The position numbers were made by a program, and so were the translations under genes. 64,000 bases of DNA from Candidatus Latescibacterota bacterium (GTDB taxonomy: Bacteria; Latescibacterota; UBA2968; UBA8231). The notes under the pieces are model-generated. The model was not told the DNA's origin. It worked only from the letters and a program-made list of their open reading frames with translations, and made no database searches. Below, one piece after another: positions 1 through 64,000 of the stretch (position 1 is the stretch's first letter; each line of letters begins with the position of its first letter). The stretch spans positions 832,001 through 896,000 of the forward strand of contig CBDCSU010000006.1 of assembly GCA_965221775.1 (NCBI GenBank), read 5' to 3'.

Positions 1-831
1 TACGAGTTGCTCGACGAAGACCTGCACCGCATCGACCTGACCGACGGCAGCGTCGAGGACTGGCTCGAGGTCATCGGGGAGCCGTCCCTGGTCACCTCCG
101 ATTTCTGGAGAGGCTCGGAAAGCTGGCCCAGCGATCCCACGACCCTGGATGTCCGCGTCTGGCTCGCCTGGCACGGGAACAGCAGTACCATCTGGGTCGC
201 CGTGGAGGCCTACGATGCCCGCTACGTAGGGGCCCTCGGAGACGAAGAGGAAACAGCAAACTACTGCTGGGCATGGGACGCCTGCATGGAGTTTTTCATT
301 GACGGAGATCACTCCGGTGGTCGGTATCGCAGGTTCCCTGCCGGCGACCATACCGAGGAAGAGTTGGATCTGTTGAACTTTCGCCAGGCCCAGAAGTACT
401 GGATGCCGATCGACCCGGCGGGGGACCAATTCGTTCGCTTCAGCGGGAGCGGCGAGTGGCTCACGGAGGACCCGTACGCAGCCGCCGGCGGCGGCGCCGT
501 CGGCCGCACCCCGGCGACCTGGGTCTTCGAAGTCAAGGTGACGCCCTTCGACGCCCTCGTCTACAACGACGAGGGTTCTTCCAAAGCCTCAGAGCTGTAC
601 CCGGGCAAGACCATCGGTTTCGATCTCTGGCTCTACGACACTGACGAGGAACCTCCCTTTGTCTCTTCCACCGCCTACCTGCTCACGCCCTTGGAACTCT
701 CCGTGAACCGTTTCTCCAGCCACTTCGTCGACGGCCTGCTCGTCGGCGCCGGCGAAGACCCATCCCGCTACGACGACGATTCCGCCGTGACCCCCTCCTC
801 CTGGGGGCGCATCAAGGCCAGCTTCAGGTAG
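1..831 (+). CDS. Secreted CBM9/DOMON-like protein with C-terminal SWGRIK motif (5' truncated by window)
   Basis: Frame is open from base 1 (YELLDEDL...). Contains DACMEFFIDGDHSGG and ends DSAVTPSSWGRIKASFR. Clear paralog of 49782..50705, which has a signal peptide. Confidence 0.6.
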   Translation, partial: YELLDEDLHRIDLTDGSVEDWLEVIGEPSLVTSDFWRGSESWPSDPTTLDVRVWLAWHGNSSTIWVAVEAYDARYVGALGDEEETANYCWAWDACMEFFIDGDHSGGRYRRFPAGDHTEEELDLLNFRQAQKYWMPIDPAGDQFVRFSGSGEWLTEDPYAAAGGGAVGRTPATWVFEVKVTPFDALVYNDEGSSKASELYPGKTIGFDLWLYDTDEEPPFVSSTAYLLTPLELSVNRFSSHFVDGLLVGAGEDPSRYDDDSAVTPSSWGRIKASFR

Positions 832-882
832 CCGGCAGAGCGCCGGCCCGATCCTCGCCGCGGCACCGGACCCGCGCCGGAC

Positions 883-3366
883 TCACGGCGCGCAATCCTC
901 ACGCACCATCGCCCTCGCCGAGACCCCACCCTCCTGCGGGACCCGCACCACCACGGCCCCGCACTCGTCCGTCCGGTAGACCCGGGCCCCGGCCTCGCGG
1001 AACCGCGCCATCACCTCCGGCGCCGGGTGGCCGAACCTGTTGAAGGCGCCCACGGGGACGACGCAGACCGACGGGCTCACGGCGTCGACGAAGGCCGGCC
1101 CCGACGAGGTGCGCGACCCGTGGTGGGCCACCTTCAGGATCCCGCTCCTCAGCCCCTCACCCCACCCCAGCAGGGCCGGCTCCGACGCCTCCTCGATGTC
1201 GCCGGTGAAGAGCACGCGCGTCTCCCCGTAGTCGAAGCGGACCACCACCGAGCCGTCGTTCAGGCCGTGGGGAGAGCGGCCCCCGGCGCCGACGAAGCCC
1301 TCCCTCGGGTGCAGGACCACGGCGCCCACGCCCCCGAGGCCGGCGAGGCTGTCCCCGGCGGCGACGCGGTGATAGGCGATGCCCTTCTGGTGGATGAGCC
1401 GGCGCAGCCGCCGCGCCGTCCACGAGTCGTAGGCCTGGCCGCTGTCGATGAAGTGGCCCACCTCGACCTGCTCCAGCAGGTGCACCAGGCCGCCGATGTG
1501 GTCGGAGTGCGGATGGGAGGCGACGACCACGTCGACGCGGCCCACGCCCCGGTGCTCGAGGAAGGGGATGACGACGCGCTCCCCGAGGTCCGAGCGCCGG
1601 CTGCGGAGGCCGCCGTCGATGACCATGGTGCGGCCGTTGGGGAAGCGCAGGAAGGCGGCGTCCCCCTGCCCCACGTCGAGGAAGACGATCTCCAGGTCCC
1701 GGTCCCGCAGGACCCGCGGCCAGACCTCGAGATTGCCCCAGGCCAGCAGGGTCAGCAGCAGCAGCACCCGTCCCCGGGGGCGGCGCAGCCCCCAGGCGAG
1801 GAGCCCCGCGGTCCACGCCGCCAGGACCAGGGTGAGGGCCGAGGGTTTCGGCGTCGTCAGCGAGGCGAAGGGGAGGCCGGCGAAGACCTCCACGGCGCCC
1901 ATCAGGCCCTTCAGGGCGAGGTAGTTGGCGCCGTTGAACACGGTCCCGGCCAGGGGCCACCAGGGACCGGTGAGGGCCGCCATCAGGCCGAGGGAGACAG
2001 CCGCCCCGAGGAGCGGCACGACCACCAGGTTGGCGGCCAGCGACACCGGCGCGAACTGCTGGAAGTGCCAGGCGATGAGGGGTCCCGTGCCGATCTGCGC
2101 CGCCATGGTGACGCACAGGGGCGACAGCACCCACTTGCCGAGGGCCCGGTCCTCGTCGCGCCAGGCCGGGGGCCACAGCGACATGAGCAGGCCGTGGAGG
2201 GCGACGATGGCGAGGGTGGCCCCGAAGGAGAGCTGGAAGGAGAGGGTGAGGAGACTCGCCGGCCACAGGCAGAGGATGACGATCGCCGCCAGGCCGAGGG
2301 AGTTGTAGACCTCCCCCCGGCGGCCGATGGCGCGGCCCATCAGCACCACGCCGGCCATGATCGAGGCGCGCACCACCGGCGCCTGCAGGTCGGTGAGGAG
2401 GGCGTAGAGGAGGAGGACGGCGGTCGTGGCCAGGCAGGCGGCCCACGGGGGCGCCCGGGCCACCCGGAAGAGGGTGTAGAAGAACAGGGCCACGAGACCG
2501 ACGTGGAGGCCGCTGATGACGAGGGCGTGGGCCAGCCCCGTGTGCCGGAAGCGGTCCGCCACCTCGGCGGGGATGCGGTGCTTCTCCCCCAGCAGCATGC
2601 CCCGCAGCAGGCCGGCCGGGGGTCCGGAGAGGTTCGCCTCCAGGGCGTGGCGCAGCTCCCGGCGCAGGGGCAGGACGAGGTGCTCGCGCCACCAGACCGC
2701 GGGCCGGGCCTCGACGCGCAGCAGCTGGTCGCGCCGGTACGCCGAGGCGGTGGCGTGCACCCCCTGCAGGTGGAGGTAGCGGCGGAAGTCGAAGGCGCCG
2801 GGGTTGCGCGCCGGCTGGGGGCGCCGGAGGCGCGTCTTCAGCCAGATGCGGTCACCGGCGCCGGCCGGCAGCCGGAAGCCGCGCAGGGTCACCCACACCC
2901 GTCCCGCCAGATGGAGGGGGTCGCCCTCGGCGGGGTCCCAGCCCTCGGCCTCGAGGACGAGCCGCGTCCGGCGTTCCCCCTCGGCCTCGCTCTCCTCCGC
3001 TTCGCCCACCAGCCGGCCCACCAGGACGCCGCGCTCTCCCAGGGCCTCCGAGCGCGTCACGTGGTGTGGCGGCCACAGCCGTGTGTGCTGGTGGTAGCGG
3101 AACCCTCCCGCGCAAGCGGCCAGGGCCAGCAGGCAGATCGAGGCAGGGAGGGGCGCCCGCCCCGTCAGGCACCCTGCCAGGCCCAGGGTCCCCACCACGG
3201 CGGCCCCCCACTGCCACAGGGAGAGGGGCGGCGCCAGCTGGTCGGCGGCCAGGATCCCGGCGCCGAGGGCGGCGGCGGTCCACAGGGCCGGGCGTCTCTT
3301 GGCGCGGAATCCGGGCACGGCGAGTCGGCCGCAAGCAGCGTGCCCCGCCGCCTCGACCCCGTTCAC
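883..3366 (-). CDS. comEC: DNA internalization competence protein ComEC/Rec2
   Basis: NPGAFDF, GLAHALVISGLHVG competence domain, SFQLSF, and C-terminal metallo-beta-lactamase motifs (FLDVGQGDA, SHPHSDHIGG, KVAHHGS). Confidence 0.95.
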   Translation of the reverse strand: MNGVEAAGHAACGRLAVPGFRAKRRPALWTAAALGAGILAADQLAPPLSLWQWGAAVVGTLGLAGCLTGRAPLPASICLLALAACAGGFRYHQHTRLWPPHHVTRSEALGERGVLVGRLVGEAEESEAEGERRTRLVLEAEGWDPAEGDPLHLAGRVWVTLRGFRLPAGAGDRIWLKTRLRRPQPARNPGAFDFRRYLHLQGVHATASAYRRDQLLRVEARPAVWWREHLVLPLRRELRHALEANLSGPPAGLLRGMLLGEKHRIPAEVADRFRHTGLAHALVISGLHVGLVALFFYTLFRVARAPPWAACLATTAVLLLYALLTDLQAPVVRASIMAGVVLMGRAIGRRGEVYNSLGLAAIVILCLWPASLLTLSFQLSFGATLAIVALHGLLMSLWPPAWRDEDRALGKWVLSPLCVTMAAQIGTGPLIAWHFQQFAPVSLAANLVVVPLLGAAVSLGLMAALTGPWWPLAGTVFNGANYLALKGLMGAVEVFAGLPFASLTTPKPSALTLVLAAWTAGLLAWGLRRPRGRVLLLLTLLAWGNLEVWPRVLRDRDLEIVFLDVGQGDAAFLRFPNGRTMVIDGGLRSRRSDLGERVVIPFLEHRGVGRVDVVVASHPHSDHIGGLVHLLEQVEVGHFIDSGQAYDSWTARRLRRLIHQKGIAYHRVAAGDSLAGLGGVGAVVLHPREGFVGAGGRSPHGLNDGSVVVRFDYGETRVLFTGDIEEASEPALLGWGEGLRSGILKVAHHGSRTSSGPAFVDAVSPSVCVVPVGAFNRFGHPAPEVMARFREAGARVYRTDECGAVVVRVPQEGGVSARAMVREDCAP

Positions 3367-3389
3367 CCTCCCCGGTATATTGGCGCACC

Positions 3390-3788
3390 ATGCTCTTCCG
3401 CCTGTTCCTCCTCTTCGCCCTCCTGCCCGTGATCGAGCTGGCCCTGCTCGTGCAGGTCGGCTCGCGCATCGGCGTGACCCCCACGGTGGCGCTGGTCCTG
3501 GCCACCGGCGCGGCCGGCGCCTTCCTGGCCCGGGCCCAGGGCCTGCGCGCCCTGCGCCGCCTGCAGGCGGCCGTCGGCGCCAGCGCCTTCCCCGGCGACG
3601 AGATCTTCGACGGGGTCCTGATCCTCGGGGGCGGACTGCTGCTGCTGACGCCGGGGCTGCTCACCGACGCCGTCGGCTTCGGCGCCCTGATCCCCGGCAC
3701 CCGCCGCCTCCTCAAGCGGTTCCTGGAGCGGCAGGTGCGCCGGCGCCTGCGCCCCGGCGAGGTGCGCGGGACCTACACGGTGGAATGA
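3390..3788 (+). CDS. fxsA: FxsA family membrane protein
   Basis: MLFRLFLLFALLPVIELALL...GGLLLLTPGLLTDAVG signature. Start reassigned to ATG 3390. Confidence 0.9.
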   Translation: MLFRLFLLFALLPVIELALLVQVGSRIGVTPTVALVLATGAAGAFLARAQGLRALRRLQAAVGASAFPGDEIFDGVLILGGGLLLLTPGLLTDAVGFGALIPGTRRLLKRFLERQVRRRLRPGEVRGTYTVE

Positions 3789-4084
3789 CGGCGGAACCGA
3801 CCCCCGCCCAGGTGCGCCGCCTGCGCTCCCTCGGCCACGGGCTGCGGCCCAAGGTGTCGGTGGGGCGCGCCGGGCTCAGCGAGCCGGTGCTGCGCTCGCT
3901 GGAGGAGGCGTTCCACACCTCGGAGCTGGTGAAGGCGCGTCTGGAGAGATCGTGCGAGCTCGACCGCGGGGAGGCGGGGCGCCTGCTGGCCGAGGCCGCG
4001 GAGGCTCACCTGGTGCAGGTCCTGGGGCGCACGGTGCTGCTCTACCGGCCCGACGGCGAGAGCCCGAAGATCCAGCTTCCCTGA
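3785..4084 (+). CDS. yhbY: YhbY/CRM RNA-binding protein
   Basis: LRSLGHGLRPKVSVGRAGL...ELVK...VQVLGRTVLLYR. ATGA overlap with fxsA stop. Confidence 0.9.
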   Translation: MTAEPTPAQVRRLRSLGHGLRPKVSVGRAGLSEPVLRSLEEAFHTSELVKARLERSCELDRGEAGRLLAEAAEAHLVQVLGRTVLLYRPDGESPKIQLP

Positions 4085-4091
4085 GCCGCCC

Positions 4092-5654
4092 TCAGGCGGC
4101 CGTCTTCTCCTCGAGGATCCGCAGGACCCGCTCCTTGCCGAGGAGCGCCACGAAGGTGCCGAACCGCGGCCCCCGCTCCTGGCCGAGGACGACCTCGTAG
4201 AAGCAGCGGAACAGCTCCTTCGGCTCGCGGCCGGCCTCGCGGGCCACGTCGAAGGGGATCGCCTGCAGCGCCTGCTCGTCGCCGTTGCCGGAGGCGGCCA
4301 GGCGGTCGCGGACCCGCCACAGCAGGGCGCGCTCGTCGTCGTCGGGGCTTCGGTAACGCTTGCCGGGCAGGACCTGCTCCCGGTAGTACGCCAGGCCCTT
4401 GCGCACGAGAGCGTCGAGGACGTCGGGACTGGCCGAGACCTGCGGATCGTAGCGCTGCAGGAACTCCTTCAGCAGCTCCTCGTCGTCGCTGCCGAGGGCC
4501 GAGATCAGGTTGAGGACGACGGTGTAGCTGACGTTGCCGGCGTACTCCGGCACGCCCCGGCCGCGGTCGAAGATGTGCCACAGGGCGTGGGCCAGGCGCC
4601 CCTCCTCGTCCAGCCCCGGCCACCGCCGCAGCCCCTCCAGGTAGTCGTCCACGCACCGGGGCACGATCTCCCAGACCAGGCGCTTGGCGCGCCCGGGGTT
4701 CTGGTAGATGTGGTAGAGCAGCGACTCGATGGGGGCGAAGTCGAGCCAGTGCTCCACCGTCATCCCCGGACGCCCCGCCGACTTCGAGATCCGCCGCCCC
4801 TCCTCGTCGAGCCACAGCTCGAAGGTCATCCCCGCCGGCGGCTGCCGGCCCATGATGCGCACGATGCGGCTGGAGACCTTCACCGAGTCGATCAGGTCCT
4901 TGCCGTACATCTCGTAGTCGACTTGGTACGTGAACCAGCGCAGCGCCCAGTCGACCTTCCAGCCCACCTTCGCCTTTCCTCCCAGGATGGAGGTCTCGCC
5001 GCTCTCGCCGCAGCCGCGGGCGGCGGGCTCGTCGCCGTCGCAGACGAAGGAGACGGTGCGCCGCTCCGGGTGGTAGTCGGTGACCCGGGTGGCGTTGACC
5101 GAGCCGCAGGCCGGGCAGATGGGGAGGAAGGGGGACCAGCCCTTGCGGCGCTCCGGCCCCAGGGTCGGCAGGATGACCTGAAGGACCTCGTCGACCTTCT
5201 CCAGCAGGATGGCCAGGCCCTCGTCGAACTCGCCGTCGCCGTAGGCCCGGGCGGCGCTCTTGAACTCGTAGTCGAAGCCGTACTCGTCGAGGAACCGCCG
5301 CAGCCGGCCGTTGTTGTGATCGGCGAAGCTGGCGCTGCGGCCGAAGGGGTCGGGAACGGCGCTCAGGGGCTGGCCCAGGTGGGCGGCCAGGACCTCGCCG
5401 TTGGGGACGTTCTGCGGCACCTTGCGCAGGCCGTCCATGTCGTCGGAGAACGCCTGCAGGCGCGTGGGCCGGCCGGTGAGGTGCTCGAAGGCGCGGCGCA
5501 CGAAGCTGGTGCGCGCCACCTCGGCGAAGGTGCCGATGTGGGGCAGGCCGCTGGGGCCGTACCCGGTCTGGAACAGGATGGGGCGCCCGCCCTCCGGCGG
5601 CCGGCGCTCGAGGATGCGCTCGGCCTCGGCGAAGGGCCAGGCTCTCGGCGCCAT
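4092..5654 (-). CDS. lysS: Lysine--tRNA ligase, class I
   Basis: AWPFAEA, TGYGPSGLPHIGTFAEV, KVDWALRW, YGKDL, ISKS and GQERGPRFG motifs of class I LysRS. Confidence 0.93.
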   Translation of the reverse strand: MAPRAWPFAEAERILERRPPEGGRPILFQTGYGPSGLPHIGTFAEVARTSFVRRAFEHLTGRPTRLQAFSDDMDGLRKVPQNVPNGEVLAAHLGQPLSAVPDPFGRSASFADHNNGRLRRFLDEYGFDYEFKSAARAYGDGEFDEGLAILLEKVDEVLQVILPTLGPERRKGWSPFLPICPACGSVNATRVTDYHPERRTVSFVCDGDEPAARGCGESGETSILGGKAKVGWKVDWALRWFTYQVDYEMYGKDLIDSVKVSSRIVRIMGRQPPAGMTFELWLDEEGRRISKSAGRPGMTVEHWLDFAPIESLLYHIYQNPGRAKRLVWEIVPRCVDDYLEGLRRWPGLDEEGRLAHALWHIFDRGRGVPEYAGNVSYTVVLNLISALGSDDEELLKEFLQRYDPQVSASPDVLDALVRKGLAYYREQVLPGKRYRSPDDDERALLWRVRDRLAASGNGDEQALQAIPFDVAREAGREPKELFRCFYEVVLGQERGPRFGTFVALLGKERVLRILEEKTAA

Positions 5655-5666
5655 GGGCCGGCGCCG

Positions 5667-5885
5667 CTAGCGGTTGCGGAAGGTGATGCGGCCCCGGCTC
5701 AGGTCGTATGGGGACAGGGCCACGGTGACCTGGTCTCCGGGCAGCACGCGGATGTAGTACTTCCGCATCTTGCCCGAGATGTGGGCCAGGATCTCGTGAC
5801 CGTTCTCCATCTCCACCTTGAAGAAGCCGTTGGGCAGGGCCTCCTGGACCACCGCCTGGACCTCGATCGCCTCTTCCTTGGGCAT
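5667..5885 (-). CDS. infA: Translation initiation factor IF-1
   Basis: MPKEEAIEV...[38 protein letters not shown]. Confidence 0.98.
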
Positions 5886-6032
5886 ACGCTCTCTTTCGCG
5901 TTCAGAACGAAAAACGGCGAGCGCCGACAGGATCTCCGGTCACCGGAGCAGCACTCGCCGAAACCGCCAGCTTCGATTGCCAGTCAGAGATCCATGCGCG
6001 TCCCCGGCCATGGGTTTTTCAGGCAGCAACCC

Positions 6033-6061
6033 AAAGTATGGAGCCGGGCCTTCGGAGTCAA
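6033..6061 (-). promoter_or_regulatory. sigma70-type promoter upstream of infA
   Basis: Minus strand TTGACT-17 nt-TACTTT, about 145 nt upstream of the infA ATG. Confidence 0.6.
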
Positions 6062-6063
6062 CG

Positions 6064-6984
6064 CTACTCGAAGAGATAGCTGTCGTCGTACTCGGCGTTG
6101 CGCGCCGCCTCGATGCGGTGGAGTCGGGGGGTGAGCCGGGCCTCGAGCTGGTACCAGCGCTCGGCCTCCTCGGGCCGGCCGCTGCGGTCGAGGACGTACG
6201 CCAGGTTGTGGATCGCCGGCACGTGCAGGGAGTCGAGGCCCACGGCGGCGGCGAAGGCCTTGCGGGCGGCGGCCAGGTCCTCCAGGCGCAGGTGGGCGAC
6301 GCCCTCGGCGTAGATCACGTCGGCGTGCTCGCGCAGGGCGAAGGAGCGGTGGAAGAAGGCGATGGCCTGGCGCGGGTGGCCGGCCTCCAGCAGGGTCAGG
6401 CCGCGGGCGAAGTACGACTGCGACAGGGCCCGGCGGGCGCCGGGGTGGTCGGCCCGCCTGTCCACGAGGATCTCGAGATGGGAGATGGAGCGCCGGTAGT
6501 CCTGCACCCGGTGGTAGGCGACGCCGAGGTTGTAGCGGGCGTCGTCGCGCTCGGGGTCGAGGCGCAGGGTGCGCTCCAGGTAGCCGATCCCCTCGCCCTG
6601 CTCGCCGGTGGCGCACAACAGCGTGCCGAGTCCGGCCAGGGCCTCGACCATGGTGGAGTCCTGCTCCAGGGCCCGCCGGTAGTGCTCCTCCGCCTCGGCG
6701 ATGCGCGACTGGGCGTGGCGCACGACGCCGAGGTTGCAGTGCGCCTCGGCGTAGCCCGGCTCCAGCGCCAGGGCCTCCTCCAGCTGGCGGGCGGCCATGG
6801 CGTAGCCCTGGTCCTCGAAGTAGGCGTTGGCCAGCAGCACCCGCAGCTCGGGGTTGTACGGGTCCTTCTGCACCCGCTCCTTCTGGTAGCGGATGCGCTC
6901 CTTGGCCCAGACGTTGTAGCCCTCCTTGGCCGCCGCCGGCGCCGCCAGGCACAGGACGAGGGCGGCGGCCATCGCCCGGCTCAT
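6064..6984 (-). CDS. Secreted tetratricopeptide repeat protein
   Basis: Signal peptide MSRAMAAALVLCLAAPAAA followed by repeated TPR helices (AEAHCNLGVV, ARYNLGVAY, AIHNLAYVL). Confidence 0.85.
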   Translation of the reverse strand: MSRAMAAALVLCLAAPAAAKEGYNVWAKERIRYQKERVQKDPYNPELRVLLANAYFEDQGYAMAARQLEEALALEPGYAEAHCNLGVVRHAQSRIAEAEEHYRRALEQDSTMVEALAGLGTLLCATGEQGEGIGYLERTLRLDPERDDARYNLGVAYHRVQDYRRSISHLEILVDRRADHPGARRALSQSYFARGLTLLEAGHPRQAIAFFHRSFALREHADVIYAEGVAHLRLEDLAAARKAFAAAVGLDSLHVPAIHNLAYVLDRSGRPEEAERWYQLEARLTPRLHRIEAARNAEYDDSYLFE

Positions 6985-8270
6985 GGAGCGAACTTCTGGA
7001 TCCGGTTGTTGAAGGTGTCGGCCACGTAGATGTACCCGTCGCGGTCGCGGGCGATGCCGCCGGCCACGACCTCCCGGGTCACCCGCTCGCCCGTGGTCAC
7101 GTCGGCGAGCACGGTGGCCTCGCCGCGGAAGCGGAAGGCGGAGGGGCCGCCGCCCTCCCGGCCCCACCTCGTGAGGTACTCGCCGCCGCGGAAGACCTCG
7201 ATGCGGTCGTGGCCGCCGTTGACCACGAAGACGCGGTCGGTGGCGGTGTCGTGGGTGAAGTCCGTGGGCCGGTTGAGGAGGCCGGCGCCCCGGTCCTCCG
7301 GCGACAGCGGGTCGCGGCCGGTGACGCGCCCCACCTCGTTGCGTTCCACCGAGCCGTAGACCACGAGGCGCGGCGCCTGCCAGCCGGAGGTATCGTAGCC
7401 CAGGGGCTCCACGAGGGCGGCGAAGGCGCCGTCGTGGAAGCGCACGCTCGACACCATCAGCGGCGGGACGCTGTAGTGCTCGACGAGCTCGCCGTCGGGA
7501 CCGAGCTCCTGCAGGTGGCTGACGCTCTCCACGAAGAGGCGGTCGCCGTCGGCGGTGATGTGGCGCGCGAAGACGGTGCTCAGCGGCCGCGTCCACAGCC
7601 GGGCCCCGTCGGCCCCGAGCTTCGCCCAGCGCGGCTGCGGCGGGCCCCCCTCCACGTGGGTGTTGAAGACGACGTACAGGTGCCCCCCCGCGTCGAAAGC
7701 CGCGGACGCGGCATCGAGGGTGGCGGTCTCGAGGCAGGCGCTGGGCGCGTCGGTGTAGGGCCAGCGCCCCATGGGCCGGCCTTCCCCGTCGAAGCGCTCG
7801 ACCCAGCCGCGGCCGGCGCCGAGGACGTGGAGGACGCCCTGCTCGGAGAGGACGATCCGGGTCGGCAGGAAGCCGTCGGACAGGGACCAGCCGCCGACGC
7901 GGCGGTGGATGCCGCCCGGCACGGCCGGGCTCTCGAGGCGCAGCTCCTCCTCGTCCCCACGGGCGCGGAAGACGGCGGCCACGCGGTAGCGGTAGCCGCG
8001 GTCGGCCAGCAGCCCCTCGTCGACCCAGGCCGTGTCCCGGTGGCCGCTGACCGAGGCCACGACCTCGAAGCCGCGCCGGCCGGCGCGCTCCAGGTCGTAG
8101 CGCAGGAATCCCTTCTCCGGGACCCGGCCCCAGGCCAGCCGCGCGCTGGCGCTGACACTGTCGAAGTCGACGCGCAAAGCCGCCGGGGGAGCGGGGCGGG
8201 ACGGCCGGCCGAAAGGCAGGCTGCATGCGCCCAGGGCGGCCAGCAGGCAGAGGAGAGGGAGACGGCGCAT
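6981..8270 (-). CDS. Lipoprotein with FN3-like N-domain and NHL-repeat beta-propeller
   Basis: Lipobox LGAC. YRYRVAAV FN3-like strand. C-terminal GIARDRDGYIYVADTFNNRIQKF NHL repeat. Confidence 0.75.
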   Translation of the reverse strand: MRRLPLLCLLAALGACSLPFGRPSRPAPPAALRVDFDSVSASARLAWGRVPEKGFLRYDLERAGRRGFEVVASVSGHRDTAWVDEGLLADRGYRYRVAAVFRARGDEEELRLESPAVPGGIHRRVGGWSLSDGFLPTRIVLSEQGVLHVLGAGRGWVERFDGEGRPMGRWPYTDAPSACLETATLDAASAAFDAGGHLYVVFNTHVEGGPPQPRWAKLGADGARLWTRPLSTVFARHITADGDRLFVESVSHLQELGPDGELVEHYSVPPLMVSSVRFHDGAFAALVEPLGYDTSGWQAPRLVVYGSVERNEVGRVTGRDPLSPEDRGAGLLNRPTDFTHDTATDRVFVVNGGHDRIEVFRGGEYLTRWGREGGGPSAFRFRGEATVLADVTTGERVTREVVAGGIARDRDGYIYVADTFNNRIQKFAP

Positions 8271-8420
8271 CGCGGTGGTTCCCATGGCAGGGGCCGCTAC
8301 GATAGCGGTGCCCGCATGGGTGTTCAAGCGGCTTCCCCCGCCCGTGGAACCCCCCGCGGACGACCCGTACTATTCGGCGCCATGGCCCCTGCCACGACCA
8401 TCGCCCCCGGAGAGGACCCC

Positions 8421-9788
8421 GTGAGCCGGGACCCCCCGCTCATGGTCAGCCACTCCGGCATCCGCGGCATCGTCGGCCGGTCCCTCACCGGCGAGACGGT
8501 GCGCCGCTTCGCCGCCGCCTTCGCCGCGCGTCTGCCGGCGGGGTCCCGTGTCGTCCTGGCGCGGGACACGCGCCCTTCGGGGGAGGACTTCGCCCGAGCC
8601 GCCGCCGAGGAGCTGCAGGAGGCCGGGTGCGCCGTCCTCGACCTCGGCGTCTGCGAGACGCCCGCCGCCAAGATGATGGTCCTCCTGCTGCCGGCCGACG
8701 GCGCCGTCATCCTCACGGCCAGCCACAATCCGGCCGGGTGGAACGGCCTCAAGCTGATCCGCGGGGACGGGATCTTCCTCGACGCCGAGGGCGCCCGCCA
8801 GGTGGAGGCGGCCTTCCGGCGCGGAGACCGCCGGCGGGCCCCCGGAGGGCGGCTGGAGCGCGTCTCCCGGGAAGAAGTGGAAACCCGCCTCCTCGAACGT
8901 ATCCTGAACGTCGTCGACGTCGATCTCATCCGGCGCGCCGGCCTGCGCGCCGCCGTCGACCCCTGCAACGGCACCGGGGCCCTCTTCGCGCCGCGCCTGC
9001 TCGAGGCCCTGGGCGTCGAGGCCGTCTTCATCCACGCCGAGCCCCACGGCCGCTTCGCCCACGACCCGGAGCCGGTCCCCGGGAACCTGGCCGACCTCGG
9101 CCGCGCCGTCGTCGACCACGGCTGCCACGCCGGCTTCGCCATCGATCCCGACGCCGACCGCGTCGCCCTCGTCGGCGAGGACGGAAGACCCCTCGGCGAG
9201 GACCTCACCCTGGCGCTGGCGGTGCAGGTGGTGACCCGGCGGCGCCGCGGCCCCGTGGTGACCACCCTCTGCACCTCCCAGGTGGTGAGCGACGCCGCCG
9301 AGGCGGCGGGCTGTCCGGTCACCCTCACCCCCGTCGGCGAGGTCCATGTCGTCGACGCCATGATCGCCGAAGGCGCGGTCATCGGCGGCGAGGGCAACGG
9401 CGGCGTCATCCTCACCGAGGTCGACCCCGGCCGCGACGCCGCCGTCGGTCTGGCCCTCGTCCTCGAGGCTCTGGCCGGAAGCGGGCCCTCGCTCACAGGG
9501 CTGGCCGCTGCCCTGCCCGCCTATCACATCGAGAAACGCAGGGTCGACGCCGACCCCGCGGGGACGGAAGGGGCCCTGTCCTGTCTCGCCGGGCGCTACC
9601 CCGGCGCTTTCCGCCACCCCGTCGCCGATGGCGGCAAGCTCTACCTGCGGGGCCGGCTCGAGTGTCCGTGGGTCCACCTGCGGGCGTCGAACACCGAGCC
9701 CGTGGTGCGGGTCATGGCGGAGAGCGCCGACCCCGAAGAGGCGGCGAGGTTGTGCGACGAGGCGGAGGGCCTGCTGGCCGGGGGGTGA
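8421..9788 (+). CDS. Phosphohexomutase (phosphoglucosamine mutase / PMM-PGM family)
   Basis: SGIRG, TASHNP active-site Ser, DPDADR metal loop, GGEGNGG, RASNTEP. Start at GTG 8421 or ATG 8382. Confidence 0.9.
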   Translation: MSRDPPLMVSHSGIRGIVGRSLTGETVRRFAAAFAARLPAGSRVVLARDTRPSGEDFARAAAEELQEAGCAVLDLGVCETPAAKMMVLLLPADGAVILTASHNPAGWNGLKLIRGDGIFLDAEGARQVEAAFRRGDRRRAPGGRLERVSREEVETRLLERILNVVDVDLIRRAGLRAAVDPCNGTGALFAPRLLEALGVEAVFIHAEPHGRFAHDPEPVPGNLADLGRAVVDHGCHAGFAIDPDADRVALVGEDGRPLGEDLTLALAVQVVTRRRRGPVVTTLCTSQVVSDAAEAAGCPVTLTPVGEVHVVDAMIAEGAVIGGEGNGGVILTEVDPGRDAAVGLALVLEALAGSGPSLTGLAAALPAYHIEKRRVDADPAGTEGALSCLAGRYPGAFRHPVADGGKLYLRGRLECPWVHLRASNTEPVVRVMAESADPEEAARLCDEAEGLLAGG

Positions 9789-9789
9789 T

Positions 9790-10167
9790 TCAGGTACGCG
9801 TGGTGGGGAGCCGGAGGGGCTTGTCGCTGAGGCGCTGGTTCCGCGGCGGCTCGGCGGCGGCCTCGTCTCCGGCGATCTCGCTCCGGTTCTCCACCAGGTT
9901 GATCAGGCGCTCGACGCTGTCGCGGGCCCGGTCGGTGAAGGCCTTGCGGTCGGCTACCAGCTTGGAGAGCTCGGCGGCGATCTGCATGGCCGCCAGGATC
10001 GCCACCTGACGATGCCCGATGCCGCTTTGCTTGCCGGCGATCTCCTTCATCCGGGCGTCGACGTACCGCGCCACCGACTGCACCTCATCGGGATCGCCCG
10101 CGATGCGGTACTCCTCGCCGAAGATCTCGACGAGGACTCCCTGGACCTGAGCACTGCGTTGCGCCAA
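9790..10167 (-). CDS. zapA: Cell division protein ZapA
   Basis: VEIFGEEYRI...VARYVDARMKEI...AILAAMQIAAEL pattern. Confidence 0.85.
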   Translation of the reverse strand: MAQRSAQVQGVLVEIFGEEYRIAGDPDEVQSVARYVDARMKEIAGKQSGIGHRQVAILAAMQIAAELSKLVADRKAFTDRARDSVERLINLVENRSEIAGDEAAAEPPRNQRLSDKPLRLPTTRT

Positions 10168-10240
10168 GCCTGACCGCCGCGAAGGGGGACCGAAGCAACA
10201 TCTTGATATATACCCCCTGCGGCGGGGCCCGGCAAGGAGT

Positions 10241-11296
10241 TCAGCCGCGCGGAACCTCCGGCACGGGATCGACGCCGCTGGCCCGCAGGCGCCGGGTCAA
10301 CGCCTGCCAGCGCCCGGCGCCGATGGGAATGCCTCCGGCCAGCCGCTGCGCGCGCACCTGGCGGGACCGGTCGCCGGGCACCCGGACCCGGTCCGCGGCC
10401 TCCGCCGGAGCCGTGGCGCGGGCGTCGGCGGCCAGTCCCCGCGCCGCCTCGGCGAGTCCCCCGCCGAAAGCCGCCGGATCGACGCCGAGGACGAAGAAGC
10501 TGCAGCCGTACGGCCCGCCCAGCTCCGTCACCGGGGGCACCTGGCGTCCGCAGGGGCCGCCCGCCAGACCTCCCGTCAGCAGGTCCACCAACAGCCCGAA
10601 GCCGTAGCCGAGGACCCCGCCCACCGGCAGCAGGGTGCCGGCCTTGGCCGCCGCCGGGTCCGTCGTCGGCCGGCCGTCGGCGTCCAGGCCGATGCCGGGG
10701 GCCAGCGGCCTCCCCTCCTCGGCGGCCTGGGTCACCTTGGCCGCCGAATGGCCGGTGGCGGCGTCGAAGACCAGCGGCTCCCCGCCGGCGGCGGGAGCAG
10801 CCCAGGCGATGGGGTTGGTGCCGTGCAGCCCCTCACGGCCGCCGTGTGGAGCCACCCTCGGCGTCGAGTTGGCCGCCGCGAGCGCCAGCTGGCCGCCCCG
10901 AGCCGGGGCCTCCACGTAGGTGGCGAGGGCGCCCACGTAGTTGGCGTCGCGCAGGGCCACCGCCCCGAGGCCGGTCTCCCCGGCTTTCTCCCGGGCCCTG
11001 GCCACGGCCCACCGCGCCAGGGGCGGGCCGAGGCCGTGCTGGCCGTCCACCAGCATCGTGGCCGCCGTCTCGCGGCGCACCAGCGGCCGGCGGCCGGGGC
11101 GCATCTGCCCCGAGTGGATGCGCTCGGCGAAGGTGCCCAGGAGGGTGATCCCGTGGCTGTCGACGCCGCGCAGGCTCGCCTCCACCAGGGTCTCGGCACA
11201 GACCCGTGCCTCCTCGGCCGAGACGCCGAGACGGCCGAGGACGTCGACGCAGAAGGCGTGGGCGGACTCGGGGGGGATGTGGTGGATGGCGGTCAT
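10241..11296 (-). CDS. Ldh_2 (malate/L-lactate dehydrogenase-like) oxidoreductase
   Basis: LRGVDSHG, GTNPIAWAAP, PTTDP, VRVPG motifs. Confidence 0.85.
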   Translation of the reverse strand: MTAIHHIPPESAHAFCVDVLGRLGVSAEEARVCAETLVEASLRGVDSHGITLLGTFAERIHSGQMRPGRRPLVRRETAATMLVDGQHGLGPPLARWAVARAREKAGETGLGAVALRDANYVGALATYVEAPARGGQLALAAANSTPRVAPHGGREGLHGTNPIAWAAPAAGGEPLVFDAATGHSAAKVTQAAEEGRPLAPGIGLDADGRPTTDPAAAKAGTLLPVGGVLGYGFGLLVDLLTGGLAGGPCGRQVPPVTELGGPYGCSFFVLGVDPAAFGGGLAEAARGLAADARATAPAEAADRVRVPGDRSRQVRAQRLAGGIPIGAGRWQALTRRLRASGVDPVPEVPRG

Positions 11297-11322
11297 TGCC
11301 CGGAAGGTCGACCTTTGGCCCA

Positions 11323-12315
11323 ATGAAGGCGATCGTCGTCGATGCGGAAACCCCGGGCCGACCCTTGCGCTGGACGGAGGTCCCCGACCTGGACAGGGGG
11401 CCGCGGGAGGTCCTCGTGGAGGTCCACGCCACGGCCGTCAACCGCGCCGACCTGCTGCAGCGGGGCGGCGGCTACCCGCCGCCGCCGGGGGCGCCCGAGA
11501 CCCTCGGCCTGGAGCTGGCCGGCGTCGTCACCGAGGCCGGCGACCAGGTCTCCCGGGCCCGCCCGGGGGACCGCGTCTGCGCCCTGCTGGCCGGCGGCGG
11601 CTACGCCGAGCGGGCGGCGGTCGACGAGCGGCTGCTGATCCCCCTGCCCGGGGATTGGGACTTCCCCCGGGCCGCGGCCGTGCCCGAGGTCTTCCTCACG
11701 GCGTACCTGAACCTCTTCGAGGAGGCGGGTCTGCAGTCCGGGGAGACGGTCCTCGTCCACGGCGGCGCCAGCGGCGTCGGCACCGCCGCCATCCAGCTCG
11801 CCCGCCACCAGGGCTGCCGGGTGCTGGCCACCGCCGGCACCGGGGCCAAGCGGGACCTCTGCCGCCGCCTCGGCGCCGAGCTGGCCGTCGACTACCGGAA
11901 CGGGTTCCGCGACGCCGTCGCCGATCACCTGGGCGCCCCGGAGGGCGGCGTCGACGTGGTCCTCGACGTGGCCGGCGCCAGCCATCTAAGGGACAACTTG
12001 GAGTGCCTGGGCCTCAAGGGGCGCCTGGTGCTGCTCTCCCTCCTCGGCGGCACCCGCGCCGAGATCGACCTGTCGCTTGTCCTGCGCAAGCGGCTGCGCA
12101 TCGTCGGCTCCCTGCTGCGGGCCCGGCCGGTGGAGGAGAAGGACCACATCATCAGCCGCTTCCGGACCCGCTTCCTCGGCGCCCTGGTCAGCGGCGACAT
12201 CGAGCCCGTCATCGACCGGGTGCTGCCCGTCGAGGAGGCCGGGGCGGCCCACGCCGTGCTGGAGCGCAACGAGAACCTGGGCAAGGTGATCCTGCAAGTG
12301 AGGGAGGACTCATGA
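11323..12315 (+). CDS. NAD(P)H-quinone oxidoreductase (PIG3/zeta-crystallin family)
   Basis: VNRADLLQRGGGYPPPPG, VHGGASGVGTAAIQLA, NLGKVIL. Confidence 0.92.
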   Translation: MKAIVVDAETPGRPLRWTEVPDLDRGPREVLVEVHATAVNRADLLQRGGGYPPPPGAPETLGLELAGVVTEAGDQVSRARPGDRVCALLAGGGYAERAAVDERLLIPLPGDWDFPRAAAVPEVFLTAYLNLFEEAGLQSGETVLVHGGASGVGTAAIQLARHQGCRVLATAGTGAKRDLCRRLGAELAVDYRNGFRDAVADHLGAPEGGVDVVLDVAGASHLRDNLECLGLKGRLVLLSLLGGTRAEIDLSLVLRKRLRIVGSLLRARPVEEKDHIISRFRTRFLGALVSGDIEPVIDRVLPVEEAGAAHAVLERNENLGKVILQVREDS

Positions 12316-13424
12316 CTGCCACCGCACCGGCGGCCGCGGCCGCCACCCGTTACCCCGAGCTCACGGTCTCCGGCCCGCCGTCGGCCATGGGCGAGCAGAT
12401 CGGCGAGGCCCTGGGCGAGCAGATCCGCGGCTTCGACGCCATCGCCCTGGAGCGGGTGCGCCTGAGCGTCGACGTCTCCCGGGAGCGGGCCTTCGAGGTG
12501 GCGAGGCGCTGCATCGAGGACGTGCGCGGGTACGCGCCGCACATGCTGGCCGAGCTGGAGGGCATGAGCCGGGCCTGCGGCGTGGCCCCGGAGGCGCTGA
12601 TGCTGCTGCAGATCCGCAACCAGCTGCAGCCGGACTCGGGCCGGGGCCGCGGCATGGCGCCCGCCGACTCCGGGTGCACCGCCTTCGCCCTCAGCGGCGG
12701 CATCACCGGCGCCGGCGGCGTGGCCGGTCAGAACTGGGACAACGACCCGGCCCTCGATCCCTTCACCGTGGTCCTGACCCGGCGGCCGGACGACGCCCCG
12801 GCCTTCATGAGCGTCACCCAGGCGGGGCTGATCGCCTACCTCGGCGTCAGCGAGGCCGGCATCGGCGTCTGCATGAACACCCTGCCGGCCCCGGCCCGCC
12901 GCTACGGCGTGCCCCACTACTTCACCGTGCGCGGCATCTACGAGGCGCGCTCCCTGGACGAGGCGGTTGAAGCCGTCGACCGGGCGCGCCGCGCCATCCC
13001 CGCCAACATCCTGCTGTCGACCCCCGAGGGTCCCGCTGACCTGGAGGTCACGGTCGACGCCGTGCACGTCCTGCGCGACGACGACGGCGACGGCGTCGTG
13101 ACCCACACCAACCACTGCGTGCACCCCGACCTGGCGCCGATCAACCGCGACTTCCCCGAGCTCATCGAGTCCGGCCCCCGCCTGTGCCGCGTCGACGAGT
13201 TGCTGGCCGCCTGCCCCCGGCCGCTGACCCGGCCGCGGCTGCAGGAGATCCTCAGCGACCACCAGGACCACCCGCGGTCGATCTGCCGCCACCCCAACGA
13301 GGATCCGGTCACCGGCTACTGGAGCAGCGTCTGGTCGCTCATCGTCGAGGCCGGCGCCGGGCGCCTGCACCTGAGCCGGGGCAACCCCTGCGAACGCCCT
13401 TACGAGACCTACGAGCTGAACTGA
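12312..13424 (+). CDS. Peptidase C45 family autoproteolytic acyltransferase/hydrolase (Ntn)
   Basis: GC autocleavage site (SGCTAF), GQNWD, THTNH, SICRH, GNPC. Confidence 0.85.
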   Translation: MTATAPAAAAATRYPELTVSGPPSAMGEQIGEALGEQIRGFDAIALERVRLSVDVSRERAFEVARRCIEDVRGYAPHMLAELEGMSRACGVAPEALMLLQIRNQLQPDSGRGRGMAPADSGCTAFALSGGITGAGGVAGQNWDNDPALDPFTVVLTRRPDDAPAFMSVTQAGLIAYLGVSEAGIGVCMNTLPAPARRYGVPHYFTVRGIYEARSLDEAVEAVDRARRAIPANILLSTPEGPADLEVTVDAVHVLRDDDGDGVVTHTNHCVHPDLAPINRDFPELIESGPRLCRVDELLAACPRPLTRPRLQEILSDHQDHPRSICRHPNEDPVTGYWSSVWSLIVEAGAGRLHLSRGNPCERPYETYELN

Positions 13425-14863
13425 TGGCCACACTCCACGGCACCATCGTCGACTCCCAGACCAACGAGCCCATCGACGCCAAGGTCCACGTCCTCGGACC
13501 GACGGGCGGCTTCCACCACCCCGCCGGCGCCCTGCTCAAGCGCGGTCCCGGCACTCCCTTCTTCTTCGCCGACGGGCAGTTCGAGGTCGACGTCGGCCGC
13601 GGCCGCACCGATGTGCTCGTCGAGCGCGGCACCGAGTACCGCCCCCGCCGCGTCACCGTGGAGACGCCCGAGGCCGGCGTCGCCGAGGTGGAGATCGCCA
13701 TCGACCGCTGGCACCACCCGCAGGACTCCAACTGGTACCCCGGCAACACCCACATCCACTACGACGAGAAGGAGACGCGCCCCGACGAGCGCCTCGGCGT
13801 CGACTGCTCGGTGGAGGGCTACAACGTCACCTGCGTCTCCGTCCTCGACCGGCGGCAGCTGCCGTACGCGAGCAACAAGTACCCCATCGGCGTGATGAAC
13901 GAGTTCACCACCGCCCATCACGTCCTCGACATCGGCGAGGAGAACCGCCACTACGGGGAGAAGTCACCCTGGGGCTTCGGCTACGGCCACGTCATGTTCC
14001 TCAACATCCGCAACCTCGTGCAGCCGGTGAGCCGCGGCCACATCCTCACCGCCCAGTTCGACCCCGACTACCCGCCCCTGTGCTTCTGCTGCGACGACGC
14101 CCGCGACCAGGGCGGCCTCGTCATCTGGTGCCACAACGGCCGCGGCATGGAGGCCCCCGTGGCCGCCGCCCTGGGCAAGCTCGACGCCTTCAACCTCTTC
14201 GACCCCTTCTGGATGGACCCGGAGTACGACCTCTGGTACAAGCTCCTCAACTGCGGGATGCGGCTGCCGGCGTCGACGGGGACGGACTGGTTCGTCTGCT
14301 CCAACAACCGCGTCTACGTGCAGGTGGAGGAGGAGTTCAGCTACGCCGCGTGGATCGACGGCATGAAAAAGGGGCGCACCTACGTCACCAACGGGCCGGC
14401 CGTCGACATGGCCGTCAACGGCGCCGGCCTCGGCTCCACCCTGTTGCTCGACGGCGGCGGCCGCCTGGAGGTGGAGGTCACCTTCGACTCCCACTACCCG
14501 GTGGTGGCCGCCGAGGTGGTGGCCGACGGGGAGGTCGTCCACCGGCAGGGGTTCCCCTCGGGCGAGAGGACGGGATCGGTGCGCTGCGAACTGGCCGCCG
14601 AGCGCGACGGCTGGGTGGCGGCGAGGCTGTGGGGCGACGCCCGCGACAGCTTCGACCAGGCCGTGTACGCCCACACCAGCCCCACCTACTTCACCTGCGC
14701 ACGGCCGCCCGAGGCGCGCCCCGGCGACGCCCGCTTCTTCCTCAACTCGATCGACGAGTCCCTGAGTTGGATCGATTCGGTGGGCCGCTACGACAACGAC
14801 CGCCAGCGCGAGGAGGTGCGCGAGCTCTTCCGGCGCGGGCGGGAGGTGTTCGCGGGACTGTAG
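13424..14863 (+). CDS. CehA/McbA family PHP-like metallohydrolase
   Basis: WYPGNTHIHY, WYKLLNCG, ASTGTD, YVTNGP, AHTSP motifs. Confidence 0.8.
   Translation: MATLHGTIVDSQTNEPIDAKVHVLGPTGGFHHPAGALLKRGPGTPFFFADGQFEVDVGRGRTDVLVERGTEYRPRRVTVETPEAGVAEVEIAIDRWHHPQDSNWYPGNTHIHYDEKETRPDERLGVDCSVEGYNVTCVSVLDRRQLPYASNKYPIGVMNEFTTAHHVLDIGEENRHYGEKSPWGFGYGHVMFLNIRNLVQPVSRGHILTAQFDPDYPPLCFCCDDARDQGGLVIWCHNGRGMEAPVAAALGKLDAFNLFDPFWMDPEYDLWYKLLNCGMRLPASTGTDWFVCSNNRVYVQVEEEFSYAAWIDGMKKGRTYVTNGPAVDMAVNGAGLGSTLLLDGGGRLEVEVTFDSHYPVVAAEVVADGEVVHRQGFPSGERTGSVRCELAAERDGWVAARLWGDARDSFDQAVYAHTSPTYFTCARPPEARPGDARFFLNSIDESLSWIDSVGRYDNDRQREEVRELFRRGREVFAGL
14768..14863 (+). repeat. Direct repeat copy 1 (3' end of CehA-like gene)
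   Basis: TGGATCGATTCGGT...GGTGCGCGAGCTCTTCCGGCGCGGGCGGGAGGTGTTCGCGGG..TGTAG recurs at 15339..15431. Confidence 0.9.
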
Positions 14864-14882
14864 GGGCCGTGATCAGGTAGCT

Positions 14883-14911
14883 TTGACGGGCCCCAAATGG
14901 ATGTCTACGCT
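14883..14911 (+). promoter_or_regulatory. sigma70-type promoter inside small insert
   Basis: TTGACG-17 nt-TACGCT. Confidence 0.5.
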
Positions 14912-15058
14912 ACCGGAGTCACCCCTCGGGAGGAAGCACAAGATGAGGCAGTATCAGAGAGAGAAGCGCTGTCTGGTGACGGTGTGTCCGTCGTCGACCG
15001 GGGCGCACCGGGCGCTCCCGGGGCGGTCGCCGGCAAAGGGACCGGACGAGGTGGCCCC

Positions 15059-15331
15059 ATGAGCGCGGAAGCGATTGCGATCGTGGCGGCGGCCGTCGGC
15101 CTGCTGGCGGTGCTGGTTCCCCTGCAACTGGCCATCCGGGCCGACGTGGCAGACCTGCGGCGGGACATGCGGGCCGACTTGGGCGACCTGCGTCGCGAGG
15201 TCGCCGACGTGCGGCGGGAGCTGGCGGCACTGGCCGAACGCCTCGCCCGGGTTGAGGGCGCCCTGGGCTGGAGGGCGCCGGCCGCAGGTGGCGAGCCTGG
15301 CGACGGCGACCCGGAAGGGCGGCCTGCATGA
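15059..15331 (+). CDS. Small membrane-anchored coiled-coil protein
   Basis: N-terminal TM helix (AIAIVAAAVGLLAVLVPLQL), then heptad repeats ending LAERLARVEG. Confidence 0.65.
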   Translation: MSAEAIAIVAAAVGLLAVLVPLQLAIRADVADLRRDMRADLGDLRREVADVRRELAALAERLARVEGALGWRAPAAGGEPGDGDPEGRPA

Positions 15332-15338
15332 GTTGGGC

Positions 15339-15431
15339 TGGATCGATTCGGTAGGCCGCGTCGACACGGACCGCCGCGAGGCGGTGCGCGAGCTCTTCCG
15401 GCGCGGGCGGGAGGTGTTCGCGGGGTTGTAG
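15339..15431 (+). repeat. Direct repeat copy 2 (duplicated CehA-like gene 3' end)
   Basis: Encodes WIDSVGR...VRELFRRGREVFAGL*, the same C-terminus as 13424..14863. Confidence 0.9.
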
Positions 15432-15455
15432 GAGCTGCGGCCCGTTCTCAGGCGT

Positions 15456-16397
15456 TCAGTCCCGCTCCCCTAACCAGCGCTCGGCCTCGATGGCGGCCAT
15501 GCATCCCGTGCCGGCGGCAGTCACGGCCTGCCGGTAGACGTGGTCCTGGGCGTCGCCGCATGCGAAGACGCCTTCGACGTTGGTCCTCGTCGAGTCCGGG
15601 GCCGTGATCAGGTAGCCGTTGTCGTCCATTTCGAGGACCCCCTCGAAGAGTTGGGTATTCGGTATGTGGCCGATGGCCATGAACACCCCCTGGCAGGGGT
15701 GCTCCCAGGTCTCGCCCGTCTCCGGGTTGCTCAGCCTCACCCCCCGCACCTCCAGCTCGCCGTCCGGCGACAGGATCTCCTCCACCACCGCCGGCGTGAC
15801 GAAGTCGATCTTCTCGTTCTCCTCGGCCCGGTGGAGCATGATCCGCGAGGCCCGGAACTCGGGGCGCCGGTGCACGATGCTCACCCGCGTGGCGAACTTG
15901 GTCAGGAAGGTGGCCTCCTCCATGGCCGAGTCGCCACCGCCGACGACGACCAGCTCCTTGTCACGGAAGAAGAAGCCGTCGCAGGTGGCGCACGCCGACA
16001 CGCCGTGGCCCATGAGCCGGGTCTCCGACTCGATGCCGAGGAGCCGCGCCGAGGCGCCGGTGGCGATGATCACGGCCTCGGCGGTGAAGCTCCGATCCTC
16101 GGCCTTCACCGCGAAGGGGCGCCGCGACAGGTCGACCTCGGTGGCGGTCCGGAACAGGGTGGTGGCGCCGAAGCGCTGCGCCTGCTCGCGGAACTTGTCC
16201 ATCATCTCGGGCCCCATGATCCCCTCGGGGAACCCGGGGTAGTTCTCCACGTCGGTGGTGATCGTCAGCTGGCCGCCGGGCTGCATGCCCTCCAGCACCA
16301 GCGGCGCCAGGTCCGCCCGCGCCGCGTACACGGCGGCGGTGAACCCGGCCGGTCCGGAGCCGATGATCAGGACGTCGTAGTGGCCGTTCTCTGTCAT
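15456..16397 (-). CDS. trxB: Thioredoxin-disulfide reductase
   Basis: [49 protein letters not shown]. Confidence 0.97.
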
Positions 16398-16447
16398 TCT
16401 ATGGGTTACTCACTCGTTTGGGTGGGTTTACTGGAAGTGGTCCAAAC

Positions 16448-17203
16448 TCAGAGGTTGTGAGATTCGTAGAGCTTCTCAATAGCCAGAAGTGTGTCTCCGA
16501 ATGCTCTGCGAGCCTCAACCGGCCCTACCGTTCTCTGCGCGTGCAACACCTTGGAGAGGCGATCGAAGAGTTCTCTTAAGGTCTCCTTAAGGTGTCCAGA
16601 GGAAACCCTGTCGCGCAACACGGACGACTTGATGTAATCGTAGAGTACGGCGCTCTCCTCTCGGTCGGGGAATAGTCCTCGGCGAACGCATATGTCTCGA
16701 ATACTTGCCTCAAGCAACGTCCGGCACAACCCGAATGCTGCGTCATATTGCTGAAAGGCATAGCACCGTTTGATTTGCTCTACCAGTCGGATCACGCTTT
16801 TGGAGGTATCGCATCCCAGGATCAGTGGTCGCAACTCGCGAAGTGCACTCACGTACTCTTCGGCACTGTACCAGGAATGGAATAGATCAGAGCGCAACCG
16901 CTCAAGGTCCACGCCGTCGACTTCCTCAACTGCGAGGTCCCCACCCGTATGGTCCTTGATTCGCTCGACAATCTCGTCCGAGCGAAAAGTACCGTTCCTG
17001 CCAATCTTGCGAAGAATCTCCAGCGCCTCTGGATCTTCGATTGATATCGTCGATTCATCCAGCATCTGCTGCTTCAGGTTCGCCTTCAGCGTCAGGTACT
17101 CCGCCAGTGCATTACCAAAGACCTCCATATGGCCATCGACGGAAATTTGAACCACTTGTAGATCCAGTTCCGCCAATCTCAATGCGTCATCACGTAAGGC
17201 CAT
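16448..17203 (-). CDS. Hypothetical protein with DUF4145-like (HEPN-related) C-terminal domain
   Basis: CYAFQQYDAAFGLCRTLLEA...RLSKVLH pattern. Visibly lower GC than the flanks. Confidence 0.55.
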   Translation of the reverse strand: MALRDDALRLAELDLQVVQISVDGHMEVFGNALAEYLTLKANLKQQMLDESTISIEDPEALEILRKIGRNGTFRSDEIVERIKDHTGGDLAVEEVDGVDLERLRSDLFHSWYSAEEYVSALRELRPLILGCDTSKSVIRLVEQIKRCYAFQQYDAAFGLCRTLLEASIRDICVRRGLFPDREESAVLYDYIKSSVLRDRVSSGHLKETLRELFDRLSKVLHAQRTVGPVEARRAFGDTLLAIEKLYESHNL

Positions 17204-17234
17204 CGTTTCCCCATAGCCCATGCTGCTTCGCCGG

Positions 17235-18242
17235 CTACTTACTCTGTGGGTGCGCCGCACTCCACTCCCGTGCGCGGCGCTGCGCCTCGGCGAGGGCTTC
17301 CTTGGTCAGAGCTTCAGCCACGGCGTCACGAAGCTCCGCAGCAGCTGTGCGTTGCTCTCCGGCCAAACGGGAGGCAGCCAGATTCGCCCACATGTGAGCC
17401 GTGACAAAATCCTGAGTCACACCGCGGCCATCGGCACAGAAGATTCCGAGGGCAAGCATTGCCTTGGTATTGCCCTGCTCGGCGGCCTTGTGGTACCAAG
17501 CAGTCGCCTCGGCATAGTCTTGGGACACTCCACGACCCTCGGCGTACATGCTTCCCAGATTCGCCTGCGCTGTGGCCTCGCCCTGATCGGCGGCAAGGCG
17601 CAGCCATCGAACCGCTTCGGTGTCATCCTGTGGCACACCCCGGCCCTCGGCGTACATGAAGCCCAACCGGGCCTGCGCTGAGGTGTTCCCCTGATCAGCT
17701 GCGAGGCGGTACCAACGAACTGCCTCGACATCACTCTGTGGTACACCCCGGCCCTCGGCGTGCATGAGCCCCAGCAACTTCTGCACGTTGGCCTCGCCTT
17801 GGTCGGCTGCCCTGCGGTACCAACGAACCGCCTCGGCCTCATCCTGTGCTACGCCCAAGCCGAACAGGTACATGGCCCCAAGCGAGATCTGTGCTGGGGC
17901 GTGGCCCCGATCGGCGGCAAGGCGGTACCACCGGACCGCTTCGGTGTCATCTTTTGGCACACCACGCCCCCCGACATACATGCCACCGAGACGAAACTGC
18001 GCTTCGGCATTACCCTGATCGGCTGAGAGGCGGTACCAACGAATTGCTTCGCCGTCGCTCTGTGGCACTCCGCCACCCTCGGCATACATGAGCCCCAGCT
18101 CGCCCTGCGCGGAGGCGTCGCCAGCCTCGGCTCGGGCGCGTATGTCGGCGACTTTCTCGCCCTCTTGCGCGCGCACTGGCGCACCGAGCGTTGTGATACC
18201 AACGACCACCGCAACTGCTGCGCATACCATGAGGTGAACCAT
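17235..18242 (-). CDS. Secreted Sel1-like repeat protein (7 repeats)
   Basis: Signal peptide, then repeats of AQxxLGxMYxxGRGVPQDxxEAVRWYRLAADQG. Confidence 0.92.
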   Translation of the reverse strand: MVHLMVCAAVAVVVGITTLGAPVRAQEGEKVADIRARAEAGDASAQGELGLMYAEGGGVPQSDGEAIRWYRLSADQGNAEAQFRLGGMYVGGRGVPKDDTEAVRWYRLAADRGHAPAQISLGAMYLFGLGVAQDEAEAVRWYRRAADQGEANVQKLLGLMHAEGRGVPQSDVEAVRWYRLAADQGNTSAQARLGFMYAEGRGVPQDDTEAVRWLRLAADQGEATAQANLGSMYAEGRGVSQDYAEATAWYHKAAEQGNTKAMLALGIFCADGRGVTQDFVTAHMWANLAASRLAGEQRTAAAELRDAVAEALTKEALAEAQRRAREWSAAHPQSK

Positions 18243-18355
18243 TTCAGACTGTCCTCCATACGCGATCTGAACAGTATCGGCCTGAGTCGCAGACGCCCTG
18301 AGCGACACGTCCAGATCGTGGGGGCCCCCGCGCCAGCTCGACTCCTGGGCTGGAG

Positions 18356-19312
18356 CTACGCGATCCGGTACGGCACCTCCCGCCCTTCCAGCCCCGCCAC
18401 CAGGTTGTCCACGGACATGCTCGACATGGCGTCCCGGGTCTGGCGGGTGGCCGAGCCCAGGTGCGGGAAGATCACCAGGTTCTCCTGCGAGAGCAGGGGG
18501 TGGTCGCGCGGCAGCGGCTCCGGGTCGGTGACGTCGGTGGCCGCGGCGTGCAGGTGCCCGGCGCGCAGCGCCTCGAGGACCGCCTCCTGGTCCCAGACCG
18601 GGCCCCGGGCGGCGTTGACGAGGACCGCCGTCGGCTTCATCCGCGCGATCTCGCGGGAGCCGATGAGGCCGCGCGTCTCCTCGGTGAGGGGGCAGTTGAG
18701 GGTGACGAAGTCGGACTGCTCCAGCAGCTCGTCGAGGGACAGGTAGCGGGCGCCCAGCTCCCGCTCGGCGCGCTCGTTGCGGTTGCGGTTGTGGTAGAGG
18801 ATCTCCATGTCGAAGCCCGCCGCCCGCCGGGCGACCTGGTAGCCGATGCGGCCGAGGCCGACGATGCCGAGGGCGGCCCCCGTCACCTGCTGGCCGAGGA
18901 GGATCGCGGCGTCGTAGTGGGTGAACTCCGGGCCGCGGGCGAAGTGGTCGCCGCGGATGGCGTTGCGCGCCGCCGCCAGCAGCAGGGTCCAGGTCAGGTC
19001 GGCGGTGGCCGCGTCGAGCACGCCCGGGGTGTTGCCCACGGGGATGCCGAGGGAGCGGGCCCCCTCCAGGTCGATGTGGTCGCAGCCGACGCCGAAGTTG
19101 CTGACGATCTTCAGCTTCGGGCAGAGGGTCATCAGCTCGCGGCTCACCCACATGTGGCTGTACACGTAGATGCCGTCGAGGGCGCCGTAGTCGAGGCCGG
19201 GCGGCGGTTCCTCCTCGCGCCACCAGTCCAGCTCGCAGTGGGCCTCCGCCAGCAGGCGCATGACGGTCTCGTAGGGCTCCACGTCCGACTGCATCAGGAT
19301 CCGCCAGGGCAT
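18356..19312 (-). CDS. D-glycerate dehydrogenase / glyoxylate reductase (D-2-hydroxyacid dehydrogenase)
   Basis: GNTPGVL, GLGRIG, VNAARG, DVTDPEP, PHLGSAT. Confidence 0.92.
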   Translation of the reverse strand: MPWRILMQSDVEPYETVMRLLAEAHCELDWWREEEPPPGLDYGALDGIYVYSHMWVSRELMTLCPKLKIVSNFGVGCDHIDLEGARSLGIPVGNTPGVLDAATADLTWTLLLAAARNAIRGDHFARGPEFTHYDAAILLGQQVTGAALGIVGLGRIGYQVARRAAGFDMEILYHNRNRNERAERELGARYLSLDELLEQSDFVTLNCPLTEETRGLIGSREIARMKPTAVLVNAARGPVWDQEAVLEALRAGHLHAAATDVTDPEPLPRDHPLLSQENLVIFPHLGSATRQTRDAMSSMSVDNLVAGLEGREVPYRIA

Positions 19313-19438
19313 AGGTCTTCTACCTCCTCACGTCACGGTCGTCGAAGCAGGCGAATATAGGGGCAGCGCCGACCTTGAGCCGCCGCCGCGGCCTCCCATA
19401 GACTTGAGACAGTCACCCCGAACCGGAGTCATCCGACC

Positions 19439-20188
19439 ATGCTGCTGCCCAACCTGGCCGGCCACTACCACTTCCTGAAAGGCATCGATCCCTACTCCTC
19501 GGGGGTGATCGCCGACCCGGGGTTCGAGATCGTCCACGTCATCCTGCGCGACCAGCCACCCTGGCGGCTCGGCTTCGAGCGGGTCGAGGCGCACCTGGAC
19601 CCGCAGGGCCTCGGCCGGTCCGCCCTGTGCGGCGTGCAGCTGCGCTGCCCGCGGCCGTACAGCATCGAGGGCTTCATCCGGTTCAACGACGAGTACCGCC
19701 GCCTCCTCGCCGAGTGGGAGCTGCTCATCGACGGCCTCAACCCCGTGGCCCGCACCAACGTGGCGCCCTCCCACGAGCCGCCGCAGGAGCCGTGCATGTT
19801 CGCCTTCTCCTACACCGCGCCGGCCGCCGCCGGCCTCGCTCCGTCGCTGGTCGTCGCGGGAGCCGGTGAGCTGCGCGGGAGCGCCCTGGAGGCATCGGCC
19901 ATCGTGCGCCGCGGCGACACCTCCGAGGAGGGGATGCGCGAGAAGGCGGTCTGCGTCATGGAGATCATGGAGCAACGGCTTCAGGGTCTCGGCGCCGGCT
20001 GGGAGCAGGTGGATCAGGTGAACGTCTACACCGTCCATCCCCTGTGCGGCTTCCTCGAGGAGGTCCTTCTCGAGCGCATGGGCCCGGCCCGGCAACTGGG
20101 CATCCACTGGCATCACACCCGTCCCCCGGTGGAGGAGATCGACTTCGAGATGGACCTGCGCGGGGTCCATCGGGTGCTGATGCTGTAG
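19439..20188 (+). CDS. CnbZ-like deaminase (RidA-related fold)
   Basis: YSSGVIADPGFEIVHV, NPVARTNV, AFSYT, RPPVEEIDFEMDLRG resemble the 2-amino-5-chloromuconate deaminase family (recalled, not searched). Confidence 0.6.
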   Translation: MLLPNLAGHYHFLKGIDPYSSGVIADPGFEIVHVILRDQPPWRLGFERVEAHLDPQGLGRSALCGVQLRCPRPYSIEGFIRFNDEYRRLLAEWELLIDGLNPVARTNVAPSHEPPQEPCMFAFSYTAPAAAGLAPSLVVAGAGELRGSALEASAIVRRGDTSEEGMREKAVCVMEIMEQRLQGLGAGWEQVDQVNVYTVHPLCGFLEEVLLERMGPARQLGIHWHHTRPPVEEIDFEMDLRGVHRVLML

Positions 20189-20941
20189 TCAGCTCCCCGG
20201 CGCCGGCTCGAAGCAGCGCAGCGACCAGCCCCGTCCCGCGGCGCACAGGGCGGCGGCGTACCCCGGTCCGGGGTCGACATCGGCCATGCCCCAGCCGGCG
20301 GCGTCGCCGTCCTGGATCCATGTCAGACGGGCGGCGGCCGGGTCCAGGGAGACGGCGAAGCTCCGCAGGCCCTGGGTGACGCCGCGGCCGGTGGCCTTGA
20401 CGAAGGCTTCCTTGCGTGTCCAGCACCGGAAGAAGGCGGACCGGCGTTCCTCGGGGGGCAGGCTGCACAGGGCCTCCAGTTCGCGCCCGTGGAAGAACCG
20501 CCGCGCCACCCGTTCCCAGGAGACCTCCCGCCCCGTCCGCTCCACGTCGACGCCCAGTTCCCGCCCGCGGCCGAAGGCCAGCAGCAGCAGGTCCCCCGAG
20601 TGCGACTGGTTGAAGGTGAGATCCGCCGCCGGCTCGCGGAGGGAGGGCTTGCCCTGCTCGCCGTAGGCCAGCTCGAGCTCGGCGGCAGGGACCCGCGCAT
20701 AGCCGGAGAGCAGGCTCCGCAGCCGGCGCCGGGCGGCGAGGAAGCGCCGCCGGGGCTCGCCGGCGGGGTACGCCGAGGACCGCTCCAGCTCCTCCTTTGT
20801 TAGGGCGGCCTCGTCGGTGGGCTCTCCTGCGCGGGGGCTCCCGAGTCGAACGCGCCAGAGGTGGACATCTCCCGCACCGAGGTCCGGGGGAGTCGACGAC
20901 GGCTCCCAGGTCATGGGCGGAGTCCTGGATTTCGAGGCCAT
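20189..20941 (-). CDS. Sfp-type 4'-phosphopantetheinyl transferase
   Basis: GKP, FNQSHSG, LGVDVE, FFRCWTRKEAFVKATG. Confidence 0.92.
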   Translation of the reverse strand: MASKSRTPPMTWEPSSTPPDLGAGDVHLWRVRLGSPRAGEPTDEAALTKEELERSSAYPAGEPRRRFLAARRRLRSLLSGYARVPAAELELAYGEQGKPSLREPAADLTFNQSHSGDLLLLAFGRGRELGVDVERTGREVSWERVARRFFHGRELEALCSLPPEERRSAFFRCWTRKEAFVKATGRGVTQGLRSFAVSLDPAAARLTWIQDGDAAGWGMADVDPGPGYAAALCAAGRGWSLRCFEPAPGS

Positions 20942-21093
20942 GCGATCACTGAGAAAAGCGGACCCTCCCGCCCCGAACAAGCAGCGCATGGGAGCGCTCG
21001 AAGGCCACCCTCTCTCTCGTTGACAGGAATCCGGGGCCTGCCTACCGTAGCCGGCTCCGTCCTGCAGCCAACCCGGACGTCCAGGAGAGATCG

Positions 21094-23403
21094 ATGTCCA
21101 CCAACCCTGCATATCCCGATTACACCAGCCAAGGCAAGTTCCGGGTCATCGGCACGCGTCCGATCCGACACGACGGCGAGGACAAGGTCACGGGCCGCGC
21201 CGTGTACGGCGCCGACGTGCGCCCCGCCGACGTGCTCTACGGCAAGATGCTGCGCTCGCCCCACGCCCACGCCCGCATCCGCGGCATCGACACCTCGCGG
21301 GCCCTGCAGCTCGAAGGCGTGCGCGCCGTGGCCACCGCCGACGATCTGGTGGAGACCGTCGACAAGCTCTCCGACATCGGCGAGACCCTGGTCAACATCC
21401 GCGAGGTCGCCTCCAACTCCCTGGCCTCGAACAAGGTGCTCTACAAGGGACACGCGGTGGCCGCCGTGGCCGCCACCAGCCCCCACATCGCCGAGGAAGC
21501 CCTGGAGCTGATCGAGGTTGACTACGAGCCCCTGCCGGCGGTGGTCGACATCCTCGAGGCGATGAAGGACGACGCCCCGCTGCTGGACGAGAACCGCACC
21601 ACCCGCCTCCTGGGGGAGAGCACCGAGCGCAGCAGCAATATCGCCTCCCACAACCGCCAGGAGCTGGGCGACGTGGAGGCCGGCTTCGCCGAGGCCGACG
21701 AGATCGTCGAGCGCGAGTTCCGCACCGCCACCGTGCACCAGGGCTACATCGAGCCCCACAACACCACCGTCCTGTGGAAGCAGGACGGATCGATCATCGT
21801 CTGGGTCAGCACCCAGGGCCCCTTCCAGATCCGCTCCCAGGTGGCCGAGGTCCTGCACGTGCCCATCGGCAAGGTGAAGGTGATCCCCTGCGAGATCGGC
21901 GGCGGCTTCGGCGGCAAGTTCCCCATCTACATGGAGCCGGCAGCGGCGGTCATGTCCCACAAGACCGGACGGCCGGTGAAGATGACCATGTCCCGGGCCG
22001 AGGTCTTCCAGGGGTCGGGGCCCGCGCCCGGCGGCGTCGTCCGCTGCAAGATGGGCGTCCGCCGCGACGGCACCCTGACCGCCGCCGAGGCGTGGATGGC
22101 CTACGAGGCCGGCGCCTTCCCCGGGTCGGCCGTCGGCGCCGGGGCCTCGTGCATCTTCGCGCCGTACGACATCCCCAACGTGCGCATCGACGCCCTCGAC
22201 GTGGTCCTCAACAAGCCCAAGTCGACCGCCTACCGGGCCCCGGGCGCCCCCAACGCCGCCCACGCCTCGGAGTCGATCCTCGACGAGCTGGCCGGGCTCA
22301 TCGGCATGGATCCCCTCGAGCTGCGCCTGAAGAACTCCTCCCGCGAGGGCACCCGCCGCGCCGACGGCACCGTGTACAACCGCATCGGCTGCGAGGAGAC
22401 GGTCGCCGCCGCCCTCGAGTCCGAGCACTACCGCAGCCCCAGGCCCGAGGGCCCCTTCACCGGACGCGGGGTGGCCGGGGGCTTCTGGTTCAACGGCGGC
22501 GGCCAGTCGTCGGCCAACATCCACGTCCACACCGACGGCATGGTCAGCCTGGAGGAAGGCTCCGCCGACATCGGCGGCTCGCGCGCCGCCATGGCCATGA
22601 TCGTCGCCGAGGCCCTGGGGATCGACGTGGCCCACGTGAATCCCGCCGTCGTCGACACCGACTCCATCGGCTACCACGACGGCACCGGGGGCAGCCGCGT
22701 CTGCTACGCCACGGGGCACGCCTGCTTCCTGGCGGCGGAGGACACCAAGCAGAAGATGTGCGAGCGCGCCGCCCGGCAGCTGGAGGTCGACGACGGCGAC
22801 GTGGAGTGGCGCGAGGGAGCCGTCTTCGTCTGCAAGTCGGACCCGTCGAAGAAGCTCACCTTCGCCGAGGTCGCCGCCGACCAGGGATCGACGGGCGGTC
22901 CCATCGAGGGGGCGGGCGCCGTCAACGCCTCGGGCCCCGGCAGCGCCTTCGCCGCCCACGTCGTCGACGTCGAGGTCGACCCCGAGACCGGCAAGGTGAA
23001 GATCCTGCGCTACACCGCCGTGCAGGACGTGGGCAAGGCGATCCACCCGAGCTACGTGGAGGGCCAGATCCAGGGCGGCGTCGTCCAGGGGATCGGCTGG
23101 GCCCTCACCGAGGGCTACTTCTACAACGAGGACGGCTCCATGGCCAACCCCACCTTCCTCGACTACCGGATGCCCACCACCCTCGACCTGCCCCTGGTGG
23201 AGACGATCCTCGTGGAGGTGCCCAACCCCGCCTCGCCCCACGGCATCCGCGGGGTCGGCGAGGTGCCGCTGGTGCCGCCCCTGGCGGCGATCGCCAACGC
23301 CGTGGCCGACGCCACCGGCGAGCGGCTGACGGAGCTGCCCATGAGCCCGGACAAGGTGATGCAGGCCCTGCAGCGCCGGAGCTGGCCGGAGGCCGCCGGC
23401 TGA
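21094..23403 (+). CDS. Xanthine dehydrogenase family molybdopterin-binding subunit
   Basis: KVTGRAVY, LRSPHAHA, GGGFGGK, AYRAPG, GQIQGGVVQGIG, RGVGE. Confidence 0.93.
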   Translation: MSTNPAYPDYTSQGKFRVIGTRPIRHDGEDKVTGRAVYGADVRPADVLYGKMLRSPHAHARIRGIDTSRALQLEGVRAVATADDLVETVDKLSDIGETLVNIREVASNSLASNKVLYKGHAVAAVAATSPHIAEEALELIEVDYEPLPAVVDILEAMKDDAPLLDENRTTRLLGESTERSSNIASHNRQELGDVEAGFAEADEIVEREFRTATVHQGYIEPHNTTVLWKQDGSIIVWVSTQGPFQIRSQVAEVLHVPIGKVKVIPCEIGGGFGGKFPIYMEPAAAVMSHKTGRPVKMTMSRAEVFQGSGPAPGGVVRCKMGVRRDGTLTAAEAWMAYEAGAFPGSAVGAGASCIFAPYDIPNVRIDALDVVLNKPKSTAYRAPGAPNAAHASESILDELAGLIGMDPLELRLKNSSREGTRRADGTVYNRIGCEETVAAALESEHYRSPRPEGPFTGRGVAGGFWFNGGGQSSANIHVHTDGMVSLEEGSADIGGSRAAMAMIVAEALGIDVAHVNPAVVDTDSIGYHDGTGGSRVCYATGHACFLAAEDTKQKMCERAARQLEVDDGDVEWREGAVFVCKSDPSKKLTFAEVAADQGSTGGPIEGAGAVNASGPGSAFAAHVVDVEVDPETGKVKILRYTAVQDVGKAIHPSYVEGQIQGGVVQGIGWALTEGYFYNEDGSMANPTFLDYRMPTTLDLPLVETILVEVPNPASPHGIRGVGEVPLVPPLAAIANAVADATGERLTELPMSPDKVMQALQRRSWPEAAG

Positions 23404-23437
23404 GGCGAGCCCCTCGGCCGGACCGGATGTGATCGGA

Positions 23438-24286
23438 ATGGCCATCCAGCCCCAGCGGTTCCTGGACGCGGTCCTGCCCGTGGTGCGCCAGTGCGCCGGC
23501 GCCTCGCGCCTGTTCCACGGCGACGTGGCCGACGTGGGCAAGAAGGCCGACACCTCTCTCACCGGCGCGCGCGCGCAGCAGGCGTCGAGGGCCTTCACCG
23601 TCCTCGACGGCGCCTTCCAGGACCTCATCCTCGGAGCCGTCCACGCCCGCTTCCCGCGGGTGCGCTGCATCGCCGAGGAGCGCACCCCCATGCGCCGCGC
23701 CTTCGCCGGCAACGGCGGCGACGAGGTGGTCATCCTCGACCCCATCGACGGCACCCTCCACTTCCAGCGCGGCGACGCGCCGTACCACATCAGCATCGGC
23801 CTGGCCCGCGGCGGCCGCATGGTCGCCGCCGCCGTCGCCCGGCCCACGGAGGACAAGATGTTCACCGCGGTGCGCGGGCGCGGCGCCTGGGTGCAGGTCG
23901 GGTCCGGGACACCGAAGCCGCTGCGTCTGCCGGAACGGCCGCGTACGAAGAAGGCCTTCGTCTCCACCAAGGCGCGGCGCTTCCGGACCGCCGCCGGCGA
24001 ACACTTCGAGCCGCGGGACTACCCCCTCGGCGCGGCCCTCGTGCTGACCGAGCTGGCCGAGGGTGCCCTCGCCGCCTACCTCACCCGGCAGGTGGAGGTC
24101 TACGACGTGGGACCCCCTTCCCTGATCGCCGAGGAAGCCGGCGCCTGCTGCTTTCTCGGCGAAGGCCGCGAGCCGACCTACGGCCGCAGCCGCAAGTTCC
24201 CCGTCTACATGGCCGCCGCCGCGCCCCACCTGCGAGACCTGCTGCTGCGGGTGTGCCGCCGCGGCGACCGGGAGAGCGACGAATGA
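23438..24286 (+). CDS. Inositol monophosphatase family protein
   Basis: IAEE, ILDPIDGT metal-binding motif, YDV..SLIAEEAG. Confidence 0.85.
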   Translation: MAIQPQRFLDAVLPVVRQCAGASRLFHGDVADVGKKADTSLTGARAQQASRAFTVLDGAFQDLILGAVHARFPRVRCIAEERTPMRRAFAGNGGDEVVILDPIDGTLHFQRGDAPYHISIGLARGGRMVAAAVARPTEDKMFTAVRGRGAWVQVGSGTPKPLRLPERPRTKKAFVSTKARRFRTAAGEHFEPRDYPLGAALVLTELAEGALAAYLTRQVEVYDVGPPSLIAEEAGACCFLGEGREPTYGRSRKFPVYMAAAAPHLRDLLLRVCRRGDRESDE

Positions 24287-25197
24287 GCCGTGAGCATGAG
24301 ATCCGCGGGGTGCTGCCCGTCGTGCACATGCCCTACCACGAGGATCTCGGCATCGACCACGACACCCTGCGCCGGCAGGTGGATCACCTCTTCGACACCG
24401 GCGCTGACGGCCTCTGCCTGGGGCTGGTCTCCGACACCCTGCGCCTGACCGCGGCGGAGCGCGTCGATCTCCCGGCGAAGCTCGCCCGGTTCGCCGGCGG
24501 CCGGGGGCCGGTGGTGATCAGCGTCGGCGCCGAGAGCACCGTGCAGGCGCGGCGCTTCGCCCGCGCCGCGGAGGACGGCGGAGCCGGCGCCCTGATGGCC
24601 ATGCCGCCCCTGTCGCAGGGACTGGCCGAGCCGCAGCTGGCGGAGTACTTCGAGTCCCTGCTGGAGGAGGTCTCGCTGCCGGTCCTCGTCCAGGACGCTT
24701 CCGGGTACGTGGGGAAACCGATGAGCCTGGAGTTCCAGGCCGAGCTGTTCCGCCGCCACGGCGGGCGCGTGCTGTTCAAGCCGGAGGCCGCCCCCCTGGG
24801 GCCGAGCATCTCCGGCCTGCGCGACCTCACCGGCGGCCGCGCGGCGATCTTCGAGGGCAGCGGCGGCGTGCTCCTCATCGACTCCTACCGGCGCGGCGTG
24901 GCCGGCACGATTCCGGGTGTGGAGCTGCTCGACGGCCTCGTCGCCCTGTGGAAGGCCTGCGAGGCCGGCGACTGGGAACGCGCCTACGAGGTCTACCTGC
25001 CGATCTGCGCCATCGCCACCCTGCAGATGCAGGGCGGCCTCGACGGCTACATCGTCACCGAGCGCTACCTGATGCACCGCCAGGGCCTGTTCCCGAACCA
25101 GGTGCACCGGGGGCCGCTGGCCTTCCATCTCGACGAGGAGACCCGCCTGGAGCTCGACCGGCTCCACGACCGCCTGCAGGCGGTCCTGCGTGGCTGA
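24283..25197 (+). CDS. Dihydrodipicolinate synthase family aldolase
   Basis: GVLPVVHMPY, SVGAEST, MAMPP, LVQDA, FKPE Schiff-base Lys. Confidence 0.85.
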   Translation: MSREHEIRGVLPVVHMPYHEDLGIDHDTLRRQVDHLFDTGADGLCLGLVSDTLRLTAAERVDLPAKLARFAGGRGPVVISVGAESTVQARRFARAAEDGGAGALMAMPPLSQGLAEPQLAEYFESLLEEVSLPVLVQDASGYVGKPMSLEFQAELFRRHGGRVLFKPEAAPLGPSISGLRDLTGGRAAIFEGSGGVLLIDSYRRGVAGTIPGVELLDGLVALWKACEAGDWERAYEVYLPICAIATLQMQGGLDGYIVTERYLMHRQGLFPNQVHRGPLAFHLDEETRLELDRLHDRLQAVLRG

Positions 25198-26377
25198 ATC
25201 CTCCGTCCCGCTGTCGGCGCGCATGGAGGCGGTGCAGGCGCCCGTCATCCCCGACGTGGCCGCCCTCATCCGCGACAATCCGGGGACGATCTCCCTCGGG
25301 CAGGGGGTCGTTCACTACGGACCGCCCCCCGAGGCTTTCGAGGCGGTGGCCGCCTTCGGCGGCGAGGCGGCGGAGCACCACTACCGCGACGCCGCCGGGA
25401 TCCCCGAGCTGCACGAGGGTCTGCGCCTCAAGCTGTCCGCCGAGAACGGCATCGACGTCGACGACGCCGAGCAGGTGCTGTTCGTCACCGCCGGCAGCAA
25501 CATGGCCTTCTACCACATGGTGCTGTGCGCCTGCGACCCGGGCGACGAGGTGGTGGTCATGTCGCCGTTCTACTTCAACCACGAGATGGCCATCGCCATG
25601 GCCAACTGCCGCACCGTGGAGGTGCCCACGGACGAGCGCTACGGCCTCCGCGTCGACGCCGTGGAGGCCGCCGTCACCGGCCGCACGCGCATGGTGGTCA
25701 CCATCTCGCCGAACAACCCCGCCGGGGTGGTCTACGACCCGGGGGCGGTGGCCGCGGTCAACGATCTGTGCCGGCGCCGCGGCATCTACCACGTCAGCGA
25801 CGAGGCCTACGAGTACTTCACCTACGGCGCCCGCCACCTGTCGCCGGGCTCGCTCCCCGGCAGCGCCGGCCACACGCTGTCCCTGTTCTCGTTCTCCAAG
25901 TCGTACGGACTGGCCAACTGGCGCGTCGGCTACGCCGTGGCCCCGCGGCGGCTGATCCGGGGCCTGCAGAAGAGCCAGGACACCATCCTGATCTGCCCCC
26001 CCGTGGTCTCGCAGCTGGCGGCGGCGGGGGCCCTGCGCGCCGGACCGGCCTACTTCCGCGGTTACGTCGACGGTCTCGACCGGGTGCGCGCCATGTGCCT
26101 GGAGCGGCTGGGAGAGCTGGGCCCCCGGTGCGTGGTGCCCGAGGCCAACGGCGCCTTCTACCTGCTGGCGCGCCTGCAGACGCGGCGGCCGTCGATGCGC
26201 GTCGTCGAGCGGCTGGTGCGCGAGCACGGCGTCGCCGTCATCCCCGGGAGCGGCTTCGGACTGACCGACTCCTGCCACATCCGCATCGCTTACGGGGCCC
26301 TGGAGCCGCACACCGTCGAGGAGGGGATGGACCGCCTGGTCCGCGGCCTCGACCTCATCCTGCAGGACGGCGGCTGA
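25190..26377 (+). CDS. PLP-dependent aminotransferase class I/II
   Basis: ISLGQG, SPNNPAG, SDEAYEYF, SFSKSYGLANWRVGY. Confidence 0.92.
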   Translation: MAESSVPLSARMEAVQAPVIPDVAALIRDNPGTISLGQGVVHYGPPPEAFEAVAAFGGEAAEHHYRDAAGIPELHEGLRLKLSAENGIDVDDAEQVLFVTAGSNMAFYHMVLCACDPGDEVVVMSPFYFNHEMAIAMANCRTVEVPTDERYGLRVDAVEAAVTGRTRMVVTISPNNPAGVVYDPGAVAAVNDLCRRRGIYHVSDEAYEYFTYGARHLSPGSLPGSAGHTLSLFSFSKSYGLANWRVGYAVAPRRLIRGLQKSQDTILICPPVVSQLAAAGALRAGPAYFRGYVDGLDRVRAMCLERLGELGPRCVVPEANGAFYLLARLQTRRPSMRVVERLVREHGVAVIPGSGFGLTDSCHIRIAYGALEPHTVEEGMDRLVRGLDLILQDGG

Positions 26378-26393
26378 GGAGGCCCCCCCCCGC

Positions 26394-26422
26394 TTGACTT
26401 CCCCAGCCTCCGCCTCTACCTT
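26394..26422 (+). promoter_or_regulatory. sigma70-type promoter
   Basis: TTGACT-17 nt-TACCTT. Confidence 0.6.
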
Positions 26423-26428
26423 GCGGGC

Positions 26429-26548
26429 AAAGAGTGACCTGAACCCACATCACAGTTTGCCCCGCTGGAAGTTTTCCACTCTTCTTGAATGTGGAACTTC
26501 GACAACGTTTCTTCCGGCATTCTGGTGGGTTGGTCGCTCTTTCTTTTT
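26429..26548 (+). ncRNA. Candidate structured ncRNA or cis-leader
   Basis: AT-rich island. 5' AAAGAGTGACC..AACCCAC..GCTGGAAG pairs with 3' CTTCCGGC..GTGGGTTGGTCGCTCTTT. Inner TTCCAC/GTGGAA stem. Followed by a T-tract. Confidence 0.45.
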
Positions 26549-26549
26549 G

Positions 26550-29270
26550 ATGCGCGCCGTCCTTCTCCTCGCCGCCGGCGCCCTGTGGCTCCACCCATCG
26601 GGTCTCGCCGCGCAGCCTCTGCAGGTCCAGCCCGACAGCCTCGACTTCGGGGTCCTCAAGGCCGGCCGCACCGGCCGCCTCGAGGTCTCGGTGCGCAACA
26701 CCGGCCCCGACGACCTGGAGATCGATCTGCAGATCGAGGGCGAGGGATTCTCCGTCCCCGCCGATACCCTCCGCCTGCCGTCCGCCGCCACCCGCCTCCT
26801 GGCCGTCGAGTTCAGCGCCGCTGACACCGGAGCCTACGCCGGCGAGCTCTCCCTGCGGACCGGGGAGCTCTTCGGTTCGGAGCAGGCCCGCGTGGGGCTC
26901 GCCGCCTCCGTCGGGGGGCCGCGGCTGCGCCTGCGTCCCGGCCCCGAGGCCGGGATCGACGCCGGCCAGGCCCCGGTGGGGCGGGTCGTGCGCCGCTCCC
27001 TGGAGCTGGAGAACGCCGGCGGGGTGGAGCTGGTCATCGACAGCCTCTCCATCGAGCCCGCCTCCGGGCCGTTCTCGCTCTCGGGCGCTCCGGAGCGGCG
27101 GCTGGCGCCGGGTGCGCGCACGGAGGCCGGCGTGCTCTTCAAGCCGGACGGCGACGGGACCTTCCGGGGCCGGCTGCACGTGCACTCCCCGGACCTGCCC
27201 GCCGCGGCCGTGCCCCTCGCCGGCGAGGGACTGGCCCCGCGGCTGGCCGTCTCCCCCCTGCCCGAGGTGGGGATCGATTTCGAGACTGTCGAGATGGGCG
27301 CGGCCTCCCGCCGCCGCCTCACCCTCATCAACCAGGGACGGGGCGATCTCGACCTGTCCCTGCAACTGGCCGACGAGGCCTTCGAGGTGGGCGGCGATTC
27401 TCCCCTCCGGCTGGGGCCGGGGGCCCGGCGCGACGTCGCCGTCCGCTTCCGGCCGCGCTACGAGGGGCCGGACAGCACCGCCCTCCTGCTGACCAGCAAC
27501 GATCCGCAGCGCCGCCGTCTCGAGGTCCCCCTCACCGGCAGGGGGCAGGTCGGCCCGCCGCACGTGGAGCTCCTCGACCGCTCGCCCATCGACTTCGGCA
27601 GCGTGCCCCTGGGCAAGCCGGCGCGGTTGCCGCTGCTCCTGTGGAACCGGGGCGGCACCCCCTTCCTGGTCCGCCTCGAGCTGGAGGAGGGCAGCGGCCC
27701 CGAGTTCGCCCTGGAGACCGGCACCCTCCTGCTCAACCCGGGGGAGAGCGGCCGCGTCGAGCTGGCCTTCCGCCCCCGGGAGGTCGGCCTCCGCGAGGGC
27801 GTTCTGTCGGTCCACACCGAGGCGGGCCGGCGCCGGATGGTGCTGCAGGGGACGGGCCGCTTCCTGCAGCTCAAACCGACGGCCTTCGACTTCGGCCGGG
27901 TGCCCGTGGGCGAATCGGGCAGCGGCATCATCGAGCTGACCAACAGCGGCAACGCCGACTTCTCCATCAGCCGCATCCACTCCACCGGCGACGACTTCAC
28001 CATCTTCACGCAGGTCTCCCCCGACGGGGGGGAGCACCAGCTGCCCGCCAACGGCCTGGGCACCCTGCCGGTGCGCGTCACCTTCGCGCCCTCGGCGCGC
28101 GGACCCGTGAGCGGCACCCTGCGCCTCGAGGGCTTCTGGGAGGGCGGCGGCGCCAGCCTCGAGGTGCTCCTCAACGGCACCGGTGTGGCCGCCGAGATCG
28201 AGCTGCATCCCTCCGGGGTGCTCGACTTCGGACACGTCGTCATCGGCGAGAGCGACCAGCGGGCGCTGGTGGCGACCAACTCCGGCGACACGGCCCTGGA
28301 GGTGGAGGCCAGCGCCCTCACCGGCGAGGCCCGCGTGGAGCCCGCGGCCTTCTCCCTCGACCCCGGGGAGTCGACGACCCTGAACATCCACTTCTCCCCG
28401 GAGGCCCTGGGGGAGCGGTTCGGCCAGATCCTGCTGATCAGCAACGACGTGCGCGACAAGGCGCAGCCCATCAAGATCCGCGGACGGGGGGCCCTGGGGA
28501 GCGTCGACCTGGCGTCCATCGTCTCGGTGCTGGCCACGGGCAAGTCCGGAGCCAGGCGGCTGGAGGTGCCCTGGAACCCCACGCCCCTGGTGCTGCGCGA
28601 CGGCACCCGGATCGACATGCGGATCGATATACCCGACACCCTTCGGCAGGCCCTCGTAGGGCGCCGCGTCGACGTGGAGTGGGTCCAGCTCGACGCGAAC
28701 TACGACCCCAAGGGCGGACCCCGGCAGGCGCGGGTCCAGATCTACGCCGACAGCGAGGACAGCGTCGGGGTGGAGGACCTCAACCTCCGCCTGAGCGACA
28801 CCGGCATCAAGCGGGTGCGTCTGCGGCTCACCACCCGGAGCCACGCCGGAGGACCGGAGCAGTCGATCTCCCAGGTCCTGGAGTCCGGCGGCTGGAAGTG
28901 GGCCTTCGAGGCCAAGCCCCTGGTCTCCTTCCTCGCCATCCGCCCGGGGCGGGACCGCACCGACGAGGAGGGCCAGCTGGTGAAGGGGAAGACCGAGCGG
29001 CTCATCGGTCTGCCGGGCATCGCCTTCGCGGGCTGGCACAACGCCGAGCACCCCGCCGTATCCGGCGTCCACCTCACGGCCATCGGCAACGTCCTGGAGG
29101 CGCTCTCCACGGACAACTCCATCGCCGTCTCCCTGGGGGTGGCCCTTTCCCTCTACAAGGACCGCTTTCTCTTCGGCTTCGCCTGGGACATCTACGACTC
29201 CCGTCCCAAGGCCCGCCGCGAGGGCACCCGGGACTACATCCTCACCTTCAAGTACTCGGGCCTGTTCTGA
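26550..29270 (+). CDS. Secreted multi-Ig (choice-of-anchor D / ASPM-SPD-2-Hydin) domain protein
   Basis: Signal peptide, about six repeats of xDFG...NxG...FxP...GxG, and a distinct C-terminal region ending ILTFKYSGLF. Confidence 0.75.
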   Translation: MRAVLLLAAGALWLHPSGLAAQPLQVQPDSLDFGVLKAGRTGRLEVSVRNTGPDDLEIDLQIEGEGFSVPADTLRLPSAATRLLAVEFSAADTGAYAGELSLRTGELFGSEQARVGLAASVGGPRLRLRPGPEAGIDAGQAPVGRVVRRSLELENAGGVELVIDSLSIEPASGPFSLSGAPERRLAPGARTEAGVLFKPDGDGTFRGRLHVHSPDLPAAAVPLAGEGLAPRLAVSPLPEVGIDFETVEMGAASRRRLTLINQGRGDLDLSLQLADEAFEVGGDSPLRLGPGARRDVAVRFRPRYEGPDSTALLLTSNDPQRRRLEVPLTGRGQVGPPHVELLDRSPIDFGSVPLGKPARLPLLLWNRGGTPFLVRLELEEGSGPEFALETGTLLLNPGESGRVELAFRPREVGLREGVLSVHTEAGRRRMVLQGTGRFLQLKPTAFDFGRVPVGESGSGIIELTNSGNADFSISRIHSTGDDFTIFTQVSPDGGEHQLPANGLGTLPVRVTFAPSARGPVSGTLRLEGFWEGGGASLEVLLNGTGVAAEIELHPSGVLDFGHVVIGESDQRALVATNSGDTALEVEASALTGEARVEPAAFSLDPGESTTLNIHFSPEALGERFGQILLISNDVRDKAQPIKIRGRGALGSVDLASIVSVLATGKSGARRLEVPWNPTPLVLRDGTRIDMRIDIPDTLRQALVGRRVDVEWVQLDANYDPKGGPRQARVQIYADSEDSVGVEDLNLRLSDTGIKRVRLRLTTRSHAGGPEQSISQVLESGGWKWAFEAKPLVSFLAIRPGRDRTDEEGQLVKGKTERLIGLPGIAFAGWHNAEHPAVSGVHLTAIGNVLEALSTDNSIAVSLGVALSLYKDRFLFGFAWDIYDSRPKARREGTRDYILTFKYSGLF

Positions 29271-29282
29271 TAGAGATCGTCC

Positions 29283-29324
29283 TTGACACCTGCAATGATG
29301 TTCAGTAACATATACACATGTTCA
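29283..29324 (+). promoter_or_regulatory. sigma70 promoter with overlapping LexA-like imperfect palindrome
   Basis: TTGACA-17 nt-TAACAT. TATACACATGTTCA begins on the last T of the -10 box. A second TGTTCA half-site lies in the spacer. Confidence 0.5.
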
Positions 29325-29470
29325 GCATTGCTCTGCACATCGTCATCCAGCCCCGGTTGCGGTTCGTCTCGGTGCCGTCCGCGCCGGTGGACCGCCTCGC
29401 CCGCGCCCTCACGGCAGCCTCCGCGGCCTACCTGGTGGCGCGCATCGGCTCGGAGCTGCTCCCGATCTGA
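29318..29470 (+). CDS. Putative leaderless 50-aa hydrophobic peptide (not in ORF track)
   Basis: MFSIALHIVIQPRLRFVSVPSAPVDRLARALTAASAAYLVARIGSELLPI*. ATG lies 7 nt after the -10 box. GC3-rich codons. Confidence 0.45.
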   Translation: MFSIALHIVIQPRLRFVSVPSAPVDRLARALTAASAAYLVARIGSELLPI

Positions 29471-29633
29471 GGCGCCCCCGCCGCACCCGCCGCCACCTTT
29501 GACTTCCGGCGGCCCCCGGTGGCATTATTGTTGTATGGAGGTTGGCGGGGGGTTCGCGTGCGCCCCCGGCTCGGCCTCCGGCCGCTCGCGGCCCCCTCGC
29601 CCCTTTCGGCTCAACCGGGATTCCGCTCGAAAC

Positions 29634-30098
29634 GTGCAGGAGAAGGCCCTCTGTCTGCTGGCGGGTGCGGCGTGCACGGCGCTGCTGGGGGTCCGGTTCT
29701 GGCCCGGAGCGCAGGCCCCGGAGGCCCCGGCGCCGCCGCCGGAGGCCCCGCCCGCCGAGGTTTCCCCCCCCATCCGCCTCGATGGTTTCCAGTTGGCCGT
29801 CCTCAACGGCTGCGGTGCCTCCCTGGTGGCGGCGCGCATGACCGACAAGGCCCGGTCCCTCGGACTCGACGTCATCCACGAGGGCAACGCCTCCAGCTTC
29901 GACTTCGTCGAGTCCGTCGTCATCGACCGCAACGGCGACCTGGAGAAAGCGCGCCACGTCGCCCGCCTCCTCGGGATTCCCGGAGCCATCCAGCAGCTCA
30001 GCGACGACGACTACCGGCTCGAGGCGGTCACCGTCGTCATCGGCCGCGACTACCGGCGCCTGGGGCTGTTCGACTCCTCCTCCGGGCCGTCGAATTGA
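29634..30098 (+). CDS. LytR C-terminal domain protein
   Basis: TM helix, then VLNGCG..A....L...G....GNA...VTVVIGRDY. Start uncertain (GTG 29634). Confidence 0.8.
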   Translation: MQEKALCLLAGAACTALLGVRFWPGAQAPEAPAPPPEAPPAEVSPPIRLDGFQLAVLNGCGASLVAARMTDKARSLGLDVIHEGNASSFDFVESVVIDRNGDLEKARHVARLLGIPGAIQQLSDDDYRLEAVTVVIGRDYRRLGLFDSSSGPSN

Positions 30099-30510
30099 CC
30101 GCCGCCGCCCTCCGGGCCGACCCCCTGCTGGGGCCCATCCTCGAGACCCTGCGCGACAGGAAGGCCCTCGACCTCGTGGTCATCGACCTGCGCGGGATCA
30201 GCGACACCGCCGACTACTTCGTCCTCTGCTCGGGCACCTCCGAGCCCCATATCCGGTCCCTGACCGACGACCTTGTGGAACAGCTGCGCGGACAGGGGCA
30301 GCGGCCGTGGCACGTCGAGGGCCGCCAGGCCCTGCGCTGGGTCCTCGTCGACTTCGTGGACGTGGTCGTCCACATCTTCGGCCGCGAGGCGCGCGAGTTC
30401 TACGCTCTCGAACGCCTGTGGGGCGACGCCCCGGCCACGCGCCTGCCCGACGGCTGGGAGGAGGAGCTGCCGGCGGCCGAGGACGCCCTGGTGACGGAGG
30501 AGGGACGCGG

Positions 30511-30514
<4 letters not shown>
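30095..30514 (+). CDS. rsfS: Ribosome silencing factor RsfS
   Basis: KALDLVVIDL, DYFVLCSG, WVLVDFVDVVVHIF..EAREFYALERLWGDA. Confidence 0.95.
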
Positions 30515-31572
<1,058 letters not shown>

Positions 31573-31574
31573 GG

Positions 31575-32393
31575 ATGGCGCGCGCCGGGACGGTCATCCT
31601 CATCGGCGGCCTGACGATCGCCGCCCTGGCGCACCCGGCCGCCTCGCAGTTCCGCGACGACTTCGACCCCGCCCGCTTCCGCGAGGATCTCATCCTCATC
31701 CAGCCGCGGTTCACGCCGCCGGAGCTGCTGCCGGGCCCGCCCTCCGCGGCCGGCCCCGAGGCGGCTCCCGATTCGCTGGGGACGGCCTGGCGCGTGCAGG
31801 TCATCAGCCTGAGCCGCGAGGAGGGGGCGCGGGAGATCGCCGCCGGCCTCGGAAGCCGCCTGGGGCTGGCCGTCGACGTCGTCCCCCACCGAGGGCTGTA
31901 CTCGGTGGTCGCCGGCCGCTTCGCCGACCGCGCCGGGGCCGACCGCCTGCGCCGGGAGCTGGCCGCCCTGGGCGCGGACTTCTCCCAGGCCTTCGTCGTC
32001 GCCGACAGCACCGCCGCGGCCCCCGACGCCGAAGCGCCGCCGCCGCCCGCCGTGCCTGAGGAGGTCGAATCCCCAGACGCCGAGGAGGTCGAAGCCCCCG
32101 CCGCGACGGAGGAGCCGCCGCCCGAGATGGTGCGCCTCCAGGGATGGCGGGTCCTGATCGCCCAGCACATGCGCCTCGAGGACGCCCGCGACCTGCGCGA
32201 CCGGGCCGCGGCCCGGCTCGAGCGCCAGGACGTGGACATCCGCTTCGAGGAGCCGTGGTACAAGATCCTGGCCGGCAGCTTCCGCACCTCCGCGGCGGCG
32301 CAGCAGTTCGCCGACCGCTGCCGCCGGCTGGGCTACCGCAGCGCCACCCGGATCCAGGCGGAGATCCTCATCCCCGAAGAGGAGCGGCCTTGA
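31575..32393 (+). CDS. Secreted SPOR domain protein (two SPOR domains)
   Basis: Signal peptide. WRVQVI...YSVVAGRF and WRVLI...WYKILAGSF repeats. Confidence 0.75.
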   Translation: MARAGTVILIGGLTIAALAHPAASQFRDDFDPARFREDLILIQPRFTPPELLPGPPSAAGPEAAPDSLGTAWRVQVISLSREEGAREIAAGLGSRLGLAVDVVPHRGLYSVVAGRFADRAGADRLRRELAALGADFSQAFVVADSTAAAPDAEAPPPPAVPEEVESPDAEEVEAPAATEEPPPEMVRLQGWRVLIAQHMRLEDARDLRDRAAARLERQDVDIRFEEPWYKILAGSFRTSAAAQQFADRCRRLGYRSATRIQAEILIPEEERP

Positions 32394-34393
32394 GGTTTCT
32401 GCCCGCCGTCATCGCCGTCGCCGCGGTTCAGTGGACCGCCTGCGCCAGCCTCCACGCGCCCCGCCAGCCGGCCCCCGAGGCCGCCCCCGAGCCGGGGCCC
32501 CGCGCCGCCGAGGTCGATCCATCGCGCGAGCCCGAGTTCGACGCCGCCCTGCGCGAGGCCCGCTGGCGCTGGCTGCGCGCCCTCGACGAGCTCCGCGCCG
32601 AGCGCCACGACCGCGCCCGCGAGGAGCTGGACCAGGCCTACTACACCCTGGCCCTGATCGACGGCAGCCCCATCCTCGACGAGCTCGGCGAGCGCGACGG
32701 CCAGGCCGAGGTCGACGCCCTGGCCGCCGACCTCGGGCGCGCCTACCTGAAGGTCCTGCCCTTCGTCGAGCACCTCTCCCCCGACAGCCCCCTGTCCCTC
32801 GTGCTCTCCGAGCTGGCCGACGAAGTCCTGGAGGAGCTGCCGGAGGACGCCGTCCCCCTCGTGCGCATCCACCAGATGGCCCCCCGGTGCGACTTCCCCA
32901 TCGACGCCAACGACCGCGTCGCCGCCAGCATCCACTTCTTCCAGACCCGCGCCCGCGAGACCTGGCAGGCCTGGACCCGGCGGGCGGGGCGCTACCGGGA
33001 CCTGATCCTGCCCGTCCTGCGCGAGGAAGGGCTGCCCGAGGATCTGTTCTACCTGTCCATGATCGAGAGCGGCTTCAACCCGCGGGCCTACTCGCGGGCC
33101 CACGCCTCCGGCCTGTGGCAGTTCATCCGGCAGACCGGCCGTCTCGAGGGACTGGTGATCGACAGCTGGGTCGACGAGCGCCGGGATCCGGTGAAGTCGA
33201 CGCGCGCCGCGGTGCAGCACCTGAAGGGCCTGTACGCCGAGTTCGGCGACTGGCGCCTGGCGGCGGCGGCCTACAACTCCGGCCGCGGCCGGGTGAGCCG
33301 GGCCATCCAGCGGGCCGGCACCACCGACTTCTGGCAGCTTCCCCTGCCCCGGGAGACCCGCAACTACGTGCCCCTGATCATGGCCGCGGCGGTCATCTCC
33401 AAGGACCCGCAGCGCTTCGGCTTCGATCCGGTCGAGCCGGACCCGCCGATCCTCTGGGAACACGTGCGGCTGCGGGAGCTGATCGACCTGAACACCGCCG
33501 CCCGGCTCCTCGGCGTGTCCGTGAGTCTCCTGCGCAACCTCAATCCGGAGCTGCGCAGCCTCTTCACCCCTTACCGGCCCGAGAGCGGCTACCTGCTCAA
33601 GGTGCCCGAGGGCCGCGGCGACGACTTCCTGGCCGCCTTGGCGCGGCTGCCGAAGTCGGAGAAGCGCGGGGTCGCGCGGTACACGGTCCGGCAAGGCGAC
33701 AACCTCTGGAGCATCGCCCGCGCCTTCGGGGTGGACCACCGGCGGCTGGCCGAGGCCAACGGGCTCTCCGGGCGCTCCCTGATCCATCCCGGGCGGACCC
33801 TCGTGGTCCCGATCGTGAGGGGGGCCGCCATCCCGGGCTCGACCCCGGCGCCGGAGGGGGGCGCGGTGCACACCGTCCGCTCCGGCGAGTCCCTGTGGTC
33901 GATCAGCCGGCGCTACGGCGTCCGCGTGGAGGACCTGCGCGCCTGGAACGGGCTTGCCGACAACCTCCTGCAGCCGGGGCAGAAGCTCAACGTGGGCCGC
34001 GGAGCGCTGGTGACGCGCCAGCGGTCGCCCGGGGGAGGCGATGCCCCCGCCCCGGCGGTCCGCGCCGGCCGCCGCGTGCACACCGTCAGCCGGGGCGAGT
34101 CGCTGTGGTCGATCTCGCGGACCCACCTGGTGACGGTGGCCGACCTCCGGCTCTGGAACGGGCTCGCCGACGACGTCATCCGCCCGGGGCAGAGCCTGTA
34201 CCTGGCCGGCGCCGGCTCGGCCGGTGGCGGCTCCTACACCGTGGTGGGGGGGGACACGCTCTACGGCATCGCCCGCCGCTTCGGCGTCGACGTCGCCGAT
34301 ATCGCCCGGCGGAACAACCTGAGCCTGTCGTCGGCCCTGCTCATCGGCATGGAGCTGCACATCCCCGTCGGCGAGGCGCTCGAGGGGCCCTGA
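32390..34393 (+). CDS. mltD: MltD-like lytic transglycosylase with LysM repeats
   Basis: IESGFNPRAYSRAHASGLWQF, AAYNSG, ETRNYVP and four LysM repeats. TTG start inferred. Confidence 0.88.
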   Translation: MRFLPAVIAVAAVQWTACASLHAPRQPAPEAAPEPGPRAAEVDPSREPEFDAALREARWRWLRALDELRAERHDRAREELDQAYYTLALIDGSPILDELGERDGQAEVDALAADLGRAYLKVLPFVEHLSPDSPLSLVLSELADEVLEELPEDAVPLVRIHQMAPRCDFPIDANDRVAASIHFFQTRARETWQAWTRRAGRYRDLILPVLREEGLPEDLFYLSMIESGFNPRAYSRAHASGLWQFIRQTGRLEGLVIDSWVDERRDPVKSTRAAVQHLKGLYAEFGDWRLAAAAYNSGRGRVSRAIQRAGTTDFWQLPLPRETRNYVPLIMAAAVISKDPQRFGFDPVEPDPPILWEHVRLRELIDLNTAARLLGVSVSLLRNLNPELRSLFTPYRPESGYLLKVPEGRGDDFLAALARLPKSEKRGVARYTVRQGDNLWSIARAFGVDHRRLAEANGLSGRSLIHPGRTLVVPIVRGAAIPGSTPAPEGGAVHTVRSGESLWSISRRYGVRVEDLRAWNGLADNLLQPGQKLNVGRGALVTRQRSPGGGDAPAPAVRAGRRVHTVSRGESLWSISRTHLVTVADLRLWNGLADDVIRPGQSLYLAGAGSAGGGSYTVVGGDTLYGIARRFGVDVADIARRNNLSLSSALLIGMELHIPVGEALEGP

Positions 34394-34878
34394 TGCTCCC
34401 CGTCGCGCGCCACGTCCTCTTCCTCGCCCTGGCCTTCATCCTCCAGTCGACCTGGATCCACCACCTGCAGGTCGCCGGGGTCATGCCCGATCTCGTGCTC
34501 ATGGTGGTCGTCTTCGTCGCCCTCATTTCGGGCCCCCTGGAGGCGACGGTCCTGGGCTTTCTGGCCGGGCTCTGCCAGGATGCCTACTCCCCTCCGGACC
34601 TGGGCCTGAACGCCCTGGCCAAGTCCCTCGTGGGGTTCGGCGTCGGAGCCACCCGCGAGGGCCTGCTGGCCGACACCGTCCAGGTGCAGGTGGGCGTGCT
34701 CGTGGCCGCCGTGCTCGTCCACGATCTCATCTACTACATCGGCGCCAGCTCGACCTCCTTCGAGGAGGTGCCCGGCATGATGTTCCGCTTCAGCCTCGGG
34801 CGCGCCCTCTACACCGGCCTCATCGGTCTGATCGCCGCCCTGGCGATCCGCCTGCGCCGACGGGTGATCGCCGACTAG
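34393..34878 (+). CDS. mreD: Rod shape-determining protein MreD
   Basis: PDLVL, GFLAGLCQD, LGLNAL. Lies directly upstream of PBP2. Confidence 0.85.
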   Translation: MLPVARHVLFLALAFILQSTWIHHLQVAGVMPDLVLMVVVFVALISGPLEATVLGFLAGLCQDAYSPPDLGLNALAKSLVGFGVGATREGLLADTVQVQVGVLVAAVLVHDLIYYIGASSTSFEEVPGMMFRFSLGRALYTGLIGLIAALAIRLRRRVIAD

Positions 34879-34884
34879 CGCGCC

Positions 34885-36642
34885 ATGGACCCCGAGGCCC
34901 TCCAGGGCTTCTTCCGCAGGACCCGCCTCGTCGCCGTGGTGGCCGTGCTCTTCGCCATCCTCCTGGTGCGCCTGTTCCACCTGCAGATCCTGGAGGGCGC
35001 CGGCTATGCCCAGGCCGCGGAGGACAACCGCATCGCCCGCAAGCGCCTGAAGGCGCCCCGGGGGCTGATCCTCGACCGGGACGGCGAGATCCTGGCGCGC
35101 GACCGGGCCTCGTACGGCATCCTCCTGACCCGGGGGCGGCGCGCGGTGGACTCCATGGCCGTCGCCGCTCTCGAAGAGGCCGTCGGCCACCCCCTTCGCT
35201 ACGACCGCGGCCGGCGCACCCTCCGCCTGAAGCGGGACGTCGACTTCCGCACCGTGGCCATCGTCGAGGAGCGCCTGAGGGAGGACTGGGCCCTGCAGGT
35301 GCAGATCGAGCCGCAGCGGCTCTATCCCCACGGCCCCCTGACGGCGCACGTGATCGGCTACATGGGTGAGCTGCAGGAGGCGGAGCTGGGCGGAGGGCCG
35401 CACCACGTGGCCGGAGACTACGTCGGCAAGACCGGGCTGGAGCGCGACTTCGAGGACAGCCTGCGAGGGCTGGACGGGGTGGCCTACGTCGAGGTCGACG
35501 CGGGGCAGCGCATCCAGAACGAGCACCCCTTCCCCGACCGCGACCGGCCGGCGCGGCCGGGCGGCTCCCTGCAGCTGACGCTGGACCTGGACCTGCAGCG
35601 GGCGGCGGTGGGGGCGATGCCCGATTCGCTGGCCGGCAGCGTCGTCGCCCTCGACGTGCGCACCGGGGCGGTCCGCGCCCTGGTGAGCTACCCCTCCTTC
35701 GACCCCAACGCCTTCGTCTCCTTCGGGGCCCAGGCCGACCGCGTGCGGCTGATGCGCGACCCGGCCCGGCCCCTCCTGAACCGGGCCATCCGCGGGCGCT
35801 ATCCGCCCGGATCGACGCTGAAGATGGTCGCCGCGGCGGCGGCGCTGGAGAGAGGTCTCACCGATACCCTGTCCACCTTCCCCCCGTGCTACGGGTCGAT
35901 GTCGATGGGCGATGTCGTGTTCCGCTGCGCCAGCCGCCGGGGGCACGGCGAGCTCGGCCTCCTGGAGGCGATGGAGACCTCCTGCAACATCTACTTCTAC
36001 CACCTCGCCCAGCTCCTGGGGATCGATGCCTGGCACGACTACGGACGGCGCCTGGGCCTCGGCTCCCCCACCGGCATCGACCTCGACCCCGGCGAGGTCT
36101 CCGGCCAGCTCCCCGACCGCCGGTTCTACGCCGACCGTCAGGGCTGGGCCCTGGGCTACCTGATGAACCTGGTCATCGGGCAGGGGGAGACCCTGGTGAC
36201 CCCGCTGCAGGTGGCCCGCTACGTGGCCGCCCTCGCCAACGGCGGCTATCTCGTCACCCCGCACCTGCACGGCCGGCCGCCGCCGGCGCAGCGGATCGAG
36301 GGCCTCTCGGCCTCCACCCTCGGCATCGTGCGGCGCGCCATGCACCGCGTCGTCCACGGAGACCGCGGCACCGGCCGAAGTGCCCGGATCGAGGGCCTGG
36401 CGATCGCCGGCAAGTCGGGGACCGCCCAGGGCCCGAACCGGGACGACGACGCCTGGTTCGTCGCCTTTGCTCCGTACCAGCGTCCCGAGATCGCCGTCGT
36501 CGCCGTCGTCGAAGGCGGGGGCGGCGGCGGCGCCGTGGCCGCGCCGGTGGTGCGCGCCGTCCTCGAGGCGTGGCTGGCCGACCGCGCCGACAAGCGCTCC
36601 ATGGCGGCGGCTCCCGCCGCGGCAGGGGAAGAGGGATCGTGA
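34885..36642 (+). CDS. mrdA: Penicillin-binding protein 2
   Basis: APRGLILDRDG, YPPGSTLK (SxxK), SCN, KSGTAQ. Confidence 0.92.
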   Translation: MDPEALQGFFRRTRLVAVVAVLFAILLVRLFHLQILEGAGYAQAAEDNRIARKRLKAPRGLILDRDGEILARDRASYGILLTRGRRAVDSMAVAALEEAVGHPLRYDRGRRTLRLKRDVDFRTVAIVEERLREDWALQVQIEPQRLYPHGPLTAHVIGYMGELQEAELGGGPHHVAGDYVGKTGLERDFEDSLRGLDGVAYVEVDAGQRIQNEHPFPDRDRPARPGGSLQLTLDLDLQRAAVGAMPDSLAGSVVALDVRTGAVRALVSYPSFDPNAFVSFGAQADRVRLMRDPARPLLNRAIRGRYPPGSTLKMVAAAAALERGLTDTLSTFPPCYGSMSMGDVVFRCASRRGHGELGLLEAMETSCNIYFYHLAQLLGIDAWHDYGRRLGLGSPTGIDLDPGEVSGQLPDRRFYADRQGWALGYLMNLVIGQGETLVTPLQVARYVAALANGGYLVTPHLHGRPPPAQRIEGLSASTLGIVRRAMHRVVHGDRGTGRSARIEGLAIAGKSGTAQGPNRDDDAWFVAFAPYQRPEIAVVAVVEGGGGGGAVAAPVVRAVLEAWLADRADKRSMAAAPAAAGEEGS

Positions 36643-37850
36643 GGGCCCGGGAGCTGGACGTGGCCCTGGTCCTGGCCGCGGCCGCCATCATCGCCTGCGG
36701 CGTCACCATGGTCTACAGCGCCGCCGGCTCCGGACTGTGGCGCCATCAGGCGGTGGTCGCCATCGTCGCCCTGGCCGCGGCCCTGGCCGTGGCCTACCTG
36801 CCCCCCACGGCGTTCTACGAGATCGCCTACCCGGTGTACGCCGCCGGCCTCGTGAGCCTGCTCCTGGTGCTGGTCTGGGGCTCCGGCGAACCGGCCCGCT
36901 GGCTGGCCCTGGGCCCGGTGCGGATGCAGCCGTCGGAGTTCGCCAAGATCGGCGTCGTCCTGGCCCTGGCCCGGTTCTTCGCGGACCGATCCGCCGAGCA
37001 GGCCGGACGGCCGCGGGCGATCGCCCAGGCCCTGCTCCTGCCGGTCCTGCCCATGCTCCTGGTGCGCCATCAGCCGGACCTGGGCACGGCCGTCTCCTAC
37101 GGGGCGGCCTTCGTGCCGATGCTCTACTGGGCGGGGGTGAGGCCCCTTCACATCTTCTTCCTCCTGGCCCCGGCCCTGAGCGTGTTCTTCTCCTTCGAGC
37201 CCCTGTGGCAGGACCGGGCGCCGGTCATCTTCGCCCTCTTCATCCTCGCCAGCTCGGTCGTCATCCAGGTACGGCTCGTGCGGCTGTGGATCACCTTCGC
37301 CATGCTCTTCGTCAACCTGACCGCGGGGCTGGCCACGGCCCTGTGGACCAACCTCCTCCACGACTACCAGAAGGCCCGCATCCTCACCTTCCTCGACCCC
37401 GAGAGCGATCCCCTGGGAGCCGGCTGGAACATCATCCAGTCGAAGATCGCCATCGGTTCGGGGGGGCCCACGGGCCGGGGGTTCCTGCAGGGCACGCAGA
37501 CCAACTACGAGTTCCTGCCGGTGGCCCACACGGACTTCATCTTCTCCGTCATCGGCGAGGAGTTCGGTTTCCTCGGCGGCGCCGCCATCCTCGTCCTCTT
37601 CCTCCTCATCATCTGCCGCTGCCTGCACATCGCCACCCTGGCCAACAGCCGGTTCTCCAGCCTGCTGGCGGTGGGCGTGGCCTCGATGCTCACCTTCCAC
37701 GTCTTCGTCAACGTGGGCATGACCATCGGCGTCCTGCCGATCACCGGCCTGCCCCTGCCCTTCCTCAGCTACGGCGGCTCGTCGCTGCTGACCAACTGCT
37801 TCGCCGTGGGCCTGATGCTGCACATCTACGCCTGCCGCCACGAGTACTGA
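36639..37850 (+). CDS. rodA: Rod shape-determining SEDS protein RodA
   Basis: MQPSEFAK, QPDLGT, QSKIAIGSGG, HTDFIFSVIGEEFG, PFLSYGGSS. Confidence 0.95.
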   Translation: MRARELDVALVLAAAAIIACGVTMVYSAAGSGLWRHQAVVAIVALAAALAVAYLPPTAFYEIAYPVYAAGLVSLLLVLVWGSGEPARWLALGPVRMQPSEFAKIGVVLALARFFADRSAEQAGRPRAIAQALLLPVLPMLLVRHQPDLGTAVSYGAAFVPMLYWAGVRPLHIFFLLAPALSVFFSFEPLWQDRAPVIFALFILASSVVIQVRLVRLWITFAMLFVNLTAGLATALWTNLLHDYQKARILTFLDPESDPLGAGWNIIQSKIAIGSGGPTGRGFLQGTQTNYEFLPVAHTDFIFSVIGEEFGFLGGAAILVLFLLIICRCLHIATLANSRFSSLLAVGVASMLTFHVFVNVGMTIGVLPITGLPLPFLSYGGSSLLTNCFAVGLMLHIYACRHEY

Positions 37851-37854
37851 CGGC

Positions 37855-38937
37855 ATGCGCCCTCCGCCGCGGCTCTGGGCCGGCGCCGCCGCCGCCGTCT
37901 TCGTGGTGCAGAGCCACTGCGGCATGCCCGCCGTCCCCCACGGCAACCTGGCCCAGTGGTTCGCCGAGCGCGGCCTGCACGAGCGCGCCCTGGTCTCGGC
38001 CCGCCGGGCCGCGCGCGAGACTCCCCGGGACCCCCGGCCCCACGCCATCGCCGCCATCGCCCACGCCGGCCTGGGCGCCCGCCGCGAGGCGGTGGCCGCC
38101 CTCGAGCACGCCCTGCGCCTCGACCCGGACGACCCCCGCCTCTACGGGACCCTGCGCTCCCTGGCCGCCGGGTCGGGACAGGAAGCCCTGGCCCTCGAGG
38201 CGCTGCGGCGGCTCGAAGAGGACCGCCCCGGCCACTGGCTGCTGCGCCTGAACCTGGGGTGGGCCCATGCCGCCGCGGGCCACCGGGAAGAGGCGCTCCG
38301 CCGGCTCGAGGAGGTGGTGGAGAGCGCCGACTCGACGGCCCCCCGGGCCGAACGCACCCTCGCCCACTACGAGCTGAGCCGCCTCTACCTCGACGAGGAC
38401 CGCACCGGCGATGCCGCCCGGGTCCTGGAGAGCGGTCTCGGCCTCGATCCCGACGACCCCCTGCTGCTGCTGGGCGCCGGCGAGAGCCGCCTGCGGGCCG
38501 GGGAGCCGGAGCGCGCCCGCCGGCACTTCGCCCGCGCCCTCGACAACGCCGACGACATGGAGCGGACGGCTTCGAGCATCGCCAGGATCTACTACGACTC
38601 GGGACTCCGGGAGCTGGCCATCGAGTACTACGAGAAGGCGGCGGGCCGGAGCCGGCCCTCGCCCCTGGTGCTCAACAACCTCGCCTGGACCTATGCCGAG
38701 GCGGGCCTGCGCCTCGACCGCGCCCAGGAGCTGTCCCTGCGCGCGGTCAAGAGCGACGCCGACAACGTCGTCTACCTCGACACCTACGCGGAGGTCCTCT
38801 TCCGCCGGGGGCGGACCGGTCAGGCCATCGCCCTGATGCGCCGCTGCCTCGAGCTCGAGCCGGAGGACGGCGAGCACTACGAGTACCTGCGCGGCCAGAT
38901 GGCCCGCTTCGAAGCCGCCGCCGACTCGCTGCTCTAG
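37855..38937 (+). CDS. Tetratricopeptide repeat protein
   Basis: Multiple TPRs, including VLNNLAWTYA...YLDTYAEVLF. Confidence 0.8.
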   Translation: MRPPPRLWAGAAAAVFVVQSHCGMPAVPHGNLAQWFAERGLHERALVSARRAARETPRDPRPHAIAAIAHAGLGARREAVAALEHALRLDPDDPRLYGTLRSLAAGSGQEALALEALRRLEEDRPGHWLLRLNLGWAHAAAGHREEALRRLEEVVESADSTAPRAERTLAHYELSRLYLDEDRTGDAARVLESGLGLDPDDPLLLLGAGESRLRAGEPERARRHFARALDNADDMERTASSIARIYYDSGLRELAIEYYEKAAGRSRPSPLVLNNLAWTYAEAGLRLDRAQELSLRAVKSDADNVVYLDTYAEVLFRRGRTGQAIALMRRCLELEPEDGEHYEYLRGQMARFEAAADSLL

Positions 38938-40493
38938 CCGCGGCCCCCCGCCGGCCGGCGCAGCACCCGCTCCAGCAGCGCGCGGTCCTCCCTCTCCAGA
39001 CGCAGGGCCGCAAGCACGATCCCGTACACCAGGAGGAAGACCGCCGCCGAGGCCACCGCCCCCAGGGCGTGCCCGGCGGCGCCCGGCAGCCAGGCGGCCG
39101 CCGCGGCGGCGGCCGAGGCGGCGAGGAGGGGCTTGAGGAGGCTGCGGCGCAGGGGCCAGGTGCCGCGCACCACGTAGAGCTGCCCGAGGCGCCAGAGGTT
39201 GACCAGGAGCATCGACGCGGCGGCCCCCAGGGCCGCGCCGAGGGCGCCCCAGACCTCGATCAGCCACAGGTTGAGGCCGAAGTTCAGGGCCAGCCACAGG
39301 CCGTTGTTGAGGAAGTTGAGCCCCGGCCGCCCGGACATGGCCAGCAGCGGCTCGGCGACGGCGAAGACGCTGTGCACGGTCATGCCCACGCACAGCACGA
39401 CCAGCACCCGCAGGGCCAGGGTCAGGCCGGCCAGGTCGAGTCCGCCGGCGGCCAGCAGCGACAGCAACGGATCTCCCAGCAGCAGCAGACAGCCGGCCAG
39501 CGGCAGGTTCACGGTGAGGATCCAGCGGGCCACGGTGGCGAACCGGTCCCCCAGGGCTTCCTCCCGGCGGCGGAGGGAGAGATCGCTGACCACCGGGCTG
39601 AAGATGGCGTCGAAGGCCTGGGGCGCCTTGAGGACGATGCTCGCCGCCCGGCGGGCGAGGATGTAGACGGCCAGCACCCAGGGGTCGACGTACTTGGCGA
39701 GCATGAGCACGTCGAGCTGCGCGAGCAGGGAGTAGAGGAGGTCGGTGAGGGTGACGGGCACGCAGAAGCGGGTCAGGGGCCGCAGCGGCGGACTCCCGGC
39801 GGCCGCCCCCGCGGCGTCGAGGAGGGAGAAGTGGCGCCGGAAGTACCGGGCCGCCAGCAACAGGGTGCCGGCGCCCATGGCCAGCTGCACCCAGGCGATC
39901 GCCGCGAGCCCGAGGCCGGCGAGACCGACGGCGGTGCCTCCGGCGAAGAGGATGAGGGGCCCGGCCACGGAGCGGACGTAGACCTCGTAGCGCATGATGC
40001 GCAGGGCCCGGGTGGCGGCGGTGAGGACGCACCCCAGGGCCAGGCAGGGCGCGGTCCAGGCCATGATCCGCAGGACCCCGGCCACGGGCTTGTCGTAGAA
40101 GGCGGCGATGCGGTCGGCCAGCAGGGTCACGGCGGCGGCGACGGCGACGCCGGCGATGGCGGCCACCAGCAGGCCGGCGGCGATGGCGGCGCTCTCCCGG
40201 CGCCGGTCGCCCGAGGCGCGGGCGGCGGTGACGTGATAGACGACGCCGCGCTGCAGCCCGAAGCGGGCCAGGGTGTTGAGGGTGGAGCAGACGGCCCAGG
40301 CCATCGAGTAGAGGCCGACTACCTCGAGGCCGCAGAGGAGGGTGATCACCCACAGGAAGGCGCCGCGCGACAGGCGCGCCGCCTTGCCGGCGAGCACCAC
40401 CAGGGCGCCGCCGGCGAGATCGCGCAGGTCGTCCTCGTCGCCGCGGGACGGATCCGGGCCGGGGACCGCCGGGTCCAGGCCGGCCGTCGTCAT
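38934..40493 (-). CDS. Oligosaccharide flippase (Wzx/MOP family)
   Basis: Many TM helices, LDVLML, LNFGLNLWLIEVWGALGAALG. Confidence 0.8.
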   Translation of the reverse strand: MTTAGLDPAVPGPDPSRGDEDDLRDLAGGALVVLAGKAARLSRGAFLWVITLLCGLEVVGLYSMAWAVCSTLNTLARFGLQRGVVYHVTAARASGDRRRESAAIAAGLLVAAIAGVAVAAAVTLLADRIAAFYDKPVAGVLRIMAWTAPCLALGCVLTAATRALRIMRYEVYVRSVAGPLILFAGGTAVGLAGLGLAAIAWVQLAMGAGTLLLAARYFRRHFSLLDAAGAAAGSPPLRPLTRFCVPVTLTDLLYSLLAQLDVLMLAKYVDPWVLAVYILARRAASIVLKAPQAFDAIFSPVVSDLSLRRREEALGDRFATVARWILTVNLPLAGCLLLLGDPLLSLLAAGGLDLAGLTLALRVLVVLCVGMTVHSVFAVAEPLLAMSGRPGLNFLNNGLWLALNFGLNLWLIEVWGALGAALGAAASMLLVNLWRLGQLYVVRGTWPLRRSLLKPLLAASAAAAAAAWLPGAAGHALGAVASAAVFLLVYGIVLAALRLEREDRALLERVLRRPAGGRG

Positions 40494-40596
40494 CGGCCCC
40501 CTGACCCCGGGCCCCGGAGAACCGGACCTCCCGGTCTCACCTGGCGGCCGCGTCCGCGGGCGGCGGGCGCCCCCCGGCGAACCGCCCCTCCCGGAC

Positions 40597-41763
40597 TCAC
40601 GCGGCGGCCCCCTCGGCGGGCGGCGGACGCCCATCGGCGATGACGGCGCGCACCACCTCGGCCGAGCGCCGGCCCAGGGCCTCGACGCTGAACTCGGCCT
40701 GCACCCGCAGGCGCGCCTCGCGTCCCATGCGGCGCCGCGCCTCGTGGTCCGAGAGCAGGTGGAGGAGGCCCTGGGCCGTGGCCGCCGGATCGTCGGCCGG
40801 CACCAGCCACCCCGTGCGCCCGTGGACCACCACCTCCGGGGTCCCGCCGCCGTCGACGCCGACGCTCGGCAGGCCGAAGGCCCCGGCCTCGATGTAGACG
40901 TTTCCCAGGCCCTCCTCGACGCTGGTGAGGGCGAAGACCGAGGCGCGGCCGTACTCCGCCCGCAGGGGCGCCGAGCGCGGGCGCAGGGCGCCGACGAAGA
41001 CGACGCGGCGGGCCAGCCCCAGCTCCCCGGAGAGGCGCTCCAGGCGGCCCCGCTCGGGGCCGTCCCCGACCACCGTGCAGCTCAGGCCCGGCATCTGCGC
41101 GGAGGCGGCGGCGACGGCGCGCAGGACCACGTCGACCCGCTTCTGCCGCGTCAGCCGGGCGACGGTGAGCACGGAGGCAGGGGTCCCGGGGCCCCCCGCC
41201 TCCACGGGGCCGCCCGCGGACCAGGTGAAGTCGAAGGCGGGATAGCTGACGAAGAGGCGGTCTGCCTCCACTCCCCGGGAGGCGGCGAGGCGCGCCATGC
41301 CGCGGCTGGCGGCGGCGACCCCCGCCGAGCGCCGGTAGGCCCGGCGCAGGGCCAGGCTCTCCAGGCGCCGCCACGGCCCCCTCCCCGGCAGGCGCGTGCG
41401 CAGGTCGCTGCCGCGGGCGCTGGTGATCAGCGGACACGGCAGGTGCGAGAGCAGGCCCGCCACGCGCGTGCCCATGCCGTTGGTCGTCCACAGGCAGTCG
41501 GGCCGCAGCCGCTCCAGCTCCCGGCGGAGGGCGCCGAGGCAGCGGCCGTAGCGCTGCAGGGCGCCGGCCGCCGGCCGCAGCCGCCGCACCGGAAAGGGCA
41601 GGCCGTCCTCGGCCACGGCGGGTCCCATGGTCAGCACGTGGACCTCGACCCCCTGCGACGCCAGCCCCAGGGCCAGGCCGCGCGCGTAGGCCGCGGTCCC
41701 CGCCGCCTCGGGCGGAAAGCGCGTGCCGAAGAGGAGCACCCGGGGCGCCGGCCGCTCAGCCAT
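40597..41763 (-). CDS. Glycosyltransferase family 4
   Basis: FPP, VARL..QK, VGDGPER, EGLGNVYIEA (ExxxxxxxE). Confidence 0.9.
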   Translation of the reverse strand: MAERPAPRVLLFGTRFPPEAAGTAAYARGLALGLASQGVEVHVLTMGPAVAEDGLPFPVRRLRPAAGALQRYGRCLGALRRELERLRPDCLWTTNGMGTRVAGLLSHLPCPLITSARGSDLRTRLPGRGPWRRLESLALRRAYRRSAGVAAASRGMARLAASRGVEADRLFVSYPAFDFTWSAGGPVEAGGPGTPASVLTVARLTRQKRVDVVLRAVAAASAQMPGLSCTVVGDGPERGRLERLSGELGLARRVVFVGALRPRSAPLRAEYGRASVFALTSVEEGLGNVYIEAGAFGLPSVGVDGGGTPEVVVHGRTGWLVPADDPAATAQGLLHLLSDHEARRRMGREARLRVQAEFSVEALGRRSAEVVRAVIADGRPPPAEGAAA

Positions 41764-43009
41764 GGGGACCCGGCTCCCGGCCGCCGGTGGCGGCGATCCA
41801 GGCGAAGCGCACGGCGTGGACCGCCAGGGTCGCCGCCATGGCCCAGGCCATGGCCTGGAAGGCGGTTTCCGCCGCCCCGAGGGCGGTGCCGAGCGTGAGG
41901 ATCACCAGGTGGACGTTGCGGCGGGCGGCGATCAGGTGGAAGGCGGCGTCGAGGGGCCGGGCGTCGAACAGCTCGCGGCCGAAGAGGGCCTTGAAGCCGC
42001 CGGTGCAGAGCTTGTCCAGGAGGAAGGCGGCCACCAGGGTCCAGCAGGCGAGGGCGGCCGGCGACGGGGTCAGCAGCCGGCCCTCGGTCAGGTGCCACCC
42101 GAGGGCGAGGAACCACAGCCCGAGGCCGGGCATGGCGGCGGCGTGCTCGAGGGCGCCCATGCGGTCGCTCAGATTGACGGTGAGGCGGGCGAGCTTGCCG
42201 TCCACCGAGTCGAGGAGGACGCCGGCCCAGGCGCACAGGATCCCGGCCCCCAGGCGCCCGGCGGCGAAGCAGGGGACGGCGGCCCAGATGCCGGCGACGG
42301 AGAGCACGGTCAGCAGGTTCGGGGAGACCGTCGTCCGGCTCAGGCGCCGGGTGAGGAAGCGCACGAGGTGGTAGTAGCCGTAGCGGGCGACGACGTCGAT
42401 GACGCCCTTGAAGGTGCGGTGGAACATCCGCCGGTCGATCTGGCGCAACTGCCGCGGATCGGTCAGGCGGATCAGGAAGGGCGGCATGGTGAGCCGCAGC
42501 TCCGGGACATAGCGGTCGAGGTCGCCGGCCTCCACGGCGCGCAGGGGCCCTCCGGGCTCCGGCTCCCAGGGGCCGGCGTCCGCCGCCTCGCCCAGGAGGG
42601 CCGCCGAGGGCAGGTGGGCGGCGCCGGCGCCCTCGCCGCGGACCCGGCAGCCGGGGCCGGCGGCCAGCAGGTGGTCGAGGATCCGGTCGTCGACGACGGT
42701 GTCGCCCTCCAACAGCAGGACCGCGCCCTCGACGTGCTCCGCCAGCCAGCGCCGGGCCTCCCGCGAGCCGGGCACCTCCACGAGTCGGCGCTCCTGCGGG
42801 TGCAGGCGGTCCAGGTCGGGGCGGAAGCGGCCGGCGGAAGCGGCGGTCTCCGGGGTCACGCAGACCACGGCGCGGTCGAGGCCGCGGCGGCAGCCCTCGC
42901 GCAGGTGGCGCTCCACGAGGCTCATGCCCCAGAGGCGCCAGCCGGCGGCCGGGCGCGTGGCGTCGATGCACAGGGTCGGCGGCTGTCCGGGGGCCGCGGG
43001 ATCGTCCAT
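41756..43009 (-). CDS. CDP-alcohol phosphatidyltransferase family protein with NTP-transferase-like N-domain
   Basis: SPNLLT and LDSVDGKLARLT...MG motif. Confidence 0.8.
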   Translation of the reverse strand: MDDPAAPGQPPTLCIDATRPAAGWRLWGMSLVERHLREGCRRGLDRAVVCVTPETAASAGRFRPDLDRLHPQERRLVEVPGSREARRWLAEHVEGAVLLLEGDTVVDDRILDHLLAAGPGCRVRGEGAGAAHLPSAALLGEAADAGPWEPEPGGPLRAVEAGDLDRYVPELRLTMPPFLIRLTDPRQLRQIDRRMFHRTFKGVIDVVARYGYYHLVRFLTRRLSRTTVSPNLLTVLSVAGIWAAVPCFAAGRLGAGILCAWAGVLLDSVDGKLARLTVNLSDRMGALEHAAAMPGLGLWFLALGWHLTEGRLLTPSPAALACWTLVAAFLLDKLCTGGFKALFGRELFDARPLDAAFHLIAARRNVHLVILTLGTALGAAETAFQAMAWAMAATLAVHAVRFAWIAATGGREPGPHG

Positions 43010-43108
43010 GGGAGGGAAGGTGGAGCCGCCGCCGGGCCTCGGCAACCAGCGCCGGAAGCCGGCCGGCCCGGCCTTGAGCATGGGTGCCCGCCTTCGTAGA
43101 GTGCGCCC

Positions 43109-43702
43109 ATGGATCCCTCCGGCCCCCCCTCCCGGGCTCCCCTGCCCGACCCGCTCTCCGTGCGCCGCCTCGGCCTCGTCCTGGTCCTCGTCTCCCTCTC
43201 CGTGTTCTTCGCGGCGGGGCTGGCGATCTTCGCCTTCAGCCACCAGTCGCGCCCCTCCGGAAGCGATCTCTCCCTGCCCCCGGCCCTGTGGCTCTCGACC
43301 CTGCTGCTGCTGCTCTCGGGCCTGGCCGTCGAGGCGGCCGCCCGCCACGCCCGGCAGGCGCGGCTCTCCGAGGTCGGCCGCTGGGTGCGCCTCAGCTTCG
43401 TCCTCGGTCTGCTCTTCACCCTCGCCCAGGTCCTGGGCATGGCCTCCCTCCTGGCCCGGCACGAGCTGTCCCTGTCCACGGGCGCCTTCATCGGCCTGGA
43501 GGGCCTCGCCTTCGCCCTCGTCCTCATCCACGCCGTCCACGTGGCGGCGGGGCTGGTCCTGCTGGGGATGCTGGCGGTGCGCGCCGGCATGGACAGACTC
43601 GGCCTGGAGCACCTGCCGGCGGTGCGCAGCGCCGCCACGTACTGGCACTTCCTCGAGGTCGTCTGGGTGGTCCTGCTGATCGCGTTCTACGCCGCCGGCT
43701 GA
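43109..43702 (+). CDS. Cytochrome c oxidase subunit III-like protein
   Basis: STLLLLLSG, HAVHV..G, YWHFLEVVWVVL. Confidence 0.8.
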   Translation: MDPSGPPSRAPLPDPLSVRRLGLVLVLVSLSVFFAAGLAIFAFSHQSRPSGSDLSLPPALWLSTLLLLLSGLAVEAAARHARQARLSEVGRWVRLSFVLGLLFTLAQVLGMASLLARHELSLSTGAFIGLEGLAFALVLIHAVHVAAGLVLLGMLAVRAGMDRLGLEHLPAVRSAATYWHFLEVVWVVLLIAFYAAG

Positions 43703-43712
43703 GCCGCCCGGC

Positions 43713-44738
43713 TCACGGCGTCGGCGCGTCCGCCCGGATCAGGCCCTCCGCCTTCAGCTCCGCCCACAGGTCCGCCGGTATCGGGCGGCTCCACGAGTCC
43801 AGGTTCGACCTCACCTGGTCCGGGTGCACGGCCCCGGGGATCACCGCCGAGACCAGCGGATGGGCGAGAGGGAACTGGATCGCCGCCGCCGGCAGCGGCA
43901 CCTCGTGGCGATCGCAGACCGCCTGGATGCGCCGCGCCTTGTCGAGGATCTCGGGGGACGCCGGACCGTAGGCGTACGTGGCGCCCTCCTTCGGGCCCGT
44001 CACCAGGATCCCGGAGGCGAAGGGGGCGCCGATGACGACGCTCACGCCGCGCTCCTGGCAGAGGGGGAACTCCTCGTCGAGGACGTCCTGATCCAGCAGC
44101 GTGTAGGGCATGGCGACGATGAAGAAGTCGAGGTCGACGAGGTCGATCAGGCGCGGGATGGCGGGCCTCACGTTGATGCCGGCGCCGATGGCGCCGATGC
44201 GGCCGTCGCGGCGCAGCTCCTCGAGAGCGCGGGCGCCGCTGGCGTAGAGCTGCGCCTCGTGGGCCGAGAGCCGCTGCTCGGTGGTCTGCACGAGACTGTC
44301 GAGGTCGTGGACCAGCAGCAGGTCGATGGAGGGCAGGCCGAGGCGCTGGAGGCTGTCCTCCCACGAGCGCATGATGCCGTCGTAGGTGTAGTCGTAGCGG
44401 AACTCGAAGGGCAGTCCGCCGGTCCAGACGCCGCGGTCGAAGCGCTCCAGGTTTCGGGCGGCCTGGAAGACGCGGCCCACCTTGGTGGAGAGCACGTACC
44501 GCGAGCGCTCCTGCCGCCGCAGGAAGTCGCCCGTGCGGTGCTCTGAGAGGCCGTGGCCGTAGTACGGGGCGGTGTCGAAGAGGCGCATGCCGCCCTCCCA
44601 GGCGGCGGCGAGCGTCGCCTGCGCCTGGTCGTCCGGCACGCCCTCGAACAGCTCGCCGAGGTGAGCGCCGCCGAAACCGACCTCGGTGACGGTGACGCCG
44701 GTCTTTCCGATCCTGCGTTGGGAGAGGGTTTTCGTCAT
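43713..44738 (-). CDS. Aldo/keto reductase
   Basis: FDTAPYYGHGLSE, STKVGR, SLQRLG, LLVHD. Confidence 0.92.
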   Translation of the reverse strand: MTKTLSQRRIGKTGVTVTEVGFGGAHLGELFEGVPDDQAQATLAAAWEGGMRLFDTAPYYGHGLSEHRTGDFLRRQERSRYVLSTKVGRVFQAARNLERFDRGVWTGGLPFEFRYDYTYDGIMRSWEDSLQRLGLPSIDLLLVHDLDSLVQTTEQRLSAHEAQLYASGARALEELRRDGRIGAIGAGINVRPAIPRLIDLVDLDFFIVAMPYTLLDQDVLDEEFPLCQERGVSVVIGAPFASGILVTGPKEGATYAYGPASPEILDKARRIQAVCDRHEVPLPAAAIQFPLAHPLVSAVIPGAVHPDQVRSNLDSWSRPIPADLWAELKAEGLIRADAPTP

Positions 44739-44838
44739 CGGATCCTCGGTTCGGGTCTTGGCCGAAGGCCCTTTTGAGGCTGCCGCCGGGCTCACGTTAC
44801 ATTCCCCGCATACCGCTCACAAGAGACGAAGGAGAACC

Positions 44839-45966
44839 ATGGACCTGCACCGAAGGTACGGCCTGCGCCGCGTGATCAACGCCTGCGGCAAGATGACCCA
44901 CCTTGGGGGCGCCATCGTGCTGCCCGAGATCGCCGCCGCCGCCGCCGAGTCGATGCGCCACTTCTTCGTCCTCGACGAGCTGCAGGCCGCCGCCGGGCGC
45001 GCCATCGCCGCTTCCTCCGGCGCCGAGAGCGGCTGCGTCACCGCCTGCAGCGCCGCCGGCATCACCCTCGGCGTGGCCGCGTCGATGACGGGGGCCAACC
45101 TGCCCAAGGTCCTGCAGCTGCCCGACACCACCGGCCTTCCCGACCGGGTGCTGATCCAGAAGGGGCACTGCGTCAACTACGGCCAGCCGGTGACCCAGGC
45201 GATCCGCCTGGCCGGGGCCCGCCCCGTGGAGCTGGGATCGGTGAACCGCTGCACCGAGGAGGAGCTGGTGGAGGGGCTGTCCGGCGAGGGCGTGACCGCC
45301 GTGCTCCACATCGAGTCCTTCCACACGGTGCAGTTCGGCTGGGTGCCGCTGCCCCGCGTCGTCGCCCTGGCCCACGAGCACGGCGTGCCCGTCATCGTCG
45401 ACGGCGCCGCCCAGGACCTGCGCCTGCGCGGGCTGATCGCCACCGGCGCCGACCTGGTGATCACATCGGCCCACAAGTTCCTGTGCGCCACCACCGGCGG
45501 CATCGTCGCCGGGCGCAAGGAAATGGTGGACGCCGTCTACCTGCAGAACCGCGGCATCGGCCGCCCCATGAAGGCCGGCAAGGAGGCGATCGTCGGCGCC
45601 ATGGCCGGCCTGGAGTACCGCGAGGCCGAGGACGTGGCCGCCTGGACGGCGGAGCAGGACCGGCGCGTGCGGCGCATCCTCGACCGCCTGGCGCCGGTGC
45701 CGGGACTGGCCCTGGGCGTCGATCCCGACGCCAACGGCTGCCCCTTCTCGCGCGCCCGCCTGACGCCCGACCCCGGGACCACCGGCCACACCGCCGCCTC
45801 CCTCGCCGAGGCGCTGGCCGAGGGCGATCCCACCGTCGTCGTCCGCGCCCACCACACCGACCAGGGCTACATCTGGCTCGACGCCATCGAGATGACCGAC
45901 GACGAGATCGACCATACCTGCGACAAGGTGGAGCGGATCCTCACGCAGAAGAGCCCGGCCTCGTGA
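44839..45966 (+). CDS. SelA-like PLP-dependent enzyme (DgaE family)
   Basis: VINACGKMTHLG, IQKGH, VDGAA, SAHKFL, GIGRPMKAGKE. Confidence 0.85.
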   Translation: MDLHRRYGLRRVINACGKMTHLGGAIVLPEIAAAAAESMRHFFVLDELQAAAGRAIAASSGAESGCVTACSAAGITLGVAASMTGANLPKVLQLPDTTGLPDRVLIQKGHCVNYGQPVTQAIRLAGARPVELGSVNRCTEEELVEGLSGEGVTAVLHIESFHTVQFGWVPLPRVVALAHEHGVPVIVDGAAQDLRLRGLIATGADLVITSAHKFLCATTGGIVAGRKEMVDAVYLQNRGIGRPMKAGKEAIVGAMAGLEYREAEDVAAWTAEQDRRVRRILDRLAPVPGLALGVDPDANGCPFSRARLTPDPGTTGHTAASLAEALAEGDPTVVVRAHHTDQGYIWLDAIEMTDDEIDHTCDKVERILTQKSPAS

Positions 45967-46703
45967 AGGTCCTGCTCGTGGGCGGCTCCGGCCACGTGGG
46001 CACCCTCGTCACGCCCTACCTGCAACAGGTCCACGAACTGCGCGTCCTCGACCTGGCGCCGCCGTCCCGCGACGTCGACTTCGTCGAGGGCTCCATCGCC
46101 GATCCCGAGGCCCTGGCCGGCGCCCTGGACGGAATGGACACCTTCATCACCATGGTCATGAAGGGCGGCCAGGGCGGGTTCACCCGCGACCACACGCCGC
46201 AGCTGGCCATCGACAACTACACCGTCAACTGCCTCGGCCTGCACCTGCTGCTGCTCGCCGCCCACGACCTCGGCATCCACTGCGGCATCCACACCGGCAC
46301 CATGAGCCAGCACCACCGCGGCCGGGAATGGTACCCCGGCGAGGACCACGTGCCCCTCGACGGCCCCAACGTGTACGGCCTCACCAAGGGCCTGGCCGAG
46401 GGCATCTGCCGCTACTTCGCGCGCGAGTTCCGGATGAACCTGGCCGTCTTCCGCATCACCGGCCCGTCGACGCGGGAACGCTTCATCGAGCGCCGCAACA
46501 GCCCGCCCGTGGCCGGCGTCGTGCCCACCGACGAGGAGGACCTGGCCCGGGCCTACCTGGCCGGCCTCGACTTCGTGCGCGAGGGCCGCGGCCGCTTCGA
46601 CGCCTTCTTCATCGCCGGCGACGAGAACAACCGGGAGGTCAACCTCTCCAAGGCCCGGGCCCTGCTCGGGTGGGAGCCGCGGAGCCACCTGCTGCTGCCC
46701 TGA
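45963..46703 (+). CDS. NAD-dependent epimerase/dehydratase
   Basis: GGSGHVG Rossmann motif, YGLTK, LGWEP. Confidence 0.85.
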   Translation: MKVLLVGGSGHVGTLVTPYLQQVHELRVLDLAPPSRDVDFVEGSIADPEALAGALDGMDTFITMVMKGGQGGFTRDHTPQLAIDNYTVNCLGLHLLLLAAHDLGIHCGIHTGTMSQHHRGREWYPGEDHVPLDGPNVYGLTKGLAEGICRYFAREFRMNLAVFRITGPSTRERFIERRNSPPVAGVVPTDEEDLARAYLAGLDFVREGRGRFDAFFIAGDENNREVNLSKARALLGWEPRSHLLLP

Positions 46704-46778
46704 CACCCGGCGCCTTGACCTGGTTCAGGCCGCCCGGGTAGCTTCGCCTCAGACCCCTTTCCTTCCGGAGGATTCCCC

Positions 46779-47879
46779 ATGAGTCATCCCGCCGTCGGCC
46801 AACCGGCCCCACCGATCGACGTAGCTGAATGGATATCCGGCAGACCGGAGGGCGAGGAGGTGCTCGCCGGGAAGAATGTGATCCTCGAATTCTGGGGGAC
46901 CCACTGCGGTCCCTGCATCAGCGCCATCCCCCACCTCAATGAACTCGCCTCCACCTACGGAGGTCCGGAGACGCTGTTCGTCTCCCTGAGCCCGGAAGAC
47001 GCTCGCACCATCGAGCGCTTCCTAGAGAAGCGGCCCATCAAGGGCTCGGTCGCTGTCGATCGTGAGCGCGCGACCTTCGACGCCTACGGGATACGCAGCA
47101 TCCCCCGCACCTTCCTCATCGACGCGAAGGGGCTGCTCCGCTGGCACGGCCATCCCAATCACTTCAAGGCGGAACTGCTGGAGACGTTTCTGCGAGAGGA
47201 CCGGGTCCCCGAGGTGGCCGAACCTGCCGCACCGCCGGAGACCGCGCCCGTGGAAGCCCCGGATGCTCCCTTCTTCCTGCGGATCGACCGGAATGCCTCC
47301 GACCGCAGGGAGTACGGCTCATGCAACGGCGATGGACGTTTCGAGGCCGAGTTCCACGGGTGCCGGGCGGTGGTGGTGATCCGCGATCTGCTGGATCACC
47401 CCGGCTCCCGGCTCCGGATCGAGGGGAAGGAGCCGGAGGACCTGTGGGACGTGGAGCTGCGTTCCGCCAGCCCCCTGGATCCGGAGGCCGCAAAGCAGAG
47501 AGCCGTGGACGTGCTCTGCGACCTGTCGGGGGTCACGATCTCTCGTGAGTTGGAAGAGCGGGAAGGATGGAGGCTGACCTGTGACCAGCCGCGGATGACA
47601 GACATGTCGGACCTCGGTGGCGGCATGTCCACCCAGACATCACAAACACAGTTCACAGGCTCCAACATCACGATCGATCAGCTCGTCCATCATCTCGAGA
47701 GATCCACGGACGGAACCTTCTTCAACGAGACGCGGCTGCAGGGGAAGTACGACTTCACACTGCCTCTCGAACCCCTCGATGAGACACGGCGAGTGCTGGA
47801 AGAGGAGTACGGCATCGAGGTCGAGGCCGAGGTCCGCGCAGTGGAGATCGTGACTCTCCGCATCGTCGGCGACGCCTGA
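46779..47879 (+). CDS. TlpA-like redoxin fused to DUF3738-like domain
   Basis: EFWGTHCGPC...PHL, SIPRTFLID, and C-terminal NETRLQGKYDFTL. Confidence 0.75.
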   Translation: MSHPAVGQPAPPIDVAEWISGRPEGEEVLAGKNVILEFWGTHCGPCISAIPHLNELASTYGGPETLFVSLSPEDARTIERFLEKRPIKGSVAVDRERATFDAYGIRSIPRTFLIDAKGLLRWHGHPNHFKAELLETFLREDRVPEVAEPAAPPETAPVEAPDAPFFLRIDRNASDRREYGSCNGDGRFEAEFHGCRAVVVIRDLLDHPGSRLRIEGKEPEDLWDVELRSASPLDPEAAKQRAVDVLCDLSGVTISRELEEREGWRLTCDQPRMTDMSDLGGGMSTQTSQTQFTGSNITIDQLVHHLERSTDGTFFNETRLQGKYDFTLPLEPLDETRRVLEEEYGIEVEAEVRAVEIVTLRIVGDA

Positions 47880-47990
47880 ACCGGTCCCCGAACGCCTGAC
47901 CCGGGATAGGCGGCCCACCCGGCCACCCCCGCACCCCCGATCTTCGCCTATATTCCCGCCTCCCCCTCACGCACGGGAGCACCTGCCCAC

Positions 47991-49556
47991 ATGCATCTGC
48001 ACTGGTTCGACTTCCTCATCGTCCTCGTCTACGTGGGCGGCACGATCACCGCCGGCCTGCTGGCGCGCTCGGCGATCCGGGGCATCTCCGACTTCCTCGT
48101 CGCCGGCCGCAGCCTGAGAACGCACATGGCCGTGGCCACCATGGTCTCCACCGGCCTCGGCCTGGTGACGGTCATGTATTTCGCCGAGGAGGGCTTCGTC
48201 AACGGCTTCTCGCCCTTCCTCCTCGGGGTCATGGCCACCGGCGCCCACATCGTCATCGGCAAGACCGGCTTCCTCGTGAGCCGGCTGCGGCACCTGCGCA
48301 TCATGACGGTGCCGGAGATGTACGAACTGAAGTACTCCCGGGGCGTGCGCCTCCTCGGCGGCTGCATCCTCGGCCTGGCGGGCACCCTCAACATGAGCCT
48401 CTTCCCCATCCTCGGCTCCAAGTTCGTCGTCGGCTTCACCGGCATGCCGGAGAGCTGGACGAACCCCGTGATGATCGCCCTGCTCATCATCGTCGTGTTC
48501 TACACCCTCATGGGCGGCATGATCTCGGTGGTGCTCACCGACTTCGCCCAGTTCGTGCTGCTCACGCTGGGGTTCTTCCTCGGCACGTTCTTCATCCTCA
48601 ACCACCCGGACCTCGGCTTCGGCACCATTGTCAGCTCGCTGGAAACACACAAGGGGGCGGCCGCCTTCGACCCCATAGGCAACCCCTCCTACGGCTGGTA
48701 CTTCATCATCTACTTCCTGTGCGTCTCCTTCGTCGGCATCGTCTGGCAGCCGGAGATGTCGCGGCCCCTGTCGGCCGAGGACGCCCGCGTGGCGCGGCGC
48801 ATCTTCTGGATCCAGGGGCTGACCTCGGCCGGCCGCGCCGTGGTGCCCATGTTCTGGGGCGCCGCCGCCTTCGCCTGGACGCGGCTGCCCTCGTACGCCG
48901 GCGCCTACGCCCAGGACGGCCAGTCGGCGGTGCCGGAGATGCTCGGCCAGATCCTGCCCGCAGGCGCCGCGGGCCTGCTGCTGGCGGGCATGTTCGCCGC
49001 CTTCATGTCGACCCACGACTCCTACCTGCTGGCGTGGAGCGGCGTCATCGTGCGCGACGTCATCTCGCCGATCAAGGCGATGCGCGCCGGCAGCGCCCAG
49101 CAGCGCCACGGCGACGACACCTGGGGCGGGCTGAGCAGCCGCGAGGAGATCTACTGGACGCGGGCGATCATCATCTGCCTGGCCGTGCTGCTGGCGCTGT
49201 TCGGCATCTTCTTCATCGACCGCCTGCCCGAGACGGCGATGAAGTTCATGTACCTCACCGGCACCATCTACTTCGCCGGCACCGTGGGCACCGTGGTCCT
49301 CGGCCTCTACTGGAAGAAGGCCAACCGCGTCGGCGCCTACTGCGCCCTGATCCTGGGCGCCACCGGGCCCCTCAACTTCCTGATCATGGCCGTCTTCCCC
49401 GAGCTGGTGCCCGAGGCCCTGCGCGGCTTCGTGGAGAACTCGAACCTGACCAACTTCTCGAGCCTGATCCTCGGGGGCCTGGGCATGATCGTGGGCTCGC
49501 TGCTGACGCAGAAGAAGTACCCGCCCCGCCACATCGACTTCAGCGACATGGAGTGA
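47991..49556 (+). CDS. Sodium:solute symporter family protein
   Basis: DFLVAGRSL, YTLMGGMISVVLTDFAQ, AAFMSTHDS, GLYWKKAN. Confidence 0.9.
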   Translation: MHLHWFDFLIVLVYVGGTITAGLLARSAIRGISDFLVAGRSLRTHMAVATMVSTGLGLVTVMYFAEEGFVNGFSPFLLGVMATGAHIVIGKTGFLVSRLRHLRIMTVPEMYELKYSRGVRLLGGCILGLAGTLNMSLFPILGSKFVVGFTGMPESWTNPVMIALLIIVVFYTLMGGMISVVLTDFAQFVLLTLGFFLGTFFILNHPDLGFGTIVSSLETHKGAAAFDPIGNPSYGWYFIIYFLCVSFVGIVWQPEMSRPLSAEDARVARRIFWIQGLTSAGRAVVPMFWGAAAFAWTRLPSYAGAYAQDGQSAVPEMLGQILPAGAAGLLLAGMFAAFMSTHDSYLLAWSGVIVRDVISPIKAMRAGSAQQRHGDDTWGGLSSREEIYWTRAIIICLAVLLALFGIFFIDRLPETAMKFMYLTGTIYFAGTVGTVVLGLYWKKANRVGAYCALILGATGPLNFLIMAVFPELVPEALRGFVENSNLTNFSSLILGGLGMIVGSLLTQKKYPPRHIDFSDME

Positions 49557-49561
49557 GAGCG

Positions 49562-49714
49562 ATGGAAGCCACCACCTGGATCAGCATCTGGAAGGTCGTG
49601 TTCCTGCTGGCCTGCGCCATGTTCTACGTCACCGTCGCCATCGTCGCCATGAGGGGGTTCGGGGACGTGGCGGCCATGATCCGTGCGATGATCGCCCGGG
49701 CGCGGGAGTCGTAG
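49562..49714 (+). CDS. Small single-TM protein associated with the symporter
   Basis: MEATTWISIWKVVFLLACAMFYVTVAIVAMRGFGDV..., directly after the symporter. Confidence 0.65.
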   Translation: MEATTWISIWKVVFLLACAMFYVTVAIVAMRGFGDVAAMIRAMIARARES

Positions 49715-49781
49715 GGAACGGCCAGGGGCTCGGGAGGGCTGCCACCTCCCGGGCCGTCGCTTCACCAAGGAGGGAGGCACC

Positions 49782-50705
49782 ATGCGCACCTTCCTCGTTT
49801 CCCTCATGACCTTGGCGTCCCTCCTGGGGCTCGCCAGCGTCACCCACTCCCACGTCGGCGACCAGGTCTACTTCTTCCACGAGCTGCTCGACGAGGACCT
49901 GGACCGCATCGATCTGACCGACGGCAGCGTCGAGGACTGGCTCGAGGTCGTCGGCGAGCCCTCGCTGACGGCCAGCGATTTCTACTGGCTCTTCGGTGCG
50001 TACGATCTATCGGACTTGGACTTCCGCATCTGGCTCGCCTGGCACCAGGGCAGCGGTACTCTCTGGGTCGCCATGGAGCGCTTCGACGATCTCTACCTCA
50101 ACAACTACGACGGGGCCGGCCTCCACGAGATGGTGGGCTGGGACTCCAGTATCGCCTTCATGGTCGACGGTGATCACACCGGCGGGATCTACGGCCAGCT
50201 GCTCGGGATCAACTGCGAAGAATGCACGGACGAGCAAGTCCTGTGGAACCACCGGCAGGCGCAGCGGTGGATGGCGATCGCCGCGGCGCCCGGCGGCGGC
50301 GACATCCTGGACTACGACGGCGCCAGTGACTGGGTGATCCGGGCGCCGTATGCCGCAGCCGGCGGCGGGGTCATGGGCGAGAGCCCTGCGACGACGGTTA
50401 CCGAGTTCATGTTGACCCCCTTTGACGACCTCATCTACAACGACGAGGAGGCGTCCACGCCCTCCGAACTCTACCCCGGCAAGGTCATCGGGTTTTCGAT
50501 CTCAATGTGGGACAACGATGCTGTGGCTTGGGGAGGGCCCGCGCGTGTATCAATTTCGCTATCTGGCAATTGGCAGGTGATGATCAAGGCGGATCTCTTC
50601 TCCGACGGTTTACTCGTCGGCGCCGGGGAAGACCCCTCCCGCTACGACGACGTCTCCGCCGTGGAACCGTCCTCCTGGGGGCGGATCAAGGCCAGCTTCA
50701 AGTAG
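49782..50705 (+). CDS. Secreted CBM9/DOMON-like protein with C-terminal SWGRIK motif
   Basis: Signal peptide, GGAGG RBS, paralog of 1..831, ends SAVEPSSWGRIKASFK. Confidence 0.65.
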   Translation: MRTFLVSLMTLASLLGLASVTHSHVGDQVYFFHELLDEDLDRIDLTDGSVEDWLEVVGEPSLTASDFYWLFGAYDLSDLDFRIWLAWHQGSGTLWVAMERFDDLYLNNYDGAGLHEMVGWDSSIAFMVDGDHTGGIYGQLLGINCEECTDEQVLWNHRQAQRWMAIAAAPGGGDILDYDGASDWVIRAPYAAAGGGVMGESPATTVTEFMLTPFDDLIYNDEEASTPSELYPGKVIGFSISMWDNDAVAWGGPARVSISLSGNWQVMIKADLFSDGLLVGAGEDPSRYDDVSAVEPSSWGRIKASFK

Positions 50706-50880
50706 CTGGGTCATAGGACCGCCGACACGCGCCCCGGACTCGGCTTCAAGCAAGGAGGAGCACGATGCGAGTGCCGCACTTTCTGCTGCTGGCTCAGTTC
50801 CTGGCAACCTCTCAAGCACGAGGAATCTCACAGCCGCAGGGGAGGTATGGCTCGTGGTGAGAGAGACGAACGAGGGCTGA

Positions 50881-51420
50881 ATGACGTCGATAGCGGGGGT
50901 AGTCACTGGCTTGGCGCTGCTGGTTGGCGGCGCTGTCATGCACGATGAGAACTACGCCAAGGACGATCCTCGCCTTCGCCGCATGAAGATTCATGAGCAG
51001 AAGGAGCACGTTGGTTACCTCCTCGGAGCGGCAGGGGGAGCTCTCTTCTCCCTGTCTCTCCAGGAGATACTGGACAGACGGACCGAGATAACCCTTGGCC
51101 CGACTCTTGTGAGAACAACCCTGGGGAGCGGACTCGTGTGGATCGGACTACTGACCCACGAAGATCCCCATAGAGGAGATCGGGATACGAGGATGGCCTA
51201 TGAGACACAGAAGACGAATGACCTTCAGGAGCACTTCGGCTACCTTCTCGGCCCCCTGGGAGCCGCTGCTGCAGCCCTCTCGGTCAAGGGCTATCAGAAT
51301 CACCGTAGCCAATCCAAGGCCCTCGTGGACACGCCCTCTTTCAGCATCCCGCCAGGCCTCCTACCCTCTATCAAGAGGACTCCTCAGAGGTTCGGAGAAA
51401 CCCCTGTAGCCCTTCGCTAG
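50881..51420 (+). CDS. Hypothetical membrane protein with internal two-fold repeat
   Basis: EHVGYLLGAAG / EHFGYLLGPLG repeat. Atypical codon usage. Confidence 0.4.
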   Translation: MTSIAGVVTGLALLVGGAVMHDENYAKDDPRLRRMKIHEQKEHVGYLLGAAGGALFSLSLQEILDRRTEITLGPTLVRTTLGSGLVWIGLLTHEDPHRGDRDTRMAYETQKTNDLQEHFGYLLGPLGAAAAALSVKGYQNHRSQSKALVDTPSFSIPPGLLPSIKRTPQRFGETPVALR

Positions 51421-51441
51421 TGCTCCGATTAGGTATCATAC

Positions 51442-51530
51442 AAGGTCATCGGCTTCACCATCAGCACGAGAGACAACGACGCCACCGACGGAATGGGGCG
51501 CCAGCACTACTACCTTCAGCTTGGCCGATC
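51442..51530 (+). pseudogene. Remnant of SWGRIK-family paralog
   Basis: AAGGTCATCGGCTTCACCATC...GACAACGACGCCACC (KVIGFTISTRDNDAT) matches 52071..52120. Confidence 0.6.
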
Positions 51531-51561
51531 TTTAGGACCTCCACTTCAGCGAGCAAACACC

Positions 51562-52310
51562 ATGCGCACCTGCCTCGTTTCCCTCCTGACCTTGGCTCCG
51601 CTCCTGGGCCTCGCCGGCGCCGCCCACGCTCACATCGGCGACCAGATCTACCCATCTTCGAGCTACTCGATGAGGATCTGGACCGGATCGACCTGACCGA
51701 CGGCAGCGTCGAGGACTGGCTTGGCGTCCTCGGCGAGCCCTCGCTGACGCCCGCCGACTTCTACTTTCCGGACCATTACGATCCAAGCAGCGTGGACAAC
51801 CGCTTCTGGCTCGGCTGGCACCCGGCGAAGCGGCACCCTCTGGGTCGCCATGGAGCGCTTCGATGACATCTACCACAACCACTTTGCGGGAGAGGTCAAG
51901 GAGTCGGGGCTCTCAACGATGAACCGCTGGGACTCGTCTTTCACCTTCATGGTCGACGGCGATCACTCCGGCGGACGGCACCTGGCCCTTGAAGAGGAAA
52001 CCAAGCTCCAGAACAACCGCCAAGCCCAGCAGACGAGGCCGCTTCCAGAGCCTCGATACTGTATCCGGGGAAGGTCATCGGCTTCACCATCCACACGACC
52101 GACAACGACGCCACCGAGTACCCCGACGGATTGGGGCCGGCCGACCTTCAATTGCTCGGCGACAGGGGGGAGGCCGTCCGCTTCGCCGATCTCTTCGTCG
52201 ACGGCCTGCTCGTCGGCGCCGGAGAAGACCCCTCCAGCTACGACGACGTCTCCGCCGTGGAGCCGTCCTCCTGGGGGCGGATCAAGGCCGCCCTCCGGGG
52301 GCGTCCCTGA
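51562..52310 (+). pseudogene. Frameshifted, internally deleted SWGRIK-family paralog
   Basis: MRTCLVSLLTL signal peptide. Frameshifts near 51650 and 51830. The segment between RQAQ and the ASxLYPGK block is missing. Ends SWGRIKAA. Confidence 0.8.
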
Positions 52311-52328
52311 GCCATGCCCCGCCCCCGG

Positions 52329-52370
52329 TTGCTCCCGATCGTCCACCCACCTATACTGAACATTTATTCA
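52329..52370 (+). promoter_or_regulatory. sigma70 promoter with LexA-like box
   Basis: TTGCTC-17 nt-TATACT overlapped by TGAACATTTATTCA (GAAC-N4-ATTC, one mismatch from GAAC-N4-GTTC). Confidence 0.55.
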
Positions 52371-52402
52371 CCTTCCGGCGCCCGCGCCAAAGACAGCCCC
52401 CC

Positions 52403-53488
52403 ATGCCCGACCCCACCGCCCCCCGGCCTCCCGCCAGGAGGGGCCGCGCCGCCGGCTTCAACACCCCCAACCGCTTCGAGCCCCTGCACCTGGAGCCCGA
52501 CCCGGCCGAGCCCGGGGAGGAGGGCTTCGAGGAGCGGGTCCCCACCCAGTACCTGGTCGACGCCAGCCGCTCGATCCTGGCCGAGAACGACTCGCCGGAC
52601 ATCGGCTTCCGCTTCAGCCTGAACCCCTACCGCGGCTGCGAGCACGGCTGCGTCTACTGCTATGCCCGGCCCAGCCACGAGTACCTGGGGTTCTCGGCGG
52701 GGCTCGACTTCGAGACGAAGATCCTGGTCAAGGAGCAGGCCCCGGAGCTGCTGGAGGCGGCCCTGCGCAAGAGGTCGTGGCAGCCCCAGGTGGTGGCCCT
52801 GTCGGGCAACACCGACTGCTACCAGCCGGTGGAGCGGCGGCTGCAACTCACGCGGCGGTGCCTGGAGGTGTTCCTCAAGTTCCGCAACCCCGTGAGCCTG
52901 ATCACCAAGAACCACCTGGTGACGCGAGACCTCGACATCCTGGGGGAAATGGCGGCCCTCGACCTGGTGCACGTGACCCTGTCGATCACCAGCCTCGACC
53001 GAAGGCTGACGGCGGCCATGGAGCCGCGCACCTCGCGGCCGGAGCGGCGCCTGCAGGCGCTGGACCAACTCTCCGGGGCGGGGGTGCCGGCGGGGGTCAA
53101 CGTGGCGCCCCTGATCCCGGGGCTCAACGACTCGGAGATCCCCGCCATCCTCGAGGCGGCGTCGGCGAGGGGGGCGCGCTGGGCCAACTACATCCTGGTG
53201 CGCCTGCCCGGGGCCGTGCGGCCCCTGTTCCTGGACTGGCTGCAGCGGAACTACCCCGACCGCGCGGACAAGGTGGTGCACCGGCTCGAGGCGGTGCGGG
53301 GGGGACAGCTCTCCGACGCGCGCTACGGCAGCCGCATGCGGGGCGAGGGGGAACTGGCGCGGCTGGTGGCCCGGTTCTTCGAGATCGCCAAGAGGCGGGC
53401 AGGACTGGGCGCCGGGGGGCACGAGTTGGCCGTGCACCGGTTCCGGCGCCAGGGGGAGGATCAGCTGGAGTTGTTCGGGCAGGGGTGA
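52403..53488 (+). CDS. PA0069/Rv2578c family radical SAM protein (SPL-like, DNA-repair associated)
   Basis: NPYRGCEHGCVYCYARP, LDFETKI, NTDCYQPVE, MEPRT, C-terminal QLELF clamp-binding-like motif. Confidence 0.92.
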   Translation: MPDPTAPRPPARRGRAAGFNTPNRFEPLHLEPDPAEPGEEGFEERVPTQYLVDASRSILAENDSPDIGFRFSLNPYRGCEHGCVYCYARPSHEYLGFSAGLDFETKILVKEQAPELLEAALRKRSWQPQVVALSGNTDCYQPVERRLQLTRRCLEVFLKFRNPVSLITKNHLVTRDLDILGEMAALDLVHVTLSITSLDRRLTAAMEPRTSRPERRLQALDQLSGAGVPAGVNVAPLIPGLNDSEIPAILEAASARGARWANYILVRLPGAVRPLFLDWLQRNYPDRADKVVHRLEAVRGGQLSDARYGSRMRGEGELARLVARFFEIAKRRAGLGAGGHELAVHRFRRQGEDQLELFGQG

Positions 53489-53529
53489 GGGGGGAGCGGC
53501 GGGATCCCCCGAGGGTGCGCCACCGCGGG

Positions 53530-53661
53530 GTGTCACGCATTGGACACACCGGCGACTGCTAGAGCACACACCGGCATCGCCCCCGGTAGCGGGGAGAAGT
53601 CCGCAAGTCCTTGCCCTCCAGCCTGGTGGAGGGCAAAGGGCGGCGCTGGCACGGCGTTTGT
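53530..53661 (+). promoter_or_regulatory. sigma54-type promoter module, copy 1
   Basis: TGGCAC-N5-TTGT at 53647..53661. GCAAGTCCTTG 44 nt upstream. GTGTC-N8-GACAC at 53530..53547. Confidence 0.65.
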
Positions 53662-53785
53662 ATCGGTGCGGCGGCAGAGCCCTCCTCCCACCCCATCCAC
53701 GGGATAGGTCGCCGCCATCGCAGATCCCGGATCAGCTCCCGCCAGGCGATCCCCAGCCTTTGACCGTCCGCGGGCCCCGCGCCCG

Positions 53786-55153
53786 GTGGGGTCCTCCGGT
53801 CCCGCCGTCAGGCGCCGGCCCGAGAGGGCGGCAGACAGCCTTGCGCACGCAGGCCGCGCCCGTCCCCGCCCTTGGGCGCGAGGCATCATCGTTCTCAACG
53901 GCAACTTCGTCCCCGCATCGGCGGCCGGGCCCTTCAAGTACGGAGCGGTGGGCTATGCCCTAAGGGCGGCGGAGGCCCTGCGTCGCCCGGGCCTGCTGGC
54001 GGGGTTCCTCCTCTACCGGCGCGACGAGGGATTGGACCGGCCGCGGCTAGACCCGGTGCCGCTGCTCGGGTATCCGGCCCTCCAGCTCGGCTTTCACTTC
54101 GGCATGGACCGCCAGGTCCTGGGCGCCGCCCTGGAGGCCGCCCGCGCGCGCCTCGGCGGCGGACGGCTCTACTACCAGACCAACGTGCTGCTGCCCTTTC
54201 ACCCGCCCGGGCGGCCCCTCGTCGTCACCCACCACGCGCCCTTCGTCGACCACGTGGTCGAGGTCATGGGGCCGCGCCTGGCGGAGGAAGCCTTCGGCGC
54301 CGGGCGCGAGAAGCTGGAGCACCTGAGGGTCAACCAGCGCCTCGGACTGAAGCACCTGGCCCGCAGCCGCGGTGCCGCCGTCGAGATCTCGTCGATCCAG
54401 GCGGAGTACCTGCGCGCCCACGGCGTGGAGGGCCGGTTCATCCACAGGATCCACCCTCCCCTGGAGTCCGACGCGGTGAACGGCCTCTCCGGGGAGGGGG
54501 CGCGCCTGCGCAGCTTCATCGCCCGGGGCGGCCCCCGTCTGGTCCTGTGCACGGCCTGCTCGCGGCTGGACGCCTTCAAGAACGTCGAGCTCTTCGTGAG
54601 GGCCGCCCTCGGGCTGGCCAGGTCGGGCCTCGACCTGCGCGCGCTGGTCATCGGGGGCCCTCCCGATGATGCGCAGCGGCGGCGGCTGCAGGGGCTGGTG
54701 GACGCCGGCGTGGCGCACCGATTCCGCTTTTCCCCGAGGGTTTCGCGCGACGACCTGGCCCACCTGCTCGACGATCTGGCCGGCCGCGGCCTCTTCGTCT
54801 GTCCCTCGCGCTACGAGACTTGCGGCCTCACCCCCCTGGAGGCGGCGGCCCGCGGGGTCTGCACGCTGGTGGCGGACACGCCCGACAGGGTCGAGGCGGC
54901 CACGCTGGTCCCGCCCGGGCACCGGTTCACCCCGACGGCAGAGGGCCTCGCAGACGCCGTGCGCCGGCTCGCGGGCGACGGGCGGCTCCGGGTCGAGGGC
55001 CGAGTCCTCGACGAAGGCGCACGGGCCGGCAGCCTCGACTTCGACGCGCGCTTCATCGCCGCCTGGCAGCGTGCGACGGCGCCGCGGGGGCCCGGGTGCG
55101 CCGCGGCCGGCGACGGGCGGGAACTCTCCCGCGATCCGGCCCATCCGGCCTGA
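53786..55153 (+). CDS. Glycosyltransferase family 4 (divergent)
   Basis: VTHH, SRLDAFKN, PSRYETCGLTPLEAA (ExxxxxxxE). Start uncertain. Confidence 0.8.
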   Translation: MGSSGPAVRRRPERAADSLAHAGRARPRPWARGIIVLNGNFVPASAAGPFKYGAVGYALRAAEALRRPGLLAGFLLYRRDEGLDRPRLDPVPLLGYPALQLGFHFGMDRQVLGAALEAARARLGGGRLYYQTNVLLPFHPPGRPLVVTHHAPFVDHVVEVMGPRLAEEAFGAGREKLEHLRVNQRLGLKHLARSRGAAVEISSIQAEYLRAHGVEGRFIHRIHPPLESDAVNGLSGEGARLRSFIARGGPRLVLCTACSRLDAFKNVELFVRAALGLARSGLDLRALVIGGPPDDAQRRRLQGLVDAGVAHRFRFSPRVSRDDLAHLLDDLAGRGLFVCPSRYETCGLTPLEAAARGVCTLVADTPDRVEAATLVPPGHRFTPTAEGLADAVRRLAGDGRLRVEGRVLDEGARAGSLDFDARFIAAWQRATAPRGPGCAAAGDGRELSRDPAHPA

Positions 55154-55161
55154 GGGTTGCC

Positions 55162-55797
55162 ATGCCCAAGGGCCGTCCGGTCCCGCTCGATCTCTCCTGC
55201 CACTTCAACAACGGCGGCATCGCCGCGGACGGGCGGCCGGCGGAGGGCGGTCTCGACGGCCTGGGCACCGCCTTCCGGGCGCAGAGCCTGCCATCCCCGG
55301 GTGGGACGATCCTCAGCCAGGGGACCCCCTTCCTCTTTCCGGGCGCAACCCCCGGCTCGGAGGACAACATCGCCTGCGAGGCCCAGGTGATCCCCCTGCC
55401 GCCAGGCCCCTGGGGTGCCCTCCACGTCCTGGGCATGTGCGATTGGCGGGCCTTCGAGGAACCCCTCCGGTTGCAGGCCTCCGACGGCACCTTGGCGGAG
55501 ACCCGCCTGGGACTGAGCGACGCGCCGCGCTACGGAGGGCTCCAGTACGGCGAAAGAGCGGCCCTCTCGTGTCCGCTCATGACTCCCGACACGTCGGTCC
55601 CTCTCTCTTCTCTCATCGGCTCCTCGCCGCCCGAAGCCGGATGCGAGACGGAGGAGACGCGTATCGAGGCCGGGATCTGGCACCAGGTGATCGACCTGCC
55701 CGGGCCCCGGCCCCTCACGGCCCTCGTGCTGCCCGACAACCCGTCCATGCACCTCTTCGCCCTCACCCTGGCCGCGGCGGACCCGGCCTCCCCGTGA
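55162..55797 (+). CDS. Stand-alone carbohydrate-binding-like beta-sandwich protein
   Basis: DL..HFNN.GI..D....LDG.G...LP...PF..P....DNI....Q.I.LP...LP....HLFALTL pattern, as recalled from accessory domains of glycoside hydrolases. Confidence 0.5.
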   Translation: MPKGRPVPLDLSCHFNNGGIAADGRPAEGGLDGLGTAFRAQSLPSPGGTILSQGTPFLFPGATPGSEDNIACEAQVIPLPPGPWGALHVLGMCDWRAFEEPLRLQASDGTLAETRLGLSDAPRYGGLQYGERAALSCPLMTPDTSVPLSSLIGSSPPEAGCETEETRIEAGIWHQVIDLPGPRPLTALVLPDNPSMHLFALTLAAADPASP

Positions 55798-56792
55798 GCA
55801 AGCGGATCCCCGGCATTCCCTTCTGCACCAACCGGCACTACAACTGCGTCTACGTGGTGCTCGACAGTCTGCTGCGCTTCCATGGCCACGAGCCCACCGT
55901 GGCATGCTTTTCCAACTGGGACTTCCTCTACCTCCGGGAGGAGGGACGCTTCGCCATCGACGGCCGCGCAATCCCCCTTCCAACGATGCTCGGCGCCTTC
56001 GGGATCGGCCTCTTCCACCGCGCCGACGCCGACGCCGACGCCGCGTGGAAGGCCGTGAAGTCGCGGCTCGACACCGGTACCCCGGTAGCCGTCAACGTCG
56101 ACGTCTTCGCCCTCGCCCGGGCCGGCCTCTATCCCCGCCTGCGTCACGCCGACCACCAGTACATCGCCGCCGGGTACGACAAGCCGGCGGGCACCGTCCA
56201 CCTGATCGATCCGTCGCCCTGGCAGCCCTCCGCGCGGGACATTCCCCTCGGCCTGTTCCTCGCCTGTTGGGACATGAGCGCCTTCTCCGGGGTGCGCGGC
56301 CGCTACAACTGGACCTGGCTGCGGGCGCCGGCGCACCCCCCTTCCCTGGGCCGCGGCCCCCTTCAGGCCCTCCTGCGCCGCAACCTGCGGAGCATGTCGG
56401 CCCCCGGCGGCCAGGCGGGCCTGGTGACGGGCCTGGAGGGGATCCGGCAGCTCGCCGCCGATGCCGGGGCCTGGGCGGGGCGGGAGGACGCCGACCTGCA
56501 GAGCCATCTGCGGCACTGCGCCCGGCTGCTGCTGGAGATCGCCGTGCTCCGCGAGGGGCACGGCCGCTTCCTGGGGCACGTGGGCCGGCTCTTCGACCAG
56601 CCCCGTCTGGCAGCTCTCGGCGCCGAGTTCGGGACGATCTCCCAGGGCTGGTTCGTGGTGAAGAGCCTGTGCCTCAAGGGGGCCCTCAAGGAGCCGCGGA
56701 GTCTCCTGCCCCGCATCCAGTCCCGGCTCGAGGACATCGAGGCCCGCGAAGGCAAGGCCCTGGCGGGACTGGCGGAGGCCGTGGAATGGTAG
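55794..56792 (+). CDS. BtrH N-terminal-like papain-fold (C39/NlpC-P60-like) protein
   Basis: HYNC (Cys), PVAVNVDVF, HADH..AAGYD (His), LIDP (Asp), then a helical C-terminal domain. GTGA overlap with the upstream gene. Confidence 0.7.
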   Translation: MSKRIPGIPFCTNRHYNCVYVVLDSLLRFHGHEPTVACFSNWDFLYLREEGRFAIDGRAIPLPTMLGAFGIGLFHRADADADAAWKAVKSRLDTGTPVAVNVDVFALARAGLYPRLRHADHQYIAAGYDKPAGTVHLIDPSPWQPSARDIPLGLFLACWDMSAFSGVRGRYNWTWLRAPAHPPSLGRGPLQALLRRNLRSMSAPGGQAGLVTGLEGIRQLAADAGAWAGREDADLQSHLRHCARLLLEIAVLREGHGRFLGHVGRLFDQPRLAALGAEFGTISQGWFVVKSLCLKGALKEPRSLLPRIQSRLEDIEAREGKALAGLAEAVEW

Positions 56793-56837
56793 GGAGGCAG
56801 AGCCGTCCCACGGGGAGCGGGGCCCCCGGCCCCGGGG

Positions 56838-56967
56838 GTGTCACCTCCACGCCGCACCGGTGGCACCCGTCACTCACACCCGGCCGGGCGGCCGGCCCCG
56901 GGGGAGGCCGCAAGTCGTTGCCGCCCAGCACGCGGCGGGGCCGCGGGGGTGGTGGCACGGCGTTTGT
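56838..56967 (+). promoter_or_regulatory. sigma54-type promoter module, copy 2
   Basis: Identical TGGCACGGCGTTTGTAT at 56953. GCAAGTCGTTG 43 nt upstream. GTGTCAC 115 nt upstream. Confidence 0.65.
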
Positions 56968-57021
56968 ATGGGAGAAGGCCCAGGGCCACGGCCCACCCCC
57001 TCTCGCCGCGGAGACGCGCTG

Positions 57022-58212
57022 ATGAACATCGCCCTGATCGGTCAGGAGATGCCGCCCCTTTCCGGGGGCCTGGACCGCCACGTTCAGGACTGCGCCGCCG
57101 GACTGTCGCGGCGCGGCTGCGGGGTCCGCGTCCTCTCCATCGTCGGAGAGGGGCGGGGGCTGGCCGGCGACGAGATCCTGCTCCGACCCGGCGGCTCCCC
57201 CATCCAGGTGCACCGGACCTCGGTGCCGGGAGCGGACGACCCCGAGCCGAGGCTCACCGCCGGCGCCTGCCGCGGGCTCGCCCCGCACTGGTGCTCGCTG
57301 CTGGCCGACGCCGACGCGGTCTGCAGCTTCGGAGCCTCTACGGCCCTGGCCGGCGCCGAGATCCGCCGGCGGCTCGGACTCCCCTTCATCGCCGTCCTCC
57401 CCGATCTGCCCTCGCCGTCCGACGCCCGCCTCCGGGAGGTCCTGGGCTGCGGCGCCGATCTCTTCGTCGGCCTCTCGCGCTCCCAGTGCCGCCGCGCCGC
57501 AGAGCGCTTCGGCCTGCCCATGACCCCGGTCCCCCACGGCGTCGACACCGAGCTCTACCGGCCCGTGGCGGGGCCGGCCGCCGAGGCCGCCCTCGACCGC
57601 TACACCGTGCTGGGCGGCATTCCGGGCCCGCTTGTCACAAGCCCCGTGCGCATCGACCCGAGGCAGGGCCTCGAGCCGCTCATCGAGGCCTTCGAGCTGG
57701 TCGTCGCCCTGCGCCCCGACGCCACCCTGCTGATCGCGGGCCACGCCGGCTTCCGCCACCACCTTGTGGGCAACGCCTACGCCGACTACCTGTCCGCCCT
57801 GGTGCAGATGAAGGAGCTGGGCGCCAGGGTGCGCTTCGGCGGGGGCGTGTTCAAGGCCCGCCACATGCCCGCTCTCTACTCGCGCTCGCACCTGTGCGTC
57901 GTGGCCGGCGGGGGCGAGGACTTCGGCGCCGCGCCGGCCGAGTCCCTGGCCTGCGGGACACCGGTGGTGGCCCCCCGCGGCGAGGGCATGGCCGAGGTCC
58001 TGGGCCACGGCACCGGGGGCCTCCTGGTCGACGGCCGGGATCCGGTGAAGGTGGCGCGGGCCATCCTCTCCCTCCTCGACGACGACGCCCTGCGGAACCG
58101 ACTCGGCCGCGGCGGCCGCGAGCACGTGTGCCGCGCCTTCCCGCTGCGGGCGCAGGCCGACCGCTACCTCGAGCTGTTCTCCTCCATCACCGCCGCCCGC
58201 GCCGCCGCCTGA
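57022..58212 (+). CDS. Glycosyltransferase family 4
   Basis: MNIALIG..PP..GG, VPHGVDTELYRP, EDFGAAPAESLACGTPVV. Confidence 0.88.
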   Translation: MNIALIGQEMPPLSGGLDRHVQDCAAGLSRRGCGVRVLSIVGEGRGLAGDEILLRPGGSPIQVHRTSVPGADDPEPRLTAGACRGLAPHWCSLLADADAVCSFGASTALAGAEIRRRLGLPFIAVLPDLPSPSDARLREVLGCGADLFVGLSRSQCRRAAERFGLPMTPVPHGVDTELYRPVAGPAAEAALDRYTVLGGIPGPLVTSPVRIDPRQGLEPLIEAFELVVALRPDATLLIAGHAGFRHHLVGNAYADYLSALVQMKELGARVRFGGGVFKARHMPALYSRSHLCVVAGGGEDFGAAPAESLACGTPVVAPRGEGMAEVLGHGTGGLLVDGRDPVKVARAILSLLDDDALRNRLGRGGREHVCRAFPLRAQADRYLELFSSITAARAAA

Positions 58213-58226
58213 GCGCGCCCGAAAGG

Positions 58227-59654
58227 ATGCCCCAAGTGCAGCCGGAGTCCCTGGAATCCATCTGCCTCCCCGACGACGGCACGGCCCTGCTCACGCCGCC
58301 GCCGGGGAGCCTGCTCGAATCGGCCGCGGGGGAATCCCCCTCGATCCGGCAGCGGCTCGAGGACGCCCACCGCGAGCTCGCCGGCGGCGATGCCCGGGAG
58401 GCGGCGGGTTCCTTCCAGGCGGTGCAGGCCCGGTGGCCGCATCCCTTGCCTGCCATGGCCGAAGGCGTCGCCCTCGCCCTGGCGTCGGACTGGCGCGGCG
58501 CCCTGACCCAGCTCTCCGGGAGCGCCGGCCAGCTCGAGGAGCGGGGCCTGCCCGACGCGGCCCTCGGCTGCCGGCTGAACCTGGGGTACGTCCACTACGT
58601 CCTGGGCGACCCCGCCGGCGCCGAGTCCACCCTCGACCAGGCGGTGCAGGCCGCGAGCCTCGCCGGCAAGACCCGGCTGCTGGCCACCGGACTCCACGAG
58701 AAGGCCGCCCTCCGGCTGCGCCACGGCCGTTACGGGGACGCCCGCGAGGAGTGCGAGAGAGCGATGGCGGAATGCCCCGGGGAGGGGGCGGCGCTGGCCC
58801 AGGTCATGTGCACGCAGGCGATTGCCTCCCAGGCCCTCGGAGAACTCCCCCGGGCCGAGGAGGAGTTCAGGGCCTCCCTGTCGCTGGCCTCGGGGGTCTC
58901 GCCCTTCGCGGAGCTGCGGGCCTCCGTCAACCTGGCCGTGCTCTGCCAGCTCACGGCGCGCGGCACGGAAGCCCTGGAGCTGCTCGCCGCGGCCACGGCC
59001 GTCGCCGAGCGCCAGCGGGACGCACGGTTCCTCGCCAAGATGCGGTTCCTGCGGGCCCTGATGGACTTCGGGGAGACCGGGGAGGAGGCCCTGCCGGCCG
59101 CTCTCGCCGAGGTCGAGCAGATGCGCGGCCTCCACTACCGCAAGGGAGAGCTGGACGCCATCCCCATGCTGGTCCCGTGTCTGCTGGAGTGCGGCAAGAA
59201 CCTCGAAGCGGAGACCCTGGCCGCCGCGGCGATGACCACCGCGCAGGAGTGCGGGTACCTGGCCGGGCTCCTCGAGGCGATGTCGTGCGCCGCCCTGGTC
59301 CATCTCGCCGGCGCCGACGCCGAGCGCGCGAAGGAGGCGGCCTGCGGCGTCCTGGAGAAGAGCGAGGCGGCGCAGCTGCCGGTCATCGGCATCAAGGCCC
59401 GCCGGATCCTGTCGGACGTGTCGCTGCAGGAGGGCGAGCCGGAGAGAGCCCTGGAGCACCTTCGGCGGGCGGAGGGAGCCGCCGCGGAGATCGGGGCCCA
59501 GGTCCTGCAGTGCCACCTCATGGAGGCGGCAGCCGCCCTCCTGGAGATCTGCGGCAGGATCGAGGAGGCCGAGGCGGAGAGAGCGGCTGCCCAGGCGCGG
59601 GGCCTCTCCATCGGACTGGGGAGCGCTGCCGCAGTCGGGAGCAGCATCGAATGA
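58227..59654 (+). CDS. Tetratricopeptide repeat (MalT/Rap-like TPR) protein
   Basis: NLGYVHYVLGDPAGAESTL, QALGELPRAEEEF, NLAVL helical repeats. No catalytic motif recognised. Confidence 0.7.
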   Translation: MPQVQPESLESICLPDDGTALLTPPPGSLLESAAGESPSIRQRLEDAHRELAGGDAREAAGSFQAVQARWPHPLPAMAEGVALALASDWRGALTQLSGSAGQLEERGLPDAALGCRLNLGYVHYVLGDPAGAESTLDQAVQAASLAGKTRLLATGLHEKAALRLRHGRYGDAREECERAMAECPGEGAALAQVMCTQAIASQALGELPRAEEEFRASLSLASGVSPFAELRASVNLAVLCQLTARGTEALELLAAATAVAERQRDARFLAKMRFLRALMDFGETGEEALPAALAEVEQMRGLHYRKGELDAIPMLVPCLLECGKNLEAETLAAAAMTTAQECGYLAGLLEAMSCAALVHLAGADAERAKEAACGVLEKSEAAQLPVIGIKARRILSDVSLQEGEPERALEHLRRAEGAAAEIGAQVLQCHLMEAAAALLEICGRIEEAEAERAAAQARGLSIGLGSAAAVGSSIE

Positions 59655-59703
59655 ACACGGGGGCATCTACGTGGGCGCTGAACTCACCGAAAGGAGATCC
59701 ATC

Positions 59704-59904
59704 ATGAACAGACTCATCAAGCCGCAGAAGCAGTCCTACCAGGGCGAAGACGCCCAGGTGCTCGCCTACTCCGACATCTGCGAGATGGCAGCCGTCCTCT
59801 GCACGGGCGTGACGATCGGCTTGCTGGGCTTCGGCGTTGCGCCGGCCGTGGTCGTGGCGGGCGTGTCGTGCGCCATCCTGGTCCTGATCTGCGGACTCAT
59901 CTGA
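59704..59904 (+). CDS. Putative RiPP precursor P1
   Basis: AAGGAG RBS. MNRLIKPQKQSYQGEDAQVLAY-SDICEMAAVLCTGVTIGLLGFGVAPAVVVAGVSCAILVLICGLI. Confidence 0.85.
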   Translation: MNRLIKPQKQSYQGEDAQVLAYSDICEMAAVLCTGVTIGLLGFGVAPAVVVAGVSCAILVLICGLI

Positions 59905-59968
59905 GTCCTGTACCACAAGGGGGCATCTACGCGGGCGCTACATTCACATTCACCGAAGGAGATCCATC

Positions 59969-60196
59969 ATGAACAGACTCATCAAACCGCAGAAGCAGTC
60001 CTACGAGGGCGAAGACGCCCAGGTCCTGGCCTACTCCCGTCTCAGCGAGATGGCATGGGCCGCCAGCGTCTGCGCGGGCGCCATAGGCGCTGCGGGCTTG
60101 TTGGGCCTCGCCGTGCCGCCTCTCCTGGCGGCGGTGGGCGTGTCGTGTTTCATCCACTACGTCGTCTACTCGGCGGGCAGCAGGGGTTACCTCTGA
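59969..60196 (+). CDS. Putative RiPP precursor P2
   Basis: AAGGAG RBS. MNRLIKPQKQSYEGEDAQVLAY-SRLSEMAWAASVCAGAIGAAGLLGLAVPPLLAAVGVSCFIHYVVYSAGSRGYL. Confidence 0.85.
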   Translation: MNRLIKPQKQSYEGEDAQVLAYSRLSEMAWAASVCAGAIGAAGLLGLAVPPLLAAVGVSCFIHYVVYSAGSRGYL

Positions 60197-60331
60197 TCCT
60201 TCACCCCTGCATTGGCCCCACCCAATCGCGGCGTCGATAGGGCGCCGCAGTACTCACTGAGCCATCAAACCCCTTAGCGCCCCGTAGATGCCCCCATGGC
60301 TGGCGCCACATTTCCCGGAAGGAGATCCACC

Positions 60332-60547
60332 ATGAACAAGCTCGTCAAGCCGCAGAAGCAGTCCTACACCGGCGAGGACTCCCAGGTCCTTGCCTATTCC
60401 GATACCTGCGAGATGACATGGGCCACCGCCATCTGCACGGCCCGGCCCTGGTTTGGCCTCGGCCGGAGTCCTTTCATCGCCGCGACGGGAGTGACGTGCC
60501 TCCTTTTCTCCACAGTCTGTTCGGCGGTGCGCAACGCTTACATCTGA
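60332..60547 (+). CDS. Putative RiPP precursor P3
   Basis: AAGGAG RBS. MNKLVKPQKQSYTGEDSQVLAY-SDTCEMTWATAICTARPWFGLGRSPFIAATGVTCLLFSTVCSAVRNAYI. Confidence 0.85.
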   Translation: MNKLVKPQKQSYTGEDSQVLAYSDTCEMTWATAICTARPWFGLGRSPFIAATGVTCLLFSTVCSAVRNAYI

Positions 60548-60624
60548 TCCTGTCACCCCATCAAACCCCTTCAGCGCCCAGGGGCATCTACGAGGGCGCT
60601 ACACTCACCGGAAGGAGATCCGTC

Positions 60625-60846
60625 ATGGACAAACTCATCAAACCCCAGAAGCAGTGCTACACCGGCGAGGACGCCCAGGTCCTGGCCTATGCCCGTGACT
60701 GCGAGATTGCCTGGGGCGTCAGGACCTGCGTTGGCTTCACAACCATTGGATACGTGGTGACCGGGTCGCCTTGGGGTGCCGTGGCCGGTGCGCTCTTGGC
60801 CCTCGCTTACATCGTCTCCATGGCGTCGTACAACGGTCACATCTGA
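60625..60846 (+). CDS. Putative RiPP precursor P4
   Basis: AAGGAG RBS. MDKLIKPQKQCYTGEDAQVLAY-ARDCEIAWGVRTCVGFTTIGYVVTGSPWGAVAGALLALAYIVSMASYNGHI. Confidence 0.85.
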   Translation: MDKLIKPQKQCYTGEDAQVLAYARDCEIAWGVRTCVGFTTIGYVVTGSPWGAVAGALLALAYIVSMASYNGHI

Positions 60847-60945
60847 CCTTCCCCCCGGGGATTGCACCGCGTCTTGCTTGAGCGTCGACAAGACGTGTAG
60901 TACTCACTGACCGACCAAACCCTCAGCGCCCCGTAGATGCCCCCC

Positions 60946-62658
60946 ATGATCACAACACTCCTGTCGTCCCTGCCCCGGATTTCGGGAGCGTTCTCCTACG
61001 CGGTCCGGGTCGAAGCCCGCACCATGCGCCACGAGGCCCGGTCGAAGCCGGGGGACTTCTGGCCGGCCGCCGTCATCCACGCGGCGGCCGGAGGGTCCTT
61101 CCTGCTGGTTCTCTGGATCTCCCTCCACACCCTCAAGGGGATCCTCGGCGACGGGGACCCCGAGCTGTCCCTGGCCCTGGCCTCCGCGTTTCTCGCCTCC
61201 TACGCCTTCCTGTGGTTCTGCATCGCCATCGGCTTCGGCGGCGAGATCGTACCCATCTCCCGCCTGGAGAAGCTCGCCGTGCTTCGATGGACCCCGGGGC
61301 AGGCCTACGCCGCGGGCCAGGTGATGGCCGCGTTCCAACCCCTGCACCTGTTCTTCTCCCTGGCCTTCCTGACCACCGGGCTCACGCTCTTCCCGCCGGC
61401 CGGCGCCGCGTCCGTCCTGTTCACGTGCCTGGCCACGGGCGTGGCCGCGTTCGGCATGGTCGCCTGGATCCAGGGCACGCGCTGCGCCATCGAGCTGGTG
61501 TCGTGGAAGGGCGCGCTGTGGACACTCGCCCGAGTCCTGGGGGGCGGGGCGTTCCTGGCTCTCACCCTCCTCCTCGCCTGGTCCGTGGTGGGCGGCGACT
61601 GGATCGAGCGGCTTCGCGGGCTTCCGGGGTCCTGGTTCGAGATGGCGCCCACCAGCCAGTTGGCCCGCGCCTGTCAGCTGGCCGGGGAAGGAGGCCTCGC
61701 GGACCTGCCGGCGCCCCTGGCCCTGCTCGGCGCCTTCGCGGCGGCCGGCTTTCTCTTCGGCTGGCGCCTGACCCGCCGGCGGGTCTTCCTCGCGGGCGGG
61801 TCCCGCCTGGCCCCGGCCGGCCCGTGCGACCGGATCCCGGGCCTGGCCCGGTGGCTCGGGCGGGTCCTGCCGCCGCCCTATCCGAACCTGGTGGCCCGCG
61901 AGGTGCTGTCCACCCTCCGCTGGAGACAGATCTGGATACAGGCCGGGCTCGCCGCGGTATTTGCATGCTGCACGGCCATCCTTCCCGCCCTCGCCCTCTT
62001 TGCCGGCAAGGGGCGCGGCGACTTTCCCTACACCTGGCAGAACGTAATAGGGATCGCCTTGCTCGCCTTCTTCCAGAGCGGGACCGCCGCCAACCTGTTT
62101 TCGAGAGAGGGCCGGGGCGCCTGCGAGTACCTGCTCCTGCCCCTCGACGAGCGGCAGATCCTGGCGAGCAAGAACATCGCCTTCGCGGTGATCCAGTACG
62201 GGCTTACGGCCTTCTGCGCCCCGGCCCTCCTCTTCGTGTTCTGGTTCCACGATCTCCTCGGCGCCGGGTTCCAGGTCCTCGGGGCCGTGGTCCTGGCCCC
62301 CGTGGCGAGCGTCATCGCCGGCAACTATCTCTCGATCCTCAACCCCGCCAGGCAGCCCGCATCGAAGAAGGACCCGAGGGGCCATGTCCCGCGGAACAGC
62401 GGCCTCCTGCAGGCACTGGTGACGACTCTCCTCATCGCCGCGGCGGCCCTGTACTTCTCGATCGATTCCGAGTACCTGCGCCACGCGGCGGCGGCCTTCG
62501 GGATTCCCTCGATCGACTCCGGGTACCTGCGCTACGCGGCGGCCGCCTTCGGGGGCCTGGCCGCCGTGGCGCTGCCGGCGGGGTACGTCGTCGCCCTGCG
62601 CCACCAGACCCGGCTGCTCCGGCAACGCCGCCTCGCCGTGGCGGAAGTGTTCTCGTAA
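60946..62658 (+). CDS. ABC-2-type permease (export/immunity)
   Basis: Multi-TM protein with NLFSREG...YLLLPL...ILASKN pattern, adjacent to an ABC ATPase. Confidence 0.75.
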   Translation: MITTLLSSLPRISGAFSYAVRVEARTMRHEARSKPGDFWPAAVIHAAAGGSFLLVLWISLHTLKGILGDGDPELSLALASAFLASYAFLWFCIAIGFGGEIVPISRLEKLAVLRWTPGQAYAAGQVMAAFQPLHLFFSLAFLTTGLTLFPPAGAASVLFTCLATGVAAFGMVAWIQGTRCAIELVSWKGALWTLARVLGGGAFLALTLLLAWSVVGGDWIERLRGLPGSWFEMAPTSQLARACQLAGEGGLADLPAPLALLGAFAAAGFLFGWRLTRRRVFLAGGSRLAPAGPCDRIPGLARWLGRVLPPPYPNLVAREVLSTLRWRQIWIQAGLAAVFACCTAILPALALFAGKGRGDFPYTWQNVIGIALLAFFQSGTAANLFSREGRGACEYLLLPLDERQILASKNIAFAVIQYGLTAFCAPALLFVFWFHDLLGAGFQVLGAVVLAPVASVIAGNYLSILNPARQPASKKDPRGHVPRNSGLLQALVTTLLIAAAALYFSIDSEYLRHAAAAFGIPSIDSGYLRYAAAAFGGLAAVALPAGYVVALRHQTRLLRQRRLAVAEVFS

Positions 62659-62677
62659 CGGGAGACTGAGACCGACA

Positions 62678-63445
62678 ATGGAACCGACCGTGGAGCTGCA
62701 AGACCTGACCAAGCGCTACCGGTCCACCGTGGCCGTCCGTTCCCTCTCCCTGGGGGTGGAGCCGGGGGCGATCCTCGGTCTGGTGGGGCCGAACGGCGCC
62801 GGCAAGACGACGCTGCTCAACATGATGGCCGGGCTCCTGGAGCCGAGCGAGGGCACGGTGCGCCTCTTCGGACGCACCTACGCCGAGGCCGGCAACGACA
62901 TCCGCGCCCTGACCGGCGTCATGCGCGACGACCCGGGGCTCTACGAGAGCCTCACCGGGTCCGAGCACCTGAGCTTCACCGGCTCGGCGTACGGCCTCGA
63001 TCCCGCGGAGGTGGCGGAGCGGTCGCGCGAGGTGCTGGAGTTCATGGATCTCGAAGGCGCGGCCGGCGAGACCGCCGCCACCTACTCGGCGGGCATGAGG
63101 AAGAAGCTGGCCCTCGCCTGCATCCTCCTGCACCAGCCCCGCCTGGTCCTGCTCGACGAGCCCTTCGCCACCCTCGACCCGGAAGCCGCCCTCCAGGTGG
63201 AGGAGCTGCTCCGCAGGCTGTCGGCCGGCGGCGCCACCGTGGTCCTCAGCTCCCACGTCCTCGACCGCGTCGACCGGCTCTGCTCCGAGCTGGCCTTCAT
63301 CAACAAGGGAGAGCTGATCCTGCGGGGCCCGCCCGAGGAGCTGCGCGCCCGCGGCGCCGAGGGCAAGGAGGCCGGGAGTCTCGAGGAGCTGTACATGGAT
63401 CTGGTCGCCCCGGAGGGGGACCGGCGGAGGCTCTCGTGGTTGTGA
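62678..63445 (+). CDS. ABC transporter ATP-binding protein
   Basis: GPNGAGKT, YSAGMRKK, LLDEP, SSH. Confidence 0.95.
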   Translation: MEPTVELQDLTKRYRSTVAVRSLSLGVEPGAILGLVGPNGAGKTTLLNMMAGLLEPSEGTVRLFGRTYAEAGNDIRALTGVMRDDPGLYESLTGSEHLSFTGSAYGLDPAEVAERSREVLEFMDLEGAAGETAATYSAGMRKKLALACILLHQPRLVLLDEPFATLDPEAALQVEELLRRLSAGGATVVLSSHVLDRVDRLCSELAFINKGELILRGPPEELRARGAEGKEAGSLEELYMDLVAPEGDRRRLSWL

Positions 63446-64000
63446 GCCGGCCCGGCTGGCTCTCCCTCCGGCGCAGGAAACCGGCGGGGGGGTCCCTCCT
63501 CCTCTTTCTCTGGGGCTTCCTCAGGCCCTACCGGCTGCGCGCCGCCGAGGCCCTCGCCGCCATGGTCCTGGCGGCGGCCCTCACCGTGCCCCTGCCGCTG
63601 GTGACGATCTACCTCGTGGACGAGGTCTTCGCCGCCGGCTCGCGGCCCACGCTCCACGCCGTCTGCGCCGGGATCCTCGCCGTCTCGGTCCTCGGCACGC
63701 TCCTGAGCCTGCTGCAGGGCTACCTGCTCACCGTCTTCGCCCGGCGCGTGTTCTTCGACATGGAGATCACCCTCACCCGGCGCCTGCTGGCGCAGTCCGT
63801 CGGCTACTTCCGCAAGGCCGGCTCCGGCTACCTCGCCACCCGGGCCAGCGACGACGTGCGGCAGCTGGGGGCTCTCATGGCCGGGACCTGGATCCAGGCG
63901 ATGAACTCGGCCTTCGTCCTCGTCGCCGGCGCCGTGGTGATGATCGCCCTGAGCCCCGGCCTGGCCGCGATCCTGCTGGCCTTCGTCCCCGTCCTCGCCG
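63442..64000 (+). CDS. ABC exporter transmembrane domain (3' truncated), no N-terminal C39 domain
   Basis: Open frame from GTG 63442: FLRPYR...LPLVTIYLVDEVF...YFRKAGSGYLATRASDDV, typical of ABC_membrane exporters. Confidence 0.8.
   Translation, partial: MSRPGWLSLRRRKPAGGSLLLFLWGFLRPYRLRAAEALAAMVLAAALTVPLPLVTIYLVDEVFAAGSRPTLHAVCAGILAVSVLGTLLSLLQGYLLTVFARRVFFDMEITLTRRLLAQSVGYFRKAGSGYLATRASDDVRQLGALMAGTWIQAMNSAFVLVAGAVVMIALSPGLAAILLAFVPVLA

Follow-up and report, generated by a model that had tools for sequence, protein, structure and literature searches.

A rare operon-like cluster encoding four hydrophobic precursor peptides together with a carrier-protein module, a candidate RiPP-type system

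The window analyzed here (the whole stretch of 64,000 nt) carries towards its 3' end a rare, uncharacterized, operon-like cluster centred on small precursor peptides, which we interpret, with somewhat better than even confidence, as a new bacteriocin-like system of RiPP type that uses a carrier-protein module and would export a fixed set of four peptides, presumably with an antimicrobial role. The co-directional row given in a preliminary description of this DNA (a GT4, a second protein, a BtrH_N-like protein, another GT4, a TPR protein, four precursors, permease, ATPase and exporter) was recovered using a GC3 frame plot and start-codon inspection to set the reading frames, with every gene on the plus strand (Table 1) and the start of the BtrH-like gene overlapping the stop of the AziU2-like gene. 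The cluster had been said to run off the window, and the downstream sequence retrieved here added about 25 kb of genes, the last encoding an acyl carrier protein (ACP). Gene order throughout the cluster is kept in the other precursor-bearing genomes and records of the host genus, g1, and the 3' end in G160 and G167 reads S8/DUF1611-HlyD-FtsX-FtsX-MacB ATPase-ACP; in the present genome, an insertion of ~5.2 kb with an IS1595-family transposase splits one MacB-type permease gene. Genus g1 is sponge- or marine-associated and is assigned here to Gemmatimonadota. As also noted before, the glycocin hallmarks (a GT2 enzyme, a C39 domain and a double-glycine leader) were all absent from the cluster proteins scanned, which sets this cluster apart from glycocins.

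Table 1. Features of the cluster within the window (positions count from the first letter of the window).
Feature	Coordinates	Strand	Description
GT4a	53786..55153	+	455 aa, family-4 glycosyltransferase; sole in-frame start found; frame by GC3
AziU2-like protein	55162..55797	+	211 aa; partner subunit of the following BtrH-like gene
BtrH_N/DUF4872 protein	55794..56792	+	332 aa; AziU3/CcbD/CtaG fold (predicted); triad Cys18-His121-Asp139
GT4b	57022..58212	+	396 aa, family-4 glycosyltransferase
TPR protein	58227..59654	+	475 aa; TPR_2, TPR_12 and TPR_MalT matches
Precursor P1	59704..59904	+	66 aa; Cys 26, 33, 56, 63; orthologs P0018-P0021
Precursor P2	59969..60196	+	75 aa; inner Cys pair only
Precursor P3	60332..60547	+	71 aa; four Cys
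Precursor P4	60625..60846	+	73 aa; Cys26 and Cys35; both C-terminal partner Cys absent; extra leader Cys11
Five-copy motif, core GGGGCATCTACG	59656..60944	.	12-19 nt per copy
Polytopic membrane protein	60937..62658	+	573 aa; putative permease partner of the next ATPase
ABC ATPase	62678..63445	+	255 aa; DrrA / lantibiotic-protection type
ABC exporter, N-terminal part	63436..64000	+	582-aa TMD-NBD protein; runs past the window end

The precursor genes P1-P4 form a four-copy direct repeat (151 nt, 70-77% identity to the reference copy), each with its own GGAG ribosome-binding site. Invariant positions make up 16 of the first 22 residues against 5 in the remaining 44-53, and each peptide starts with about 23 conserved, hydrophilic leader residues (L-x-K-P ... 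S-Y-x-G-E-D ... V-L-A-Y) and continues in a strongly hydrophobic core of 43-52 aa. A tblastn search of the 5.36-Mb genome returned these four copies only (next match E 0.087), and the family as a whole is tiny, with about 30 distinct sequences among billions of proteins. Cysteine covariation was judged on 33 distinct precursor sequences which, being related, represent few independent events. Cys35 and Cys60 occur together in 30/33. For Cys26 and its C-terminal partner (a Cys in alignment column 67 or 71), both members are present in 18/33 and both missing in 14/33, P4 of the window is the single sequence with Cys26 alone, and the C-terminal Cys alone occurs in none; P0022, a relative of P4, retains all four Cys. 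An AlphaFold (AF2) model of P2 places helices at residues 14-44 and 51-72 around a turn at 45-50 (pLDDT 82.5). Covariation and model together support a predicted helical hairpin with nested disulfides, in which one or two nested Cys pairs probably pin the hairpin as disulfides made after export; the earlier view of the peptides as hydrophobic and disulfide-braced fits this pattern. The four peptides are probably secreted, although cores so hydrophobic could also remain in the membrane of the producer. In an RNA-library run, a single contig was identical to the stretch (272 nt, 59970-60241) and corresponded exactly to the P2 cistron, a weak hint of transcription.

The extreme hydrophobicity of the cores and the two long predicted helices would also suit two-helix proteins that reside in the membrane instead of being secreted. 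Such proteins could, for instance, be accessory or regulatory subunits of the neighbouring ABC transporters, or mimic their substrates, with the conserved N-terminus serving as a cytoplasmic interaction motif. In keeping with such a role, each paralog type is conserved across species rather than hypervariable, and Pfam and NCBIfam did not recognize the ORFs as bacteriocin precursors. We nevertheless consider it very improbable, as the covarying Cys pairs suggest disulfides and hence an oxidizing, extracytoplasmic location, and a set of tandem paralogs sharing one constant leader is a typical precursor-peptide arrangement. Further points against it are a predicted cytoplasmic QhpE-like protease, an LcnD-like-assisted exporter and duplicated immunity-type pumps in the cluster, and a membrane-anchored Redoxin/AhpC-TSA protein with a CxxC motif, resembling a thiol-disulfide oxidoreductase, encoded in a related cluster (G040, see below).

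The precursor cistrons are further marked by the GGGGCATCTACG motif, with plus-strand copies at 59660, 59920 and 60581, ~44 nt 5' of the start codons of P1, P2 and P4, and minus-strand copies at 60283 and 60932, so that inverted pairs flank single cistrons. This number of copies was matched in 0/100 shuffles and the arrangement is kept in L008-L010. Folding of the P4 cassette (z -2.81) predicts pairing of the motif arms in the MFE and centroid structures alike.

Homologs of the precursors were found in three other genera (G040, G039 and G148), in each case adjoining a TPR gene and ABC genes. These precursors are distant but share the leader motif and the N-terminal and C-terminal Cys, and in all three the precursor directly follows a homologous TPR gene, with permeases, an ABC ATPase and then an ABC exporter lying 3' of the precursor; a TPR gene thus lies immediately 5' of the precursor(s) in 4/4 precursor lineages (G040 and G039 corresponding to L061 and L067). 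The clusters of G039 and G040, which represent two other families of the class, also hold the AziU2-like/BtrH-like pair, without any GT4. In G039 a single row reads ABC exporter-small147-Yip1-S8/DUF1611-ACP-AziU2-like-BtrH-like, and homologs of S8/DUF1611 and ACP were absent from the 26 kb fetched around the G040 cluster, so that neither appears to be universally required nearby.

The preliminary description had proposed glycocin-like, glycosylated hairpin peptides, with the GT4s as class-defining maturases and the BtrH_N protein as a stand-alone leader protease. Several features of the window agree with this: GT4a and GT4b stand in a strand-continuous row with the precursors, separated by short gaps, the nested Cys pairs and helical hairpin resemble those of glycocins, and GT4a (PF00534 E 2.7e-13; PF13692) exceeds the cut-off of PF20706, ‘GT4-conflict’, the GT4s in conflict systems (39.1 bits, cut-off 26). 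There is also a proposed GT4 precedent on a RiPP, Cao24, suggested in PMC8068269 to glycosylate cacaoidin. However, no GT4a or GT4b homologs were detected in the fetched neighbourhoods of G039, G040 and G148 (tblastn E<1e-3) and no orthologs across their whole assemblies, leaving 3/3 precursor lineages outside g1 without either gene. Orthologs of GT4a were confined to g1 loci, to G135, where the gene lies in a multi-GT locus without BtrH, and to two fragments. For GT4b (PF00534 E 2.3e-26; PF13439 E 6e-9), similar genes (55-58% identity) occur in four g1 genomes without precursors and BtrH, the best-matched one, in G159, adjoining the same PA0069 radical SAM gene, and the GT4b of the genus-mate L010 has an internal deletion of ~206 aa despite the presence of four precursor genes. 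The inter-helix turn of P2-type cores, moreover, contains no Ser, Thr or Cys. These findings run against GT4 glycosylation as the defining chemistry and make the glycocin-like proposal unlikely; the three other precursor genomes without GT4 orthologs indicate that the GT4s are a genus-specific addition. Having been added in g1 alone, the two enzymes may decorate the product without defining the system, and their position inside the operon leaves room for glycosylation within this genus.

The proposed protease role was likewise weakened by closer examination of the AziU2-like/BtrH-like pair. The 211-aa protein, previously taken for a sugar-binding-like domain, matched no Pfam or NCBIfam family and turned out to be a homolog of Azi28 (8gs1_A, E 2e-14) and AziU2 (7wuw_A, E 2.4e-14) in a phmmer search of the PDB. 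Its partner matched PF14399 (E 5e-12) and PF16169 (E 2.9e-8), and its family profile AziU3/Azi29 (E 4.4e-10). A Foldseek search with the AF2 model (pLDDT 93.9) gave whole-length matches to AziU3 (TM 0.71-0.79), CcbD (0.65-0.68, including entries complexed with a PCP domain) and CtaG (0.57-0.66), as against only about 0.3 for C39-type peptidases. Across 24 sequences, the triad shows no variation at H121 and D139 and at least 90% conservation at C18. PMC12865890 describes CtaG, BtrH and AsbE as papain-like ligases that depend on carrier proteins, possess a Cys-His-Asp triad and combine a papain-like N-terminal with a helical C-terminal region. The closest solved relative of the pair, AziU3/U2, is an aziridine synthase, neither protease nor transacylase. 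In favour of proteolysis, there is a Peptidase_C39_2 match, although weak and under the cut-off (E 0.0076), and in the G040 cluster no protein other than the papain-fold pair was seen to resemble a protease, which favours a protease reading there. Given the fold, the AziU2-like partner and the link to an ACP, the label of stand-alone papain-like protease is hard to maintain, and leader proteolysis is no more likely than a carrier-protein-dependent transacylase role.

Linkage was surveyed at 30 BtrH loci in 28 of 168 genomes of the phylum, with flanks of just 1.5 kb. The AziU2-like gene lay directly 5' of the BtrH-like gene in 25/30 loci, and an ACP was present at 15/30 and S8/DUF1611 at 14/30, often preceding the pair. 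GT4a occurred at 5/30 and GT4b at 4/30, every GT4 case being in g1. Only 6 of the 28 pair-bearing genomes contained members of the precursor family, which suggests that the module may have further substrates; a different Cys/Trp-rich small ORF lay 5-6 kb 5' of the BtrH-like gene in three g13 genomes, and no precursor was recognized in the remaining pair-bearing genomes.

The absence of this precursor family from the other 22 genomes would be expected if two unrelated functions lay side by side, with GT4a, the pair, GT4b and ACP making an acylated sugar or glycolipid-type molecule (compare BtrH and CcbD, which N-acylate amino sugars) and the TPR, precursor and ABC genes forming a class-II-like unmodified bacteriocin or membrane-peptide module. 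The nearest characterized fold relatives work on carrier-protein thioesters: BtrH takes part in making butirosin, an aminoglycoside, and there are crystal structures of CcbD with methylthiolincosamide and with a PCP domain. The best NCBIfam matches of GT4b (EpsE, MSMEG_0565, MshA and BshA, all far under cut-offs) include the small-molecule/exopolysaccharide GT4s MshA, BshA and EpsE, the BtrH-like gene and GT4b lie 230 nt apart, and in g13 the module has genes for RND efflux and for a rhodanese as neighbours. Such a division of the cluster is nonetheless unlikely, as the pair accompanies TPR, precursor and ABC genes but no GT4 in G039 and G040, the three g13 loci hold another Cys-rich small ORF, and neither adenylating nor PKS or FAS loading enzymes were seen among the cluster proteins scanned. 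A peptide substrate is also suggested by a ‘peptide maturation’ fusion protein encoded beyond the window.

This protein joins an S8 protease to a TIGR04066/DUF1611-like domain. The S8 domain matches QhpE (E 5.4e-36, 124 bits, under the cut-off of 165) and the C-terminal domain matches TIGR04066, ‘peptide maturation system protein’ (E 1.3e-30, 106.7 bits, cut-off 200); what we take to be the S8 motifs (Asp, His, Ser) can be read in the translation. Judged by homology, the S8 protease stands out over the BtrH-like protein as a candidate leader peptidase, which again counts against the glycocin-like proposal. The carrier proteins match PP-binding over its cut-off (41.4 vs 20.8 bits) and NCBIfam AsbD (E 1.4e-8). 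In Firmicutes, sactipeptide-like clusters combine TIGR04066 with an ACP-related protein, a subtilase and an ABC exporter (PMC10731318; PMC4573289).

Among the export and immunity genes, the 573-aa protein had been called an ABC-2 permease; a polytopic membrane protein beside the ATPase is indeed present and is syntenic in L008, L010 and L053, but it matches no Pfam or NCBIfam family, and the ABC-2 label is a lead only, drawn from Atlas feature neighbours (score 0.97-0.98) with ABC_tran_2 or 12TM_1 in 11-32% of members. The ABC ATPase matches PF00005 (E 2.7e-28) and, under cut-offs, TIGR01188 drrA (E 2e-59) and TIGR03740 (E 1.1e-43). The full ABC exporter comprises PF00664 (residues 41-305) and PF00005 (368-517) without a C39 domain, its MsbA-, HlyB- and NHLP-exporter-like matches all falling under cut-offs. 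The 147-aa protein is linked to LcnD_C through its closest named Atlas clusters (score 0.92, a lead only), and the Yip1 protein matches YknW_fam under the cut-off (E 6e-8).

In the RiPP-type system that we favour, a peptide/export module (TPR protein, precursor(s), permease(s), DrrA-type ATPase, TMD-NBD exporter, LcnD-like accessory protein and Yip1/YknW-like protein) would be served by a maturation module consisting of the cytoplasmic S8-TIGR04066/DUF1611-like fusion, the ACP and the AziU2-like/AziU3-like pair with its intact Cys-His-Asp triad. The S8 domain would remove the leader and the papain-fold pair would act on the peptide as a carrier-protein-dependent acyl or peptidyl transferase or, less likely, as a second protease. 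The product would then be secreted through the ABC exporter, with ABC-2-type and YknW-HlyD-MacB-type pumps protecting the producer. The presence of a protease, a carrier protein and a ligase-like pair near the precursors hints at a new maturation route for ribosomal peptides.

The G+C content of the region is about 72%, so that long spurious open reading frames (ORFs) are abundant, and gene frames were set from a GC3 frame plot together with start-codon inspection. From GT4a, the first of two family-4 glycosyltransferase (GT4) genes, to the ABC exporter, the genes form a single co-directional row, with a gap of 230 nt between the BtrH-like gene and the second glycosyltransferase gene, GT4b. 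The gene row and the four small precursor ORFs (P1–P4) given in the preliminary description were confirmed: Pfam agreed with the GT4, BtrH_N/DUF4872, TPR and ABC assignments, and the small ORFs were backed by the GC3 frames, their repeat, their ribosome-binding sites and a largely invariant leader. Downstream of the window, the remainder of a 582-aa TMD-NBD exporter is followed by genes for a 147-aa single-pass protein, a Yip1 protein, a protein of about 640 aa that combines an S8 subtilase domain with a DUF1611 domain (S8/DUF1611), a HlyD-type adaptor, two MacB/FtsX permeases, a MacB-type ATPase and an 88-aa PP-binding acyl carrier protein (ACP), the final gene of the cluster in the window's genus (g1). 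In the window genome an insertion of about 5.2 kb, which includes an IS1595-family transposase, interrupts the second MacB/FtsX permease gene (positions 18586-20000 of fetched record L006 and 1-3755 of L007). The row S8/DUF1611-HlyD-FtsX-FtsX-ATPase-ACP is unbroken in the genus-mates G167 and G160, with the second FtsX gene intact.

The sole radical SAM gene nearby, just upstream of the cluster, is a PA0069 family member (477 bits, the cut-off being 360). The genus-mate G159, which has no such cluster, carries it beside the corresponding interval as well. The gene is thus part of the flanking conserved region and outside the system, and a radical-SAM explanation of the peptides (sactipeptide or ranthipeptide) was rejected. 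Further upstream in the window, two paralogous genes (49782-50705 and 51420-52359) have a signal-like N-terminal segment in common, as well as the motif E-L-L-D-E-D-L-D-R-I-D-L-T-D-G-S-V-E-D-W-L. The gene at 49782-50705 matched no family; the copy at 51420-52359 appears broken across two or three frames and is possibly a frameshifted pseudogene. A similar gene is present in L053, a fetched locus of genome G165.

Coordinates of the genes in the window and of the Cys/Trp-rich ORFs found in another genus, g13
Feature	Location	Remark
GT4a	53786-55153	
211-aa ORF (AziU2-like)	55162-55797	without Pfam or NCBIfam family
BtrH_N/DUF4872 protein (BtrH-like)	55794-56792	start overlaps stop of 211-aa ORF
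GT4b	57022-58212	
TPR protein	58227-59654	
P1	59704-59904	
P2	59969-60196	
P3	60332-60547	
P4	60625-60846	
573-aa polytopic membrane protein	60937-62658	without Pfam or NCBIfam family
ABC ATPase	62678-63445	
ABC exporter	from 63436	runs past window end
Cys/Trp-rich ORF (g13 genome G134)	L069 9325-9555	
Cys/Trp-rich ORF (g13 genome G142)	L056 19362-19586	
Cys/Trp-rich ORF (g13 genome G125)	G125:C168:26630-26851	

The four precursor ORFs are copies of a 151-nt repeat, each with its own GGAG site upstream, and 16 of the first 22 residues are invariant, as against five positions thereafter. The leader ends in Q-V-L-A-Y-S/A and carries no GG or GA motif. A Pfam/NCBIfam scan of the four precursors returned no family, and tblastn detected no further copy in the 5.36-Mb genome. 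The family is tiny, with 22 proteins among 5.8 billion clusters (one named at source as from a Gemmatimonadaceae MAG) and, for a broader profile, 11 matches at E≤0.001 among 1.84 billion representatives, ten of them precursor-like. Paralog types of 66, 71, 73 and 75 aa are each kept between genomes; the peptides form a fixed multi-peptide set rather than a hypervariable library. Among 33 distinct sequences, Cys35 and Cys60 are both present in 30; Cys26 and a C-terminal Cys (alignment column 67 or 71) occur together in 18 and are both missing from 14, Cys26 stands alone in one (the window's P4) and the C-terminal Cys in none, a covariation that comprises few independent events because the sequences are related. 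AlphaFold2, given a 24-row precursor alignment, predicted helices at 14-44 and 51-72 joined by a turn at 45-50 (pLDDT 82.5). The alignment and the predicted model fit a core folded as a helical hairpin with one inner Cys pair and, optionally, an outer one. Complex prediction of the TPR protein with the precursor, from alignments of the two families, gave a score of 0.02 against a mark of 0.32, which counts neither for nor against binding.

The precursor profile identified the family in seven of the 168 genomes of the phylum set. Four of these are among the ten g1 genomes (G000, the genome in which the window is C6:832001-896000, and G160, G166 and G167) and three lie outside the genus: G039, G040 and G148, the last at E 0.002 and verified by reading of the ORF. 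Among the fetched loci, both a leader-only HMM and the precursor HMM missed the G040 and G039 precursors, which were recovered by reading the ORFs beside the TPR gene and by a short motif scan. In G040, G039 and G148 a single precursor gene lies directly 3' of the TPR gene and is followed by two small permeases, an ABC ATPase and an ABC exporter; the encoded peptides share with those of the window the leader motif L-x-K-P followed by V-x-A/S-Y-S/T, and have one Cys near the leader-core junction and one at or beside the C-terminus. In G040 the 211-aa gene and the BtrH-like gene are immediately upstream of the TPR gene, and the cluster also carries a Redoxin/AhpC-TSA CxxC protein. The row in G039 reads exporter, 147-aa protein, Yip1, S8/DUF1611, ACP, 211-aa gene and BtrH-like gene. 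A BtrH search of G148 with the window query found nothing, which says little for an assembly of 86% completeness whose contig here breaks off within the exporter gene. Six weak matches to the precursor profile in g13 (E 0.0016-0.009, covering the hydrophobic part only) were judged spurious, being away from BtrH loci and without a leader. Three public records show the entire window gene order at 70-95% protein identity and were counted once, as they are probably identical to g1 genomes already in the set. The taxonomic labels may be mismatched: of these three records, L008 is assigned to Candidatus Latescibacterota and the other two, like one source protein name, to Gemmatimonadaceae. In G165 (L053 1756-15600) a 13.7-kb stretch of lower GC stands in place of the 3' part of GT4b, the TPR gene and all precursors; its ORFs, named from ORF reading only, include ATPase-, UvrD-like helicase-, cytosine-methyltransferase- and Vsr-like genes, and it looks like a defence-island insertion.

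The preliminary description had treated the two GT4s as the class-defining maturases of glycocin-like peptides, and had itself named precursors occurring without glycosyltransferases as evidence to the contrary. No GT4a or GT4b homolog was detected by tblastn (E<1e-3) in the fetched neighbourhoods of G039, G040 and G148, and across the whole assemblies of these genomes there was no ortholog of GT4a (E≤1e-20) or GT4b (E≤1e-30). The GT4 genes are thus missing in three of the four precursor-bearing lineages and, because homologous precursors occur without them, a definition of the system centred on glycosyltransferases fails. Orthologs of GT4a comprise five g1 loci, one copy in G135 (61% identity) that adjoins other glycosyltransferase-like genes without a BtrH gene, and two fragments in g13 genomes. 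Genes similar to GT4b (55-58% identity) were found in four g1 genomes that have neither precursors nor BtrH; in G159 such a gene sits in the same interval, between PA0069 and the downstream conserved genes and adjoining a gene for a 640-aa polytopic protein, which suggests that GT4b may be resident or locally recruited. In the orthologous locus L010 (7906-8478), the alignable part of GT4b is limited to residues 1-155 and 362-390 of the window protein, with about 206 aa lost internally (possibly an assembly artefact), and the four precursor genes are kept. By their distribution, the GT4 genes of the cluster are specific to g1, where glycosylation is possible; the enzymes may add a sugar there, and the chance that they act on the pathway product is somewhat less than even. 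A GT4 has been proposed to glycosylate the RiPP cacaoidin (PMC8068269).

A wider distribution was observed for the BtrH-like protein, which is encoded in 28 of the 168 phylum genomes, 22 of them without the hairpin precursor family. Linkage was counted at 30 BtrH loci with flanks of only 1.5 kb: the AziU2-like (211-aa) gene lies directly upstream of the BtrH-like gene at 25 loci and a PP-binding ACP upstream of the AziU2-like gene at 15, the S8/DUF1611 gene is present at 14, and GT4a and GT4b at five and four, respectively, all in g1. A profile search of metagenome contigs with the BtrH-like alignment returned four loci, one of which is apparently G039's own contig. In g13 the genes beside the module encode an ABC exporter, a rhodanese and RND pump components. 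Three g13 genomes also have a different small ORF (74-76 aa, Cys/Trp-rich, with a strong ribosome-binding site) 5-6 kb upstream of the BtrH-like gene; in G134 it adjoins the S8/DUF1611-ACP-AziU2-like-BtrH-like module. A stretch T-Y-S-G/P-E-G in these ORFs recalls the S-Y-T-G-E-D of the window leaders. The ORFs are candidates for a second precursor family, so that the module may serve more than one.

The BtrH-like protein had been described as a stand-alone papain-like protease. Against PDB sequences the 211-aa protein matched AziU2 (7wuw_A) and Azi28 (8gs1_A) at E ~2e-14. With a single BtrH-like sequence, phmmer found no PDB match; relatives emerged only with a family profile and a fold search. 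Specifically, a profile of 24 BtrH-like homologs matched AziU3/Azi29 (E 4.4e-10), and a Foldseek search with the AlphaFold2 model (pLDDT 93.9) gave TM values of 0.71-0.79 for AziU3 chains, 0.65-0.68 for CcbD, including entries with a PCP domain and with methylthiolincosamide, and 0.57-0.66 for CtaG. The protein carries PF14399 and PF16169, and the Pfam and full-length Foldseek matches describe the bipartite CtaG/BtrH/AsbE/CcbD type of fold, a BtrH_N domain with a C-terminal helical domain. C39-type peptidases reached a TM of only about 0.3, on the N-terminal half of the model. In the alignment of 24 sequences (down to 28% identity) a putative Cys-His-Asp triad can be read, with H121 and D139 invariant and C18 at least 90% conserved, and its spacing is similar to that of C11/H128/D144 in CtaG. 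The papain-like triad of the earlier reading therefore stands, and the stand-alone part does not, given the adjacent AziU2-like partner at most loci and a fold of the AziU3/CcbD/CtaG kind.

According to PMC12865890, CtaG, BtrH and AsbE are papain-like ligases that use carrier-protein-bound donors, and AziU2/U3 is a structural relative with a different function; PMC12559475 describes AziU3/U2 as an aziridine synthase working by sulfate displacement. The present protein resembles CtaG, BtrH, AsbE and CcbD in its bipartite fold, triad spacing and a cluster-encoded carrier protein that matches AsbD-type models, but shares only 12-16% identity with them. None of these four enzymes is known to have an AziU2-like partner or to act on ribosomal peptides. 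For the present protein a transacylase role is favoured, at not quite an even chance. A role as a second or the only protease is appreciably less probable. Ring-forming chemistry of the AziU3 type is the least probable role, and some other activity is improbable, too, if a little less so. Both subunits of the azinomycin proteins AziU3/AziU2 (Azi29/Azi28) have homologs here, in adjacent genes, and AziU3 is the best structural match. Identity is only 19-20%, however, and AziU3/U2 belong to a small-molecule pathway with sulfate displacement, whereas the present pair has a papain-type triad and lies in a precursor-peptide and ABC-exporter cluster. The AziU3/AziU2 pathway needs a sulfated amino-alcohol substrate and thus genes for a sulfotransferase and an amino-group carrier protein. 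Neither of these, nor any azinomycin-type protein, appeared when the cluster proteins were scanned against Pfam and NCBIfam. The literature searches found nothing on BtrH together with a leader peptide and, to judge from the listing, nothing on AziU2, AziU3 or Azi28 that concerns ribosomal peptides.

The ACP is a PP-binding protein (41.4 bits against a cut-off of 20.8) that matches AsbD-type and other ACP models in NCBIfam; no adenylating enzyme for its loading was found among the cluster proteins scanned. In NCBIfam the S8 domain scores best with QhpE, a leader protease (E 5.4e-36, 124 bits against a cut-off of 165), and residues 273-585 of the fusion match the 'peptide maturation system protein' family TIGR04066 (E 1.3e-30; 106.7 bits, under the cut-off of 200), with 102.7 bits for the G039 ortholog and similar scores overall; the family matches of the accessory proteins are all under their cut-offs. 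The fusion protein has no signal peptide, which is consistent with cytoplasmic leader removal ahead of ABC export. In the maturation of quinohemoprotein amine dehydrogenase, QhpC/QhpE cleave the leader off the small subunit, which is then exported by an ABC transporter. The S8 domain is like QhpE in its best match and in the missing signal peptide; unlike that system, the score is under the cut-off, the QhpD radical SAM protein and the dehydrogenase subunits are absent, and the precursors are unrelated.

A second comparison is offered by the Firmicutes 'peptide maturation system', a cassette of uncharacterised sactipeptide-like clusters in which, according to PMC10731318 and PMC4573289, a subtilase and an ABC exporter occur together with TIGR04066, the ACP-related protein TIGR04069 and the radical SAM protein TIGR04068 (e.g. 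SacP23, Roseburia). Shared with that cassette are a subtilisin-family protease, a TIGR04066-like domain, a small carrier-type protein, an exporter and Cys-containing precursors. The present system differs in that the protease and the TIGR04066-like part are fused and the latter scores under its cut-off, the carrier is a standard PP-binding ACP rather than TIGR04069, a TIGR04068-type radical SAM protein is absent, and the AziU2-like/AziU3-like pair is present instead. In the two ACPs tested, TIGR04069 was absent from the 14 and 13 NCBIfam matches (E≤0.001), and both are ordinary PP-binding ACPs.

The 582-aa exporter consists of ABC_membrane (41-305) and ABC_tran (368-517) only, without a C39 domain, and resembles MsbA, HlyB and NHLP-type exporters, all under cut-off. 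The first ABC ATPase is of the DrrA/lantibiotic-protection type. For the 147-aa protein, the named Atlas clusters that lie closest (score 0.92) carry LcnD_C, which is no more than a lead, and the Yip1 protein matches YknW_fam (E 6e-8, 32 bits against a cut-off of 110). By sequence, the transport genes fit a putative bacteriocin-like export and self-protection set. YknWXYZ is a four-component efflux system that protects Bacillus against the SDP peptide. Similarly, the present clusters encode a Yip1/YknW-like protein with HlyD-type adaptor, FtsX/MacB permease and ABC ATPase genes, the G040 set being divergently placed, but here the YknW_fam match is far under its cut-off and self-protection is our own inference.

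The precursor region (59656-60944) also contains five copies of a 12-19-nt motif (core GGGGCATCTACG), with no other exact copy in the window. Forward copies precede the P1, P2 and P4 starts by about 44 nt, and inverted copies lie at 60283 and 60932, the latter overlapping the permease start codon, so that single precursor cistrons are bracketed by inverted motif pairs, an arrangement kept in the orthologous loci L008, L009 and L010. The arms are paired in the predicted RNA fold of the P4 cassette, and the motif may act in mRNA processing or stability, or as a regulator site. Rfam returned no family for 53000-64000 (E≤0.1), and consensus scans for promoters and terminators were uninformative. 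In sequencing runs, DNA contigs span GT4b to the permease (57621-61794; X6, labelled sponge metagenome) and the 3' part of the TPR gene, the four precursor genes and the permease start (58949-61202; X8, labelled marine metagenome); these differ from the window by tens of substitutions and thus come from related strains. In an RNA-library metatranscriptome run (X20), the P2 cistron (59970-60241) is matched without any difference by a 272-nt contig. This was the sole true match to the 6-kb stretch compared, the others being short ABC Walker-motif pieces from other organisms; the rest of the stretch is without cover, which is no sign of silence. The contig is a weak hint of transcription, as DNA carry-over is possible and contigs carry no expression levels.

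Compared with the glycocins (sublancin, glycocin F, pallidocin), the system likewise has leader-bearing ribosomal peptides, a helix-loop-helix with two nested Cys pairs (here predicted), dedicated ABC export and, in one relative cluster, a thiol-disulfide oxidoreductase-like gene. Unlike glycocin clusters, it lacks a SunS/GccA-type GT2, a double-glycine leader and a C39 exporter, its cores are longer and far more hydrophobic, and most precursor-bearing lineages do without GT4 genes. The absence of these three components, already proposed from the sequence, was borne out by the leader and by Pfam scans of the cluster proteins of the window and downstream, where the only glycosyltransferase matches were GT4-type (PF00534, PF13692, PF13439 and PF20706) and none was GT2. 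The likeness to glycocins is limited to the hairpin with nested Cys pairs. The cluster was rated as RiPP-like or bacteriocin-like, with an undescribed maturation set; no description of this gene combination was found in the literature searched, which did not extend to subscription papers, and the list of CtaG-like enzymes in PMC12865890 may include the subfamily.

In the proposed mechanism, the S8 domain would remove the leader in the cytoplasm, the AziU2-like/BtrH-like pair would perform an ACP-dependent acyl or peptidyl transfer on the peptide, the exporter would secrete the product, the Cys pairs would oxidise outside the cytoplasm and the pumps would protect the producer. Points against it are the window's P4, which has lost its partner Cys, the disrupted second FtsX pump gene in the window genome, the accessory proteins' family matches, all under their cut-offs, the cores, whose hydrophobicity would suffice to keep the peptides in the membrane, and G040, where neither S8 nor ACP was found in the 26 kb fetched around the cluster. 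More broadly, the S8::TIGR04066-like protease, the ACP and the AziU2-like/AziU3-like pair could represent an unrecognised thiotemplate-assisted RiPP route, in which, once the leader is off, a carrier-bound acyl or peptidyl group would be transferred to or from the hairpin by a CtaG/BtrH/CcbD-fold enzyme needing an AziU2-type partner, with GT4 glycosylation added in g1. Two or more unrelated precursor families, among them the hydrophobic hairpins and the g13 Cys/Trp-rich peptides, would share such a module, which would define a new class bridging ribosomal and carrier-protein chemistry. We offer this as a speculative proposal, rather unlikely to hold in full.

The distribution of the GT4 genes carries the caution that RiPP class names should not rest on enzymes that prove to be lineage-specific additions. 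If the proposed reading of the cluster is correct, the cluster would define a new class of ribosomally made natural products from the barely explored phylum Gemmatimonadota. It would also place three poorly understood families in a functional context for the first time: AziU2-like proteins that lie outside aziridine pathways, BtrH_N/DUF4872 in peptide clusters and the TIGR04066/DUF1611-like domain. The long-unexplained pairing of TIGR04066 with a carrier protein in bacteriocin-like clusters would then become directly testable, and the hydrophobic hairpin peptides, with their predicted disulfide bracing, would be candidate membrane-active antimicrobials of sponge and marine microbiomes.

Follow-up and report, generated by a model that had tools for sequence, protein, structure and literature searches.

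The window, i.e. the whole stretch of 64,000 nucleotides analysed here, carries near its 3′ end four tandem open reading frames (P1-P4), all on the forward strand, which share a conserved N-terminus of 22-28 residues and differ in their hydrophobic C-termini (Table 1). The stretch AAGGAGATCC is invariant 5′ of the ATG in each of the four, and the P1 gene has a GC3 of 0.90 (bin 59700-59939, the last one computed), which is coding-typical for the genome; both are signs that the ORFs are translated. Contigs from RNA libraries span P2 (59970-60241) and the 5′ part of P3 (60271-60432). They are a weak hint at transcription, as DNA carry-over could explain them, and parts of the stretch without such contigs are not evidence of silence. 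Copies of an intergenic motif, GGGGCATCTACG(N)GGGCGC, also occur at P1-P4, where they form conserved inverted repeats.

Table 1. Positions of the peptide genes, their neighbours and the intergenic motif copies in the window
Feature	Position	Strand	Remarks
GT4a, family 4 (GT-B) glycosyltransferase	53786..55153	+	Pfam Glycos_transf_1 2.7e-13, GT4-conflict 6e-10
geneA, AziU2 homologue (AziU3/U2 aziridine synthase subunit)	55162..55797	+	211 aa
BtrH-like, BtrH_N/DUF4872 papain-fold protein	55794..56792	+	332 aa; Pfam BtrH_N 1.2e-12, DUF4872 7.4e-09
GT4b, second family 4 glycosyltransferase	56860..58212	+	Pfam Glycos_transf_1 2.3e-26, Glyco_transf_4 6e-09
TPR protein	58227..59654	+	475 aa; directly 5′ of the peptides; Pfam TPR_2 1.6e-09, TPR_12
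Motif GGGGCATCTACG(N)GGGCGC, forward	59660..59678	+	Intergenic, 5′ of P1
P1 precursor	59704..59904	+	66 aa; Cys 26, 33, 56, 63 (spacings 6, 22, 6)
Motif, forward copy	59920..59938	+	5′ of P2
P2 precursor	59969..60196	+	75 aa; Cys 35, 60 only
Motif core, reverse copy	60283..60294	-	P2-P3 gap
P3 precursor	60332..60547	+	71 aa; Cys 26, 35, 56, 63 (spacings 8, 20, 6)
Motif, forward copy	60581..60599	+	5′ of P4
P4 precursor	60625..60846	+	73 aa; Cys 26, 35 and an extra leader Cys (C11); C3 and C4 missing
Motif core, reverse copy	60932..60943	-	3′ of P4; overlaps first possible start of the permease gene
Polytopic membrane protein	60937..62658	+	573 aa; many hydrophobic segments; same position in G167, G160, G083
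ABC ATPase, DrrA type	62678..63445	+	Pfam ABC_tran 2.7e-28
Fused ABC exporter, 5′ part	63436..64000	+	582 aa in all; extends past the window end

Genes around the peptide array

The cluster runs from GT4a through the AziU2-like gene, the BtrH-like gene, GT4b and the TPR gene to the peptides, the permease with its ABC ATPase and the fused ABC exporter, and then on to Yip1, a fusion of an S8 subtilase with a DUF1611/TIGR04066-like domain, HlyD, two MacB, an ABC ATPase and an acyl carrier protein (ACP). It is conserved across four species; because all four full clusters come from one genus, their synteny does not count as independent evidence.

Upstream of the peptides, the frame of GT4a is backed by the GC3 plot (its real start is possibly 3′ of 53786), and the gene is conserved in two related genomes (G167 and G160). 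GT4b has its best PDB relatives among sucrose-phosphate-synthase-like, PimB-like and MshA-like GT4 enzymes, and appears truncated in G160, where only residues 17-209 are matched. By sequence and predicted fold geneA belongs to the AziU2/AziU3 family: it has no Pfam match, its profile finds PDB entries 8gs1/7wuw (Azi28/AziU2) by hmmsearch at E 1.6e-26, and its model (pLDDT 76.3) is matched to AziU2 by Foldseek (E 7e-12, TM 0.69), aziridine-synthase activity being only putative. The stop of geneA is overlapped by the start of the BtrH-like gene. The BtrH-like protein keeps Cys18, His121 and Asp139 without variation across 17 homologues and also matches Peptidase_C39_2 weakly (0.0017, below the cut-off). 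A TPR protein lies immediately 5′ of the peptide in two further genomes as well (G040 and G083), and in G041 a TPR match is found ~2.6 kb 3′ of its peptide. A radical SAM gene at ~52439-53488 was considered as a maturase and discarded, being a member of the PA0069 family (477 bits against a cut-off of 360) that other genes separate from the cluster in G167.

Downstream, the polytopic membrane protein has no Pfam or NCBIfam match; it is likely the permease partner of the next ATPase and a candidate for immunity or export. The matches of this ATPase to the NCBIfam models for drrA (2e-59) and for a lantibiotic-protection ABC ATPase (1.1e-43) stay under the cut-offs. The full 582-aa ORF of the fused exporter (L005:437-2185) contains only ABC_membrane and ABC_tran according to Pfam, with no C39 peptidase domain. 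Within the subtilase fusion, QhpE is the closest match of the S8 domain (5.5e-36, 124 bits, below the cut-off of 165), and the DUF1611 part matches TIGR04066, ‘peptide maturation system protein’ (1.3e-30; 106.7 bits against a curated cut-off of 200), which suggests a homologue and no equivalog. The ACP carries a PP-binding domain and has no match to TIGR04069 at E 0.001. The S8-DUF1611 fusion itself is found in 88 of the 168 genomes of the phylum, with up to 7 copies per genome.

Leaders, cores and cysteines

The initial annotation described the array as near-constant leaders joined to hypervariable cores and proposed a comparison of dN/dS between the two. Both the alignment and the substitution rates bear this description out: over 78 gene pairs from four genomes, non-synonymous divergence differs about fourfold (pN 0.110 in the leader, 0.438 in the core) at similar synonymous divergence (pS 0.308 and 0.369, respectively), and core dN/dS ranges from 0.84 to 2.37 among the 15 pairs listed of the 78. 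Purifying selection acts on the hydrophilic leader, and the core changes at a neutral or higher rate. The leader follows the motif M-x2-3-L-x-K-P...V-x-x-Y, in which M, L and K-P are invariant and V..Y is conserved.

Structure prediction (AlphaFold2, mean pLDDT 72.6) gives the P1 core as a helix-turn-helix hairpin with helices at 24-43 and 46-65, in line with the helix-loop-helix arrangement that had been proposed from the cysteine spacing, and cores of this kind consist of two hydrophobic helices of ~20 residues each with a Pro-containing turn between them. A profile of the peptides matched no solved structure in the PDB even at E 10. The cysteines of P1 are symmetric about the turn (26+63 = 33+56 = 89), and (C1+C4)-(C2+C3) equals 0, +2, -2 or +1 in 24/24 four-Cys sequences. 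Several details of the initial annotation hold as written, namely the spacings C-X6-C, 22, C-X6-C in P1 and C-X8-C...C-X6-C in P3, the absence of both outer cysteines from P2, which keeps the inner two, and the misfit of P4, with C1 and C2 but neither C3 nor C4, to a nested C1-C4/C2-C3 pairing. P4 may be either a decaying copy or a copy with a changed role. The cores were also said to be far more hydrophobic than glycocins, and so they are, with GRAVY values of 0.6 to 2.05. The GVTIG motif in the loop is not conserved, since eight P1-type homologues have Thr in three cases (Thr39) and Ala in the other five, and none of the Ser, Thr and Cys residues in the loop is conserved.

Homologues had been called for as a test of cysteine co-variation. 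Among 38 database homologues both C1 and C4 are present in 24 and absent in 13, C1 alone occurs in one and C4 alone in none; the outer cysteines are therefore jointly kept or jointly lost in 37/38, the sole exception being P4 of the window. Elsewhere, C2 and C3 are lost together with C1 and C4 kept (homologue P0104), or C3 is the sole cysteine kept (P0010). On the tree, P0017 (Cys/Cys) and P0019 (Ser/Ser) are sisters with a branch support of 98/80, and there are two independent pairs on well-supported branches, changing in the same direction, a number that cannot reach significance. Because such independent events are few, the co-variation of C1 and C4 fits a nested C1-C4/C2-C3 pairing but is suggestive only. 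No thiol-redox gene was found in the scanned part of the window's own cluster; related clusters carry MauE together with a rhodanese, or a ResA/TlpA-like thioredoxin.

Relatives of the leader and of the cluster

Peptides of this type are rare, with 38 clusters in 5.8 G proteins and 9 representatives in 1.84 G proteins, and the P1-P4 type is present in only 4/168 genomes of the phylum, all of one genus. A search for related loci found no relative among metagenome contigs, and among genome contigs only three MAGs, already known from the comparison. The wider leader family extends to 16/168 Gemmatimonadota genomes, where the same leader type precedes mutually unrelated cores. In the genus g13 these are short soluble C..C..CC peptides, hydrophilic, Cys-rich and 43-48 aa in length, and in G040, G041, G083 and G148 they are Gly/Ala-rich and hydrophobic with one Cys at each end. 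Weak leader-like ORFs at E 4-8 (G130 L074 8588-8758 and G145 L073 12467-13021) were left uncounted.

The recurring neighbours of the leader family are the subtilase-DUF1611 fusion, an ACP and ABC exporters, often joined by AziU2-like and BtrH-like genes. Specifically, eleven genomes have a contig that permits the neighbourhood of the fusion to be tested: it lies within ~7 kb of the peptides in seven of them (G000, G160, G167, G141, G145, G146 and G083) and not near the leader peptides in the other four (G133, G040, G130 and G138), G133 having no such fusion anywhere at E 1e-20. AziU2-like and BtrH-like genes adjoin the peptides in six genomes (G000, G160, G167, G133, G040 and G041), and the ACP accompanies peptides and fusion even where these two genes are missing. 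Glycosyltransferases occur in only three cluster types of the leader family. Enzymes resembling FGE-sulfatase are present in kin clusters.

Interpretation and comparison with known systems

The explanation that we favour, and consider somewhat better than even, is that P1-P4 are paralogous precursors of exported, leader-processed, disulfide-stapled helical-hairpin peptides of a bacteriocin-like kind, made by machinery for maturation and export that is specific to Gemmatimonadota. For P1-P4, we infer each of these features: processing, export, disulfides and activity. The leader would steer the peptide to cytoplasmic enzymes, the QhpE-like subtilase domain would cut it off somewhere between residues 18 and 28, and the fused ABC exporter, together with the HlyD/MacB set, would take the core out of the cell interior. 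Once in the oxidising periplasm, the core would form a hydrophobic helix-turn-helix hairpin with nested disulfides, a constant C2-C3 bond and a C1-C4 bond in the peptides that have both cysteines, while the permease/ATPase pair and Yip1 would protect the producer. Further tailoring is possible: the BtrH-like enzyme may transfer an acyl group in an ACP-dependent step, the AziU2-like protein may contribute a reaction of the AziU2 kind, and the two GT4 enzymes may add sugars. Tandem duplication together with diversifying cores would yield a cocktail of variants.

The cores, P1 above all (GRAVY 2.05), are hydrophobic enough to be transmembrane hairpins, and it could be argued that P1-P4 are unprocessed small membrane proteins (accessory subunits of transporters, or immunity proteins) with the N-terminus as a cytoplasmic domain. 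The two ~20-residue hydrophobic helices with their Pro-containing turn and the adjoining transporter genes agree with this, and the best Foldseek match of the P1 model in the PDB is an ATP-synthase membrane hairpin, but at a non-significant E of 8.9. However, the same N-terminal motif heads the hydrophilic g13 peptides, which are unable to span a membrane, a core dN/dS of ~1 or higher is unusual for structural subunits, and a leader-peptidase-like subtilase and several exporters accompany the peptides; this reading is very improbable. Whether the cysteines form disulfides at all is a separate matter, as thioethers or links to an ACP-delivered group could be made by the AziU2-like, BtrH-like and DUF1611/TIGR04066-like proteins with the ACP. 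Precedents come from several sides: the CLI_3235 system, which includes TIGR04066 and an ACP-like protein, bears a sactipeptide-like annotation in PMC10731318 and has Cys-rich cores, AziU3/U2 catalyses an intramolecular displacement according to the relevant part of PMC12559475, the substrate of QhpE bears Cys thioethers as described in sections of PMC7876137, and the FGE-sulfatase-like enzymes of the kin clusters belong to a family acting on Cys. Yet the only radical SAM enzyme nearby is the PA0069-family protein, outside the cluster in G167, and no radical SAM/SPASM enzyme or lanthipeptide enzyme family appeared in any scan. That C1 is lost along with C4, and C2 along with C3, is easiest to understand if they are Cys-Cys partners, and thiol-disulfide genes (MauE, ResA-like) accompany kin clusters, which leaves bonds other than disulfides improbable.

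A functional analogue of the glycocins, in which the GT4 enzymes glycosylate Ser, Thr or Cys of the hairpin to give disulfide-stapled helix-loop-helix bacteriocins that converge on the glycocins of Firmicutes, is a possible but distinctly less probable account than the favoured one. Two GT4 genes lie inside the cluster in G000, G167 and G160, a GT4 gene accompanies a short Cys-rich peptide in the G146 kin cluster (L115:11645-12901), and a GT28_C-type glycosyltransferase stands at the end of the G083 cluster. The Pfam family ‘GT4 in conflict systems’ is matched by GT4a and by the G146 enzyme (1.1e-05), GT4b weakly matches TIGR04157 (‘TIGR04157 family glycosyltransferase’, model glyco_rSAM_CFB; 1.3e-08, far below the cut-off), and a hairpin with nested cysteines is the glycocin architecture as outlined in part of PMC12457901. 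Against this, most same-leader clusters (G040, G041, G141, G145 and G133) have no glycosyltransferase, and therefore glycosylation does not define the system; GT4b is apparently truncated in G160, the loop offers no conserved acceptor, the closest solved GT4 relatives use lipids and small molecules, and an ACP-borne or lipid acceptor for the sugar is equally possible. On another view the peptides are simple and class-II-like, undergoing only leader removal, export and perhaps oxidation, and a separate product, such as a glycolipid or an acylated small molecule, comes from the GT4, AziU2-like, BtrH-like and ACP genes, which merely share the island. Most g13 genomes indeed have a module of ABC, S8-DUF1611, ACP, AziU2-like, BtrH-like, MFP and RND genes without a leader peptide in the stretches fetched, BtrH-type enzymes and AziU3/U2 belong to small-molecule pathways, and G165 has a decayed block of GT4a, AziU2-like, BtrH-like and GT4b genes without peptides or a TPR gene. 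But leader peptides adjoin the AziU2-like and BtrH-like genes in three lineages (g1, g21 and G133), the ACP stays with peptides and fusion where those genes are absent, and the fusion of an S8 protease to the DUF1611/TIGR04066-like domain ties that chemistry to a peptide substrate, making a separate product unlikely.

A bolder proposal, which we put forward as doubtful, goes beyond stapled and exported hairpins to an undescribed class of Gemmatimonadota RiPPs, defined by the L-x-K-P leader, the cytoplasmic QhpE-like subtilase-DUF1611/TIGR04066-like fusion and a dedicated ACP. Either the DUF1611-like domain or the BtrH-like Cys-His-Asp enzyme would place an ACP-borne group on the peptide, the AziU2-like protein would then work on it, and this genus would add GT4 glycosylation; the products would be acylated, glycosylated, disulfide-stapled hydrophobic hairpins, a convergent diderm glycocin made by quite different enzymes. 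No published description of this system was found in the literature on DUF4872, BtrH and RiPPs, DUF1611 or Gemmatimonadota RiPP precursors. Gemmatimonadota are common in soil and marine hosts and almost uncultured, and their peptide natural products are, to our knowledge, essentially unknown. The locus is a readable entry point to them, as one leader motif ties together very different cores. If the ACP-dependent step does act on peptides, this would be a new way to decorate ribosomal peptides, and if the GT4 enzymes do so, they would open up a new family of peptide glycosyltransferases. The way in which cysteines are lost in pairs also predicts the disulfide map in a simple form that can be tested.

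Among known peptides, glycocins share with the present system the leader, ABC export, glycosyltransferase genes in the cluster, a predicted helix-turn-helix and four cysteines symmetric about the turn, with co-variation consistent with two nested disulfides. The glycosyltransferases SunS and GccA are of family GT2 with a GT-A fold, whereas those of the cluster are GT4 (GT-B) enzymes by Pfam and PDB relatives. Residues 1-28, which cover the leader, contain neither GG nor GK, and Gly14 is their one conserved glycine; sequence similarity to glycocins is lacking, and no peptidase-containing ABC transporter is present. Thus the likeness to glycocins drawn in the initial annotation is one of shape only, and the peptides are not glycocins. 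The C39 (PF03412) ABC transporter near a glycosyltransferase is a mining criterion for glycocins in the part of PMC12457901 that deals with it. The hallmarks of double-glycine class II bacteriocins (GG leader and C39-ABC exporter) are likewise both absent from the cluster, and neither LanB/C/M/KC/L nor rSAM-SPASM enzymes were found by Pfam or NCBIfam among its ORFs.

Single components point to other systems. BtrH-type enzymes are known from small-molecule pathways; the acyl transfer by BtrH/BtrI in butirosin shares with the cluster the BtrH_N/DUF4872 architecture, the invariant Cys-His-Asp and an ACP. AziU3/U2 of azinomycin, known from a small-molecule pathway as presented in part of PMC12559475, has a clear AziU2 homologue in geneA, but the solved enzyme has two different subunits and the cluster one AziU-like gene, and here the genes of both kinds adjoin ribosomal leader peptides. 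QhpE, to which the S8 domain is closest, is a cytoplasmic protease that trims a small Cys-rich subunit of its leader ahead of ABC export, as set out in a section of PMC7876137; in quinohemoprotein amine dehydrogenase, QhpC is matured with QhpE and QhpF. Kin clusters have thiol-redox proteins of the MauE family and of a MauD/ResA-like kind, comparable to MauE and MauD in methylamine dehydrogenase maturation. In contrast to quinohemoprotein amine and methylamine dehydrogenases, there are no dehydrogenase subunits here and no QhpD or QhpG, and hypervariable multi-copy arrays take the place of one conserved enzyme subunit.

Of the systems described so far, the CLI_3235 system for peptide maturation, itself uncharacterised, comes closest, and we know of no role assigned to its TIGR04066/ACP pair since it was defined. 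This family of Firmicutes (TIGR04065-TIGR04069) includes the SacP23 cluster of Paenibacillus polymyxa, as covered in part of PMC10731318. Both systems combine a leader-bearing precursor with a Cys-rich core, a subtilisin-like protease, a TIGR04066-type protein, an acyl-carrier-type protein and an ABC exporter. They differ in that P1-P4 do not match TIGR04065 (nor any NCBIfam family at E 0.01 for any of the four), the ACP does not match TIGR04069, the TIGR04066 score stays under the cut-off, and no radical SAM/SPASM maturase (TIGR04068) occurs in the window cluster or the scanned kin clusters. In the present cluster the protease and the TIGR04066-like domain are fused, AziU2-like, BtrH-like, GT4 and TPR genes are added, and the host is a diderm.

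The P1-P4 array and its intergenic motif

Each of the four small precursor genes P1-P4 is preceded by an invariant AAGGAGATCC ribosome-binding stretch, and GC3 is 0.90 across the P1 gene (plotted to 59939), like that of real genes in this genome of ~73% GC. The initial annotation described a constant leader followed by diverging cores, and this is borne out by the alignment of the four peptides, in which residues 1-22 are near-identical, conservation wanes by about residue 28 and the remainder is divergent. A Nei-Gojobori comparison over the 78 pairs formed by 13 genes of four genomes gives a pN of 0.110 and a pS of 0.308 for the leader versus 0.438 and 0.369 for the core; strong codon bias raises dN/dS in both parts, and it is therefore the contrast between them, not the absolute dN/dS, that is the result. 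For one DNA run, the assembly splits into alternative short contigs exactly within the P3 and P4 cores, which fits strain-level variation at these places. In metatranscriptome libraries the array is matched by two short contigs, one identical over 59970-60241 (P2) and one with two differences over 60271-60432 (start of P3); these could stem from DNA carry-over.

P1-P4 are the sole copies of their family in the genome, and the family is found in four of the 168 genomes of the phylum set (G-numbers), all of the window's genus (g1). Among 5.8 billion proteins, a word-seeded profile search picked out 38 clusters, all of 66-75 aa, and a full HMMER scan nine matches among 1.84 billion representatives; homologue records that carry an organism name belong to Gemmatimonadaceae, with one titled Latescibacterota. 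One 68-aa homologue (P0038, in G160 and G166) keeps the leader, has a Pro-rich tail and two shifted Cys, and looks from its sequence like a frame-shifted or degenerate paralogue.

Upstream of the peptide genes lies a 19-nt motif, GGGGCATCTACG(N)GGGCGC, and downstream of them its reverse complement. Both copies are present at all four peptide genes of G160, one copy is missing at some genes of the other three genomes, and some copies in the window are partly deleted. The motif sequence is conserved across the four species (the window and loci L016, L018 and L007), exact copies in the own genome occur at this locus only, and a reverse-forward pair in G167 gives a long stem (-82.3 kcal/mol, z -7.5). 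The motif may serve RNA processing or RNA stability, or be bound by a protein.

Proposed cysteine pairing and the predicted hairpin

The Cys positions and spacings of P1-P4 are as initially annotated, with an additional Cys at leader position 11 of P4. Among 38 homologues, the inner core cysteines C2 and C3 are present in 36 and 37, respectively. The outer C1 and C4 occur jointly in 24 and are jointly lacking in 13; C1 stands alone once (in P4) and C4 never. The more distant member P0104 keeps C1 and C4, C2 and C3 being missing. In a tree from which the Cys columns were omitted, one supported sister pair shows a paired change (P0017 with Cys/Cys versus P0019 with Ser/Ser), and C4 follows C1 in both of only two independent pairs on supported branches, too few for significance; neither C2 nor C3 does so.

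In the AlphaFold2 model of P1 from the family alignment (mean pLDDT 72.6), helices at residues 24-43 and 46-65 are joined by a Pro-containing turn, and the Cys positions are symmetric (26+63 = 33+56 = 89). Across the 24 four-Cys sequences the C1+C4 and C2+C3 sums differ by 0, ±2 or +1, and sums that are equal or nearly so are needed if C1-C4 and C2-C3 links are to nest within an antiparallel hairpin. The joint C1/C4 states, the symmetric positions and the hairpin model fit the nested disulfides proposed earlier, P4 and P0010 are misfits, and the independent pairs number two; a hairpin with nested Cys pairs is consistent with these data but unproven. That P4 falls outside such a model had already been recognized; on the tree it sits on a long branch, as sister to a four-Cys sequence.

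The surrounding gene cluster

The cluster order was derived from a GC3 frame plot with Pfam and NCBIfam scans, and all genes lie on one strand.

Genes of the cluster in order, and positions of other features (window coordinates unless a locus, L, is named)
Order	Feature	Position	Strand	Detail
1	GT4a			family 4 glycosyltransferase
2	geneA			211 aa
3	BtrH-like			BtrH_N/DUF4872 protein; start overlaps geneA stop
4	GT4b			family 4 glycosyltransferase
5	TPR protein
6	P1	59704-59904	+	66 aa ORF
6	P2	59969-60196	+	75 aa ORF
6	P3	60332-60547	+	71 aa ORF
6	P4	60625-60846	+	73 aa ORF
7	Polytopic membrane protein			573 aa
8	DrrA-type ABC ATPase
9	Fused ABC exporter			without C39 domain
10	Small ORF
11	Yip1 membrane protein
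12	S8-DUF1611			subtilase (S8) fused to DUF1611; without N-terminal hydrophobic segment
13	HlyD
14	MacB-type permeases			two genes
15	ABC ATPase
16	Acyl carrier protein (ACP)
	Motif	59660-59678, 59920-59938, 60581-60599	forward
	Motif	60283-60294, 60932-60943	reverse
	307-aa protein	49782-50705
	Lower-GC stretch	50700-52300
	IS1595-family transposase	L005 8901-9914		~71900-72913, past window end
	P0038	L018 12186-12341; L007 583-738
	GT4b of G160	L018 14443-15021
	307-aa paralogues	L016 4179-6239; L018 18391-19999
	Decayed block of G165	L053		G165:C1:3464300-3484299
	Propeller array of G133	L067		G133:C1:1804500-1824499

This order is conserved in G167 and G160, and in G166 as far as its short contigs show; since all genomes sharing it are of one genus, synteny is weak evidence for a functional link. 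In the own genome, the last two genes are cut off from the second MacB gene by the IS1595 element and several kb of lower-GC DNA, which are absent from G167 and G160.

The GT4b gene of G160 matches residues 17-209 only of the window's protein and, judged by this match, may be truncated or frame-shifted. G165, of the same genus, holds a decayed block with geneA and the BtrH-like gene intact, GT4a matched in three pieces and GT4b up to residue 338; in its locus the block is followed by neither a TPR gene nor peptides nor exporters, and the genome has no peptide-family match. At the cluster edge, the 307-aa protein (N-terminal hydrophobic segment, no Pfam family) has two or three tandem paralogues in G167, G160 and G165, and a duplicated radical SAM gene fragment adjoins GT4a in G167, which suggests rearrangement there. 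The lower-GC stretch of the window (GC 0.59-0.63 versus ~0.73) has a weak codon-position signal and ORFs without family matches. A PA0069-family radical SAM gene upstream, considered as a maturase, was ruled unrelated to the cluster.

The BtrH-like protein has Cys18, His121 and Asp139 kept in 17 of 17 aligned homologues; BtrH moves an acyl group from ACP onto an amine. No Pfam family covers the geneA product; in the PDB its profile finds AziU2/Azi28 (E 1.6e-26), and its model (pLDDT 76.3) matches the AziU3/U2 structures (E 7e-12, TM 0.69), AziU3/U2 being described in a review as an aziridine synthase in function, via sulfate displacement (PMC12559475). geneA and the BtrH-like gene are found as a pair in 30 of 168 genomes and 9 of 49 genera. 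The usual order around this pair in genus g13 is ABC exporter, rhodanese, S8-DUF1611, ACP, geneA, BtrH-like, membrane-fusion protein and RND pump, and these loci are without GT4 and TPR genes, no leader peptide having been found within the stretches examined.

The wider leader family and known systems

ORFs with a related N-terminus are neighbours of the geneA/BtrH-like pair in G040 (after a TPR gene), G041 and G133, and the leader alignment, with invariant M, L and K-P and nearly invariant V and Y, has matches in 16 of 168 genomes. The g13 peptides begin with MIALHKP[EQ]RATYGQAVEAQ and continue in short, hydrophilic, hypervariable cores with four Cys as C..C..CC, and the cores of G083, G148, G040 and G041 are hydrophobic and Gly/Ala-rich, one Cys opening the core and another lying at, or close to, the C-terminus; the Cys number is even in all leader-family cores inspected in full. 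One leader type thus heads unrelated cores. This is the logic of a leader-guided maturation system and argues against the reading of the window's peptides as plain membrane proteins.

The companions of these peptides recur as well. In 7 of the 11 genomes whose contigs allow the test, S8-DUF1611 lies no more than ~7 kb from the peptides, alongside ACP and a fused ABC exporter, and in G083 the genes come in the same order as in the window (TPR, peptide, permease, ATPase, exporter, Yip1, S8-DUF1611, ACP) without GT4, geneA or BtrH-like genes and with an added ResA/TlpA-like thioredoxin and GT28_C-type glycosyltransferase. Peptide clusters of g13 hold rhodanese and MauE, DUF5128 propellers and FGE-sulfatase-like proteins, and that of G146 also a GT4. 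The G133 locus contains a long tandem array of DUF5128 six-bladed propellers interleaved with FGE-sulfatase-like genes, flanked by three leader peptides, rhodanese, ACP, geneA and a BtrH-like gene. The S8-DUF1611 fusion itself is spread over 88 of 168 genomes, representing 26 of 49 genera, with up to seven copies per genome (seven in G089), so that the system extends far beyond the detected leader set.

The array is real and unusual and its architecture was well described, but its assignment to the glycocins, suggested by the Cys spacing of P1, does not hold. The glycosyltransferases are of the GT4 type (best solved relatives PimB-, MshA- and sucrose-phosphate-synthase-like), the exporter has no C39 domain, P1-P4 have no double-Gly leader, and the peptides have no sequence similarity to glycocins, their profile matching no PDB structure even at E 10; a hairpin with nested Cys pairs would be consistent with the glycocins. 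Glycosyltransferases occur in three cluster types (g1, G146 and G083) and are absent from the others, so that glycosylation is an optional decoration at most, and in the window's cluster it is rather doubtful.

In the pathway that we envisage, the leader of P1-P4 would be processed and the peptides exported and disulfide-linked. The closest match of the S8 domain is QhpE (5.5e-36) and that of the DUF1611 part the TIGR04066 'peptide maturation system protein' (1.3e-30), both with scores below the curated cut-offs. QhpE is described as a cytoplasmic protease that removes a leader of 28 residues from a small Cys-rich, cross-linked subunit, which an ABC transporter then exports (PMC7876137), and TIGR04066 as part of the CLI_3235 bacteriocin system, together with an ACP-related protein, a subtilase, an ABC transporter and a radical SAM maturase (PMC10731318), the last having no counterpart in the window's cluster. 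The most fitting description of P1-P4 is a core type, new and confined to one genus, of an undescribed Gemmatimonadota leader-peptide system; among described systems, CLI_3235, itself biochemically uncharacterised, comes nearest to it.
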